Source: an uncultured bacterium
GTDB lineage: Bacteria; Oederibacteriota; Oederibacteriia; Oederibacteriales; Oederibacteriaceae
Assembly: GCA_965112635.1 (NCBI GenBank)
Contig: OZ218778.1
Location: forward strand, 1,796,404-1,828,403
Reading direction: 5' to 3'
DNA length: 32,000 nt
The translations under genes were made by a program, and so were the position numbers. Under the pieces are notes generated by a model that did no database searches, had not been told where the DNA came from, and saw only the letters and a program-made list of their open reading frames with translations. Shown piece after piece: positions 1 through 32,000 of this stretch (positions are counted from its first letter, which is position 1; the number at the start of each line of letters is the position of its first letter).

Positions 1-1
1 A

Positions 2-241
2 ATCGACAGTTTGCTCGCAGAGGCCATCAAAAATTGGAATCTGCTTAATGTGGCAGCGGTTGACCGAAATATCATGAGATTAGCCTGTTATGAGTTTTTG
101 TATTGCGATGACATCCCCGCAAAAGTATCCCTAAACGAAGCCATCGAATTGGCCAAGAAATTCAGCTCTCCCCAATCCAGCGGATTTGTTAATGGAATCT
201 TAGATAAGATACAGGCCAAAGTCCCTAAAAAGGCCGTGTGA
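2..241 (+). CDS. nusB: Transcription antitermination factor NusB, C-terminal part (5' end lies outside the window)
   Basis: The frame is open from the window edge. The tail [33 protein letters not shown]...[11 protein letters not shown] matches the conserved NusB C-terminal helices. Confidence 0.85.
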
Positions 242-280
242 TCTATTTATTGCCACAAATGCTGGTCACGGCTAAGTTTA

Positions 281-309
281 TTGACATATTCCTTTTAAAA
301 TGATAGGAT
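281..309 (+). promoter_or_regulatory. Sigma70-like promoter upstream of infC (TTGACA-17 nt-TAGGAT)
   Basis: TTGACA at 281-286, a 17-nt spacer, then TAGGAT at 304-309, located in the nusB-infC spacer. Confidence 0.45.
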
Positions 310-368
310 TTTCCTACTTTTTTCAAGATTTTTGGGAAAGCAAAACAATTTAACGAAGGGAGACCCAT

Positions 369-935
369 ATTTTTAAGGAATTAAGGGCCAATAAGCAGAT
401 CCATGCGCCAAAAGTTTTGGTCATCGACGAAGAAGGTGAAAAGTTGGGGATTATGACCGTTGACGAAGGGATCACGGCAGCAATTGCTAGTGGTCTAGAC
501 CTGGTAGAAGTTGGGCAGGATAAAGATATCCCCACTTGCCGTATCATGAATTATGGGAAGTTCAGATACGAAAGACATAAAAAAGACAAGGACGCCAAGA
601 AAAAGCAGAAAATTGTTTTGATCAAAGAGATCAAATTAAGGCCGAAGATTGACAAACACGACTATGAAACTAAGATGCGCCATATCAGGGAATTCATCGA
701 ATTTGGCCATAAAGTCAGATTGACGATCATGTTTAGAGGAAGGGAAATGGATCATGTTGAGATCGGCGCCAATCTTTTAGAGAGGGCCATCCAGGATCTC
801 AACGGGATCGCGGTATTGGAAAGTAGGTCCTCGATGCAAGATAATAATTTAGCGGTATTACTAGCTCCAAAATTGGTCAAAGAGGAAAAAAATGCCAAAG
901 TTAAAGACCAGCAAGTCAGCAGCGAAAAGGTTTAG
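369..935 (+). CDS. infC: Translation initiation factor IF-3, initiating at ATT
   Basis: The conserved N-terminus NKQIHAPKVLVIDEEGEKLGI is encoded upstream of the track's TTG at 417. The frame opens after TAA at 351-353. It has no ATG/GTG/TTG before 417, but has ATT at 369-371 placed 6 nt after the SD AAGGGAG (356-362). The rest of the protein is typical IF-3 (CRIMNYGKFRYE..., LRPKIDKHDYETK). Confidence 0.9.
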   Translation: MFKELRANKQIHAPKVLVIDEEGEKLGIMTVDEGITAAIASGLDLVEVGQDKDIPTCRIMNYGKFRYERHKKDKDAKKKQKIVLIKEIKLRPKIDKHDYETKMRHIREFIEFGHKVRLTIMFRGREMDHVEIGANLLERAIQDLNGIAVLESRSSMQDNNLAVLLAPKLVKEEKNAKVKDQQVSSEKV

Positions 936-1092
936 CTTTACCGGCTCAGGCAAAATCAAACACAAGAACGCATTTGCGCGTCATAAATTGGAGGCAAAGA
1001 ATATCGCGAGACGGAGGAGGCTGAGAAAGCTGGGATTTGTGCATGAGACCAACGCAAGGGCCATTGCAAGGTTGTTGCCTTACAAAAATTAA
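892..1092 (+). CDS. rpmI: 50S ribosomal protein L35
   Basis: MPKLKTSKSAAKRF...GKIKHKNAF.RH is the L35 signature. SD AGAGGA lies upstream. The start overlaps the infC 3' end by 44 nt. Confidence 0.95.
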   Translation: MPKLKTSKSAAKRFSFTGSGKIKHKNAFARHKLEAKNIARRRRLRKLGFVHETNARAIARLLPYKN

Positions 1093-1125
1093 TTTTTTTA
1101 AAATCTCGTATATCTAGGAGGATAG

Positions 1126-1488
1126 GTGGCAAGGGTAAAAGGCGGAATGACCGCTAGAAAACACAAGAGAAAAGTCTTCAAGCTGGCCAAGGGGAACTGG
1201 GGTGGACGCAAGAACAGGAACCGGATGGCCCAAGAGACAGTACAAAAAGGCCTGGCCTATGCCCATAGGGATCGGCGCCAAAGGAAAAGGGAATTCAGGA
1301 AAATGTGGATCGCGCGGCTTAATGCTGCTGCCAGAATTCACGGTTTGTCCTACAGCCGTTTGATTGACGGCCTGACCAAAGCCAAAGTGGCCATTAACAG
1401 AAAAATGTTGGCCGAGTTGGCGATTCACGACAGCCAGGTTTTCGGCCAGGTCGTTGATGTGGCCAAGAAACAGCTGAGCAAAGCCTAA
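1126..1488 (+). CDS. rplT: 50S ribosomal protein L20 (GTG start)
   Basis: MARVKGG..ARKHKRKVFKLAKG..G......AQETV.KGL.YAHRDRRQRKREFR.MWIARLNAA is canonical L20. GGAGGA lies upstream of the GTG. Confidence 0.95.
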   Translation: MARVKGGMTARKHKRKVFKLAKGNWGGRKNRNRMAQETVQKGLAYAHRDRRQRKREFRKMWIARLNAAARIHGLSYSRLIDGLTKAKVAINRKMLAELAIHDSQVFGQVVDVAKKQLSKA

Positions 1489-1529
1489 ATTGACCTAGAG
1501 TAAAGATCGCAGGGTTACTACTGAAAGAA

Positions 1530-2378
1530 ATGACAAGAAAAGTGAGTGGCGGAAAAATAACACCCATAACCTCCTTCCACAATTCCCGCATCAAATTTAT
1601 CAGGTCCCTTCATGAGACTTCGGTGAGGAAAGGCTCAAAAAAATATTTCGTCGAGGGTTTGAAGCTTTGCCAAGATGCCATTCTATCGGAAGCGGCCATC
1701 GATTTTTGTCTGGTCAATTCCTCCTTTGAGACGACCGCTGAAGGCAAAGACTTTTTATCCCAAGTTGCCAGGAAAAAGATTGAGGTAGCCCAAGTTACGG
1801 ACGATTTATACAAAAAAATCAGCGACCTTGAAAACCCCCAAGGCGTCTTGTGTGTGGCTAACCAACCGGAAGCCTCCTTGGAGACTTTGGCTGGCCACAA
1901 AGGACCGTTGCGCTTTATTTTTGCCGAAAAGGTCCAGGACCCAGGCAATATAGGTGCTATTTTGAGGACCATCGAAGCCTTGGGCGCGAGCGGCCTGGTA
2001 ATTTCCGGTGGCGGGGTGGATGTCTTTCACCCTAAAGTGGTAAGGAGCTCCATGGGGGCCATTTTTAGATGTCCTATTTTTGAGGCAGAAAATCTCAGAG
2101 ATTGGCTGGATCAATCTAAAAAATTTAGAGTTAAGATGCAAGTAGTTGCAGCGGATAGTAGTGCTAAAAAAGAGTTATTTCAGATTAACTTCAGCATTTG
2201 CAGTACTATTGTCATCGGGTCTGAAGGGCAGGGATTGTCTAGAGAATCACTTTCACTTTCTGATGAAATCATAAGGATACCGATGGCAGGTAAAGCAGAG
2301 TCTTTAAATGTCGCTGTGGCCACCGGGATCCTGTTATTTTGTGCCTGCACTAATGTAATGAGACCTAAAAAATATTAA
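1530..2378 (+). CDS. SpoU/TrmH-family RNA 2'-O-methyltransferase (YsgA-like position upstream of pheS)
   Basis: SPOUT motifs are present: VQDPGNIGAILRTIEALGASGLV, IVIGSEGQGLS and IPMAGKAESLNVAVATGILLF. There is also an N-terminal substrate-binding-like region. Confidence 0.85.
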   Translation: MTRKVSGGKITPITSFHNSRIKFIRSLHETSVRKGSKKYFVEGLKLCQDAILSEAAIDFCLVNSSFETTAEGKDFLSQVARKKIEVAQVTDDLYKKISDLENPQGVLCVANQPEASLETLAGHKGPLRFIFAEKVQDPGNIGAILRTIEALGASGLVISGGGVDVFHPKVVRSSMGAIFRCPIFEAENLRDWLDQSKKFRVKMQVVAADSSAKKELFQINFSICSTIVIGSEGQGLSRESLSLSDEIIRIPMAGKAESLNVAVATGILLFCACTNVMRPKKY

Positions 2379-2432
2379 AAACCTTCTTTTCACCTTATTT
2401 TTTCAGCACTTTTTGACCTTTTGCTGCTCACA

Positions 2433-2461
2433 TTGACAGGTCCCAATAGCGGTGCTATAGT
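2433..2461 (+). promoter_or_regulatory. Sigma70-like promoter (TTGACA-17 nt-TATAGT)
   Basis: TTGACA at 2433-2438, a 17-nt spacer, then TATAGT at 2456-2461. Confidence 0.55.
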
Positions 2462-2497
2462 TACGCTACAAAACTTTAGGGAACGAGGTACGAAATT

Positions 2498-2692
2498 ATG
2501 CGGAGGCCAAGCGTGATAGAGCCCGAATTAAAACAAGAGAGTGATTTTATGTGGAAATTATTTGAACAAACGGGTTCTGTTGGTGTTTTTCTGGTTTATA
2601 AGCAGACCCAGAAGAATATTGATACTTTTGAAAAAGCAAAAAAACAAATTCTCAAAATAATGGAGTTCGATTTTAGAGAAACAGAGTTTTAA
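2498..2692 (+). CDS. Small protein, YqzL-like (the core may start at the internal ATG at 2549)
   Basis: MWKLFEQTGSVGVFLVYKQ resembles the W-K-x-F-x-x-T-G-x-V-x-x-Y-L-hydrophobic-x-K core of the YqzL family, recalled from memory. GAGGT lies 9 nt before ATG 2498. An alternative ATG at 2549 would give 47 aa. Confidence 0.45.
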   Translation: MRRPSVIEPELKQESDFMWKLFEQTGSVGVFLVYKQTQKNIDTFEKAKKQILKIMEFDFRETEF

Positions 2693-2720
2693 GCTTATAT
2701 AACTTATGTATTTTCAATTA

Positions 2721-2758
2721 AAAAAGTTTATATCCCCGGGGGTATAAACTTTTTTTAT
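2721..2758 (+). terminator. Rho-independent terminator
   Basis: A 10-bp stem pairs 2726-2735 with 2740-2749, with loop CCGG, followed by a 7-T run (2750-2756). A preceding A-run could make it bidirectional. Confidence 0.75.
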
Positions 2759-2883
2759 TGACTACAGCTCGAATTCCGGCAAGTATATTGTTGATTAAAA
2801 TATTGTAATTAATAAAAAAGCAGTTAGGTGTTGATGAGTTATTCAAAAGCGTTACCAAACTACTTAAAAAAGAAGATAAACTT

Positions 2884-3861
2884 ATGAGAGAGAATATTCA
2901 GAAGCTTGAGGCAGAAGCTGGGGCAGGAATTCAAAAGGCTGTAAGTCTCGAGGAATTGCAAAAGCTACGTGTCCATTATTTAGGTAAAAAAGGTCAAGTC
3001 ACCGAGTTGCTCCATTCCCTTAAAGATCTTTCCATAGAAGAAAAAAAGGAGATTGGTGCTTTAGTCAATGCCCTTAGGGATAAAATTGAAAGTTTTATCG
3101 CTCAAAAGTCTGACCAGCTGGCTTCAAGCGATTCCCAGACCCTTAAGAACAGGGTCGATATCACATTGCCGGCCGCCCTGCCTCCGACGGGGAGGTTGCA
3201 TCCTTTGACCCAGATATTATTGGAGATGCAGGAGTTCTTTGAGGCATTGGGGTTTGAGGTTGCTGAGGGCCCTGAAATCGAGACAGATTACTATAATTTT
3301 GAAGCCCTCAATATTCCTGCCCACCATCCTGCCAGGGATCTCTGGGATACTTTTTACCTTTCGGAAAACCTGTTGCTAAGAACCCATACTTCGCCTGTGC
3401 AAATCCATTTTATGGAAAAGAAAAAACCTCCTTTTCGTTTGATTGTTCCAGGACGTTGTTACCGCAGGGACCAAGTAGACGCCAGCCATTTGCCGATTTT
3501 CCACCAGCTAGAAGGGTTAGTGGTGGACCGGGATATCCAGTTCTCCCACCTTAAGGGGGTTTTGGAGGCTTTTGTGCACCATATGTTCGGGAAACACCGA
3601 GCCGTCCGTTTTTTGCCCAGCTTTTTCCCGTTTACCGAACCAAGTGCTGAAATGGGAGTGGAATGGGAAAGTGGCTGGTTGGAGATCATGGGTTGCGGCA
3701 TGGTCCATCCAAAGGTGTTGAGCCGGATGGGAATAGACCCTGAGCAATGGAGCGGTTTTGCTTTTGGAATGGGGATAGACAGGATTACCATGCTCAAATA
3801 TGGGATCCCTGATATGAGGCTTTTATTCGAGAACCACAAATTGTTTTTAAAACAATTTTAA
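2884..3861 (+). CDS. pheS: Phenylalanine--tRNA ligase alpha subunit
   Basis: Class II aaRS motifs are present (HPARDLWDTFY, LLRTHTSPVQ, GRCYRRD, FGMGIDRITMLKYGI). Length is 325 aa. Confidence 0.95.
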   Translation: MRENIQKLEAEAGAGIQKAVSLEELQKLRVHYLGKKGQVTELLHSLKDLSIEEKKEIGALVNALRDKIESFIAQKSDQLASSDSQTLKNRVDITLPAALPPTGRLHPLTQILLEMQEFFEALGFEVAEGPEIETDYYNFEALNIPAHHPARDLWDTFYLSENLLLRTHTSPVQIHFMEKKKPPFRLIVPGRCYRRDQVDASHLPIFHQLEGLVVDRDIQFSHLKGVLEAFVHHMFGKHRAVRFLPSFFPFTEPSAEMGVEWESGWLEIMGCGMVHPKVLSRMGIDPEQWSGFAFGMGIDRITMLKYGIPDMRLLFENHKLFLKQF

Positions 3862-3871
3862 CGAGGATGTT

Positions 3872-6247
3872 ATGAGAGTTTCCTTTGAGTGGTTAAAAGA
3901 GCTGGTTTCTTTAACCTGCTCTCCCGAGGAGCTGGCAGGCTTGTTTCCCCATCTGGGGCTCGGGGTGGAAAAGGTCATAAAATTGGGCGAAAGTCTGGAC
4001 AAGGTCGTTGTTGGCCAGATCTTGGAGATCAAGCCCCATCCGGGAGCTGACCGTTTGGTGTTATGCCAAGTAAACGTCGGCACTGCCAATAATCTTGCTA
4101 TCGTTTGCGGGGCAAAGAACATGCAAGTCCATGATAAAGTACCCGTCGCCCTGGAGGGTGCGGAACTGCCCGGAGGGATTAAGATTAAGCGTTCCAAGAT
4201 TAGGGGCGAAGAGTCGGAAGGGATGTTATGCTCAGCCAAGGAGTTGGGTTTGAGCGAGGATGCTCAGGGTGTCCTTATCCTCAAGGATGGTAAGCTGGGT
4301 GATGATATAAAGGAGACGCTAGGACTTCATGATGTTATCTTTGATCTGGAAGTGACTCCCAACAGGCCGGATTATCTGGGGGTCGTTGGTATTGCCAGAG
4401 AATTGGCTGCGTTCTTTAAATTACCCCTTAAAATGCCTATATTTTTGGTATCGGAATCGAATAAAAAGGCTTCAGAGGCAGCTCGCGTTATGATCGAGGA
4501 CCCCGACCTTTGCAGACGATATGCTGCCAGGGTGATCAGTAACATTAAGATTGGGCCGTCTCCGGAATGGTTGTGCCGACGCTTGGAAGCCGTTGGACTC
4601 AGAAGCGTTAATAGCGTGGTGGATGTGACCAATCTTGTGCTTTTTGAATGGGGACATCCTCTGCATGCCTTTGATTACAACAAGGTCAAAGACCACCAGA
4701 TCGTGGTGAGGCGTGCTAAAAAGGGTGAAAAGTTATCACTTTTAGATCAGTCCACCAAGGAGTTAAATCCACAGGTTTTAGTCATTGCTGACAGCCAAAA
4801 TCCCTTGGCTCTGGCGGGTATCATGGGAGGGACAGAATCCGCTGTCAGCGACTCTACGGAGCAGATTTTGTTAGAAAGCGCTTATTTTAACCCGGCCACG
4901 ATACGCAAAACCTCAAAGAGCCTCGGGGTAAGTTCAGATTCCTCTTATCGGTTCGAGAGGGGCGCAGACCCGGAGGGCCTTATCGAAGCTCTGGACAGAG
5001 CCGCCAGGTTGATCCAGGAAATTGCAGGAGGAGAAATTTACCAGGGCAGAGTGGATTGTTATCCGCAGAAATTTGCAAGGAAGACCATTAGCCTCCGGGT
5101 AGGCAGAGCCAATGCATTCCTGGGTGTCCAGCTGGCCAGTGAAGAGGCGCAAGATATCTTAAAAAGACTTTCTTATAAAGTCAGCGGTAAGGACCCCTTA
5201 AAAGTTGAGGTTCCAAGCTTCCGCCGAGATATCACCGAAGAGATCGACCTGGTCGAGGATATAGCCCAGCTTTACGGTTATGGCCGCATCCCAACTTCTT
5301 TGCCACGCACTTTTTTGTTAGAGAAGGATCTGAGGAATCCGGTCTATATTGATATTAGGATCAAAAGGCAATTAGCTTCCTATGGTTTGTTTGAGGTCGT
5401 CAGTGGAAGTTTAATATACTCCAAAAGGATAGAATCTCTGGCCGATAGCGGGGAAATTGTGAAGATCAAAAATCCTTTAACAGAAGACCGCGATGCCCTG
5501 CGGCCAAATTTATTGGTCTGCTTATTGGACGACTTGGCCCTCAACGCTCGGCAAGACCAAGCGAACCTGGGAATCTTCGAACTGGGAAAAGTCTTTTCAG
5601 CAGGCCAACCGATTCCCCGTGAAAGAAAGAAAATGGGTATCGCGCTCATGGGATTCCAGGAGAGGGGGGAGGGAGTAGCCTATAAGGATGGAGATTATTT
5701 TACTCTAAAAGGAATGATTGAGAACCTATTGGGTTTCCTCGGCCTCCAAGAGGTAGCCTTTCAAGAGTGCAAGAATCCCTGGTTTCTTCCGGTCTGTTCA
5801 GCGGAAATTGTTGTGAAAGGCAAAAAGATGGGAGTACTTGGAGAAATTCCCCAATCTTTGCTGCGCAAAAATGATATCAAGAAAAGGGTATTCTTTAGTG
5901 AGATAGATTTAGAAGAGATTTATTCTATGGTAAACTTTAACAAGGTTTTCAAGGGCTGGCCTAAATTTCCTTGCGTCAAGCGCGATGTCGCCGTTGTGGT
6001 TCCAAAGGACTTGCCAGCGGCCCGTGTCCTTGATTTAATTAAAACCGAAGGGTCTCCTCTTGTTGAAGAAGTGTCATTGTTTGACGTGTATGAGGGCGCA
6101 TCCATACCTGAGGATAAGAAAAGCCTAGCTTTTGCTATTTCATACCGTTCAAAAGAGCGGACCCTTACGGATGCAGAGGTAAATCAGAAACACGATCTTA
6201 TCGTTAATAAAGTTAAAGAGAAGTTTCAGGCTCAGATTAGGGTCTAG
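3872..6247 (+). CDS. pheT: Phenylalanine--tRNA ligase beta subunit
   Basis: N-terminal MRVSFEWLKELV with a tRNA-binding domain (HPGADRL..C.V), B3/4 and B5 regions, and a C-terminal FDVYEG....K.SLAF.I.YR motif. Length is 791 aa, immediately after pheS. Confidence 0.95.
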   Translation: MRVSFEWLKELVSLTCSPEELAGLFPHLGLGVEKVIKLGESLDKVVVGQILEIKPHPGADRLVLCQVNVGTANNLAIVCGAKNMQVHDKVPVALEGAELPGGIKIKRSKIRGEESEGMLCSAKELGLSEDAQGVLILKDGKLGDDIKETLGLHDVIFDLEVTPNRPDYLGVVGIARELAAFFKLPLKMPIFLVSESNKKASEAARVMIEDPDLCRRYAARVISNIKIGPSPEWLCRRLEAVGLRSVNSVVDVTNLVLFEWGHPLHAFDYNKVKDHQIVVRRAKKGEKLSLLDQSTKELNPQVLVIADSQNPLALAGIMGGTESAVSDSTEQILLESAYFNPATIRKTSKSLGVSSDSSYRFERGADPEGLIEALDRAARLIQEIAGGEIYQGRVDCYPQKFARKTISLRVGRANAFLGVQLASEEAQDILKRLSYKVSGKDPLKVEVPSFRRDITEEIDLVEDIAQLYGYGRIPTSLPRTFLLEKDLRNPVYIDIRIKRQLASYGLFEVVSGSLIYSKRIESLADSGEIVKIKNPLTEDRDALRPNLLVCLLDDLALNARQDQANLGIFELGKVFSAGQPIPRERKKMGIALMGFQERGEGVAYKDGDYFTLKGMIENLLGFLGLQEVAFQECKNPWFLPVCSAEIVVKGKKMGVLGEIPQSLLRKNDIKKRVFFSEIDLEEIYSMVNFNKVFKGWPKFPCVKRDVAVVVPKDLPAARVLDLIKTEGSPLVEEVSLFDVYEGASIPEDKKSLAFAISYRSKERTLTDAEVNQKHDLIVNKVKEKFQAQIRV

Positions 6248-6291
6248 GCATTAGGATGAGGGATCATCTCGTTGAATAGGAGGTTATGGGG

Positions 6292-6621
6292 ATGTGGCAG
6301 AAGTTTGAAGAGCAGCTGCAAGAGCTGTTTGACAAAATTGAACAGTTAAAAAAAGAGAATGACAGCCTAAAAAATGACGCGATGAGAGCCAAGGCTTCCC
6401 TGAACGAGAAAGATCAACTTCTGGAAACAAGCATGACGGAGATAGAGGAGAAGATTAAAATCCTGGAAGAGTCGAACGAGATGCTCAGCAGAGAGAAAGC
6501 AGGTCTGGAAAGAAAAAGTTTGGAAATGGGCAAAAGGCAAGATAGGGCAAAAGAAAAGATTGATGCCTTAATTTCCCACCTCAATGAACTGACCCAAGAA
6601 AGGCGAGAAGAAAATGTCTGA
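6292..6621 (+). CDS. Coiled-coil protein, ZapB-like (track start 6286; ATG 6292 has better SD spacing)
   Basis: Heptad-rich sequence FEEQLQELFDKIEQLKKENDSLKND resembles the ZapB N-terminal pattern. AGGAGG is at 6278-6283. The 3' end overlaps the zapA start by 8 nt. Confidence 0.4.
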   Translation: MWQKFEEQLQELFDKIEQLKKENDSLKNDAMRAKASLNEKDQLLETSMTEIEEKIKILEESNEMLSREKAGLERKSLEMGKRQDRAKEKIDALISHLNELTQERREENV

Positions 6622-7066
6622 ATCCAGGCCTTCCGTACGGGTGAACATTTTTAATAAGGAATATTTGATCAAAGGGGACGCGGACGTCGAATACATAGAA
6701 AGCTTAGCTAGGTATGTGGACGCGAAAATGCGGGAGATCGCCGGGAGCACAACCCTTTCTTCAGAGTTGAAGGTTTCCATTTTGGCGGCTGTGAATATCA
6801 CCGATGAACTCCACCGCCTGAAGAAAGAACATAAGACAGAGATTGAACGGCTGAAAACATCTTATGAAAAACAGAAGGAAACGTTGGCCCTTGAACTGGA
6901 AGAACAAAAGGACCGGCTCATGAAAAGCCTGGAGGAGGGCCATGAGAAAAAGGTGGAAGATCTTGTTGGCCTAAAAGAGAAAGAAAAGAATGAGTTGATG
7001 GAAGGGATTCAGAAGAAGATAGATATCCTGACAAATTTAATCGATGAAAAATTGGATACACTATAA
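6614..7066 (+). CDS. zapA: Cell division protein ZapA with an extended C-terminal coiled coil
   Basis: VRVNIFNKEYLIKGDADVEYIESLARYVDAKMREI......LKVSILAAVNITDEL matches the ZapA core. A position downstream of pheT is as in Bacillus. Confidence 0.8.
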   Translation: MSESRPSVRVNIFNKEYLIKGDADVEYIESLARYVDAKMREIAGSTTLSSELKVSILAAVNITDELHRLKKEHKTEIERLKTSYEKQKETLALELEEQKDRLMKSLEEGHEKKVEDLVGLKEKEKNELMEGIQKKIDILTNLIDEKLDTL

Positions 7067-7130
7067 TTTTGTCTTCTTAAATTTAAGTTTGACGACGCGT
7101 TTTCATTCTAATCAACATTGAGTCGACCGC

Positions 7131-7158
7131 TTGTTTTCATTTGTTCGGGTGCTATAAT
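7131..7158 (+). promoter_or_regulatory. Promoter with extended -10 (TTGTTT-16 nt-TGcTATAAT) driving the intergenic RNA
   Basis: TATAAT at 7153-7158 is preceded by TGc (extended -10). A weak -35 TTGTTT is at 7131-7136. Confidence 0.5.
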
Positions 7159-7164
7159 TTAATC

Positions 7165-7357
7165 ATAAAAATTCCCTGCGGTGTTCGTGATGAAATGACG
7201 AGTTTTGAGCCAACACCTTTTTGGAAGGGACCCGACCTCTAAAAGCAGTGTGCATACCTTGACTCAGGTTGAGGCAGCCTAATGCTTTTTCGGGGGTACC
7301 CACTTATTCATTAAGGTTCAAAAACCAAGTTTCACACGGCACAGGTGGGGAATTTTT
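7165..7357 (+). ncRNA. ssrS: Candidate 6S RNA (ends approximate)
   Basis: The 294-nt zapA-rarA spacer has its own promoter. The 5' AAAAAUUCCCUGCGGUG (7167-) pairs with the 3' CACAGGUGGGGAAUUUUU (-7357) to form a long closing stem ending in a U-run. Internal helices include AAAAGCA/UGCUUUU, and CCUUGAC/GUUGAGG with a UCAG loop. A small GGUU-CAAA-AACC hairpin sits on the 3' side. Size is ~190 nt. The synteny zapA-ssrS-(5-formyl-THF cyclo-ligase) is as in E. coli. Confidence 0.55.
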
Positions 7358-7372
7358 ATTTTGGGGAAAGAC

Positions 7373-8740
7373 ATGGACCTTTTTGACAAGGAAGCCTTTA
7401 TAAACAAAAACCCAGCCCGAGAACTTATCCCATCCAAGGACGCCCCATTAGCGAAAAGAATCTGTCCGGTGGATTTGGCTGACCTAGTGGGACAACCCCA
7501 TTTGCTGGGGGAAGGCAAATTACTTCGCAGGCTTATCGAGTCAGACCGCCTCGTCTCCATCATCCTTTATGGACCTCCGGGCACAGGAAAGACCGCATTG
7601 TGTAACGTGATTGCGCACAGGACCGGCGCTTACGTAGAACGGCTCAACGCCACTTTGGCGGGTGTTGAGGAGGTGCGGAACATTATCAGGGCCGCCAAAG
7701 AGCGGGCCCAATACTCATCTCAAAGAACCATCCTGTTCGTCGATGAAATACACCGTTTTAATAAAGCCCAGCAGGACGCTTTTTTGCCTGATGTCGAAGG
7801 AGGCACTATTATTCTGCTGGGTTGCACGACCCAAAACCCATTTTTTTCGATCAACCCGGCCTTACTTTCGAGGTCTCAGATATTTGAGTTCAAACCACTG
7901 TCAGAGGGCGAGCTTAGATCCATCATTCAAAAAGCCTTAAGAGACAAAGAGAATGGGCTGGGAAATCTCAATATCAAGATCCAAGAGGAAGCGATACGGC
8001 ATTTGCTAACCGGAACAGAAGGGGACGCCAGACAATTGTTAAACGCCTTGGAGGTAGGTACCCTGACGACTGATCCTGACAAGGATGGACGGATTTATAT
8101 AACAGTGGCCGTGGCCGAGGAGTGCCTTCAGAAGAAAAGGGTGATCTATGACAGCAATGAGGACTCACATTACGACACCATCTCGGCCTTTATTAAAAGT
8201 TTGAGAGGTTCTGATCCGGACGCTGCCTTGTATTGGATGGCGAAGATGCTTTATGCGGGCGAGGATCCCCGTTTTATAGCCAGGCGCCTGGTCATTGCCG
8301 CTGCCGAAGATGTGGGGAATGCCGATCCAAGAGCCTTGCAGGTAGCGACCGCGGCTTTTCAGGCCCTGGAGTGGATAGGACTTCCGGAGGCCAGGATCCC
8401 GTTGGCCCAAGCTGTCACCTACATCGCCTGTGCCCCCAAAAGCAATGCGTCATGCGTGGGGATTGATAGGGCCTGGAAAGATGTTTCTGAAAAGCCCCTA
8501 TTGTCGGTGCCCAATCATCTCAGGGATGCCCATTATAAAGGAGCGAAAAAATTGGGCAGAGGGGAGGGGTATATTTATCCCCATGAAGACCCCTTGGGTT
8601 ATGTTGAACAAAACTATTTGCCAGAGAAGAAAACGTATTATGTACCCAAAGAGGTCGGATATGAAAGTATCTTGAAAAAGAGATTAGAAGATATCAAGAA
8701 ATATACAAAATCGAAGAATAAACAGGAAGAAGTGAAATGA
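7373..8740 (+). CDS. rarA: Replication-associated recombination protein A (AAA+ ATPase RarA/MgsA); the track offers TTG at 7361
   Basis: Walker A GPPGTGKT, Walker [11 protein letters not shown], and the conserved C-terminal region [35 protein letters not shown] are present. The N-terminus MDLFD is typical. Confidence 0.9.
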
Positions 8741-9330
8741 CTAAAGAAAAGCTTAGACAAAAAATGCTGGCTCTTAGGTTAAATCAGATTCCTTTAACCA
8801 AGAAGCGCAAAAGCCTTCTTGTTTCCAAGAATTTATTCAGTCTTTCTTGTTACAGCGAGTCGCGGAATATCATGGTTTATTTTGATTTTAAGGGTGAAAT
8901 CAATACAGGTCTGATCATACAGGAAGCATTGAAAGAGGGTAAGAAAGTTCTTTTTCCAGATATAATCCCAAAAACAAGAAAACTAAATGTTTTTGAGTTG
9001 AGGAATTTTAAAAAAGGATTTAAAAAGGGCTATTTTGGCATTCCAGAACCTGTTCAAATGTCCAAAAGGGTTTTTCCGTATTCGAAGATAGATATTGTTT
9101 TAGTTCCCGGAATTGCTTTTGATTATAAGGGTTTCCGAATAGGTTTTGGAGGTGGTTATTACGACCGTTTTCTCAGATTATTACCCAAAAGAGCTATAAA
9201 AGTCGGGTTGGCTTATGACTGGCAATTGGTTCAAAGAGTTAGCCATGAAAAGCACGATATTTGTTTAGATTTATTAGTCACTAATGAGCAAATCGTTATT
9301 ATTAACAAGGCAATGCTAAAAAACCTTTAA
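8737..9330 (+). CDS. 5-formyltetrahydrofolate cyclo-ligase
   Basis: VPGIAFDYKGFRIGFGGGYYDRFL plus an N-terminal K..LR......R pattern. The ATGA overlap with the rarA stop suggests coupling. Confidence 0.85.
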   Translation: MTKEKLRQKMLALRLNQIPLTKKRKSLLVSKNLFSLSCYSESRNIMVYFDFKGEINTGLIIQEALKEGKKVLFPDIIPKTRKLNVFELRNFKKGFKKGYFGIPEPVQMSKRVFPYSKIDIVLVPGIAFDYKGFRIGFGGGYYDRFLRLLPKRAIKVGLAYDWQLVQRVSHEKHDICLDLLVTNEQIVIINKAMLKNL

Positions 9331-9344
9331 TTTCCTTGCAAAAG

Positions 9345-9372
9345 TTGACTTCACTAAGGTATTTGCTATAAT
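9345..9372 (+). promoter_or_regulatory. Promoter with extended -10 (TTGACT-16 nt-TGcTATAAT) for hup
   Basis: TTGACT at 9345-9350 and TGCTATAAT ending at 9372. Confidence 0.55.
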
Positions 9373-9410
9373 TCACCATCATTTTCAAATTTAATAAAAG
9401 GGGAGGATAT

Positions 9411-9683
9411 ATGACTAAAAGTGAGTTGCACAAGAGTATCGCTGAGGATGTCAACCTCAAGAAAAGCGATATTCAAAGGGTGATGGAGTCCTTAAATAAG
9501 CATATCTACAATACCCTTAAAAAAGAAAGGAAATGCAAATTAGACGGCCTGGGAATCTTTGCCGTTAAAGATAGAAAAGCCCGCCAAGCCAGAAATCCTA
9601 AAACGGGTGAAATCGTCAATGTTCCGGCCAAAACAGTTGTGAAATTCAGGGTTGGGAAAGACCTCAAAGCCGTAGTTCTTTAA
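9411..9683 (+). CDS. hup: DNA-binding protein HU
   Basis: A 90-aa protein with GLGIFAVKDRKARQARNPKTGEIVNVPAKTVVKFRVGKDLK, the HU/IHF beta-arm signature. GGGGAGGA lies upstream. Confidence 0.9.
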   Translation: MTKSELHKSIAEDVNLKKSDIQRVMESLNKHIYNTLKKERKCKLDGLGIFAVKDRKARQARNPKTGEIVNVPAKTVVKFRVGKDLKAVVL

Positions 9684-9822
9684 TTAAATAGGCCTTGCCA
9701 ATTCAGAACTTTTAACAGCAAGTATTTTTGATCGTTTTTGGCTTAAGAATATTTATAAAAGTGAGGCAACTTTAAGAGGGACATTTGTCCATTTTTCTCA
9801 AAGTTGAATTTACAGCAAATTC

Positions 9823-9866
9823 ATAGCCCTATTTCCTGCTTGTCCTGGGAAATAGGGCTATTTTGT
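9823..9866 (+). terminator. Rho-independent terminator, 140 nt downstream of the hup stop
   Basis: A perfect 14-bp stem pairs ATAGCCCTATTTCC (9823-9836) with GGAAATAGGGCTAT (9848-9861), followed by TTTT. Confidence 0.6.
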
Positions 9867-9903
9867 AATAATTGATTGTAATTATTAGGAAAAGGGTATT
9901 CCT

Positions 9904-11031
9904 ATGGTCGAATTGAAGGAAACTTTAAATCAGGTTGAGCGGATTGTTATCAAAATTGGGTCTAGTTTACTGGCTAGCCATGAAGGCGGCCTGCACAAAA
10001 AATATATCCAGAATATTACAGACGATATATCAGCCCTGAAACAATCCTGTAAAGAAATTATCCTCGTTACTTCCGGGGCTATTGGTACAGGCATGGTGAG
10101 GCTGGGATTAACAAAAAGGCCTATCACTATCCCGGAAAAACAAGCGGTCGCTGCGGTTGGACAATGTTTGCTTATGAAAGAGTATGAAGAAGCTTTTAGA
10201 CAACATGGTTATTTTGTGGGGCAATTGCTTCTGACCGCAGAAGATCTTTCCGATCGCCAGCGATACGCCAACGCCAGGCAAACCCTGTTGACCCTTCTAG
10301 GCAAAGGCATTGTTCCCATCATTAACGAGAATGACACGGTGGCTGTTGACGAGATAAAGTTCGGGGACAACGACCGGCTTTCGGCCCTGGTGACCAATCT
10401 CGTTGGAGCCCATCTGCTTATCGTTCTTACGGATGTAGACGGATTTTATACCAGCGACCCCAGAAAGGACAAAAAAGCCTTGCCGATTCCCGTCGTGAAT
10501 AAGATTACCCCTGAGCTTATGGCCCAGGCCGGAGGGACTGGTTCTTCTCACGGGACCGGAGGGATGACCACAAAGCTTTTGGCTGCCCAAATCGTCAACC
10601 AAGCTGGGGTAGGAATGGTCATTGCCAACGGTTTGAAGCCAAAAATACTGTTAGAAATTTTCAGGGGAGAGAGGTGCGGGACCTTCTTTGCTCCAACTGG
10701 AGATCGCATGGCTGGCCGAAAAAGGTGGATCGCTTTTTCCAAGAAAACCTCAGGAACCCTCACGGTTGACGAGGGGGCCAAGGAGGTTTTACGCTTTAAG
10801 GGTAAAAGCCTACTCCCTTCAGGTATCGTGAAAATAGAGGGAGACTTTGGCTTTGGCGATGCAGTCAATATCGTTTCCACGGAAGGCAATATTTTTGCGG
10901 TCGGTATGGTTAAATACAGTTCTATGGAGTTGGAAAAAATCAAAGGCAAACAGACCAAGGACATCGCCGGGATCTTGGGGCAGAAATTTTATGATGAAGT
11001 TGTCCACAGGGACGATCTGGTTATTTTGTAG
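9904..11031 (+). CDS. proB: Glutamate 5-kinase (with C-terminal PUA domain)
   Basis: IVIKIGSSLL, VTSGAIG.G, NENDTVAVDEIKFGDNDRLSALV and GTGGMTTKL motifs are present, followed by a PUA-like C-terminus. Confidence 0.95.
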   Translation: MVELKETLNQVERIVIKIGSSLLASHEGGLHKKYIQNITDDISALKQSCKEIILVTSGAIGTGMVRLGLTKRPITIPEKQAVAAVGQCLLMKEYEEAFRQHGYFVGQLLLTAEDLSDRQRYANARQTLLTLLGKGIVPIINENDTVAVDEIKFGDNDRLSALVTNLVGAHLLIVLTDVDGFYTSDPRKDKKALPIPVVNKITPELMAQAGGTGSSHGTGGMTTKLLAAQIVNQAGVGMVIANGLKPKILLEIFRGERCGTFFAPTGDRMAGRKRWIAFSKKTSGTLTVDEGAKEVLRFKGKSLLPSGIVKIEGDFGFGDAVNIVSTEGNIFAVGMVKYSSMELEKIKGKQTKDIAGILGQKFYDEVVHRDDLVIL

Positions 11032-11080
11032 TTGGGAATTACACTCTTCCGGTGGTGGGTAAAATGATAAGGAATAATCC

Positions 11081-12340
11081 ATGACAGTTAAACAAATGGT
11101 TTTGAAAAGAGCCCAGGAGGCAAAGCAGGCCAGTCCGACCTTGGCCAAATTATCCAGTGGGGTAAAGAACAAAGTCCTTGCGGCCATGGCCGATGCGTTA
11201 GAGCACCAGAAGGGCAAGATCCTAGAAGCCAACCAGAAGGATATCAAGGCAGCCGTGGGCCGCAAGCTATCCAAAGCACTCATCGACCGCTTGACTCTAA
11301 ATAGCGAACGCATCAAGTCCATGGGCGAGAGTTTGATGACCATAAAGTCCCTGGCGGACCCTGTGGGGGAAATCGTAAAAATTTGGCGCCGGCCCAACGG
11401 GCTTCAAGTGGGGCGGATGAGGGTCCCTCTGGGGGTAGTCGGAATCGTTTATGAGTCCAGGCCTAACGTCACCGTGGACGTGGCTGGCCTGTGTTTAAAA
11501 TCAGGCAATGCCGTGGTCCTGAGAGGGGGTTCCGAAGCGTTTGGCAGCAATAAAGTCTTGGCCGAAATCCTCCAGGACGCCCTTAGAAAAGAAAATCTGC
11601 CGGCGGGCAGCGTCAGCTTTATCGAAAGCGTGGACCGCCAGGCTGTGGTGGAGATGCTCCGTCTGCGTTCTTTGATCGATGTGATCATCCCGCGGGGAGG
11701 CAGGCAACTTAATGATTTCGTTTCTACCCACAGCCTTGTACCGGTGATCCGCCACGACATCGGGAACTGCCACGTTTTTATCGACTCAGACGCGGACCTG
11801 GAAATGGCCGAAAAGATATCTTTTAACGCAAAAGTCCAGCGTCCCGGAGTTTGTAACGCCATGGAAACTCTTTTAGTCCACAAGAATATTGCCAAGAAGT
11901 TTTTGCCGAAAATGGTCAGAAAGTATCAACAGGCCGGAGTGGAGATCCGGGGCGATGATGCTGTCCGAAAATATTGCCGCGGGATCCAGCGAGCCACAGA
12001 GAAGGATTGGTACACGGAATATCTGGATCTCATTCTGGCGGTCAAGGTGGTCGCGAATATTGATGAGGCTATGGCCCATATCGCCAAATATGGTTCTAGC
12101 CATACGGAGGCTATTGTCACTCGGACCTATGAGCATGCCCAAAGGTTCCTGAGAGAGGTTGACTCAGCCTGCGTGATGGTCAATGCTTCCACCAGGTTTA
12201 CGGACGGCGGACAATTTGGCCTTGGTGCTGAAATGGGGATCAGCACCCAGAAGTTGCATGCCCGGGGGCCAATGGCCTTGGAAGAATTAACTTGTCTGAA
12301 ATACATAGTCTATGGGAACGGCCAGATCAGGGAGTCGTGA
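11081..12340 (+). CDS. proA: Gamma-glutamyl phosphate reductase
   Basis: VGIVYESRPNVTVD, NAVVLRGGSEA, CNAMETLLVH, HIAKYGSSHTEAIVT and NASTRFTDGGQFGLGAEMGISTQKLHARGPM are present. Confidence 0.95.
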   Translation: MTVKQMVLKRAQEAKQASPTLAKLSSGVKNKVLAAMADALEHQKGKILEANQKDIKAAVGRKLSKALIDRLTLNSERIKSMGESLMTIKSLADPVGEIVKIWRRPNGLQVGRMRVPLGVVGIVYESRPNVTVDVAGLCLKSGNAVVLRGGSEAFGSNKVLAEILQDALRKENLPAGSVSFIESVDRQAVVEMLRLRSLIDVIIPRGGRQLNDFVSTHSLVPVIRHDIGNCHVFIDSDADLEMAEKISFNAKVQRPGVCNAMETLLVHKNIAKKFLPKMVRKYQQAGVEIRGDDAVRKYCRGIQRATEKDWYTEYLDLILAVKVVANIDEAMAHIAKYGSSHTEAIVTRTYEHAQRFLREVDSACVMVNASTRFTDGGQFGLGAEMGISTQKLHARGPMALEELTCLKYIVYGNGQIRES

Positions 12341-12354
12341 CCGCAAAGGACAAT

Positions 12355-12981
12355 ATGATCAGTCACCGGGGATCCGTGGGGATATTTGGAGGGACATTCA
12401 ATCCAATCCATCTGGGCCATTTGCTGGTCGCCCAGGAAGTCAGGGAAAAATATGGTCTAAAACAGGTAGTTTTCATCCCTGTTTATTTGCCGCCCCATAA
12501 GAGCGCTAAGGGTGTCATTGAGCCCAAGCACCGTCTCAATATGATTAAAAAAGCCATCCAGGGTAACCCCTATTTTAAAGTTTCAAACGTGGAAATCGCC
12601 AGGAAAGGAAAGTCATATACTTTCGATACTATTCAATTTTTTCGGCGTCGCCTAGGGAAGGGTGCGCCGCTTTTCTTTATCACCGGTTCAGATGCCCTTA
12701 ATACCCTGCATCATTGGTATAAGATTGAGCAGCTGCTGGCGCTGTGCCAGTTCATTATTGTACCCAGGCCGGGGCATCCCATGCCTCCGGCGAAAAGGTT
12801 TCTCGCCCAGCGTTTATTTAGCAAGAAGATGCTGGAAAGGATCCATTACACCAAACTCAAAGTCGTGGATATCTCTTCATCTGAAATAAGAAGGATGGTC
12901 CGGGACAAGAGAGATGTTTCCTATCTTGTCTCAAAGCCGATCGCAGATTATATGAAGAGCCATCAGCTCTATAAAAATTAA
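12355..12981 (+). CDS. nadD: Nicotinate-nucleotide adenylyltransferase (the track's 12292 start would overlap proA; ATG 12355 follows AAAGGA)
   Basis: GIFGGTFNPIHLGHL (the HxGH motif), plus ISSSEIR near the C-terminus. An in-frame GTG at 12337 is an alternative start. Confidence 0.9.
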   Translation: MISHRGSVGIFGGTFNPIHLGHLLVAQEVREKYGLKQVVFIPVYLPPHKSAKGVIEPKHRLNMIKKAIQGNPYFKVSNVEIARKGKSYTFDTIQFFRRRLGKGAPLFFITGSDALNTLHHWYKIEQLLALCQFIIVPRPGHPMPPAKRFLAQRLFSKKMLERIHYTKLKVVDISSSEIRRMVRDKRDVSYLVSKPIADYMKSHQLYKN

Positions 12982-12991
12982 GTCAAGCGAG

Positions 12992-13360
12992 GTGATCGCC
13001 GTTAGAAGCAAGCCCGTCAATCAAGAATTGGTGACCACGGTCCTTAAAGCCACTGACGATAAGCAAGCCCATGATGTTGTGCTTTTAGATGTCAGAAAAT
13101 TGACCTATTTGACCGACTACCTGCTTATTTGCCATGGCCATGCCAGGACCCATATTCAAGCCATAGCCGATGAATTAAGGACCAAGCTCAAAGCGATGGG
13201 GCTGGGTTATGGGAGGATGGAGCGGGACAAGGGAGAAACCTGGATCCTGTTGGATTTTAACGAAATTATTTGCCATATTTTTTCAAAGGAAGCTAGGGAG
13301 TTCTATGCTCTGGAGAAGTTTTGGGATGAAGCTCATAAAATCAATGGTAGGATACATTAA
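12992..13360 (+). CDS. rsfS: Ribosomal silencing factor RsfS (Iojap family), GTG start
   Basis: DVVLLDVRKLTYLTDYLLICHG.......AIADEL and W.LLDFNEIICHIFSKEAREFYALEKFW are present. nadD-rsfS is a conserved gene pair. Confidence 0.9.
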   Translation: MIAVRSKPVNQELVTTVLKATDDKQAHDVVLLDVRKLTYLTDYLLICHGHARTHIQAIADELRTKLKAMGLGYGRMERDKGETWILLDFNEIICHIFSKEAREFYALEKFWDEAHKINGRIH

Positions 13361-14145
13361 TGAATTATGATTCTATTTTCAGGGGGTGGAGCATGAGGCA
13401 GATAAAGGTCGTATCCATATTTTTGTTGATGGCAGTCCTTTTAGGGGGGCTTGTCCCAGTATCCGTTTTTGGCAAGGATGAAGACACGAAGCGTGTAGCC
13501 ACAAATTTGTATGTCGTGGATATCCCTACTGCGAACACTTTATTAAGGGGCACTTATGATGCCTTTGCCAGGTTGTACGCTCCCGACGGCATTGTCGGTA
13601 GGTTTGTGATAGCCTTGAACGACCAGTTTCTTTTTGGTGGCGGTATCAACATGGAAAATATCATTGGTTCGGGGGATGTCCAGGCCCAAACTCCGCGTTT
13701 TATAGCTAAATGGAGAATTATTGCGGAGGATAAAAATATCCCTGCCTGCGCCATAGGTTATGATGGGTTGGGTTATGGTGACTATAATTCTGATTCTGGG
13801 GTTTGGCAGCACAAGCAAAAAGGTTTTTATGGCGCAGTGACCAAAGAGTTCAGTAGTTTTGGAATCTTCCAATTGACGTGTGGAATGAGCAGGGTGGATA
13901 GTCGTGTTTATGACCCCCAGCGGGATATCACGGCATTTGCGGGTCTGGCTGCGGCTATTATCAAAGAAGTAGCTCTAAATGTGGAATATGATGATTGGTT
14001 TAATACTCAGGGCGGAGAATTTAATGTCGGGCTTGGTTATAATTTTGACCCTGCCATGAAGCTGGAATTTGATCTCGAGGATATCGGAAGAGCCGGGGAT
14101 TCCCTGGAGCGCACTTTAAAGATCGAATATTGCAATTACATTTAG
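13360..14145 (+). CDS. Exported beta-rich hypothetical protein (the signal peptide begins at M12, so ATG 13393 is an alternative start)
   Basis: MRQIKVVSIFLLMAVLLGGLVPVSVFG is a classical signal peptide. The remainder is rich in alternating aromatic/Gly segments. No family was recognised. Confidence 0.55.
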   Translation: MNYDSIFRGWSMRQIKVVSIFLLMAVLLGGLVPVSVFGKDEDTKRVATNLYVVDIPTANTLLRGTYDAFARLYAPDGIVGRFVIALNDQFLFGGGINMENIIGSGDVQAQTPRFIAKWRIIAEDKNIPACAIGYDGLGYGDYNSDSGVWQHKQKGFYGAVTKEFSSFGIFQLTCGMSRVDSRVYDPQRDITAFAGLAAAIIKEVALNVEYDDWFNTQGGEFNVGLGYNFDPAMKLEFDLEDIGRAGDSLERTLKIEYCNYI

Positions 14146-14205
14146 TGGCGAGATTTTCCCATATTTACAACCATTCTTGCTCTTTTTGTATTTTTAGCTA
14201 CTTCG

Positions 14206-14234
14206 TTGACAAACGGTATTATGACAAGTAATAT
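14206..14234 (+). promoter_or_regulatory. Sigma70-like promoter (TTGACA-17 nt-TAATAT) heading the motor/envelope cluster
   Basis: TTGACA at 14206-14211, a 17-nt spacer, then TAATAT at 14229-14234. It lies in the 187-nt gap after the housekeeping block. Confidence 0.5.
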
Positions 14235-14332
14235 TCATTCAATACAGTAATTCATATTGTAAAATCAGCGTTTTCTGTTGTTTGGTTGAGTGCGTGGGGA
14301 AGTATTTTCCCTGAAAAAATAAAAAAGGGAAA

Positions 14333-14692
14333 GTGAAGGGCGTGAAAAAAGCTGATGAAATCAAAAGACCTCTGAGTTTTGCGACAGGCGAAAAACGAGA
14401 GGCCTTTAGTGCTTTGATCAGGCTTCTCCAAAATGGCGACTGTACTCCTGAAGAACTCACCAAGTATATACTTTCCCAAAAGCAATCTCAGGAACAATCC
14501 GAAGAAACAGAAATCCCCGCTTCCCGGACATTCCATTTTGGATCCGATTATAGGACTAAAGAGCGAGCCTTTACTCATTTTGAGCATATGCCCCGGATGG
14601 CCAAGCCAAAAGTTAATTATTTCAACTGGACGGTATTCTTCTTCTTTCTTTTCATGACCATCTTTATACTTCGCAATTTTATTTTTCGATGA
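14333..14692 (+). CDS. Small tail-anchored membrane protein, unknown function (GTG start)
   Basis: A soluble N-terminal ~95 aa is followed by one C-terminal TM (WTVFFFFLFMTIFILRNFIF). Its stop TGA (14690-14692) overlaps the SD GAGGA of the next gene. It competes with an antisense 181-aa ORF, which I reject. Confidence 0.4.
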   Translation: MKGVKKADEIKRPLSFATGEKREAFSALIRLLQNGDCTPEELTKYILSQKQSQEQSEETEIPASRTFHFGSDYRTKERAFTHFEHMPRMAKPKVNYFNWTVFFFFLFMTIFILRNFIFR

Positions 14693-14702
14693 GGATAAAA
14701 CA

Positions 14703-16367
14703 GTGAGCTTTATCAAAGATTGTGACAACTGGCTGCGCTTGGGAAAAATGCTTACAGGCTGGTTGTTGTTTGTGAGCATTTTCTTTATGACCAGCATCTA
14801 CGCTTTGGACTTAACCCATGGTGACCTGTTGGTCGGAAAGTTGCAATATGAAAGGGAATTAGAAAGAAGGATACAGTCCATATTGATCTCCACGGTTGGT
14901 CCTCAAAAGGCGAAAGTTTCGGTGACCCTGGAGGTCAACAGCGAAGTCGTCTCCAGCAAGGAGGAAACAATCCATTCCGAGACCACCAGCCAGACCATTG
15001 TATTGAGCAACGGCATCCAAGAGGAGAACTTTGACAATCCTGAGGCGGGGACGGGTGGTCCAGGCAAGGAAGGCAGCGCCAATCAGGCTAGCAGCAATGT
15101 CTTGGAAGAAACCCGGACCACCAAAGAAACCTTGTCGATGCCTTCCAATTTGATCAAAAAGCTGTCTATCTCTTTGTTGATCAGCGACAAGGTCCCTGAT
15201 GCTCTTATCGAAAAAGCCAAGACCATCATTATGGAAGCAGTCAGTTTTAATGCCGACAGGGGGGACCAGCTATCTTTACAAAAGGTCACCTTTATTTCCG
15301 GTGCCGCAGGGGAGATGGAGCAGATCCAGGACCAAAAACAGACAGCGGATTTCTGGCTTGCTTTAACCCGGTATGCCTTGAGCTTGATCTTGGGGGTCGC
15401 TTTCCTTTTGTTTTTGTTCAGTTTGTTAAATACTTTCCGTACCCTGAAACAGGCTGAGATCAATGTGTCCGCTCAGGCCATAGCCGCCAAGGCAGCCCCT
15501 GCCGAAGGCGAGGTCGCAGGACCGGCCGGGGCCACGGCGATCCCGGCTGCGGGATTTGCTGCCGTAGGTGTCCCCGGCACAATGCTTCCCGGGATGCCTA
15601 TGGGAATGCCTGGAACGATCACGGTTGGACCCCAGCGCTTCGCTTTCCTCCAGGAGAAGAATTCCAGGGCTCTTCTGCATTTGATCCAAAAAGAGCCGAT
15701 CCAAACTATTGCTTTAGTGCTTTCCTATATTACCCCAGAGCAGGCAGCCGGGATCTTGCAGTCCCTCCCAGGGGAGATCCAAAGCCAGGTCGCCTCTAGG
15801 ATCTCTACGATCAGTGAAATGTCACCGACGGAAGTGAACAGAATCGAGCAGGATATCAAAGAGAAGATCGATTATGTGGTGGGGGGCAGGGATTCCCTGG
15901 TCAATATCATCCAGAGCATGGGTCCCGATGGAATGAAGGCTATCATCGGCAATCTTGACAGGAGCAATCCAAAGCTGGCCGGTGAATTGAGGCCTTCACT
16001 ATTTACTTTCGATGATGTCCTCCTGTTGGATAGTTTTGCGATCCAGCAAGTTGTCAGGCAACTGAGCATTCCGGAACTGGCCATCGCTTTAAAAAATGCC
16101 AGCGAAGAGATAAAGAACAAGGTTTTTGGGGCCTTGGCTGAGGGTGCCGCCCAGTTGCTCAGGCAGGAACTGGAGTTGATGAGGCCGCTGCCCGCTCGGC
16201 GCTATATAGAAGCGCAGCGTAAATTTATTCAGGCGGTAAGGATACTTGAACAACAGGGCGTAATCTTTGTGCAGAGAGAAGAATCGACTCCTTCCTCAGT
16301 CGGCGGCAACGACCTGGGTGGTGGGCCTGGTTTAGGGCCCGATTCTCCTTTGGCGCCGATGACCTAG
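14703..16367 (+). CDS. FliF-like (YscJ/FliF ring-building, 2 TM) protein fused to FliG middle and C-terminal domains
   Basis: GTG lies 7 nt after GAGGA.
- TM1 is at ~14748-14807.
- Periplasmic region: YERELERRIQSIL..VGPQKAKVSVTLEV and KKLSISLLISDKVP...IIMEAVSFNADRGDQLSLQKVTF, the FliF/YscJ RBM pattern.
- TM2 is at 15351-15428.
- An Ala/Pro/Gly-rich linker runs over ~15470-15640.
- FliG_M-like region: KEPIQTIALVLSYITPEQAAGILQSLPGEIQSQVASRI...VVGGRDSLVNIIQSM (from 15690).
- FliG_C-like region: LFTFDDVLLLDSFAIQQVVRQLSIPELAIALKNASEEIKNKVFGALAEGAAQLLRQELELMRPLP..YIEAQRKFIQAVRILEQQGVI (15999-16270).
- The protein ends in a Gly/Pro-rich tail. Confidence 0.75.
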   Translation: MSFIKDCDNWLRLGKMLTGWLLFVSIFFMTSIYALDLTHGDLLVGKLQYERELERRIQSILISTVGPQKAKVSVTLEVNSEVVSSKEETIHSETTSQTIVLSNGIQEENFDNPEAGTGGPGKEGSANQASSNVLEETRTTKETLSMPSNLIKKLSISLLISDKVPDALIEKAKTIIMEAVSFNADRGDQLSLQKVTFISGAAGEMEQIQDQKQTADFWLALTRYALSLILGVAFLLFLFSLLNTFRTLKQAEINVSAQAIAAKAAPAEGEVAGPAGATAIPAAGFAAVGVPGTMLPGMPMGMPGTITVGPQRFAFLQEKNSRALLHLIQKEPIQTIALVLSYITPEQAAGILQSLPGEIQSQVASRISTISEMSPTEVNRIEQDIKEKIDYVVGGRDSLVNIIQSMGPDGMKAIIGNLDRSNPKLAGELRPSLFTFDDVLLLDSFAIQQVVRQLSIPELAIALKNASEEIKNKVFGALAEGAAQLLRQELELMRPLPARRYIEAQRKFIQAVRILEQQGVIFVQREESTPSSVGGNDLGGGPGLGPDSPLAPMT

Positions 16368-16421
16368 GAAGCCGCTGCGGCGTCAGATTGACACTAAAAC
16401 CAAGTTTGGAGCATATCAATA

Positions 16422-17186
16422 ATGGATAAGATGTCATTGTTTGGCTATGTCTTTGGTGTCGGTATATTCCTGCTGGGTATGCACCAGGGCGGGACGACCA
16501 GCCTTTTCTTGAATGAGCACGCGGTGGTCCTCGTGCTGGGGGGTACCTTTGCCGCTGTCATGATCAGTTCCAGTTTTGAACAGACGGTCGTCGCGTTTAA
16601 ATCCCTCAAAATATTGTTTTACCCCAAGAAGTATATGCCTGCTCAAGAAATCATCGATGTGATGGTAGGCTTGGCTGAGAAGGCCAGAAGGGATGGAGTG
16701 GGTTCTCTGCCCGAGGAGGCAAAAAAATATAATGAGCCCTTTCTTTCCAACTCGGTTCAGCTAGTGGCGGACGGTTTGCCTTCTGCAACGGTCCAGGAGA
16801 TCATTGAAATGGAGATCAATAATACCCGGGACCGCCATAAGGAGAACAGCAATTTCTACCGTGTGGCCGGTATCTACGGCCCCATGTTCGGTCTATTAGG
16901 AACTTTGATCGGCATCGTCCAGGTGCTGAGGAATATTGGGGGGGACCCGACCACAGTGGGTCCGGCCATGGCTGTTGCCATTACGACGGCTTTTTACGGG
17001 ATATTTCTGGCGAACTTTGTGTGTATGCCCATCGCCAATAAACTGAAATTAAGATCAGATGAAGAACTCGCTTTAAAAGAACTTACCATCGTTGGTCTTA
17101 TTGCCATCGAATCCGGAGACCTACCCTTGGTTGTGCGGAGAAAGATGGAGACTTTTCTGTCCTATTCCCAGAAAAAAAAGAAATAA
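16422..17186 (+). CDS. motA: MotA/PomA-family stator protein (4 TM)
   Basis: Two N-terminal TMs are followed by a ~95-aa cytoplasmic loop (AEKARRDGVGSLPEE). TM3 is YGPMFGLLGTLIGIVQVL and TM4 is AMAVAITTAFYGIFLANFVCMPIANKL, with the conserved prolines. Confidence 0.85.
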   Translation: MDKMSLFGYVFGVGIFLLGMHQGGTTSLFLNEHAVVLVLGGTFAAVMISSSFEQTVVAFKSLKILFYPKKYMPAQEIIDVMVGLAEKARRDGVGSLPEEAKKYNEPFLSNSVQLVADGLPSATVQEIIEMEINNTRDRHKENSNFYRVAGIYGPMFGLLGTLIGIVQVLRNIGGDPTTVGPAMAVAITTAFYGIFLANFVCMPIANKLKLRSDEELALKELTIVGLIAIESGDLPLVVRRKMETFLSYSQKKKK

Positions 17187-17256
17187 AAAGCCGTTCATTT
17201 GTTGACCGGGAAAGCGAAGCAATGCTTCATCCCTCGAAGGGATAAAGGAATCTGCC

Positions 17257-17952
17257 ATGGCCATCAGAAAAAGACCTCCTGAAGATATCGAATCCCTTAT
17301 GCATCGCGGGACGCAATGGATCATTGTTTATGGCGACCTGATGTCCTATTTGATGATATTTTTCCTTATCTTGTTCGCATTTGCCTCGGCCAAAAAAGGG
17401 AATTTCGTGGAATCCCTCAAGGGAATTGAAAAAACCTTCGGGCAAAAAGAGAAGAAGATGTCCCAGGAGGCGATGAAAGAGGTTCAGGTCCAATCCGAGA
17501 TACAAAGTTTTCTGGTCGCGCAAAACCTGACCCAAGTTGCCCGCGTGGTCATGACCGAACAAGATCTAAAAGTTATATTGACCAGCCCAGTGCTTTTTCC
17601 GTCCGGCTCGGCAGAGTTGCATCGCAAATCTTACGGTATTTTGCATACTATAGCCCAATCTATGAAAGATATGCCGAACTATGTCACGGTTGAGGGCTTC
17701 ACGGATAATGTCCCAATTCATTCAGCCAAATACAGTTCCAACTGGGAATTGTCCGCGGCGCGAGCCATGCAAGTTGTCAAATACTTTATTGAAGAGGAGA
17801 AAATCTCTCCCACTCAGATCTCCTTCACGGGGTATGGCGAGTACCAGCCGGAATATACCAATGACACCGAAGAACACCGGGGATTGAATAGAAGGATCGA
17901 GATTATCATCCACCGCATTTTGGTCCCCGTCACGGCAACAAAAAAATCGTGA
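17257..17952 (+). CDS. motB: MotB-family stator protein with an OmpA-like peptidoglycan-binding domain
   Basis: WIIVYGDLMSYLMIFFLILF carries the channel Asp (D27, codon 17335-17337). The C-terminus TVEGFTDNVPI....YSSNWELSAARA..V..Y........I.F.GYGEY.P......EEHRGLNRRIEIII is the OmpA/MotB motif. Confidence 0.85.
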   Translation: MAIRKRPPEDIESLMHRGTQWIIVYGDLMSYLMIFFLILFAFASAKKGNFVESLKGIEKTFGQKEKKMSQEAMKEVQVQSEIQSFLVAQNLTQVARVVMTEQDLKVILTSPVLFPSGSAELHRKSYGILHTIAQSMKDMPNYVTVEGFTDNVPIHSAKYSSNWELSAARAMQVVKYFIEEEKISPTQISFTGYGEYQPEYTNDTEEHRGLNRRIEIIIHRILVPVTATKKS

Positions 17953-17968
17953 GAATGAGGGCGGGATT

Positions 17969-19459
17969 TTGAGAATAATCATATGGGTCCTAGCCGCTTT
18001 GATCGTGGGGGGTGCCGGTCTTGCGGCGGCCCAGGAAGCCCAGATGCCCAGCGCCGACATCTTTGTCCACGGTAATCTGGGGCAGCAAAAGATCGGGAAT
18101 ACGATCGTCATCCAATGCGATGTCTTTAACACGGGGCCTGTGGCGCATTTTTTCCCGGTCTCCGTGAAATTAATGAACGCTGCCGATAACATCGTCCTGC
18201 CGTTCCAGTCCATTTATTTAAAACCCGGGCAGTTCGGCACCTTGACTTTCAATTATGCCTTAAAACCCGACAGCACGAGCCTCGGCCTTTATGCGGTGGA
18301 GGGCAGTGTTTGGCAGGTTCAGGGGCCTAAAAAACGCCTGTCCCTCAAAACCGATACCCAAATCTTTGAGGTGGTGTTGGGTGAAGTTATGAAAAGTGTC
18401 GTCCTGGAAAATTTAACGCTCAAGGGGAAGGTCGTGGGAGGCTCCACGGTGTCTTTGAAATGCCTGGTCCGCAACACCGGCAAGGTTTCCTATACCTTCC
18501 CCGTGAGCGTTAATTTGAGCGGGAGCGATGGGCCTTTTATCGCACCGGTCAAGACCGTGACCCTGGGGCCCAAAAAGAACCAGGGCCTTTCTTTTGATGT
18601 CAAAATACCCGCTGAAGGGATAGAGCCTAACGCGGTTTTGAGGGTCGTCGCCTGGGATAGGAAGGACGAGAAGGGAAAGTTGCTCATGCCTTACGCTGAC
18701 GCCGTCATATCCTTGGAGACAGCCAGCCAGACCTCGGTGGAGGCGTCTTTTGACGGCGAGATAGGGGACCAGCCCCGGGGCAAGACGTTTACTATTGCTT
18801 GCAAGATTAAAAATAACGGCGGCACCCGATTTGAGTTCCCCGTCAAGCTGGATATTTTAGATTCTTCTGATGAACTGGTCGCGACCCCTAAACCTAAAAA
18901 AGTCCTTTTAAAACCAGGGGAAACGAAAAGGATCGGCTTCAGCACCGCGATCAAAGAGGTGGGTGCTTACCAAGCTGTGGTGAGTGTTTGGAAAGAAAGA
19001 CGCGGACCCGACAGTTTTGTCGATAAGCTTACGGAGGAGGAACAGAATTTTTCGATTGCCAACGAAGCCACAGGAGGGGCTGAGCAGCAGGGGATGGACC
19101 TCGGAGTCGGCGAGACCCCTTCCGTGGCCCCGCCTGCGGTGAAATTGATGGACATCATGCTGGCAACATCCCAGGACCAAAAAACACCGGTCAAGGCCCA
19201 GGTGTCCGATAAATTGGGGGCGGTTTCCTGCCGCCTCTATTACCGCCTGAGCACCGAAACAAATCCTGATTTTGTGGAGATGAACCTTTTTTCTGGAGAT
19301 GCCAAGAGTGGAGTATGGGTGGGCGAGGTGGATCTCTCCAGACTTTCTGGAAAAATAATTTTTTACGCGGAAGCGGCCAATACAGAGTCCGTGCTAGGTC
19401 GATCCAAAGAATACAGTATTGCCAAGATGGCTACTCCGAAAAACAAACCCAATAAATGA
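17969..19459 (+). CDS. Exported protein with three CARDB-like Ig-fold repeats plus a distinct C-terminal domain (TTG start)
   Basis: Signal peptide is MRIIIWVLAALIVGGAGLAAAQEA. Three ~95-aa repeats (~18050-18330, ~18398-18670, ~18735-19010) share the pattern x-C-x-[VI]-x-N-x-G...F-x-F-P-V-x-[VL]...L-x-P-G/K....F. Confidence 0.6.
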   Translation: MRIIIWVLAALIVGGAGLAAAQEAQMPSADIFVHGNLGQQKIGNTIVIQCDVFNTGPVAHFFPVSVKLMNAADNIVLPFQSIYLKPGQFGTLTFNYALKPDSTSLGLYAVEGSVWQVQGPKKRLSLKTDTQIFEVVLGEVMKSVVLENLTLKGKVVGGSTVSLKCLVRNTGKVSYTFPVSVNLSGSDGPFIAPVKTVTLGPKKNQGLSFDVKIPAEGIEPNAVLRVVAWDRKDEKGKLLMPYADAVISLETASQTSVEASFDGEIGDQPRGKTFTIACKIKNNGGTRFEFPVKLDILDSSDELVATPKPKKVLLKPGETKRIGFSTAIKEVGAYQAVVSVWKERRGPDSFVDKLTEEEQNFSIANEATGGAEQQGMDLGVGETPSVAPPAVKLMDIMLATSQDQKTPVKAQVSDKLGAVSCRLYYRLSTETNPDFVEMNLFSGDAKSGVWVGEVDLSRLSGKIIFYAEAANTESVLGRSKEYSIAKMATPKNKPNK

Positions 19460-19499
19460 TCCGGAATCAGGATACAGGCATCGGCCTTAGGGGTGAATC

Positions 19500-20177
19500 A
19501 TGAAGACAAGGTCAAAAAATATTTCAATGGAATTATCAATCAGCCTTTGTTTTCTTGTTTTGTTCTGCTTGTCCGCAGAGCTATGGGGCGCCCAGCCCAG
19601 CGCGACACCATTTTCCCCGCAGTCGGATAATGACTACGAACAAAATTACAACGAAGCGATGTCCTTTTACAATGCGGGATTGTTGGATAAGGCCAAGGCC
19701 AGCTTTCAAAAGGTGATCAAGATAAGACCAACGGCCGGAGCCTATCATTATCTGGGCATGATCAGCCAAAAAAAGAACCAGGTCAAAGACGCCATCTGGC
19801 AATGGAAGCAGGCTTTAAACTTGGAGCCGCGACTGGCTGTGGTCTGTTTTAATATCGGGTTGGCTTATGGTTCGTTGAAGCAAGTGGACGAACAGATTAA
19901 ATGGTATAAAAAGGCAGTGGCTTTAAATCCGAAATATTCAAAAGCATGGAACAATCTCGGTTCAGTGTATCTTGAGAAGAAGAGGACCACCGATGCATTA
20001 AATGCCTTTAGGACCTCGTTGAAAACCAATCCCCATTATGCTGTGGCCGCGGAGAATCTGGCCCTGGTCTATGAAAAGATGGGTCGTCACATTGAAGCCA
20101 AGAAGGAATGGAAATACGCCGCTTCGATAGAGACGAGGCCTGAGTGGAAAAAGGTTTTGGCAGCCAGAGCCAAGTAA
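19500..20177 (+). CDS. Exported tetratricopeptide-repeat (TPR) protein
   Basis: An N-terminal hydrophobic signal (LSISLCFLVLFCLSAELWGA) is followed by 4-5 TPR units (e.g. AWNNLGSVYLEKKRTTDALNAFRTSLKTNPHYAVAAENLALVYEKMG). Confidence 0.8.
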   Translation: MKTRSKNISMELSISLCFLVLFCLSAELWGAQPSATPFSPQSDNDYEQNYNEAMSFYNAGLLDKAKASFQKVIKIRPTAGAYHYLGMISQKKNQVKDAIWQWKQALNLEPRLAVVCFNIGLAYGSLKQVDEQIKWYKKAVALNPKYSKAWNNLGSVYLEKKRTTDALNAFRTSLKTNPHYAVAAENLALVYEKMGRHIEAKKEWKYAASIETRPEWKKVLAARAK

Positions 20178-20264
20178 TGAGCTAGCTAGATTCCTTTGGT
20201 TTTATCCTTTCAATTTTGTTTTTCCTTTATTTACAACCCTTTTATTAAATCCTTTTCTTAAATT

Positions 20265-20280
20265 TGTGACCAAAATCACA
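20265..20280. promoter_or_regulatory. Perfect CRP-type palindrome TGTGA-N6-TCACA
   Basis: TGTGAccaaaaTCACA is read directly at 20265-20280. It lies in the 207-nt AT-rich spacer, ~150 nt upstream of the preferred start of the PorV-like gene. Candidate -10 hexamers are TAAAAT (20325-20330) and TATAAC (20335-20340), with no good -35. Confidence 0.4.
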
Positions 20281-20429
20281 CCAAAAAAGTGAAGAAATCA
20301 AGGGAATTATCCTGGTTTATCCGCTAAAATTTCCTATAACAATTTATAAAAAATCGAAAAAGCCGGCCCAATGCGCGAGCTTGGGTGGGAAAACTATCCT
20401 CCTATAATTTAGGAACAAGGGGTATACCG

Positions 20430-21365
20430 GTGGCTGATATACATAAAGAAAAAGATATTCTTCTTTTACCCCTTCTCATTACTTTTCTTGCCCTGACTTG
20501 CCTCATCTTCATCCCTGTCCTCGTGTCCGCTGAAGGAAATACTGCCGCTCAATTTTTAAAGATCCCTATCTCAGCCCGTCCAGCCGCCATGACTGCTTTT
20601 GGAGCCGTCTCTGACGACGTGAACGCCTTGCTTTATAACCCGGCCGGCTTATCCCAATTGTCCCAAAACGAGTTCTCCCTCTCCTATGTTAAATATTTCA
20701 CCGACACAAACATGGCATTTTTGGGACTGGCTGTCCCGCTCGCGCACATCGGCACTTTTGGTCTTGGCGTCACATACCTGAGCGTCCTGAATATTGACGC
20801 CAGGGACGCGCAGGAGAACCAGGCCGGAAGTTTTGGGAGCACGGATTGGGCCGTCACTTTGTCCTACGCCAAGGAAAACCTATGGGGCAACCTGAATGCA
20901 GGGGCAAGCCTTAAGGTGGTGGGGGAGACTATCGATGCCACAAGCGCAAACGGGCTGGCCGGCGATGTGGGGGTCCTTTGGATCGGTAAAGAGCCGAGGG
21001 CTTCGATAGGACTGGAAGTGGAAAATGTCGGGACCGGCCTGCAATTCATCAATGTCAGTGATCCCTTACCCTTGGGAGTTGTTCTATCAGGTGCTTACTG
21101 GCCAGTGGAACAGATAGTCGTCGGTACGGATGTGGACATGTATGTGCTGGAGAACAAGACCTATGTGTCCCTGGGCGGGGAAGACTGGCTGACCAAAGAG
21201 TTCGCTCTCAGGCTTGGTTACAAGTTCGGGACCGATCTGGGCCCGCTTTCCGGTTTGACCGGTGGGATAGGGCTGGCCATGGCGGGTTACAGCGTGGACT
21301 ATGCCGCTGGAGATGCCGGAGACCTGGGCACACTGCACCGGGTTTCTTTGGGAATAAAATTTTGA
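20430..21365 (+). CDS. PorV/PorQ-like (FadL-like) outer-membrane beta-barrel protein (the track start 20385 lacks an SD; GTG 20430 follows AAGGGG by 7 nt)
   Basis: Signal peptide is ...LLLPLLITFLALTCLIFIPVLVSA. The mature N-terminus AAQFLKIPISARPAAMTAFGAVSDDVNALLYNPAGLS matches the (P)FL-x-I-x-x-x-A-R-x-x-G/A-M-G...D...NPA motif I associate with the PorV/PorQ family. Alternating beta-strand segments continue to the C-terminal LHRVSLGIKF. Confidence 0.6.
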   Translation: MADIHKEKDILLLPLLITFLALTCLIFIPVLVSAEGNTAAQFLKIPISARPAAMTAFGAVSDDVNALLYNPAGLSQLSQNEFSLSYVKYFTDTNMAFLGLAVPLAHIGTFGLGVTYLSVLNIDARDAQENQAGSFGSTDWAVTLSYAKENLWGNLNAGASLKVVGETIDATSANGLAGDVGVLWIGKEPRASIGLEVENVGTGLQFINVSDPLPLGVVLSGAYWPVEQIVVGTDVDMYVLENKTYVSLGGEDWLTKEFALRLGYKFGTDLGPLSGLTGGIGLAMAGYSVDYAAGDAGDLGTLHRVSLGIKF

Positions 21366-21378
21366 AAGGGCAGGCTGA

Positions 21379-24300
21379 ATGAAGCTGGAAGGCATGTTAA
21401 AAAAAATAGGGAAGGCGGTCGTCCTGGCTCTGGTCCTGGGCCTGGGGATGATGCCTTTGGCCTATGCCGGCACCCGCATCAAAACCGTGGAATTTTTCCT
21501 GGGCCAGTATGAGATGGGGCAGGTCAATCTTATCCCTGCCCTTGAGTTTGACACCCCGTCCAAAACCATCGCCCTTCCAGAATCCTCTATTGTTGTCCGT
21601 TCAGCCTGGGTGGACATGCATTTTGTCAGCCAGGATCAAACCAATTTTGAAGCCAATTTTACCGCTGTCACCTTGACGGCAGGCTCTGCGATAGGTTTTG
21701 CCAGCACCAGCAAATTCGCCGCGGCGACAGACAGCCATGATAATGCTTATCATGTGAGATATGACTTTACTTCGGCCCTGCAAACTTTGACCACCGGCCA
21801 ATGGAATACTGGTCAAAGTGTTCAGGCCAAGATCAAATTTTTTGCCGCTACCAATTTCCATGCGGTCAAGCTGTATATCACCTATGAGTATGATGATACT
21901 TCCGCCACCCAGCTAAAAACCGTCAGATTCCCCCTGGATTCTATGGTGGGAGATTTGACCGTAGCTGACCTTCCTTGTACCGTGATGATCCCTCCAGCGG
22001 AAAGAAGTTCCCCGGGATACAGCTTGAAAGACGCCTGGTTCGAAGTGCACGGGCAGATGGATTATATCTCCGGTGCCATGACCGTAACCGCCCAGATCTA
22101 CCAGAGCGGCACTCCCCAGGGGTCTCCTTCCCAGGGAGGCTGTATCCCTTTGATCACCGGGAACGCTAATTTTGAGTGGACTTATTTTTACGATAATACA
22201 GCCAACCTGGCTCTGGATGGCACAACCCAAAGCCTGCGTTTAACGGCCAAGATGGGCAGTTTCCTGCATCCGGGCGGAGAACTGGTGGTCACTTACCAGG
22301 CCACCAATGATGTTATGGGCGCCTTAAAGACCGTGGAAATACCCCTGGCCCAGGGAGTTCTGGCCAATCAAGGTCCTGCCACTTTTACAATTCTGAATTA
22401 TCTCCAGGATAGCGGGGCCAACATACAAAAAATGTGGGCCAGGGTCAGAGGCGTCTGCAATGTGAACACTTATTCGGCCATTACTATTACCGGTGTGGCC
22501 AATGGCACACCAACGGGTCAGTTTGCTTATGAAATGTTTAGTTCCGGCGGCGGTTCAGATACCATGAATGAATACGAACTCATTTATGAAATGACCCAGC
22601 CCTATGCCAACCCCATGACCGTGACCCTGACCGCTACCGGCGGCTCCTCGCCCAGCGCTGTCCTGCTGATAACCTATGGTTGGAATAAGAACCAGAATGG
22701 ACATGAGTTCAAGACGCACCGGCAGCTGATAGGACAGGAAACCAGCCCTTTCCTGTCCGGGACAGTGGGAAATGTGACCGTTTATGCCCCTGAAACTAAT
22801 ACCAAAACCAAACAGGCTGCTTACGCGGATTGGACCTATTTTGCCGATGCCAATTCTACCAACTGGTGGGTCAGCACTACCATATCCGCGGGTTCGGGTA
22901 TGGCCCCAGCTTATGCCGCATTAGACAACAGCTATAAACAGACAGAAGGGATCAACCCAGACCTGAGTAGTGCTGTTTCTGTTTTGAATGCTTCCAATGG
23001 TCCTTATAGTTTTAATAGGAGCGGCTTTGTCATCGGTATGATGGGCGGGGATATGATCGTGACTTATGATGTAGCTTTCCCCACTTCCACCCCAACAAGT
23101 ACGCCCCCGCCGTCAACGTCAACTCCCACTACTTCTCCGACCCGGACGGCTACGGTTACGCCAACTGGAACGGCAACAACAACACCTACATCCACCTCTA
23201 CTAGAACTGCCACTAATACGGTTACTCCAACTTCCACATCGACAACCACCGTTACACTGAGTCAAACAGCTTCGGTCACTCCCAGCCTGACAATCACTCC
23301 CACTGGAACCCAGACACTCACGCAGACCTATACCGCCGGTCCCAGCCAGACGGCTACAATGACCCCTACGAGCACAACCACGATGACGGTAACAGCAACC
23401 CCTTCAGCAACGTTGACTATGACTACCACAGTCACGCAGACAGCCACACCGAATGGCGGCGGGACGACGATGCTGGATGCGATGACTGGGTTCAGCCTAG
23501 GTAGCGACCCGTGCGGCTACTTTCCTTTGCCAAGTGGTTCCATTACTCTTTCTAAAAATTCCAGTAACTATTACGATTGTTGCAATTCTTTACAAATATC
23601 CAACCTTACAAGCACTGGTACTATGGTGCAGATAAAAGTTGAAGATATCACAGGTTCTCCCCAGGATTGGTCCTGTTATTCATCCGTGTCTTTTTGGATA
23701 ATGGCAACTACTTCCGGGGTGCAATATCGGATTGGTTTAAGAGACAACTCCAGTAACTGGACTTGGTCAAGCACCAGTCCGCTTACTTGTCCAACCAGCT
23801 GGACGCAAGTAACCGTCCAGTTGCAAATGTTGGGAAATCCTACCGGATACGACGGATTTAAAAGCGGTTACCTAGGCCCTAATGACTTTAGCCAACTAAC
23901 TTGCGTGGAAATCGAATGTGATACGGCCAATGCGACCATACTAATGAATGACCTGGCGTTAGAAGGTAGTCCCTGCACACCTTCTCCCACGCCGTCTGGG
24001 TCGACCTATACTTATTCCTATACCTATACTTACACAACACCGCCGACCAACACCAATACCAATACTCCCACGCCTAGCAGCGCCACCTTGTACCTGTTGA
24101 ATACGACAACGGGTGATTCCAGTTTGTGGTATATGGACAAAACCAACCCGTCGCCCTCCACGGATACCACCACAATTCTTTCCACGGGGACCACGGCGGC
24201 TGGTAACTATTTCCTCGTTGAGCCTGGTGTGGCCAATTCCACCTCTTCAGGCACTGTTCTTCCCACTACTTTCAGCCAGATGGGCTGGAGAAGTCCAAAT

Positions 24301-32000: not shown

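What the first reader, a model, noticed from the sequence alone, without database searches (positions are those of the whole stretch)
14206..32000. Stand-alone rotor-stator gene set wired to an outer-membrane barrel and a giant surface protein
Seen in the sequence:
- A consensus-like promoter (14206-14234) is followed by eight co-oriented ORFs.
- In order: small tail-anchored protein, FliF/FliG-like fusion, MotA, MotB, CARDB-repeat exported protein, exported TPR protein, PorV/PorQ-like barrel, and a >3,540-aa secreted adhesin-like protein.
- They are tightly spaced except for a 207-nt gap at 20178-20384.

Established knowledge:
- The FliG C-terminal domain is the rotor partner of the MotA cytoplasmic loop.
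- MotAB belongs to the same 5:2 ion-driven motor class as GldLM/PorLM, ExbBD, TolQR and ZorAB.
- PorV and TPR proteins (PorW/SprE) are T9SS components, and T9SS-linked gliding moves the giant adhesin SprB.

Inference:
- The window has no FliM/FliN, export gate (FlhA/B, FliPQR), rod, hook or filament genes.
- The 5' flank is pure housekeeping, so this does not look like an ordinary flagellar locus.
- It looks like a minimal FliG-ring-plus-stator machine repurposed to drive movement, secretion or remodelling of a giant surface protein.

I know of no described system with this composition, but I cannot search.
Basis: partly seen in the sequence, partly recalled or inferred. Interest (0 to 1): 0.9.

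Follow-up and report, generated by a model that had tools for sequence, protein, structure and literature searches.

The report
Flagellar-type motor coupled to PorV barrel
This gene cluster encodes a stripped-down flagellar rotor (a fused FliF-FliG protein) and its MotAB ion-driven stator, and here and in two other distantly related groups of uncultivated bacteria it sits next to an outer-membrane PorV/PorQ-type barrel, a TPR module and exported surface proteins rather than flagellum genes, which points to an undescribed rotary machine acting on the cell surface.

Summary
A strong sigma-70-like site at 14206-14234 precedes eight co-oriented ORFs. They are a small tail-anchored protein, a 554-aa fusion, MotA, MotB, an exported protein with three Ig/CARDB-like repeats, an exported TPR protein, a PorV/PorQ-family barrel, and a giant exported ORF that runs off the window.

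The fusion has two TM helices, the FliF RBM3/collar domain, and FliG middle and C domains. It lacks FliF RBM1/2 and FliG_N, and the EHPQ motif is not kept. The barrel scores 157 bits against the NCBIfam cutoff of 90. The giant ORF is 3740 aa in the source contig.

An exhaustive HMMER search shows the fusion architecture is a sizeable, unnamed family, with more than 100 representatives at 50% identity. In two other subfamilies (27-30% identity, about 20 loci) the fusion lies directly after a PorV/PorQ barrel fused to TPR repeats. MotA and MotB follow, and a Fn3 protein ending in a T9SS-type sorting domain usually precedes. The module is therefore conserved despite gene rearrangement.

One distant relative (L024) lies inside a real flagellar cluster, so a flagellar role here is not excluded. 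The whole genome and the giant protein's last 200 aa could not be read.

Best reading: a non-flagellar rotor-stator coupled through the periplasm to surface-protein-holding barrels. No description was found in the literature searched.

The parts
14206..14234 (+). sigma-70-like promoter candidate (TTGACA-17-TAATAT) ahead of the cluster
   Evidence: Best site in 13000-22000, 10 of 12 matches. Consensus match only; no functional evidence.
14333..14692 (+). 119-aa protein with one C-terminal hydrophobic helix (tail-anchored); not conserved in related loci
   Evidence: ORF and gene call. No Pfam, NCBIfam or PADLOC hit. No counterpart in subfamilies B and C.
14703..16367 (+). 554-aa rotor protein: TM1, FliF RBM3/beta-collar-like periplasmic domain, TM2, Ala/Pro/Gly-rich linker, FliG middle domain, FliG C-terminal (torque) domain
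   Evidence: Pfam FliG_C 7.7e-29, FliG_M 2.6e-20, YscJ_FliF_C 3.1e-11. TM helices at 17-35 and 224-242. The family profile matches Salmonella FliF residues 239-508 at 2e-9 and FliG MC structures at 4e-76. Foldseek of a low-confidence model hits FliG MC and FliF RBM3/collar rings.
16422..17186 (+). MotA/PomA-type stator A subunit (254 aa)
   Evidence: Pfam MotA_ExbB 6e-27. Best NCBIfam models are PomA, MotA and MotP at 176-184 bits, against TolQ 22.9 and ExbB 17. 32% identical to Vibrio PomA. The R90-equivalent, the acidic pair and both conserved prolines are kept.
17257..17952 (+). MotB-type stator B subunit (231 aa) with plug, conserved channel Asp and OmpA-like peptidoglycan-binding domain
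   Evidence: Pfam MotB_plug 3e-10 and OmpA 8.4e-21. The Asp32-equivalent is kept in 'VYGDLMS'.
17969..19459 (+). 496-aa exported protein with three Ig/CARDB-like repeats and a C-terminal beta-rich part; role unknown, not seen in related loci
   Evidence: Signal-peptide-like N-terminus. Only sub-threshold CARDB, HYDIN and choice-of-anchor-D hits. Three repeats visible. The AF2 single-sequence model is all-beta but pLDDT is 44.
19500..20177 (+). 225-aa exported TPR protein
   Evidence: TPR_2 1.2e-25 and many other TPR models. Signal-peptide-like N-terminus. In subfamilies B and C, TPR repeats are fused to the C-terminus of the barrel.
20385..21365 (+). PorV/PorQ-family outer-membrane beta-barrel (326 aa from GTG 20385; 311 aa in the public gene call)
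   Evidence: NCBIfam NF033709 at 157.1 bits, cutoff 90. Below the PorQ (124 against 220) and PorV (55 against 250) equivalog cutoffs. Homologous to the N-terminal barrel of the barrel-TPR proteins next to the fusion in related loci.
21379..32000 (+). giant exported multidomain protein, more than 3540 aa in the window and 3740 aa in the source contig; Thr-rich linkers, two Fn3 and a CarboxypepD_reg-like domain near the visible end; C-terminal 200 aa not seen
   Evidence: Open frame. Gene call of 3740 aa. Weak domain hits. Tandem Thr/Ala-rich repeats at 29642-30473.

Best explanation
**What it is.** The cluster encodes a conserved envelope-spanning module that has not been described in the literature I could search.

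**Rotor (inferred from homology).** The 554-aa fusion keeps only the ring-forming RBM3/collar domain of FliF between two membrane helices. It joins that domain covalently to FliG_M and FliG_C. It would form a membrane ring with a FliG torque ring under it. It lacks the parts that bind the flagellar export gate (RBM1/2), FliF's tail (FliG_N) or FliM (EHPQ).

**Stator (largely shown by sequence).** The adjacent PomA-like MotA and MotB keep the plug, the channel Asp and the peptidoglycan-binding domain. They would be the ion-driven stator that turns this ring.

**Outer-membrane end (linkage shown, function inferred).** The module is linked to a PorV/PorQ-family barrel plus periplasmic TPR repeats and to exported surface proteins. 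In relatives those proteins end in T9SS-type sorting domains.

**Most likely mechanism (inferred).**
- The barrel holds the C-terminal domain of the neighbouring surface protein, here the giant protein. PorV, PorQ and PorP/SprF barrels do this in type IX secretion and gliding.
- The TPR module reaches into the periplasm toward the rotor's S-ring-like face.
- Ion-driven rotation is passed to the barrel-cargo complex. This would move the cargo along the cell surface (gliding-like) or release and present it.

**Shown versus inferred.** Domain identities and conserved gene linkage are shown. Ring formation, rotation, TPR-ring contact and barrel-cargo binding are inferred.
For: - **Domain identities.**
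- **Stator residues.** The functional residues are kept and the stator is PomA-like rather than TolQ/ExbB-like.
- **Family size.** More than 100 of the best 150 cluster representatives share the TM, RBM3, TM, FliG_MC plan.
- **Subfamily B** (8 loci with sequence upstream of the fusion). The order is a Fn3 protein with a type B sorting domain, barrel+TPR (842 aa), the fusion, MotA and two MotB. The sorting domain scores 40.7 and 35.4 bits on TIGR04131, cutoff 35. A histidine kinase, three response regulators (one with GGDEF), and a second sorting-domain protein plus barrel-TPR pair follow.
- **Subfamily C** (about 11 loci, GC 34-51%). The order is a Fn3 protein with a type A sorting domain, barrel+TPR, the fusion, a 1000-1240-aa coiled-coil protein, MotA and MotB. 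The sorting domain scores 30 bits on TIGR04183, cutoff 23. The barrels score 135-145 bits on PorV_fam. The fusion starts only 6-14 nt after the barrel gene, or overlaps it.
- **Different gene order in the window.** Linkage survives rearrangement and survives fusion or fission of barrel and TPR.
- **Co-divergence.** Divergence of barrel, fusion and MotA is tightly correlated across 9 loci (r = 0.95-0.98). This is driven mainly by three groups.
- **No flagellar genes nearby.** None lie in the window, in 10 kb further upstream, or in the flanks of B and C loci.
- **Precedent.** Type B sorting-domain proteins are anchored by PorP-like barrels (PMC9143113). Ion-driven 5:2 motors power T9SS and adhesin movement (PMC8986121).
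Against: - No experiment or structure exists, and the function is unknown.
- The source genome could not be scanned, so a flagellum using this fusion is not excluded.
- A distant family member (L024) lies next to MotAB, FliK, FlgE, FliM, FliN, FliP and FlhB (Pfam) and ORFs sized like FliQ/FliR, and it also lacks EHPQ. Loss of that motif therefore does not prove a non-flagellar role.
- The giant protein's sorting domain is untested.
- TPR225 shows no specific similarity to the TPR part of the fused barrels.
- No outer-membrane translocon (SprA/Sov) or PorK/N-like ring was found near any locus. How cargo crosses the outer membrane is unexplained.
- FliG R281 is replaced by Gly across subfamilies A to C, so the rotor-stator charge interface differs from the canonical one.
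- The AF2 models are of low confidence.
Confidence: 0.5

Rival explanations
1. **Reduced or unusual flagellum.** The fusion is the organism's only MS-ring/C-ring protein and works with flagellar genes located elsewhere. The barrel, TPR and surface-protein genes are flagellar accessories (collar or disk-like) or simply neighbours.
For: - L024 shows a family member (24% identity to the window protein) directly followed by MotA, MotB, FliK, a FlgE-like protein, FliM, FliN, FliP and FlhB (Pfam), with ORFs sized like FliQ/FliR between.
- MotAB are of the flagellar (PomA-like) type.
- TPR225 has a faint hit to the spirochaete collar protein FlcA (5e-4).
- The whole genome was not searched.
Against: - In about 20 loci of three subfamilies the conserved neighbours are PorV/PorQ barrels and sorting-domain proteins, never flagellar genes.
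- Only 4 of 149 representatives are closest to the L024 type.
- RBM1/2, which hold the export gate, and FliG_N are absent.
- Subfamilies B and C add non-flagellar features: an extra C-terminal TM helix in B, and a C-terminal cytoplasmic TPR plus a giant coiled-coil partner in C.
Confidence: 0.15
2. **Energised outer-membrane transport.** PorV/PorQ barrels belong to the FadL-like fold. The motor could energise uptake or export of a hydrophobic or polymeric substrate through the barrel via the TPR module, as ExbBD-TonB does for TonB-dependent receptors.
For: - The barrel hits UPF0164, FadL-like (Toluene_X) and pilus FilD models weakly.
- Barrel-TPR fusions place a periplasmic arm on the barrel.
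- 5:2 motors energise outer-membrane processes in Ton and Tol systems (PMC9389320).
Against: - The best-scoring family is PorV/PorQ, not FadL.
- Sorting-domain proteins are repeatedly encoded next to the barrel.
- No known transporter uses a FliG ring, and no TonB-like protein lies in the loci.
Confidence: 0.1
3. **Envelope sensor or regulator.** The rotor-stator reports load or surface contact through the barrel and surface protein, and feeds into signalling such as c-di-GMP. It would not do mechanical work on the cargo.
For: - Subfamily B loci carry a dCache/HAMP histidine kinase, a REC-REC-REC-GGDEF protein and two more multi-REC proteins immediately after motB.
- One of the two MotB copies there has Asn in place of the channel Asp.
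Against: - The signalling genes are absent from the window and from subfamily C.
- Regulators next to a machine more often control it than constitute its purpose.
Confidence: 0.08
4. **Chance adjacency or decaying relic.** A leftover fliFG-motAB fragment happens to lie beside an unrelated surface-protein operon.
For: - The 207-250-nt gap before the barrel gene could separate two transcription units.
- TPR225 is a generic TPR protein.
Against: - All ORFs are intact, and key stator residues are conserved.
- The same linkage recurs in two other subfamilies with different gene order, and with near-zero spacing in subfamily C.
- Divergence is correlated across the three proteins.
Confidence: 0.03

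Closest known systems
Bacterial flagellar motor core (FliF MS-ring, FliG, MotAB/PomAB stator)
   Same: - FliF RBM3/collar-like domain between two TM helices.
- FliG middle and C-terminal domains.
- PomA-like MotA with the R90-equivalent, acidic residues and both prolines.
- MotB with plug, channel Asp and OmpA-like domain.
- Engineered FliF-FliG fusions are known to form rings (PMC11481574, PMC10941966).
   Different: - No RBM1/RBM2 and no FliG_N; the EHPQ motif is not kept; R281 is Gly.
- No FliM/N, export gate, rod, hook or filament genes in the locus or in related loci.
- The conserved partners are a PorV/PorQ barrel, TPR repeats and sorting-domain proteins.
Type IX secretion / Bacteroidota gliding (GldLM/PorLM motor, PorV, PorQ, PorP/SprF barrels, SprB adhesin)
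   Same: - A PorV/PorQ-family outer-membrane barrel.
- In relatives, neighbouring proteins with T9SS type A or type B sorting domains encoded right next to the barrel. PMC9143113 shows that type B proteins are anchored by PorP-like barrels.
- An ion-driven 5:2 motor in the same system (PMC8986121).
- A very large surface protein.
   Different: - The motor is MotAB acting on a FliG ring, not GldLM/PorLM.
- No GldK/N, SprA/Sov, PorU or PorZ lie in any locus examined.
- The barrel does not reach the PorV or PorQ equivalog cutoffs.
- In relatives the barrel carries C-terminal TPR repeats.
Myxococcus Agl-Glt gliding machinery
   Same: - Overall logic: an inner-membrane ion-driven motor, periplasmic TPR lipoproteins, outer-membrane barrels and a surface adhesin.
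- Subfamily C adds a giant cytoplasmic coiled-coil protein, reminiscent of AglZ (own knowledge).
- TPR225 and the fused TPRs give faint hits to Tgl and GltE models.
   Different: - The motor there is TolQR-like (AglRQS), with no FliG.
- No sequence relationship beyond TPR repeats; all hits are far below cutoffs.
SiiAB with the giant adhesin SiiE (Salmonella SPI-4 T1SS)
   Same: A MotAB-like proton-channel pair is encoded with, and needed for the function of, a giant surface adhesin. The operon description comes from bioRxiv 10.1101/641415, seen. The MotAB likeness of SiiAB is from my own knowledge.
   Different: - That system has a type I secretion system with an ABC transporter.
- It has no FliG/FliF-like rotor and no PorV-type barrel.
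Zorya anti-phage system (ZorAB)
   Same: MotB gives generic hits to ZorB models (1.8e-21).
   Different: - MotA does not hit any ZorA model.
- No ZorC, ZorD or ZorE; the fusion and the other genes have no PADLOC hit.

Membership tests
Bacterial flagellum (motor/basal body) | Full-length FliF with RBM1, RBM2 and RBM3 | tested here: not met
   Only the YscJ_FliF_C/RBM3-collar region matches, between two TM helices about 190 aa apart. The family profile aligns to Salmonella FliF residues 239-508 only.
Bacterial flagellum (motor/basal body) | FliG with N, M and C domains and the EHPQR FliM-binding motif | tested here: not met
   FliG_M and FliG_C are present. No separate FliG_N: the 28-bit FliG_N hit overlaps FliG_M. 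'EPIQ' replaces EHPQ. TIGR00207 scores 151.8 bits against a cutoff of 226.7.
Bacterial flagellum (motor/basal body) | FliM/FliN, export gate (FlhA/B, FliPQR), rod, hook and filament genes | tested here: not met
   None in the 32-kb window or in 10 kb further upstream. The rest of the 2.88-Mb genome cannot be tested with these tools.
Flagellar-type (FIT) MotAB/PomAB stators | MotA with four TM helices, a cytoplasmic torque loop with conserved charged residues, and conserved TM3/TM4 prolines | tested here: met
   MotA_ExbB 6e-27. PomA, MotA and MotP models score 176-184 bits, against TolQ 22.9. The 'ARRDG...PEE' loop and both prolines are kept. NCBIfam equivalog cutoffs (237-394) are not reached.
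Flagellar-type (FIT) MotAB/PomAB stators | MotB with plug, channel Asp and OmpA-like peptidoglycan-binding domain | tested here: met
   MotB_plug 3e-10, OmpA 8.4e-21, and Asp in 'YGDLMS'. These are the features PMC12505986 lists as FIT-specific.
Type IX secretion system | PorV/PorQ-family outer-membrane barrel | tested here: met
   NF033709 at 157.1 bits, cutoff 90. The specific PorQ (123.7 against 220) and PorV (55.2 against 250) equivalogs are not met.
Type IX secretion system | Cargo with a type A or type B C-terminal sorting domain | not testable with these tools
   The last 200 aa of the giant protein lie beyond the window and could not be fetched. In related loci the barrel-adjacent proteins meet TIGR04131 (40.7 and 35.4 against 35) or TIGR04183 (30 against 23).
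Type IX secretion system | GldLM/PorLM motor, GldK/N ring and SprA/Sov translocon | tested here: not met
   None in the window or in any related locus flank. The rest of the genome is untestable.
Zorya defence system | ZorA plus ZorB with ZorC/D or ZorE | tested here: not met
   PADLOC gives only generic ZorB hits for MotB and nothing for the other six proteins.
Tol-Pal / Ton / Agl (GIT) motors | TolQ/ExbB-type A subunit and a plug-less B subunit | tested here: not met
   TolQ scores 22.9 bits and ExbB 17 bits, against PomA at 184. MotB has a plug.

The most novel reading that the evidence does not exclude
This would be a new class of envelope-spanning rotary machine found in uncultivated diderm bacteria.
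- A ring of mini-FliF/FliG fusion proteins is turned by flagellar-type MotAB stators.
- It transmits force through periplasmic TPR modules to PorV/PorQ-type outer-membrane barrels.
- The barrels hold sorting-domain surface proteins, and the force moves or releases those proteins.

This would be the first non-flagellar use of FliG and of 'flagellum-specific' stators. It could be a new kind of surface motility or secretion energiser. The L024-type flagellar fusion would mark its evolutionary origin.
Probability: 0.4. Interest if true: 0.9.

Novelty: categorically new. Interest (0 to 1): 0.8.

Why it matters
- **FliG and its stators are treated as flagellum-specific.** The FliG torque ring and plug-bearing MotAB/PomAB stators are regarded as hallmarks of the flagellum. 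PMC12505986 calls this stator class flagellar ion transporters. A conserved module that pairs them with type-IX-style outer-membrane barrels and sorting-domain proteins, with no flagellar genes nearby, would show that the rotor-stator pair has been reused for another job.
- **It bears on flagellar evolution.** It offers a minimal natural rotor: RBM3 ring plus FliG_MC, without FliM/N or an export gate.
- **It bears on force transmission across the envelope.** It speaks to how ion-driven motors reach the outer membrane, which is an open question for T9SS and gliding.
- **It is testable.** The fusion family is large, with more than 100 clusters at 50% identity, and is unnamed in Pfam and NCBIfam. 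This gives many candidates for expression, structure determination and cryo-ET.

Tried and rejected
- **Word-index homologue search with the fusion.** It found only 4 full-length relatives. Repeating it with a 76-sequence alignment added nothing. The exhaustive HMMER search showed the family is in fact large.
- **Fetching the giant protein's C-terminus.** A homologue search with its last 331 visible residues returned only Fn3 fragments from other samples, not the protein itself. Locus fetches cannot reach past window position ~31365. The sorting-domain test on the giant protein therefore failed.
- **Pfam on the whole giant ORF.** It returned nothing. Segments gave only weak hits.
- **Metagenome scan with a 15-sequence N-terminal alignment.** A 5-sequence subfamily C alignment worked.
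- **AF2 of the fusion with 4 sequences.** pLDDT was 53.7. I used it only for domain-level Foldseek hits.
- **AF2 of the Ig-repeat protein as a single sequence.** pLDDT was 43.9, so no fold search was run.
- **Zorya or another defence system.** Rejected.
- **Riboswitch or other RNA control in the cluster.** None found.
- **The 261-aa exported protein upstream (13360-14145).** It has no similarity to the barrel and no family hit. I did not include it.
- **The 49-aa ORF before the fusion in subfamily B.** It has no TM helix and no likeness to the 119-aa protein here.
- **Taxonomy of the source.** No names are attached to its proteins. Related MAGs are labelled 'Clostridia bacterium' or 'bacterium'. 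One is an unclassified 'Candidatus bacterium' of 1.3 Mb (PMC8319310). The phylum remains unknown.
- **Literature searches.** They found no description of this module. Two of them were spoiled by word-start matching of 'flig' to 'flight'.
Full report
**1. What is in the window**

From 14206 to the end of the window the + strand carries a sigma-70-like site followed by eight co-oriented ORFs. The site reads TTGACA, 17 nt, TAATAT. It matches 10 of 12 positions and is the best hit in 13000-22000. The ORFs are listed.

Upstream genes are housekeeping: infC, a SpoU methylase, pheS, pheT, zapA, a 6S RNA, an MgsA-type ATPase, 5-FTHF cyclo-ligase, HU, proB, proA, nadD and rsfS. A 261-aa exported protein without family hits follows them. 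A further 10 kb upstream on the source contig holds riboflavin genes, nusB and rplT.

The window matches a 2.88-Mb NCBI contig and a 230-kb ENA contig exactly, and neither carries an organism name.

**2. The individual genes**

*The fusion (14703-16367, 554 aa).*
- Pfam gives FliG_C 7.7e-29, FliG_M 2.6e-20 and YscJ_FliF_C 3.1e-11.
- Hydrophobic helices lie at 17-35 and 224-242.
- A family profile aligns to Salmonella FliF residues 239-508 (2e-9) and to FliG middle/C-domain structures (4e-76), and weakly to SpoIIIAG.
- A low-confidence AF2 model (pLDDT 53.7) has an alpha-beta-beta, insert, beta-beta-alpha-beta periplasmic domain. In Foldseek it hits FliG MC (about 1e-9) and FliF RBM3/collar rings (about 2e-5, target TM-score 0.55-0.62).
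- The protein is therefore TM1, RBM3/collar, TM2, a roughly 70-aa Ala/Pro/Gly-rich linker, FliG_M and FliG_C.
- It lacks RBM1/RBM2 and a separate FliG_N.
- In an alignment with E. coli FliG, EHPQ reads 'EPIQ', R281 is Gly, and D288/D289 read Q/E. K264 is kept. The residue roles come from my own knowledge and from PMC7564593.

*MotA (16422-17186) and MotB (17257-17952).*
- MotA scores 176-184 bits on PomA, MotA and MotP models, against 23 on TolQ.
- It is 32% identical to Vibrio PomA.
- It keeps the R90-equivalent, an acidic pair and both conserved prolines.
- MotB has the plug, the channel Asp and an OmpA-like domain.
- These are the features that PMC12505986 treats as specific to flagellar stators.

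*The outer genes.*
- The 496-aa exported protein has three Ig/CARDB-like repeats, but only sub-threshold family hits.
- The 225-aa exported protein is made of TPR repeats.
- The 326-aa protein is a PorV/PorQ-family barrel at 157 bits against a cutoff of 90. It falls below the PorV and PorQ equivalog cutoffs.
- The giant ORF is open to the window end, and its gene call on the ENA contig is 3740 aa.
- It has a signal-peptide-like start, Thr-rich linkers and tandem repeats. It gives weak Fn3, CarboxypepD_reg, Ig and CBM hits.

**3. Is the combination conserved?**

The word-index search found only four full-length relatives. The exhaustive HMMER search with their alignment then showed that more than 100 of the best 150 representatives share the same plan, at one representative per 50%-identity cluster. 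Neither Pfam nor NCBIfam has a model for this family as such.

Context could be read for three subfamilies.

| Subfamily | Loci | Gene order |
|---|---|---|
| A | the window | small protein, fusion, MotA, MotB, Ig-repeat protein, TPR protein, barrel, giant protein |
| B | L003-L011 | Fn3 protein with sorting domain, barrel+TPR (842 aa), fusion, MotA, MotB, MotB, kinase, three response regulators, second sorting-domain protein, second barrel-TPR |
| C | L013-L023, L025 | Fn3 protein with sorting domain, barrel+TPR, fusion, coiled-coil protein (1000-1240 aa), MotA, MotB |

*Subfamily B.*
- The fusion is 27-29% identical to the window's. The loci come from sediment MAGs labelled 'Clostridia bacterium' or 'bacterium'.
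- The Fn3 protein ends in a T9SS sorting domain (CHU_C; TIGR04131 at 35.4-40.7 bits, cutoff 35).
- The regulators are a dCache/HAMP histidine kinase, a REC3-GGDEF protein and two more multi-REC proteins.

*Subfamily C.*
- The loci come from JGI metagenomes with GC of 34-51%.
- The Fn3 protein ends in a type A sorting domain. TIGR04183 gives 30 bits against a cutoff of 23 in two loci and 21 bits in a third.
- The barrels score 135-145 bits on PorV_fam.
- The fusion starts 6-14 nt after the barrel gene, or overlaps it.
- The coiled-coil protein is cytoplasmic.
- The L019, L021, L023 and L025 branch lacks the adjacent sorting-domain gene.

*What this shows.*
- The barrel of the window is homologous to the barrel halves of the B and C proteins (27-36% identity).
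- The barrel, TPR, fusion and MotAB linkage therefore survives changes in gene order and the fusion or fission of barrel and TPR.
- Pairwise divergence of barrel, fusion and MotA is correlated (r = 0.95-0.98 over 36 pairs). The three-group structure inflates this figure.
- None of these flanks contains flagellar genes or T9SS core genes.

**4. The exception**

L024 carries a 480-aa member of the same family (24% identity to the window protein) directly followed by nine Pfam-confirmed or size-inferred genes.
- Confirmed by Pfam: MotA, MotB, FliK, a FlgE-like protein, FliM, FliN, FliP and FlhB.
- Inferred from size and position only: FliQ and FliR.

Mini FliF-FliG fusions can thus sit in a real flagellar cluster. 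That one also lacks EHPQ, so loss of the motif does not by itself argue against a flagellar role. Only 4 of 149 representatives are closest to this type.

This is the main reason I keep a flagellar reading at about 0.15. I could not scan the source genome for flagellar genes.

**5. Mechanism**

*Shown.*
- The domain composition of each gene.
- Conservation of the stator's functional residues.
- The conserved linkage to a PorV/PorQ barrel with TPR.
- In relatives, linkage to sorting-domain proteins.

*Inferred from established knowledge.*
- RBM3 of FliF forms the 33-34-mer S-ring.
- FliG_C is the MotA partner.
- PorV binds cargo C-terminal domains.
- PorP-like barrels anchor type B sorting-domain proteins (PMC9143113).
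- Ion-driven 5:2 motors power T9SS and the movement of the adhesin SprB (PMC8986121).

*The resulting model.* The fusion forms a membrane ring with a FliG torque ring beneath it. Peptidoglycan-anchored MotAB turns that ring. The TPR module bridges the periplasm between the ring's S-ring-like face and the barrel. The barrel holds the C-terminal domain of the neighbouring surface protein.

*Likely output.* Lateral movement of barrel-adhesin complexes (gliding-like), or energised release or presentation of cargo. The two cannot be told apart here.

*Clade-specific additions.* The regulators in B and the coiled-coil partner and C-terminal TPR in C suggest different control or cytoplasmic anchoring in each clade. 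The Gly at the R281 position in all three subfamilies means the rotor-stator charge pairing differs from the E. coli scheme.

**6. Comparison with known systems**

- It works like a flagellar motor at the inner membrane, but it fails membership: no RBM1/2, no FliG_N or EHPQ, and no switch, export or axial genes at the locus.
- It resembles T9SS and gliding at the outer membrane, but it fails membership there too: no GldLM, GldKN or SprA at the locus, and the barrel is below the equivalog cutoffs.
- It is not Zorya.
- It is not a Tol, Ton or Agl-type motor.
- SiiAB-SiiE is a looser analogue, pairing MotAB-like proteins with a giant adhesin.
- Full-text searches found no description of a FliG-MotAB-PorV module. 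The library is limited to open-access papers and bioRxiv.

**7. Verdict**

The genetic wiring is real and conserved. The non-flagellar status of the organism, the sorting domain on the giant protein and the function are unproven.
- I rate it a conserved, unnamed module built from known parts in a combination that fits no described system.
- Interest is 0.8. Confidence in the specific mechanism is about 0.5.

Noticed in passing
L024:3096-13411 (JGI Ga0265297_10003870): This looks like a compact flagellar cluster whose FliF and FliG are replaced by a single 480-aa mini-fusion (TM, RBM3, TM, FliG_MC, with no RBM1/2). It is followed by MotA, MotB, FliK, a FlgE-like protein, FliM, FliN, FliP and FlhB (Pfam), with ORFs sized like FliQ/FliR in between. 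A flagellum apparently built on a mini FliF would be unusual in itself, and it may mark the origin of the PorV-linked fusions.
   Followed up: partly
window 7170-7355 (+): A 6S RNA (Rfam RF00013, 92.7 bits) lies between zapA and the MgsA-type ATPase gene, two genes upstream of the 5-formyltetrahydrofolate cyclo-ligase gene.
   Followed up: no
L027:495-2543 and L027:2604-4124 (same contig, about 15-19 kb upstream of the cluster, outside the window): Two further PorV/PorQ-like barrel paralogues lie here (60 and 69 bits, below the cutoff of 90). One is fused to a FlgD_ig-like domain and the other carries a weak Fn3 hit. The genome therefore has several barrels of this family.
   Followed up: partly
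L007:8405-9088 and the equivalent genes in L003, L008-L010: Subfamily B loci carry two MotB genes. In L007 the second copy has Asn in place of the channel Asp ('YGNLMT'), which suggests a non-conducting or regulatory paralogue; the other loci were not aligned.
   Followed up: no
L015:4763-7765, L019:4378-8100, L021:5119-8589, L014:2866-5958: In subfamily C a 1000-1240-aa Glu/Lys-rich cytoplasmic coiled-coil protein with a proline-rich N-terminus is encoded between the fusion and motA. The fusion there ends in a cytoplasmic TPR module. No Pfam family matches the coiled-coil protein.
   Followed up: partly
L007:9197-14787 (also L008-L010): A dCache/HAMP histidine kinase, a REC-REC-REC-GGDEF protein, a REC-REC protein and a REC-REC-VpsR-like protein follow the stator genes in subfamily B. 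This hints at c-di-GMP control of the module.
   Followed up: no
window 29642-30473: Tandem repeats with periods of 150 and 384 nt (75-85% matches) lie inside the giant ORF. They encode Thr/Ala/Gln-rich low-complexity linkers, a region likely to vary in length between strains.
   Followed up: no
window 13360-14145 (+): A 261-aa exported, beta-rich protein has its start codon overlapping the rsfS stop. It has no Pfam or NCBIfam hit and no similarity to the PorV-like barrel. Whether it belongs to the cluster is unclear.
   Followed up: partly
P0091, P0114, P0162 (787-869 aa): These are longer natural proteins with a second TM helix near residue 430-455 and the FliG part at the C-terminus. They look like full-length FliF-FliG fusions. 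Their context is unknown.
   Followed up: no

What the first reader, a model, noticed from the sequence alone, without database searches (positions are those of the whole stretch)
14703..16367. Apparent natural FliF-FliG fusion that lacks the FliG N-terminal domain and has diverged switch and torque positions
Seen in the sequence:
- One ORF encodes TM1, a periplasmic region with FliF/YscJ ring-building patterns (ELERRIQSIL..V.....KVSVTLEV; LSISLLIS....IIMEAVSFNADRGDQLSLQKVTF), and TM2.
- An Ala/Pro/Gly-rich linker then leads into unmistakable FliG_M and FliG_C sequence.

Established knowledge:
- In flagella, the FliF C-terminus binds the FliG N-domain non-covalently.
- Engineered or spontaneous FliF-FliG fusions in Salmonella remain functional.

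Inference from a by-eye alignment:
- FliG_N is replaced by the covalent link.
- The EHPQR FliM-binding motif reads KEPIQ.
- The torque helix reads LAEGAAQLLRQELE (16134-16175), where flagellar FliG has a basic residue (the E. coli R281 position appears to be Gly) and an acidic pair (here Q-E).
- This fits a rotor that no longer needs FliM/FliN and may contact its stator differently.

The periplasmic part is much shorter than FliF (~180 aa between the TMs).
Basis: partly seen in the sequence, partly recalled or inferred. Interest (0 to 1): 0.85.

Follow-up and report, generated by a model that had tools for sequence, protein, structure and literature searches.

The report
Single-chain FliF-FliG rotor with own stator
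One gene fuses the ring-forming part of the flagellar membrane ring (FliF) to the torque-receiving part of FliG. It sits beside its own MotA/MotB proton motor and next to outer-membrane and giant surface-protein genes instead of flagellar genes, so it looks like a flagellum-derived rotary motor put to a different, still unknown use.

Summary
Window 14703-16367 (+) is an intact 554-aa ORF with this layout: TM1, a FliF RBM3-type ring domain (about 188 aa), TM2, a disordered Ala/Pro/Gly linker, FliG_M, FliG_C.

- **What is missing:** FliF RBM1/RBM2 and FliG_N.
- **Not an artefact:** the identical protein occurs in two other assembly records, and 129 of the 165 proteins retrieved have the same architecture.
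- **Diverged positions (E. coli numbering, family-wide):** EHPQ reads EPIQ. R281 is Gly in 109/129 fusions. R297 is lost. K264 is kept, and D289 is kept as Glu.
- **Stator:** flagellar-type MotA and MotB follow directly. The channel residues are intact. MotA keeps R90 but has Pro at E98, the partner of FliG R281.
- **Neighbours:** no recurrent flagellar gene except FlbD lies near the fusion, here or in 21 related loci. In 24 of the 26 related loci with readable upstream flank, a PorV/PorQ-type outer-membrane barrel plus TPR gene lies immediately upstream of the fusion. It often follows giant proteins with T9SS-type C-terminal domains. In the window these are separate genes downstream.

Best reading: a non-flagellar, probably non-switching rotor-stator module. 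What it drives is inferred, not shown. I found no paper describing this architecture; the nearest precedent is the chlamydial FliF-FliG_M fusion.

The parts
14206..14234 (+). Sigma-70-like promoter candidate (TTGACA, 17 nt, TAATAT) in the 187-bp gap upstream of the cluster
   Evidence: Best-scoring site of the scan, 10 of 12 matches. This is a consensus match only, not shown to be functional.
14333..14692 (+). Small ORF (119 aa) with a C-terminal hydrophobic helix. Its stop codon overlaps the ribosome-binding site of the fusion gene.
   Evidence: It is called as a gene in public assemblies. No Pfam hit. Whether it belongs to the system is inferred from position only.
14703..16367 (+). FliF(RBM3)-FliG(MC) fusion, 554 aa: the whole rotor subunit
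14751..14807 (+). TM1 (aa 17-35)
   Evidence: Hydropathy scan. The AF2 model has a helix at 2-35.
14808..15371 (+). Periplasmic FliF RBM3-type ring-building domain (aa 36-223) with a shortened collar insertion (aa about 94-134)
   Evidence: PF08345. The family profile hits only FliF RBM3 (4e-9, 2.5e-9) and SpoIIIAG (2e-5) in the PDB. Foldseek hits Salmonella and Vibrio S-ring chains at 4e-5 to 3e-4. The insertion has pLDDT below 50.
15372..15428 (+). TM2 (aa 224-242)
15486..15635 (+). Ala/Pro/Gly-rich disordered linker (aa about 262-311) in the place of the FliF C-tail and FliG_N
   Evidence: pLDDT below 50 for 263-300. The length and sequence vary among orthologues but the frame is kept.
15636..15878 (+). 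FliG middle domain (aa 312-392). The EHPQ equivalent EPIQ is at nt 15693-15704.
15951..16265 (+). FliG C-terminal domain (aa 417-521). The torque helix is at nt 16134-16175 (G481, Q488, E489).
16422..17186 (+). Flagellar-type MotA/PomA stator A subunit (254 aa; public annotation starts at 16431)
   Evidence: PF01618. NCBIfam PomA/MotA 3e-54, below the equivalog cut-offs. Full-length alignment to solved MotA/PomA at 6e-42 to 8e-38. R90, E150, P173 and P222 are kept; E98 is Pro.
17257..17952 (+). MotB stator B subunit: plug, channel Asp (D27, equivalent to E. coli D32) and an OmpA-type peptidoglycan-binding domain
17969..19459 (+). Secreted or anchored all-beta protein with three weak Ig/CARDB-like repeats (496 aa; annotated start 18005). 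Specific to this lineage.
   Evidence: Weak Pfam hits only. No homologue in the related loci. The single-sequence AF2 model is unusable, pLDDT 44.
19500..20177 (+). TPR protein. It corresponds to the TPR half of the PorV/Q-TPR proteins of the related loci.
20385..21365 (+). PorV/PorQ-family outer-membrane beta-barrel
   Evidence: NCBIfam NF033709, 157 bits against a cut-off of 90. The HMM built from the neighbours of the fusion gives 1.5e-60.
21379..32000 (+). Giant secreted protein (3740 aa in the public annotation; it runs off the window). It has a signal peptide, 18.7% Thr, and a (T-A-T-Q)n region at 29530-30605.
   Evidence: Its C-terminus was not seen.

Best explanation
The ORF encodes a complete single-chain rotor subunit.

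**Rotor.** The periplasmic FliF RBM3 domain, held by two TM helices, should oligomerise into an S-ring-like ring; flagellar RBM3 rings are 33-35-mers. Each subunit then hangs one FliG middle plus C-terminal domain under the membrane on a flexible linker, so the rotor ring is built 1:1 without FliG_N or the FliF tail.

**Stator.** The co-transcribed MotA5MotB2-type units are anchored to peptidoglycan by MotB. They conduct ions through the conserved Asp/Pro channel and push on the FliG_C torque helix. The contact uses a reduced charge set: the MotA R90 with FliG E489 pair is kept, and the MotA E98 with FliG R281 pair is lost on both sides in this lineage.

**What is absent.** There is no RBM1/RBM2, the FliF domains that surround the type III export gate in flagella. 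The FliM-binding motif is degenerate. No recurrent flagellar gene other than FlbD lies nearby. The machine is therefore a non-flagellar, probably non-switching rotary (or at least torque-generating) motor.

**Output (inference).** It is coupled to the conserved neighbours: a PorV/PorQ-type outer-membrane barrel with a periplasmic TPR domain, and giant surface proteins. It would move, secrete or anchor them, by analogy with the way GldLM drives the T9SS adhesin SprB.

**Status of each step.** Shown: domain identities, family conservation, gene linkage, residue changes. Inferred: ring formation, rotation, and the link to the surface proteins.
For: - **Domain identity:**
- **Real and conserved:** the identical protein is on two other assembly records. 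129 of the 165 proteins retrieved have a TM segment and at least 150 residues ahead of FliG_MC. This count includes a few canonical full-length FliF-FliG fusions.
- **Stator is flagellar-type and adjacent:**. Channel residues are intact: MotA P173/P222/E150 and MotB D27.
- **MotAB stays with the fusion elsewhere:** it is adjacent in distant family members from other samples (L003; L062, L063, L066) and in 15 of the 21 fusion loci from the genome scan.
- **Complementary interface changes:** FliG R281 is Gly in 109/129 fusions. MotA E98 is Pro, Ala or Val in the window's subgroup.
- **Flagellar context absent:** in 21 related loci only FlbD recurs; no FliM, FliN, FlhA, FliP or rod genes.
- **PorV/Q-TPR linkage:** it lies immediately upstream of the fusion in all 21 motif-selected loci and in 3 of 5 loci taken from family members chosen without reference to that motif. 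In the window the TPR and PorV/Q genes lie downstream.
- **Cargo-type neighbours:** the proteins upstream of the PorV/Q gene carry CHU_C or FlgD_ig-type C-terminal domains.
- **Plausibility of a fusion lacking FliG_N:** Salmonella FliF-FliG deletion fusions that lack most of FliG_N are motile (PMC7355467).
Against: - No oligomer, rotation or phenotype was tested, and monomer AF2 says nothing about ring formation.
- The rest of the 2.88-Mb genome could not be read, so a flagellar regulon elsewhere is not excluded.
- The E98/R281 co-loss is not family-wide. Other subgroups keep MotA E98 while FliG still has Gly, and some replace R90 by His or Ser with Lys next to it.
- Shorter family members (L062, L063) have MotAB but no PorV/Q gene nearby.
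- One longer member (L064) has no MotAB within 10 kb.
- The window lacks FlbD and the large coiled-coil protein found in most related loci.
- The C-terminus of the window's giant protein was not seen, so its sorting signal is unknown.
- No physical route from an inner-membrane ring through the peptidoglycan to the outer membrane has been identified.
Confidence: 0.65

Rival explanations
1. It is the rotor of a genuine but streamlined flagellum. The other flagellar genes lie elsewhere in the genome, and the fusion replaces separate FliF and FliG.
For: - FliG_MC is 35-41% identical to flagellar FliG.
- MotAB is of the flagellar PomA/MotA type.
- FlbD, a flagellar-operon protein, precedes motA in the related loci.
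- Engineered FliF-FliG fusions work in Salmonella.
Against: - RBM1/RBM2, the FliF domains that surround the type III export gate in flagella, are absent.
- The FliM-binding EHPQR motif is degenerate.
- No other flagellar gene recurs in the window or in 21 related loci of up to 21 kb.
- The conserved neighbour is an outer-membrane PorV/Q-TPR protein.
- Several genomes carry two copies of the whole module.
Confidence: 0.1
2. It is a non-rotating platform. The ring is a static scaffold, as proposed for the chlamydial FliF-FliG_M protein with the injectisome. MotAB acts as an ExbBD/TolQR-like energiser that passes proton-motive force to an outer-membrane process without continuous rotation of the ring.
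For: - A natural precedent exists for a FliF-FliG fusion in non-flagellated Chlamydiaceae (PMC4768692), and the NCBIfam chlamydial model hits weakly.
- Two of the five conserved charged torque-helix residues are lost.
- The system is linked to outer-membrane proteins, like Tol and Ton.
Against: - FliG_C with a largely conserved torque helix (K264, D288 as Glu or Gln, D289 as Glu), the Gly-Gly hinge and the MFxF-type motif are all retained.
- The chlamydial protein lacks FliG_C.
- The stators are of the flagellar, torque-generating clade by sequence.
- MotB keeps the plug and the peptidoglycan anchor typical of stators that work against a rotor.
Confidence: 0.18
3. It is an assembly or frameshift artefact, or a decaying relic that joins two former genes.
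For: The low-complexity Ala/Pro/Gly linker at about 15486-15635 is the kind of sequence where indel errors arise. Read support could not be inspected.
Against: - The identical 554-aa product is called on two other assembly records (ENA and Logan) besides the 2.88-Mb NCBI contig on record for this protein.
- Orthologues at 56% and 29% identity keep one frame through a linker of different sequence.
- The architecture recurs in 129 of the 165 proteins retrieved, with conserved motifs in both halves.
Confidence: 0.02

Closest known systems
Flagellar rotor-stator core: FliF MS-ring, FliG and MotA5B2 (E. coli, Salmonella, T. maritima, Vibrio)
   Same: - RBM3 ring-building fold.
- FliG_M and FliG_C folds, Gly-Gly hinge, MFxF-type motif.
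- FliG K264 and D289 equivalents.
- MotA R90, E150, P173, P222.
- MotB plug, channel Asp and OmpA domain.
- FlbD-motA-motB gene order in the relatives.
   Different: - One polypeptide instead of two.
- No RBM1/RBM2, no FliF C-tail, no FliG_N.
- Collar insertion of about 40-60 aa rather than about 110.
- EHPQR degenerate.
- R281 is Gly and R297 is lost.
- No FliM, FliN, export apparatus, rod or hook genes in the neighbourhood.
Chlamydiaceae FliF-FliG fusion (CT719 type; Bergeron 2016, PMC4768692)
   Same: - A natural two-TM FliF-like protein with a shortened periplasmic part.
- Covalently joined to a FliG domain.
- Found in a non-flagellar context.
   Different: - The chlamydial protein (about 330 aa) keeps an RBM2-like domain and is reported to lack the SpoIIIAG-like RBM3.
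- It carries only FliG_M, with no FliG_C or torque helix.
- No MotAB is listed among the few chlamydial flagellar genes in that paper.
- The present family is the opposite selection: RBM3 plus FliG_MC plus stators.
Engineered or spontaneous FliF-FliG fusions of Salmonella and Vibrio (PDB 8z4d/8z4g; Thomas et al. 2001 as reviewed in PMC7355467)
   Same: - A covalent 1:1 FliF:FliG link is compatible with ring assembly and rotation.
- A deletion fusion lacking most of FliG_N is still motile.
   Different: These are full-length FliF with all three RBMs, in a complete flagellum with FliM/FliN.
Bacteroidota T9SS/gliding apparatus (GldLM/PorLM motor, PorV, PorQ, PorP/SprF, SprB)
   Same: - An ion-driven 5:2-type motor gene pair sits next to a PorV/PorQ-family barrel.
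- Giant Thr/Ser-rich or CTD-bearing surface proteins are nearby.
- The order 'cargo then barrel' recalls sprB-sprF.
   Different: - The motor is MotAB with a FliF-FliG ring, not GldL/GldM.
- No GldK, GldN or SprA/Sov homologue was detected in the window or among recurrent neighbours.
- The hosts are non-Bacteroidota lineages.
SpoIIIAG sporulation ring
   Same: The RBM3-type fold with a beta insertion that forms a large homo-oligomeric ring (PDB 5wc3 hit, 2e-5).
   Different: SpoIIIAG has a single TM, no FliG and no stator.

Membership tests
FliG (flagellar rotor/switch protein) | FliG middle domain (ARM-M) fold and sequence | tested here: met
   PF14841, 2.6e-20. Foldseek TM 0.82-0.89 to FliG_M chains.
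FliG (flagellar rotor/switch protein) | FliG C-terminal domain with torque helix | tested here: met
   PF01706, 7.7e-29. TM 0.86-0.93 and rmsd 1.2-1.9 A to 1qc7 and 8ucs_H.
FliG (flagellar rotor/switch protein) | FliG N-terminal domain that binds the FliF C-terminal tail | tested here: not met
   Only about 50 disordered residues lie between TM2 and FliG_M. The PF14842 hit (aa 333-421) lies over FliG_M and the adjoining helix, not over a separate N-terminal domain. The TIGR00207 match starts at profile position 111 and scores 151.8 against a cut-off of 226.7.
FliG (flagellar rotor/switch protein) | EHPQR FliM-binding motif (E125, H126, P127, Q128, R160) | tested here: not met
   The window protein has E, P, I, Q and R. 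In the family, His is never present, Q is mostly Glu, and R160 is kept in 18/129. The canonical FliGs in the same alignment keep the motif.
FliG (flagellar rotor/switch protein) | Five conserved charged residues at the stator interface (K264, R281, D288, D289, R297) | tested here: inconclusive
   K464 and E489 are kept. G481, Q488 and P497 are changed. In the family: K/R 99/129; Gly 109/129 at R281; Glu or Gln at D288; Glu 100/129 at D289; no basic residue among the commonest residues at R297, which cover 114/129. The feature is partly met.
FliF (MS-ring protein) | Two TM helices flanking a periplasmic region | tested here: met
   aa 17-35 and 224-242, conserved across the family.
FliF (MS-ring protein) | RBM3/collar module (PF08345) | tested here: met
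   PF08345, 3.1e-11, covering the full profile. Family profile against the PDB: FliF 240-448 at 4e-9. Foldseek hits S-ring chains at about 4e-5. The collar insertion is shortened.
FliF (MS-ring protein) | SctJ-like RBM1 and RBM2 (PF01514) | tested here: not met
   No PF01514 hit. The TIGR00206 match covers only profile positions 241-340 and scores 37 against a cut-off of 129.75. There is also no room: 188 periplasmic residues.
Flagellar stator MotA/PomA | Four-TM MotA fold with the cytoplasmic torque-generating interface; full-length similarity to solved flagellar stators | tested here: met
   Aligns over residues 1-250 with 9lu9, 8ucs, 6ysf and 8brd at 6e-42 to 8e-38. TolQ and ExbB models reach only 6e-5 and 4e-3.
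Flagellar stator MotA/PomA | NCBIfam equivalog score thresholds | tested here: not met
   The best scores are 184 bits against a cut-off of 341 (PomA) and 180 against 237. The protein is related to these models but is not an equivalog of any named one.
Flagellar stator MotA/PomA | Charged pair R90/E98 and channel prolines P173/P222 | tested here: inconclusive
   R90, P173, P222 and E150 are kept. E98 is Pro.
MotB | Plug segment, channel Asp (E. coli D32) and OmpA-type peptidoglycan-binding domain | tested here: met
   PF13677, 3e-10, and PF00691, 8e-21. D27 aligns with E. coli D32.
Type IX secretion system | PorV/PorQ-family outer-membrane barrel | tested here: met
   NF033709, 157 bits against a cut-off of 90. 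It falls below the PorQ and PorV equivalog cut-offs.
Type IX secretion system | Cargo with a T9SS C-terminal sorting domain | not testable with these tools
   The giant ORF runs off the window and its C-terminus is not held. In relatives, CHU_C scores 36-38 bits against a cut-off of 27 (L008 and the identical-tailed L009), CHU_C is also annotated on L064 proteins, and FlgD_ig or weak Por_Secre_tail hits occur elsewhere.
Type IX secretion system | Core machinery: GldK/PorK, GldL/PorL, GldM/PorM, GldN/PorN and SprA/Sov | tested here: not met
   None appears among the window ORFs scanned or among the recurrent Pfam families of 105 neighbouring ORFs. Only the loci were searched, not whole genomes.
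Chlamydial FliF-FliG_M fusion (PRK05934) | About 330-aa protein with an RBM2-like domain and FliG_M only | tested here: not met
   The NF004606 match is restricted to aa 317-363 and scores 26 bits against a cut-off of 297. The architecture differs.

The most novel reading that the evidence does not exclude
The fusion, MotAB, the PorV/Q-TPR barrel and the giant surface proteins form a previously undescribed envelope machine. In it, a flagellum-type rotor-stator works without any type III export apparatus, rod or filament, and drives the movement or deployment of giant adhesins. This would be a new kind of gliding or secretion motor in Elusimicrobiota-like and other uncultured diderm lineages. 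A related reading is that the family descends from, or preserves the design of, a pre-flagellar 'RBM3 ring plus FliG plus MotAB' rotor. That would give a concrete intermediate for the origin of the flagellar motor.
Probability: 0.3. Interest if true: 0.95.

Novelty: new variant of a known kind. Interest (0 to 1): 0.8.

Why it matters
Outside the flagellum, the FliG-MotA torque interface has had no known use. The known non-flagellar relatives of MotAB (ExbBD, TolQR, AglRQS, GldL, ZorAB) all act on other partners.

A widespread, conserved module that keeps only the RBM3 ring, FliG_MC and flagellar-type stators would show three things:
- The rotor-stator core can be separated from type III secretion.
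- A minimal, genetically compact rotor (one gene) is available for structural and biophysical work.
- There is a natural experiment on which stator-rotor charges are dispensable.

The module's strict linkage to PorV/PorQ-type barrels and giant CTD proteins in many lineages points to an unexplored way of powering surface proteins. It also bears on how the flagellar motor originated.

Tried and rejected
**Searches and models that led nowhere**
- A second word-indexed search with the 77-sequence profile returned the same candidates and added nothing.
- The 77-sequence alignment was too diverse for the genome scan. The 14-sequence version used a single torque-helix pattern, so the 54 loci are a biased sample. 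About half are ordinary fliG genes of Thermotogota, Spirochaetes and Firmicutes.
- The Polyangiales and Pseudomonadota loci (for example L054) turned out to be canonical fliF-fliG-fliH-fliI clusters, not fusions.
- The window's own genome is not in the genome collection.
- Cluster look-ups gave no organism names.
- PheT homologues give only about 45% identity to Candidatus Poribacteria, so the phylum remains uncertain.
- The single-sequence AF2 model of the Ig-like protein (17969-19459) was unusable, pLDDT 44. The idea that it is a GldM-like periplasmic shaft therefore stays untested.
- A crude neighbour-joining tree of the FliG_MC region did not separate canonical FliGs from fusions cleanly, so monophyly of the fusion family is unresolved.

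**Hypotheses checked and not supported**
- Strict co-variation of MotA E98 with FliG R281 across the family. It holds only in the window's subgroup.
- Presence in the window of FlbD, the coiled-coil protein f4 or the f5-type CTD proteins. HMM searches found none.
- MgtE_N identity for the C-terminal half.

**Literature**
Six full-text searches found no description of this architecture.
Full report
**1. The observation**

Window 14703-16367 (+) is an uninterrupted 554-codon ORF with a GTG start. A GAGGA ribosome-binding site lies 6 nt upstream and overlaps the stop codon of a 119-codon ORF.

- Pfam finds YscJ_FliF_C (aa 61-197, 3e-11), FliG_M (322-392, 3e-20) and FliG_C (417-521, 8e-29).
- Hydropathy gives two TM helices, aa 17-35 and 224-242, enclosing about 188 residues.
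- Residues 312-525 align with T. maritima FliG-MC (PDB 1lkv) at E = 7.5e-40.

**2. Not an artefact**

- The identical protein is called on two other assembly records: a 231-kb ENA contig and a 15.5-kb Logan contig. A 2.88-Mb NCBI contig is also on record for it. These records may derive from one sequencing project.
- Orthologues at 56% and 29% identity keep one frame through a linker of different sequence.
- An exhaustive profile search of 1.84 billion cluster representatives placed full-length matches of 450-730 aa at the top of the list.
- Of the 165 proteins retrieved, 129 have a TM segment and at least 150 residues ahead of FliG_MC. This count includes a few full-length canonical FliF-FliG fusions (see section 10).

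**3. What each half is**

*Periplasmic half.* A profile of the periplasmic region from 25 family members hits only FliF in the PDB: Salmonella residues 240-448, which is RBM3 plus collar, at 4e-9, and 9yh6 at 2.5e-9. It also hits SpoIIIAG at 2e-5. Nothing matches the SctJ-like RBM1/RBM2, and NCBIfam fliF aligns only at profile positions 241-340.

*AF2 model.* An AF2 model built from 77 family sequences has mean pLDDT 78.5. It is confident for the RBM3 core and for FliG_MC. It is disordered for the collar insertion (94-134) and the linker (263-300).

*Fold search.* Foldseek against the PDB gives:
- FliG-MC at 1.7e-14.
- FliG_C at TM 0.86-0.93.
- FliG_M at TM 0.82-0.89.
- FliF S-ring chains at 4e-5 to 3e-4.
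- MgtE only at E = 0.1.

The stated refutation, that the C-terminal half is MgtE_N-like rather than FliG, fails. FliG_N is absent; the weak PF14842 hit lies over FliG_M.

**4. Functional residues**

I used E. coli MotA, MotB and FliG fetched from MG1655 for numbering.

| E. coli FliG position | Window protein | Fusions (n = 129) | Canonical FliG (n = 21) |
|---|---|---|---|
| E125-H126-P127-Q128 | E-P-I-Q | E 99/129; His never; P 86/129; Q mostly Glu | motif kept |
| R160 | R366 | R in 18/129 | R in 15/21 |
| K264 | K464 | K or R in 99/129 | K in 20/21 |
| R281 | G481 | Gly in 109/129 | R in 20/21 |
| D288 | Q488 | Glu 72, Gln 55 | Glu or Asp |
| D289 | E489 | Glu in 100/129 | Asp or Glu |
| R297 | P497 | Thr, Pro or Ser; no basic residue among the commonest residues | R in 16/21 |

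The Gly-Gly hinge and the MFxF-type motif (LFTF in the window) are retained. The pattern is a family trait, not drift in one genome.

**5. The stator**

- MotA (16422-17186) aligns over its whole length with solved flagellar MotA/PomA at 6e-42 to 8e-38. It is far from TolQ and ExbB.
- MotB (17257-17952) has the plug, the channel Asp (D27, equivalent to E. coli D32) and an OmpA domain.
- MotA keeps R90, E150, P173 and P222, but has Pro at E98. E98 pairs with FliG R281, and R90 pairs with D289 (established knowledge, restated in PMC12505986 and PMC7564593). In this lineage one salt bridge is therefore lost on both sides and the other is kept.
- The window's subgroup (L003, L008-L010, L055) has Ala, Val or Pro at E98. 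Other subgroups keep E98 or alter R90 instead. The co-variation is suggestive but not universal.

**6. Context in the window**

Upstream lie housekeeping genes: infC, rlmB-like, pheST, zapA, 6S RNA, rarA, a 5-formyltetrahydrofolate cyclo-ligase gene, proBA, nadD and rsfS.

The cluster starts after a 187-bp gap that holds the best promoter-like site. Its gene order is:
1. a small membrane ORF;
2. the fusion;
3. MotA;
4. MotB;
5. a secreted Ig-like protein;
6. a TPR protein;
7. a PorV/PorQ-family barrel (NF033709, 157 bits against a cut-off of 90);
8. a 3740-aa secreted, Thr-rich protein that runs off the window.

**7. Context elsewhere**

*Genome scan.* It found 21 fusion loci in MAGs. At least 12 are labelled Elusimicrobiota, one Sumerlaeota and one Deltaproteobacteria. 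Three are labelled 'Clostridia', a label that sits oddly with outer-membrane barrel genes, and one is unclassified. Three of these genomes each carry two copies.

*Gene order.* Clustering of the neighbours gives a recurrent order:
1. a giant or CTD protein;
2. a PorV/Q barrel fused to TPR (about 530-840 aa);
3. the fusion;
4. a 1100-1650-aa cytoplasmic protein with a Pro-rich N-terminus and a coiled coil;
5. FlbD;
6. MotA;
7. MotB, sometimes in two copies.

In one subgroup a Cache histidine kinase and response-regulator/GGDEF genes follow.

*C-terminal domains.* The proteins upstream of the barrel end in CHU_C (type B T9SS signal, above threshold) or FlgD_ig-like domains.

*Flagellar genes.* A Pfam scan of 105 further neighbouring ORFs shows FlbD as the only recurrent flagellar family.

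*Family members chosen without reference to the scan motif:*
- L064, L065 and L066 again have the barrel-TPR gene immediately upstream.
- L062, L063 and L066 have MotA next to the fusion, and L062 and L063 also show MotB.
- The short forms L062 and L063 lack the barrel.
- L064 lacks MotAB within 10 kb.

In the window the barrel and the TPR are separate genes placed downstream. FlbD and the coiled-coil protein are absent.

**8. Mechanism**

- *Shown:* the domain identities, the loss of RBM1/2 and FliG_N, the degenerate FliM site, an intact stator channel, and tight fusion-MotAB linkage.
- *Inferred from established knowledge of the families:* RBM3 domains form 33-35-mer rings (the PDB entries hit). 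Each subunit would present one FliG_MC. MotA5B2 units rotate and push the torque helix.

The module therefore reads as a rotor-stator pair with no export gate and no switch complex. What the rotor drives is not shown. The conserved periplasm-facing partner is the TPR domain of the outer-membrane barrel, and the conserved cytoplasmic candidate in most relatives is the coiled-coil protein. By analogy with GldLM, PorV and SprB, I favour movement, secretion or anchoring of giant surface proteins. I give this part modest confidence.

**9. Comparison with what is known**

- The nearest precedent is the chlamydial FliF-FliG fusion (PMC4768692). It has an RBM2-like domain plus FliG_M only, with no torque domain.
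- Salmonella deletion fusions lacking most of FliG_N are motile (PMC7355467). This makes the architecture mechanically plausible.
- Six full-text searches found no description of a TM-RBM3-TM-FliG_MC protein with dedicated MotAB or PorV linkage.

I class it as a new variant of a known kind, the flagellar rotor-stator family. It has a real chance of being the core of a new machine.

**10. Limits**

- The host phylum is uncertain. The best named PheT relatives are Candidatus Poribacteria at about 45% identity.
- The rest of the genome, the C-terminus of the giant protein and the read support could not be examined.
- Oligomerisation and rotation are untested.
- The phylogenetic position of the family relative to flagellar FliG is unresolved.
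- A few full-length FliF-FliG fusions with canonical motifs also appear in the database (P0088, P0111, P0159). Covalent FliF-FliG linkage may therefore have arisen more than once.

Noticed in passing
window 7170-7355 (+): 6S RNA (RF00013, 92.7 bits against a gathering score of 46.4) lies between zapA and a rarA/mgsA-type AAA+ gene.
   Followed up: no
window 21379-32000 (+): A giant ORF (3740 aa in the public annotation) with a signal peptide, 18.7% Thr and 10.8% Ser, and no Pfam hit. A (Thr-Ala-Thr-Gln)n and 384-bp tandem-repeat region lies at 29530-30605. Its Thr codons explain the negative GC skew and the strongly positive AT skew of the last 10 kb, so that skew change is not a replication landmark.
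   Followed up: partly
window 20385-21365 (+): A PorV/PorQ-family barrel, normally a Bacteroidota T9SS component, occurs in a lineage whose nearest named PheT relatives are Poribacteria. It sits directly upstream of the giant gene, which recalls the sprB-sprF arrangement in reverse order.
   Followed up: partly
window 13360-14145 (+): A 261-aa secreted protein with no family hit and a beta-rich, aromatic C-terminal end (possibly a small outer-membrane barrel). Its start overlaps the rsfS stop, so it may belong to the housekeeping operon rather than to the motor cluster.
   Followed up: no
L005:4189-7875, L011:5532-10499, L025:11972-15880 and others: A conserved 1100-1650-aa cytoplasmic protein with a poly-Pro N-terminus followed by a long Glu/Lys-rich coiled coil and no Pfam hit. 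It sits between the fusion and FlbD-MotAB in most related loci and is absent from the window. It is a candidate cytoplasmic partner of the FliM-less FliG ring.
   Followed up: partly
L008, L009, L010, L055 (downstream of MotB): A Cache-HAMP histidine kinase, plus triple-receiver response regulators with and without GGDEF, follow the motor genes in one subgroup. This suggests two-component and c-di-GMP control. L063 has two single-domain receivers next to the fusion. L064 has a Roadblock/LC7 (MglB-like) gene nearby.
   Followed up: no
L003, L008, L009, L010, L039, L055: Two tandem MotB paralogues follow a single MotA in several loci. The window has only one MotB.
   Followed up: no
L005/L009, L006/L010, L007/L008 (pairs from the same MAGs): Three genomes each carry two diverged copies of the whole barrel-fusion-MotAB module: one with the coiled-coil protein and FlbD, and one with double MotB and the kinase/regulator genes.
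   Followed up: no
proteins P0088 (787 aa), P0111 (774 aa), P0159 (869 aa): Apparent natural full-length FliF-FliG fusions that keep the canonical EHPQ (or ERPQ in P0159) and the Arg-281 position. They are a different kind of fusion from the family studied here. I did not check them for assembly or gene-calling errors.
   Followed up: no
MAGs CAYFRM01, CAYOFG01, CAZJWT01 (L005, L006, L009, L010, L055): These records are labelled 'uncultured Clostridia bacterium' but encode PorV-type outer-membrane barrels and OmpA-anchored MotB. The taxonomic label is doubtful.
   Followed up: no

What the first reader, a model, noticed from the sequence alone, without database searches (positions are those of the whole stretch)
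21379..32000. Giant open reading frame missing from the ORF track: a >3,540-aa secreted modular protein
Seen: frame 1 is open from ATG 21379 to the end of the window, checked codon by codon. It starts with a typical signal peptide ending AYA.

Architecture, by eye:
- four novel N-terminal modules
- a T/P/S linker
- CBM-like and ConA/LamG-like modules separated by T/P linkers
- a PPC-like region (QDVYQF)
- five CarboxypepD_reg-like modules
- an Ig-like domain
- a duplicated TIG-type pair
- a ~560-aa (Thr-X)n tract
- two FN3 domains and a further CarboxypepD_reg-like module

All long minus-strand ORFs in this span are antisense shadows. Inference: this is a surface adhesin, fibril or S-layer-like protein with probable glycan-binding modules. 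Its size and position make it the likely output or cargo of the upstream machinery.
Basis: partly seen in the sequence, partly recalled or inferred. Interest (0 to 1): 0.75.

Follow-up and report, generated by a model that had tools for sequence, protein, structure and literature searches.

The report
Giant surface adhesin beside PorV-like barrel
This is an intact gene for a 3,740-residue secreted surface protein, probably from an Elusimicrobiota bacterium; it lies directly after an outer-membrane barrel of the kind that anchors such proteins in gliding bacteria, and in the same gene cluster as a stripped-down flagellar-type rotary motor, hinting at an undescribed motor-driven surface machine.

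Summary
The ORF is real. Frame 1 is open for all 3,540 codons, and gene callers on the source contig give 3,740 aa in total. Two independent assemblies are identical to the window, and in-frame codon usage matches the neighbouring genes. The ORF track missed it only because the gene runs off the window.

The protein has a Sec signal peptide and no enzyme domain. From N to C it has jelly-roll modules (three verified, no Pfam family), weakly CBM-like modules, Ig-like domains, a 571-aa alternating-Thr tract, then FN3-FN3-CarboxypepD_reg.

A PorV/PorQ-family barrel gene ends 13 nt upstream. In six of six related loci, the large protein next to such a barrel ends in a T9SS-type C-terminal sorting domain. 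The giant's last 200 aa lie outside the window, so this defining feature could not be checked.

Further upstream lies a FliF-FliG fusion with MotA and MotB. A second lineage (27-29% identity) has the same motor flanked by PorV-like barrels and CTD cargo.

Best reading: a CTD-anchored adhesin paired with its cognate barrel (about 0.7 likely), possibly motor-driven (about 0.35-0.4). The motor link rests on synteny alone.

The parts
21379..32000 (+). Giant ORF, residues 1-3540 of a 3,740-aa product; the last ~200 codons lie beyond the window
   Evidence: No stop in 3,540 codons. Called as 3,740 aa on the source contig. Identical in two assemblies and shows in-frame codon bias.
21379..21468 (+). 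Sec-type signal peptide (aa 1-30, cleavage after AYA)
   Evidence: Read directly from the sequence. There is no Cys, so it is not a lipoprotein. No predictor was run.
21469..22701 (+). Three homologous jelly-roll beta-sandwich modules N1-N3 (aa 31-441), joined by the motif ...ITYEYDDTSxTQxKTV...
   Evidence: hhalign probability 95-98% between modules. AF2 model is all-beta and hits tandem jelly-roll folds. No Pfam, NCBIfam or PHROG family. 22 distant homologues were found, and the related ~635-aa family has 1,082 cluster representatives.
22702..23073 (+). Putative fourth N-module N4 (aa 442-565)
   Evidence: Shares only the boundary motifs (KTH......IVTYDV). hhalign probability below 4%. Not modelled by AF2 (pLDDT about 25).
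23074..23460 (+). Thr/Pro/Ser linker (aa 566-694)
   Evidence: T+P+S fraction of 60% or more in sliding windows.
23461..23973 (+). CBM-like module M2 (aa 695-865)
   Evidence: Pfam CBM_11 19.5 bits and CBM_4_9 18.6 bits, both below cutoff. Shares the VSFWI motif with M4. AF2 model unusable.
24076..24678 (+). Module M3 (aa 900-1100), unassigned
   Evidence: No significant family or PDB match.
24706..25278 (+). CBM-like module M4 (aa 1110-1300)
   Evidence: Pfam CBM_11 21.8 bits (cutoff 27), E 2e-4.
25306..25863 (+).
   Evidence: No family hit. Best PDB sequence match is a CBM32 at E 0.04, not significant.
25966..26478 (+).
   Evidence: No family hit. The label is unverified.
26473..27900 (+). 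Five ~100-aa beta-sandwich modules (aa 1699-2174), CarboxypepD_reg-like by eye
   Evidence: Only module 3 (fn3_3 19.7 bits, CarboxypepD_reg 16 bits) and module 5 (13 bits) give weak hits.
27886..28275 (+). Ig-like module (aa 2170-2299)
   Evidence: Pfam Big_13 21.7 bits (cutoff 27), E 2.9e-4.
28261..29475 (+). Four TIG/E-set-like domains arranged as a duplicated pair (aa 2295-2699)
   Evidence: Internal duplication at 46-55% identity. Alignment A4. TIG E 0.054. Repeat profile hits CGTase domain D at E 0.03.
29461..31173 (+). 571-aa alternating (Thr-X)n tract (aa 2695-3265) with 384-nt and 150-nt tandem DNA repeats
   Evidence: Composition. TRF repeats. The short-read Logan assembly breaks here, at aa 2768.
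31162..31398 (+). FN3 domain 1 (aa 3262-3340)
   Evidence: Pfam fn3 29.4 bits, above the cutoff of 25.
31450..31731 (+). FN3 domain 2 (aa 3358-3451)
   Evidence: Aligns to the FN3 domains of CTD cargo proteins at the D-type motor loci, 29-36% identity, E 1e-5 to 9e-9.
31750..31989 (+). CarboxypepD_reg-like domain (aa 3458-3537)
   Evidence: Pfam PF13620 31.9 bits against a cutoff of 32.3, E 1.7e-7.
20385..21365 (+). PorV/PorQ-family outer-membrane barrel (326 aa from GTG; gene callers start at 20430, giving 311 aa)
   Evidence: NCBIfam NF033709 157 bits (cutoff 90). Named homologues are almost all Elusimicrobiota.
19500..20177 (+). TPR protein with a signal sequence
   Evidence: Multiple TPR families, E down to 1e-25. 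PorV-TPR fusion proteins exist in relatives.
17969..19459 (+). Secreted protein with Ig/CARDB-like repeats (496 aa)
   Evidence: Weak CARDB, HYDIN-Ig and choice_anch_D hits. Role unknown.
17257..17952 (+). MotB (plug plus OmpA-like peptidoglycan-binding domain)
   Evidence: Pfam MotB_plug 39.9 bits and OmpA 74.6 bits. The channel Asp is present in YGDLMSYLMIFF (sequence, compared from memory with E. coli MotB D32).
16422..17186 (+). MotA, flagellar-type stator subunit
   Evidence: Pfam MotA_ExbB 94 bits. NCBIfam PomA, MotA and MotP 175-184 bits, against TolQ 23 and ExbB 17.
14703..16367 (+). FliF(C-terminal ring domain)-TM-FliG_M-FliG_C fusion, a minimal rotor
   Evidence: Pfam YscJ_FliF_C 44 bits, FliG_M 73 bits, FliG_C 101 bits. 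Only three other fusion clusters were found among 5.8e9 proteins, plus 15 further distinct D-type loci.

Best explanation
SHOWN. The span encodes an intact 3,740-residue protein with a Sec signal peptide. It is all-beta, very rich in Thr, Ser, Asn and Gly, and has no catalytic domain.

INFERRED, about 0.7 likely. It is the cognate cargo of the PorV/PorQ-family outer-membrane barrel encoded 13 nt upstream. After Sec export, a T9SS-type C-terminal domain in the unseen last ~200 residues would bind that FadL-family barrel. This would hold the C-terminus at the outer membrane, as SprF holds SprB in Flavobacterium.

On that model the parts would be arranged as follows:
- The FN3-FN3-CarboxypepD_reg region lies nearest the membrane.
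- The 571-residue alternating-Thr tract and the Ig-like, TIG-like and CarboxypepD_reg-like modules form a long stalk.
- The CBM-like modules and the N-terminal jelly-roll modules sit at the distal tip as the binding end. Relatives of the jelly-roll modules occur in Patescibacteria surface proteins and in a large family that includes a member on a phage-like contig.

INFERRED, about 0.35-0.4 likely. The cluster's FliF-FliG fusion, MotA, MotB, Ig-repeat protein and TPR protein form a non-flagellar, ion-driven rotary motor. It would energise export of this adhesin across the outer membrane or its movement along it. That would be a functional analogue of the GldLM motor of T9SS and gliding.

The organism is probably a member of Elusimicrobiota, judged from homologue names only.
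For: The gene is real:
- Open frame, called as 3,740 aa.
- Identical in two assemblies, codon-usage r = 0.81 in frame.
- fn3 above Pfam's cutoff, in frame.

It is secreted and non-enzymatic:
- Signal peptide read from the sequence.
- Only binding-type or structural-type domain hits.
- No PDB enzyme relatives.

Barrel partner:
- NF033709 PorV/PorQ family, 157 bits against a cutoff of 90.
- 13-nt gap with no terminator-like site in it.

The pairing recurs. The closest PorV-like homologues lie next to large proteins of 818-3,693 aa in L008 (two proteins), L009, L010, L030 and L031.
- Their extreme C-termini are mutually homologous (36-54% identity).
- They are also homologous to tails that reach the curated T9SS CTD cutoffs: TIGR04131 35.4-35.7 bits against 35, and TIGR04183 25.8 against 23.
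- A profile built from six tails (four from L008-L010, two from D-type L012) hits the two independent test proteins at E 4.5e-17 and 3e-10, exactly at their C-termini.

Motor link:
- The genes run on one strand from 14703 to the giant, with gaps of 16-70 nt, except 207 nt before the barrel gene.
- A second lineage, 27-29% identical in FliFG, has CTD-FN3 cargo, then a PorV-TPR fusion, FliFG, MotA, MotB, MotB, and later a second CTD protein and a second PorV-like gene. Where the contigs reach far enough this order is the same across all 16 distinct D-type loci.
- The cargo FN3 domains there align to the giant's FN3 pair.
- TPR and PorV-like are separate adjacent genes in the window but fused in relatives.

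Literature:
- Free-living Elusimicrobiota mostly lack flagellar structural genes yet carry motAB and fliG homologues of 'unclear' role (bioRxiv 10.1101/2022.07.08.499144).
- SprB (669 kDa, type B CTD) is co-expressed with SprF and binds it.
- Type B substrates are often genetically linked to their shuttle (PMC12618676).
Against: - The defining CTD was not seen. It would lie beyond the window, and the tail profile finds nothing in the visible 3,540 residues.
- In all six comparison loci the cargo gene precedes the barrel gene. Here it follows it.
- No T9SS core gene (SprA/Sov, PorK, PorL, PorM, PorN, PorU) is in the window. T9SS is regarded as confined to Bacteroidota and the FCB group (PMC10994853, PMC12398890 abstracts).
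- The barrel reaches only the family-level model, not the PorV equivalog (55 bits against 250) or the PorQ equivalog (124 against 220).
- In L008, L009, L010, L030 and L031 the barrel-cargo pairs have no motor within 10 kb. The pair is therefore a free-standing module, and its adjacency to the motor could be coincidental.
- The motor association rests on only two independent lineages. All D-type loci are 72-84% identical to each other.
- A 207-nt gap separates the TPR and barrel genes, so there may be two transcription units.
- The adhesive or glycan-binding function is supported only by sub-threshold CBM hits.
Confidence: 0.55

Rival explanations
1. The giant protein is a CTD-type surface adhesin handled by its adjacent PorV-like barrel, but the FliFG-MotAB genes are a separate system. 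They might serve, for example, a type IV pilus-related, envelope-energising or otherwise unknown function. On this view the adjacency is a by-product of how abundant barrel-cargo modules are in these genomes.
For: - Five relatives' loci carry barrel-cargo pairs with no motor within 10 kb.
- PorV-like paralogues are frequent: two within 4 kb in L008, and two within 14 kb in L012.
- A 207-nt gap lies between the TPR and barrel genes.
- The preprint records motAB and fliG across free-living Elusimicrobiota without linking them to any secretion system.
Against: - The same association of motor, TPR, PorV-like barrel and CTD cargo, on both sides of the motor, appears in a lineage only 27-29% identical.
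- TPR and PorV-like are fused in that lineage and placed directly before FliFG.
- Chance adjacency in two independent lineages is unlikely. My rough estimate is below 1%, assuming about 20 such modules per 3-Mb genome. This is an inference, not a computed figure.
Confidence: 0.3
2. The protein is a secreted polysaccharide-binding scaffold, an S-layer-like coat or a fibril that reaches the surface by another route. The upstream barrel is then simply a FadL-type substrate channel unrelated to it.
For: - Weak CBM_11 and CBM_4_9 hits and PT-type linkers resemble cellulolytic scaffold proteins.
- PorV-family barrels belong to the FadL superfamily (Toluene_X and UPF0164 Pfam hits on homologues).
- No T9SS core genes are seen in the window.
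Against: - No SLH, cohesin, dockerin or S-layer family hit.
- CBM hits are below threshold, and the module could not be modelled.
- Six of six barrel-adjacent large proteins carry a CTD tail, which argues that the barrel is a protein partner rather than a lipid channel.
Confidence: 0.1
3. The long frame is an assembly artefact or a decaying pseudogene built from collapsed or expanded repeats.
For: - The Thr-X tract contains 384-nt and 150-nt tandem repeats at 75-85% identity.
- The short-read assembly breaks inside it at aa 2768.
- The exact repeat number has single-assembly support only.
Against: - There are no stops in 10.6 kb, while the other frames carry 62-270.
- The sequence is identical in two assemblies up to the repeat tract.
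- Codon bias holds in frame in every sub-region, including the tract (r = 0.55, against -0.36 and 0.03).
- The frame is maintained through the tract into FN3 and CarboxypepD_reg domains that score in frame.
Confidence: 0.03

Closest known systems
SprB with SprF of Flavobacterium johnsoniae (T9SS type-B CTD gliding adhesin and its PorP-like anchor)
   Same: - A giant (669 kDa) repetitive, Sec-dependent surface adhesin is encoded next to, and co-expressed with, a cognate 14-stranded FadL-family barrel. The barrel binds its C-terminal region and holds it on the surface.
- The pair is coupled to an ion-driven rotary motor (PMC9143113).
- Here a giant secreted protein lies 13 nt from a PorV/PorQ-family barrel, in a cluster with a rotor and stator.
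   Different: - No SprB-repeat family hit.
- The barrel matches the PorV/PorQ model rather than PorP/SprF.
- The CTD was not observed.
- The motor is FliG/MotAB type rather than GldLM.
- No GldK, GldN, GldJ or SprA in the window.
- The phylum is probably Elusimicrobiota, where T9SS has not been described.
T9SS type-A cargo with the PorV shuttle (Porphyromonas, Flavobacterium)
   Same: - Sec signal peptide.
- PorV-family barrel partner.
- Relatives' partner proteins end in Por_Secre_tail/FlgD-Ig-like tails.
   Different: - In Bacteroidota one PorV serves many unlinked type-A cargos. Here, and in relatives, each barrel is paired with an adjacent large protein, which is the type-B style of organisation.
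- No PorU or PorZ attachment complex, and no translocon, is seen.
Bacterial flagellar rotor and stator (FliF MS-ring, FliG, MotA/MotB)
   Same: - FliG_M and FliG_C domains, a FliF C-terminal ring-domain match, a flagellar-type MotA, and a MotB with plug and peptidoglycan-binding domain.
   Different: - FliF and FliG are fused in one 554-aa polypeptide.
- FliG_N matches only weakly (28.4 bits, at residues that overlap the FliG_M hit). No match to the N-terminal FliF family (YscJ_FliF) was found.
- No FliM, FliN, export gate, rod, hook or filament genes are nearby.
- The neighbours are instead a TPR protein, a PorV-like barrel and a giant adhesin.
- Most free-living Elusimicrobiota are reported to lack flagellar structural genes.
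Giant modular adhesins in general (for example RTX adhesins such as LapA, and Bap- or Big-repeat proteins)
   Same: Multi-thousand-residue tandem beta-sandwich architecture with low-complexity spacers and putative ligand-binding end modules.
   Different: - RTX adhesins have no Sec signal peptide and leave by T1SS through C-terminal RTX repeats. This protein has an N-terminal signal peptide, and no RTX, Bap or cadherin-type family hit was found.

Membership tests
T9SS cargo (type A or type B CTD proteins) | N-terminal Sec signal peptide | tested here: met
   K-rich n-region, hydrophobic core, AYA|G, read from the translation. No predictor was available.
T9SS cargo (type A or type B CTD proteins) | Conserved C-terminal sorting domain (TIGR04183 or TIGR04131) at the extreme C-terminus | not testable with these tools
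   - The product is 3,740 aa, and the window ends at residue 3,540.
- The CTD profile finds nothing in the visible part.
- Attempts to fetch the rest failed.
- Six of six analogous neighbours of PorV-like barrels do have the domain.
T9SS cargo (type A or type B CTD proteins) | Cognate FadL-family shuttle or anchor barrel (PorV or PorP/SprF-like), often encoded adjacently for type B | tested here: met
   NF033709 at 157 bits against a cutoff of 90, for the gene ending 13 nt upstream.
T9SS cargo (type A or type B CTD proteins) | T9SS core in the genome (SprA/Sov translocon, PorK/L/M/N or GldK/L/M/N) | not testable with these tools
   None is present in the 32-kb window. The rest of the 2.88-Mb genome could not be read.
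PorV (T9SS_OM_PorV equivalog) or PorQ (equivalog), for the upstream barrel | Score at or above the equivalog cutoff | tested here: not met
   PorV equivalog 55 bits against 250. PorQ equivalog 124 bits against 220. Only the family-level model passes.
SprB-type gliding adhesin | SprB repeat units and a type-B CTD | tested here: not met
   No SprB-repeat family among the Pfam or NCBIfam hits on any segment. The CTD is unseen. The resemblance is organisational only.
Fibronectin type III domain (PF00041) | Pfam gathering score | tested here: met
   29.4 bits against 25 at aa 3262-3340. The second copy is supported by BLAST to FN3 domains of D-type cargo.
CarboxypepD_reg (PF13620) | Pfam gathering score | tested here: inconclusive
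   The C-terminal copy scores 31.9 bits against 32.3, E 1.7e-7. The central five score 16 bits or less or do not hit.
Carbohydrate-binding modules CBM_11 and CBM_4_9 | Pfam gathering score, or a confident fold match | tested here: inconclusive
   18.6-21.8 bits against cutoffs of 25.9-27. AF2 model pLDDT 42, unusable. PDB profile hits to CBM30 at E 0.5.
Flagellar motor (for the upstream cluster) | Full rotor, switch and export set: FliF, FliG, FliM, FliN, the FlhA/FlhB/FliPQR export gate, rod and hook | tested here: not met
   - Only the FliF_C-FliG_MC fusion, MotA and MotB are present. The neighbours are not flagellar genes.
- The FliG equivalog scores 152 bits against 227.
- Genome-wide absence was not testable. 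The literature reports absence in most free-living Elusimicrobiota.
RTX/T1SS giant adhesins | No Sec signal peptide; C-terminal RTX nonapeptide repeats | tested here: not met
   A signal peptide is present. No RTX or HemolysinCabind hit on any segment. The last 200 aa are unseen.
S-layer proteins | SLH or another S-layer anchoring or lattice domain | tested here: not met
   No such family in the Pfam or NCBIfam scans of all segments.

The most novel reading that the evidence does not exclude
The cluster encodes an undescribed trans-envelope machine. A minimal flagellar-type rotor (a FliF ring domain fused to FliG) is turned by MotAB stators. Through periplasmic Ig-repeat and TPR proteins it drives a PorV/PorP-like outer-membrane barrel and its CTD-anchored giant adhesin. 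It would power either export of the adhesin or its movement along the surface. This would be an evolutionarily independent counterpart of the GldLM-driven T9SS and gliding apparatus. It would also explain the 'enigmatic' orphan fliG and motAB genes of non-flagellated Elusimicrobiota. The giant protein would be the working surface element, the equivalent of SprB.
Probability: 0.3. Interest if true: 0.9.

Novelty: new variant of a known kind. Interest (0 to 1): 0.62.

Why it matters
- Taken alone, the gene adds one more giant modular adhesin. It does carry an N-terminal jelly-roll module family that has no Pfam, NCBIfam or PHROG model, although related proteins fall into more than 1,000 sequence clusters.
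- The context matters more. It ties together three things not previously connected in the literature I could search: CTD-type cargo with cognate PorV-family barrels outside Bacteroidota, a natural FliF-FliG fusion with MotAB and no flagellum genes around it, and the unexplained orphan fliG and motAB genes of Elusimicrobiota.
- If the motor really acts on the barrel-adhesin pair, the flagellar rotor and stator have been used, or originated, in a non-flagellar surface machine. That bears on the evolution of the flagellar motor and on how T9SS-like systems are energised.
- The hypothesis can be tested directly by genome-wide co-occurrence analysis, complex prediction and cryo-electron tomography.

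Tried and rejected
- Whole-protein Pfam scan returned nothing, presumably because of compositional-bias filtering. Per-module scans were needed.
- Exact look-ups of the barrel and TPR proteins failed because my start codons differed from the gene callers'. The source contig was found through the FliF-FliG fusion instead.
- Attempts to read the missing C-terminus all failed:
  - The genome-contig scan with the last 281 aa found nothing.
  - The giant was never returned by the homology or profile searches.
  - An exact look-up of residues 1-2768, the Logan partial product, was not in the collection.
  - All anchor genes lie more than 10 kb from the end of the gene.
- PHROGs gave no hit for the N-modules or their ~635-aa relatives.
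- Pfam gave no hit for the neighbours of one such relative on a phage-like contig.
- PDB sequence searches of the central 2 kb of protein found nothing.
- AF2 of the CBM-like module with a two-sequence alignment gave pLDDT 42 and was not used for fold search.
- Foldseek hits for the N-terminal model have TM-scores of only 0.11-0.21. I use them for fold class only (tandem jelly rolls), not for function.
- I considered and rejected a classical autotransporter: 200 unseen residues are too few for a 12-stranded beta-domain with its linker.
- I rejected a T1SS RTX adhesin because a signal peptide is present.
- I rejected a pseudogene or misassembly on the evidence.
- L017 from the genome scan is an ordinary spirochaete FliG and was ignored.


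Full report

Yes. Translation of 21379-32000 in frame 1 gives 3,540 codons without a stop. The other five frames over the same span contain 62-270 stops.

The ATG follows an AAGGG Shine-Dalgarno-like motif 8 nt upstream. It lies 13 nt after the stop codon of the previous gene.

Relative synonymous codon usage in frame correlates with that of eleven upstream genes (r = 0.81). The shifted frames give -0.23 and 0.11. The same holds within every sub-region, including the repeat-rich Thr-X tract.

The source contig was located through an exact match of the upstream FliF-FliG fusion (P0023). The window is base-for-base identical to an ENA contig of 230,765 bp (L002) and to an independent Logan short-read contig (L003).

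Gene callers give the product as 3,740 aa, so the window lacks only the last ~200 residues. The short-read assembly stops at residue 2,768, inside the Thr-X repeats. That is the only stretch whose exact length rests on a single assembly.

The gene was 'missing from the ORF track' because the ORF lister omits frames that run off the source. The long minus-strand ORFs inside the span have no family matches. They lie in the antisense frame with the fewest stops, as expected of shadows.

**2. Architecture: what holds and what does not**

The whole protein gives no Pfam hit, so each module was scanned separately.

Firm:
- A Sec-type signal peptide (aa 1-30, read from the sequence).
- A T/P/S linker (aa 566-694) and a 571-aa alternating (Thr-X)n tract (aa 2695-3265). 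The tract contains 384-nt and 150-nt tandem DNA repeats.
- A duplicated pair of about 100-aa domains (aa 2292-2494 against 2493-2697, 46-55% identity).
- An FN3 domain above Pfam's cutoff (29.4 bits against 25).
- A second FN3, supported by homology.
- A C-terminal CarboxypepD_reg-like domain just under the cutoff (31.9 against 32.3).

Weak:
- CBM_11 and CBM_4_9 in two modules (18.6-21.8 bits against 25.9-27).
- Big_13 (21.7 against 27).
- TIG (E 0.054). A profile of the four repeats hits the E-set domain D of cyclodextrin glycosyltransferases at E 0.03.
- Two of the five central CarboxypepD_reg-like modules (16 and 13 bits).

Unsupported: the 'ConA/LamG-like' and 'PPC-like' labels. An AF2 model of a CBM-like module was unusable (pLDDT 42).

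No segment resembles an enzyme.

**3. The N-terminal modules**

Residues 31-441 form three modules that are homologous to one another (hhalign probability 95-98%). The proposed fourth module is not supported (probability below 4%).

The modules are joined by a strongly conserved junction motif...ITYEYDDTSxTQxKTV.... They have no Pfam, NCBIfam or PHROG family.

An AF2 model built on 22 homologues is all-beta (pTM 0.67). Module 1 is the most confident (most 10-residue blocks 63-92) and module 4 is not modelled.

Foldseek matches it to tandem jelly-roll proteins: PNGase F-type amidases, reelin repeats, PHM, BcsB, multi-jelly-roll viral capsid proteins, and phage tail or CBM/LamG-like proteins. 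The TM-scores are low, so this gives fold class only.

Relatives fall in two groups:
- Secreted 780-930-aa proteins, one of them labelled Patescibacteria.
- A large family of ~635-aa proteins without signal peptides. It has 1,082 cluster representatives. One member lies on a 122-kb phage-like contig.

I infer that the modules are cell-surface or particle-surface binding elements. This is an inference, not a test.

**4. The neighbour that matters**

The gene ending 13 nt upstream encodes a PorV/PorQ-family outer-membrane barrel (NF033709, 157 bits, cutoff 90). It does not reach the PorV or PorQ equivalog cutoffs.

Its named homologues are almost all from Elusimicrobiota (41-48% identity at best). 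That is my basis for the probable phylum.

I examined five loci around its closest homologues with usable contigs. Each PorV-like gene lies directly beside a large protein on the same strand:

| Locus | Adjacent large protein(s) |
|---|---|
| L008 | 1,598 aa and 818 aa |
| L009 | 1,277 aa |
| L010 | 1,639 aa |
| L030 | 3,693 aa |
| L031 | 936 aa |

The extreme C-termini of these proteins are homologous to each other (36-54% identity). They are also homologous to tails that reach the curated cutoffs for T9SS sorting domains: TIGR04131 at 35.4-35.7 bits against 35, and TIGR04183 at 25.8 against 23.

A profile built from six tails (four from L008-L010, two from D-type L012) hits the two proteins not used to build it at E 4.5e-17 and 3e-10, exactly at their C-termini.

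So 'a large protein ending in a T9SS-type CTD, next to a PorV-family barrel' is a recurrent module in these organisms, seen for six of six such proteins.

In Bacteroidota this is how type-B cargo is organised. [quoted passage not shown] For the window's protein the CTD itself could not be checked. The profile finds nothing in residues 1-3,540, and every route to the last 200 residues failed. In the comparison loci the cargo gene precedes the barrel gene, whereas here it follows.

**5. The upstream machinery**

On the same strand, between 14703 and 21365, lie these genes:

| Coordinates | Product |
|---|---|
| 14703-16367 | 554-aa fusion: TM, FliF C-terminal ring domain, TM, linker, FliG_M, FliG_C |
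| 16422-17186 | Flagellar-type MotA (PomA, MotA, MotP 175-184 bits; TolQ 23) |
| 17257-17952 | MotB with plug and OmpA-like domain |
| 17969-19459 | 496-aa secreted Ig/CARDB-like repeat protein |
| 19500-20177 | TPR protein |
| 20385-21365 | PorV/PorQ-family barrel |

No other flagellar gene is present. The genes further upstream are housekeeping genes.

The fusion is very rare. Only three other clusters were found among 5.8 billion protein clusters.

Scans with an alignment of the four fusions recovered one further lineage, which I call D-type. With the P0025 contig already seen, it is now known from 16 distinct full-length loci, 27-30% identical to the window's fusion and 72-84% identical to each other. 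The MAGs are labelled 'Clostridia bacterium' or 'bacterium'.

Their gene order does not vary wherever the contigs reach far enough:
1. FN3 protein with a type-B CTD
2. 842-aa PorV/PorP-like barrel fused to TPRs
3. FliFG
4. MotA
5. MotB
6. MotB
7. Histidine kinase
8. Response regulators, one with a GGDEF domain
9. 173-aa CTD protein
10. A second PorV-like barrel

The FN3 domains of that cargo align to the giant's FN3 pair (29-36% identity).

The same functional set therefore co-occurs in two lineages that have diverged to under 30% identity and have different gene orders. TPR and barrel are fused in one lineage and adjacent in the other, and other PorV-TPR fusions also exist.

Against a universal link, the five barrel-cargo loci examined in other relatives have no motor within 10 kb.

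A 2022 preprint notes that most free-living Elusimicrobiota lack flagellar structural genes yet carry motAB and fliG homologues of 'unclear' role (10.1101/2022.07.08.499144). I found no paper connecting FliG or MotAB with PorV or CTD proteins.

**6. Most likely mechanism**

Shown: a real gene for a Sec-exported, non-enzymatic, modular giant protein, encoded immediately after a PorV-family barrel and in a cluster with a minimal rotor and stator.

Inferred, about 0.7: the unseen C-terminus carries a T9SS-type CTD that binds the adjacent barrel. This would fix the C-terminus at the outer membrane. The arrangement would then be:
- FN3-FN3-CarboxypepD_reg lies proximal to the membrane.
- The Thr-X tract and the Ig-like modules form an extended stalk, possibly glycosylated.
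- The CBM-like and jelly-roll modules form the distal binding tip.

Inferred, about 0.35-0.4: the FliFG ring, turned by MotAB, transmits energy across the periplasm to the barrel-adhesin pair, for export or for surface movement. The Ig-repeat and TPR proteins are candidates for the transmission, though nothing tests this. This would be analogous to GldLM driving T9SS and SprB.

How the polypeptide crosses the outer membrane is unknown. No translocon was seen.

**7. Comparison, novelty and verdict**

The protein works like a SprB-type CTD adhesin with its cognate barrel. Membership of T9SS cargo cannot be claimed, for four reasons:
- The CTD is unseen.
- The T9SS core is unseen.
- The barrel passes only the family-level model.
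- There are no SprB repeats.

It is not an RTX/T1SS adhesin, since it has a signal peptide. It is not a classical autotransporter, since too little sequence remains. It is not an S-layer protein, since no such domain was found.

I rate it a new variant of a known kind: a giant CTD-type adhesin and barrel pair, with an uncharacterised N-terminal module family, embedded in a non-flagellar FliFG-MotAB cluster.

Interest is moderate to high (0.62), and it comes from the context rather than from the size of the ORF. The most novel reading not excluded is a flagellar-type motor driving a T9SS- or gliding-like surface machine. I give it a probability of about 0.3, and it would be of high interest if true.

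Noticed in passing
window 7170-7355 (+): 6S/SsrS RNA gene (Rfam RF00013, 92.7 bits, gathering score 46.4). It lies between zapA (6614-7066) and rarA/mgsA (7361-8740), with 5-formyltetrahydrofolate cyclo-ligase at 8737-9330. This is the classic zapA-ssrS-ygfA neighbourhood with rarA inserted.
   Followed up: partly
window 14703-17952 (+); related loci L004, L011-L016, L019-L027: A natural FliF(C-terminal ring domain)-FliG_MC fusion with MotA and MotB and no other flagellar genes nearby. It is extremely rare in the protein database. In a second lineage the cluster adds a second MotB, a histidine kinase, several response regulators (one with GGDEF), CTD proteins and PorV-like barrels, in a fixed order.
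   Followed up: yes
P0002, P0006-P0022, P0047-P0195; locus L006 10001-11902: A large uncharacterised family of ~635-aa proteins (1,082 cluster representatives at E <= 1e-3). They share the jelly-roll modules and the ITYEYDDTS junction motif, and have no signal peptide and no Pfam or PHROG hit. One member lies on a 122-kb phage-like contig next to a 1,681-aa protein and an Endonuclease_7 gene. It is probably a phage structural or receptor-binding protein.
   Followed up: partly
L011, L013-L016 (record titles): The MAGs carrying the D-type motor cluster are labelled 'Clostridia bacterium' in their records. Yet the loci encode PorV/PorP-like outer-membrane barrels and T9SS-type CTD proteins, which implies a diderm envelope. 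Either the label is unreliable or these are diderm relatives.
   Followed up: no
L030 1-9926 and 14184-21443: Another genome (GCA_043825615.1) has two giant proteins, 3,693 aa and more than 4,251 aa, with LTD, FG-GAP and fn3 domains. They flank a PorV-TPR fusion and a run of toxin-antitoxin genes (HEPN/NTP_transf_2, HicA, ParE). The first giant ends in the CTD-like tail.
   Followed up: partly
L010 5047-9966: A 1,639-aa ORF with a TTG start and a CTD-like tail is absent from the recorded gene calls of that contig. It sits directly upstream of a PorV-like gene, so this appears to be a missed gene call.
   Followed up: partly
window 20385/20430 and 17969/18005: Start-codon ambiguity. The barrel is 326 aa from GTG 20385 but was called as 311 aa. 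The Ig-repeat protein is 496 aa (NCBI) or 484 aa (ENA). This is why exact look-ups with my ORF coordinates failed.
   Followed up: yes
window 13360-14145 and 14333-14692 (+): Two proteins with no family match lie between rsfS and the motor genes: 261 aa with a signal sequence, possibly a small outer-membrane protein, and 119 aa. Whether they belong to the cluster is unknown.
   Followed up: no
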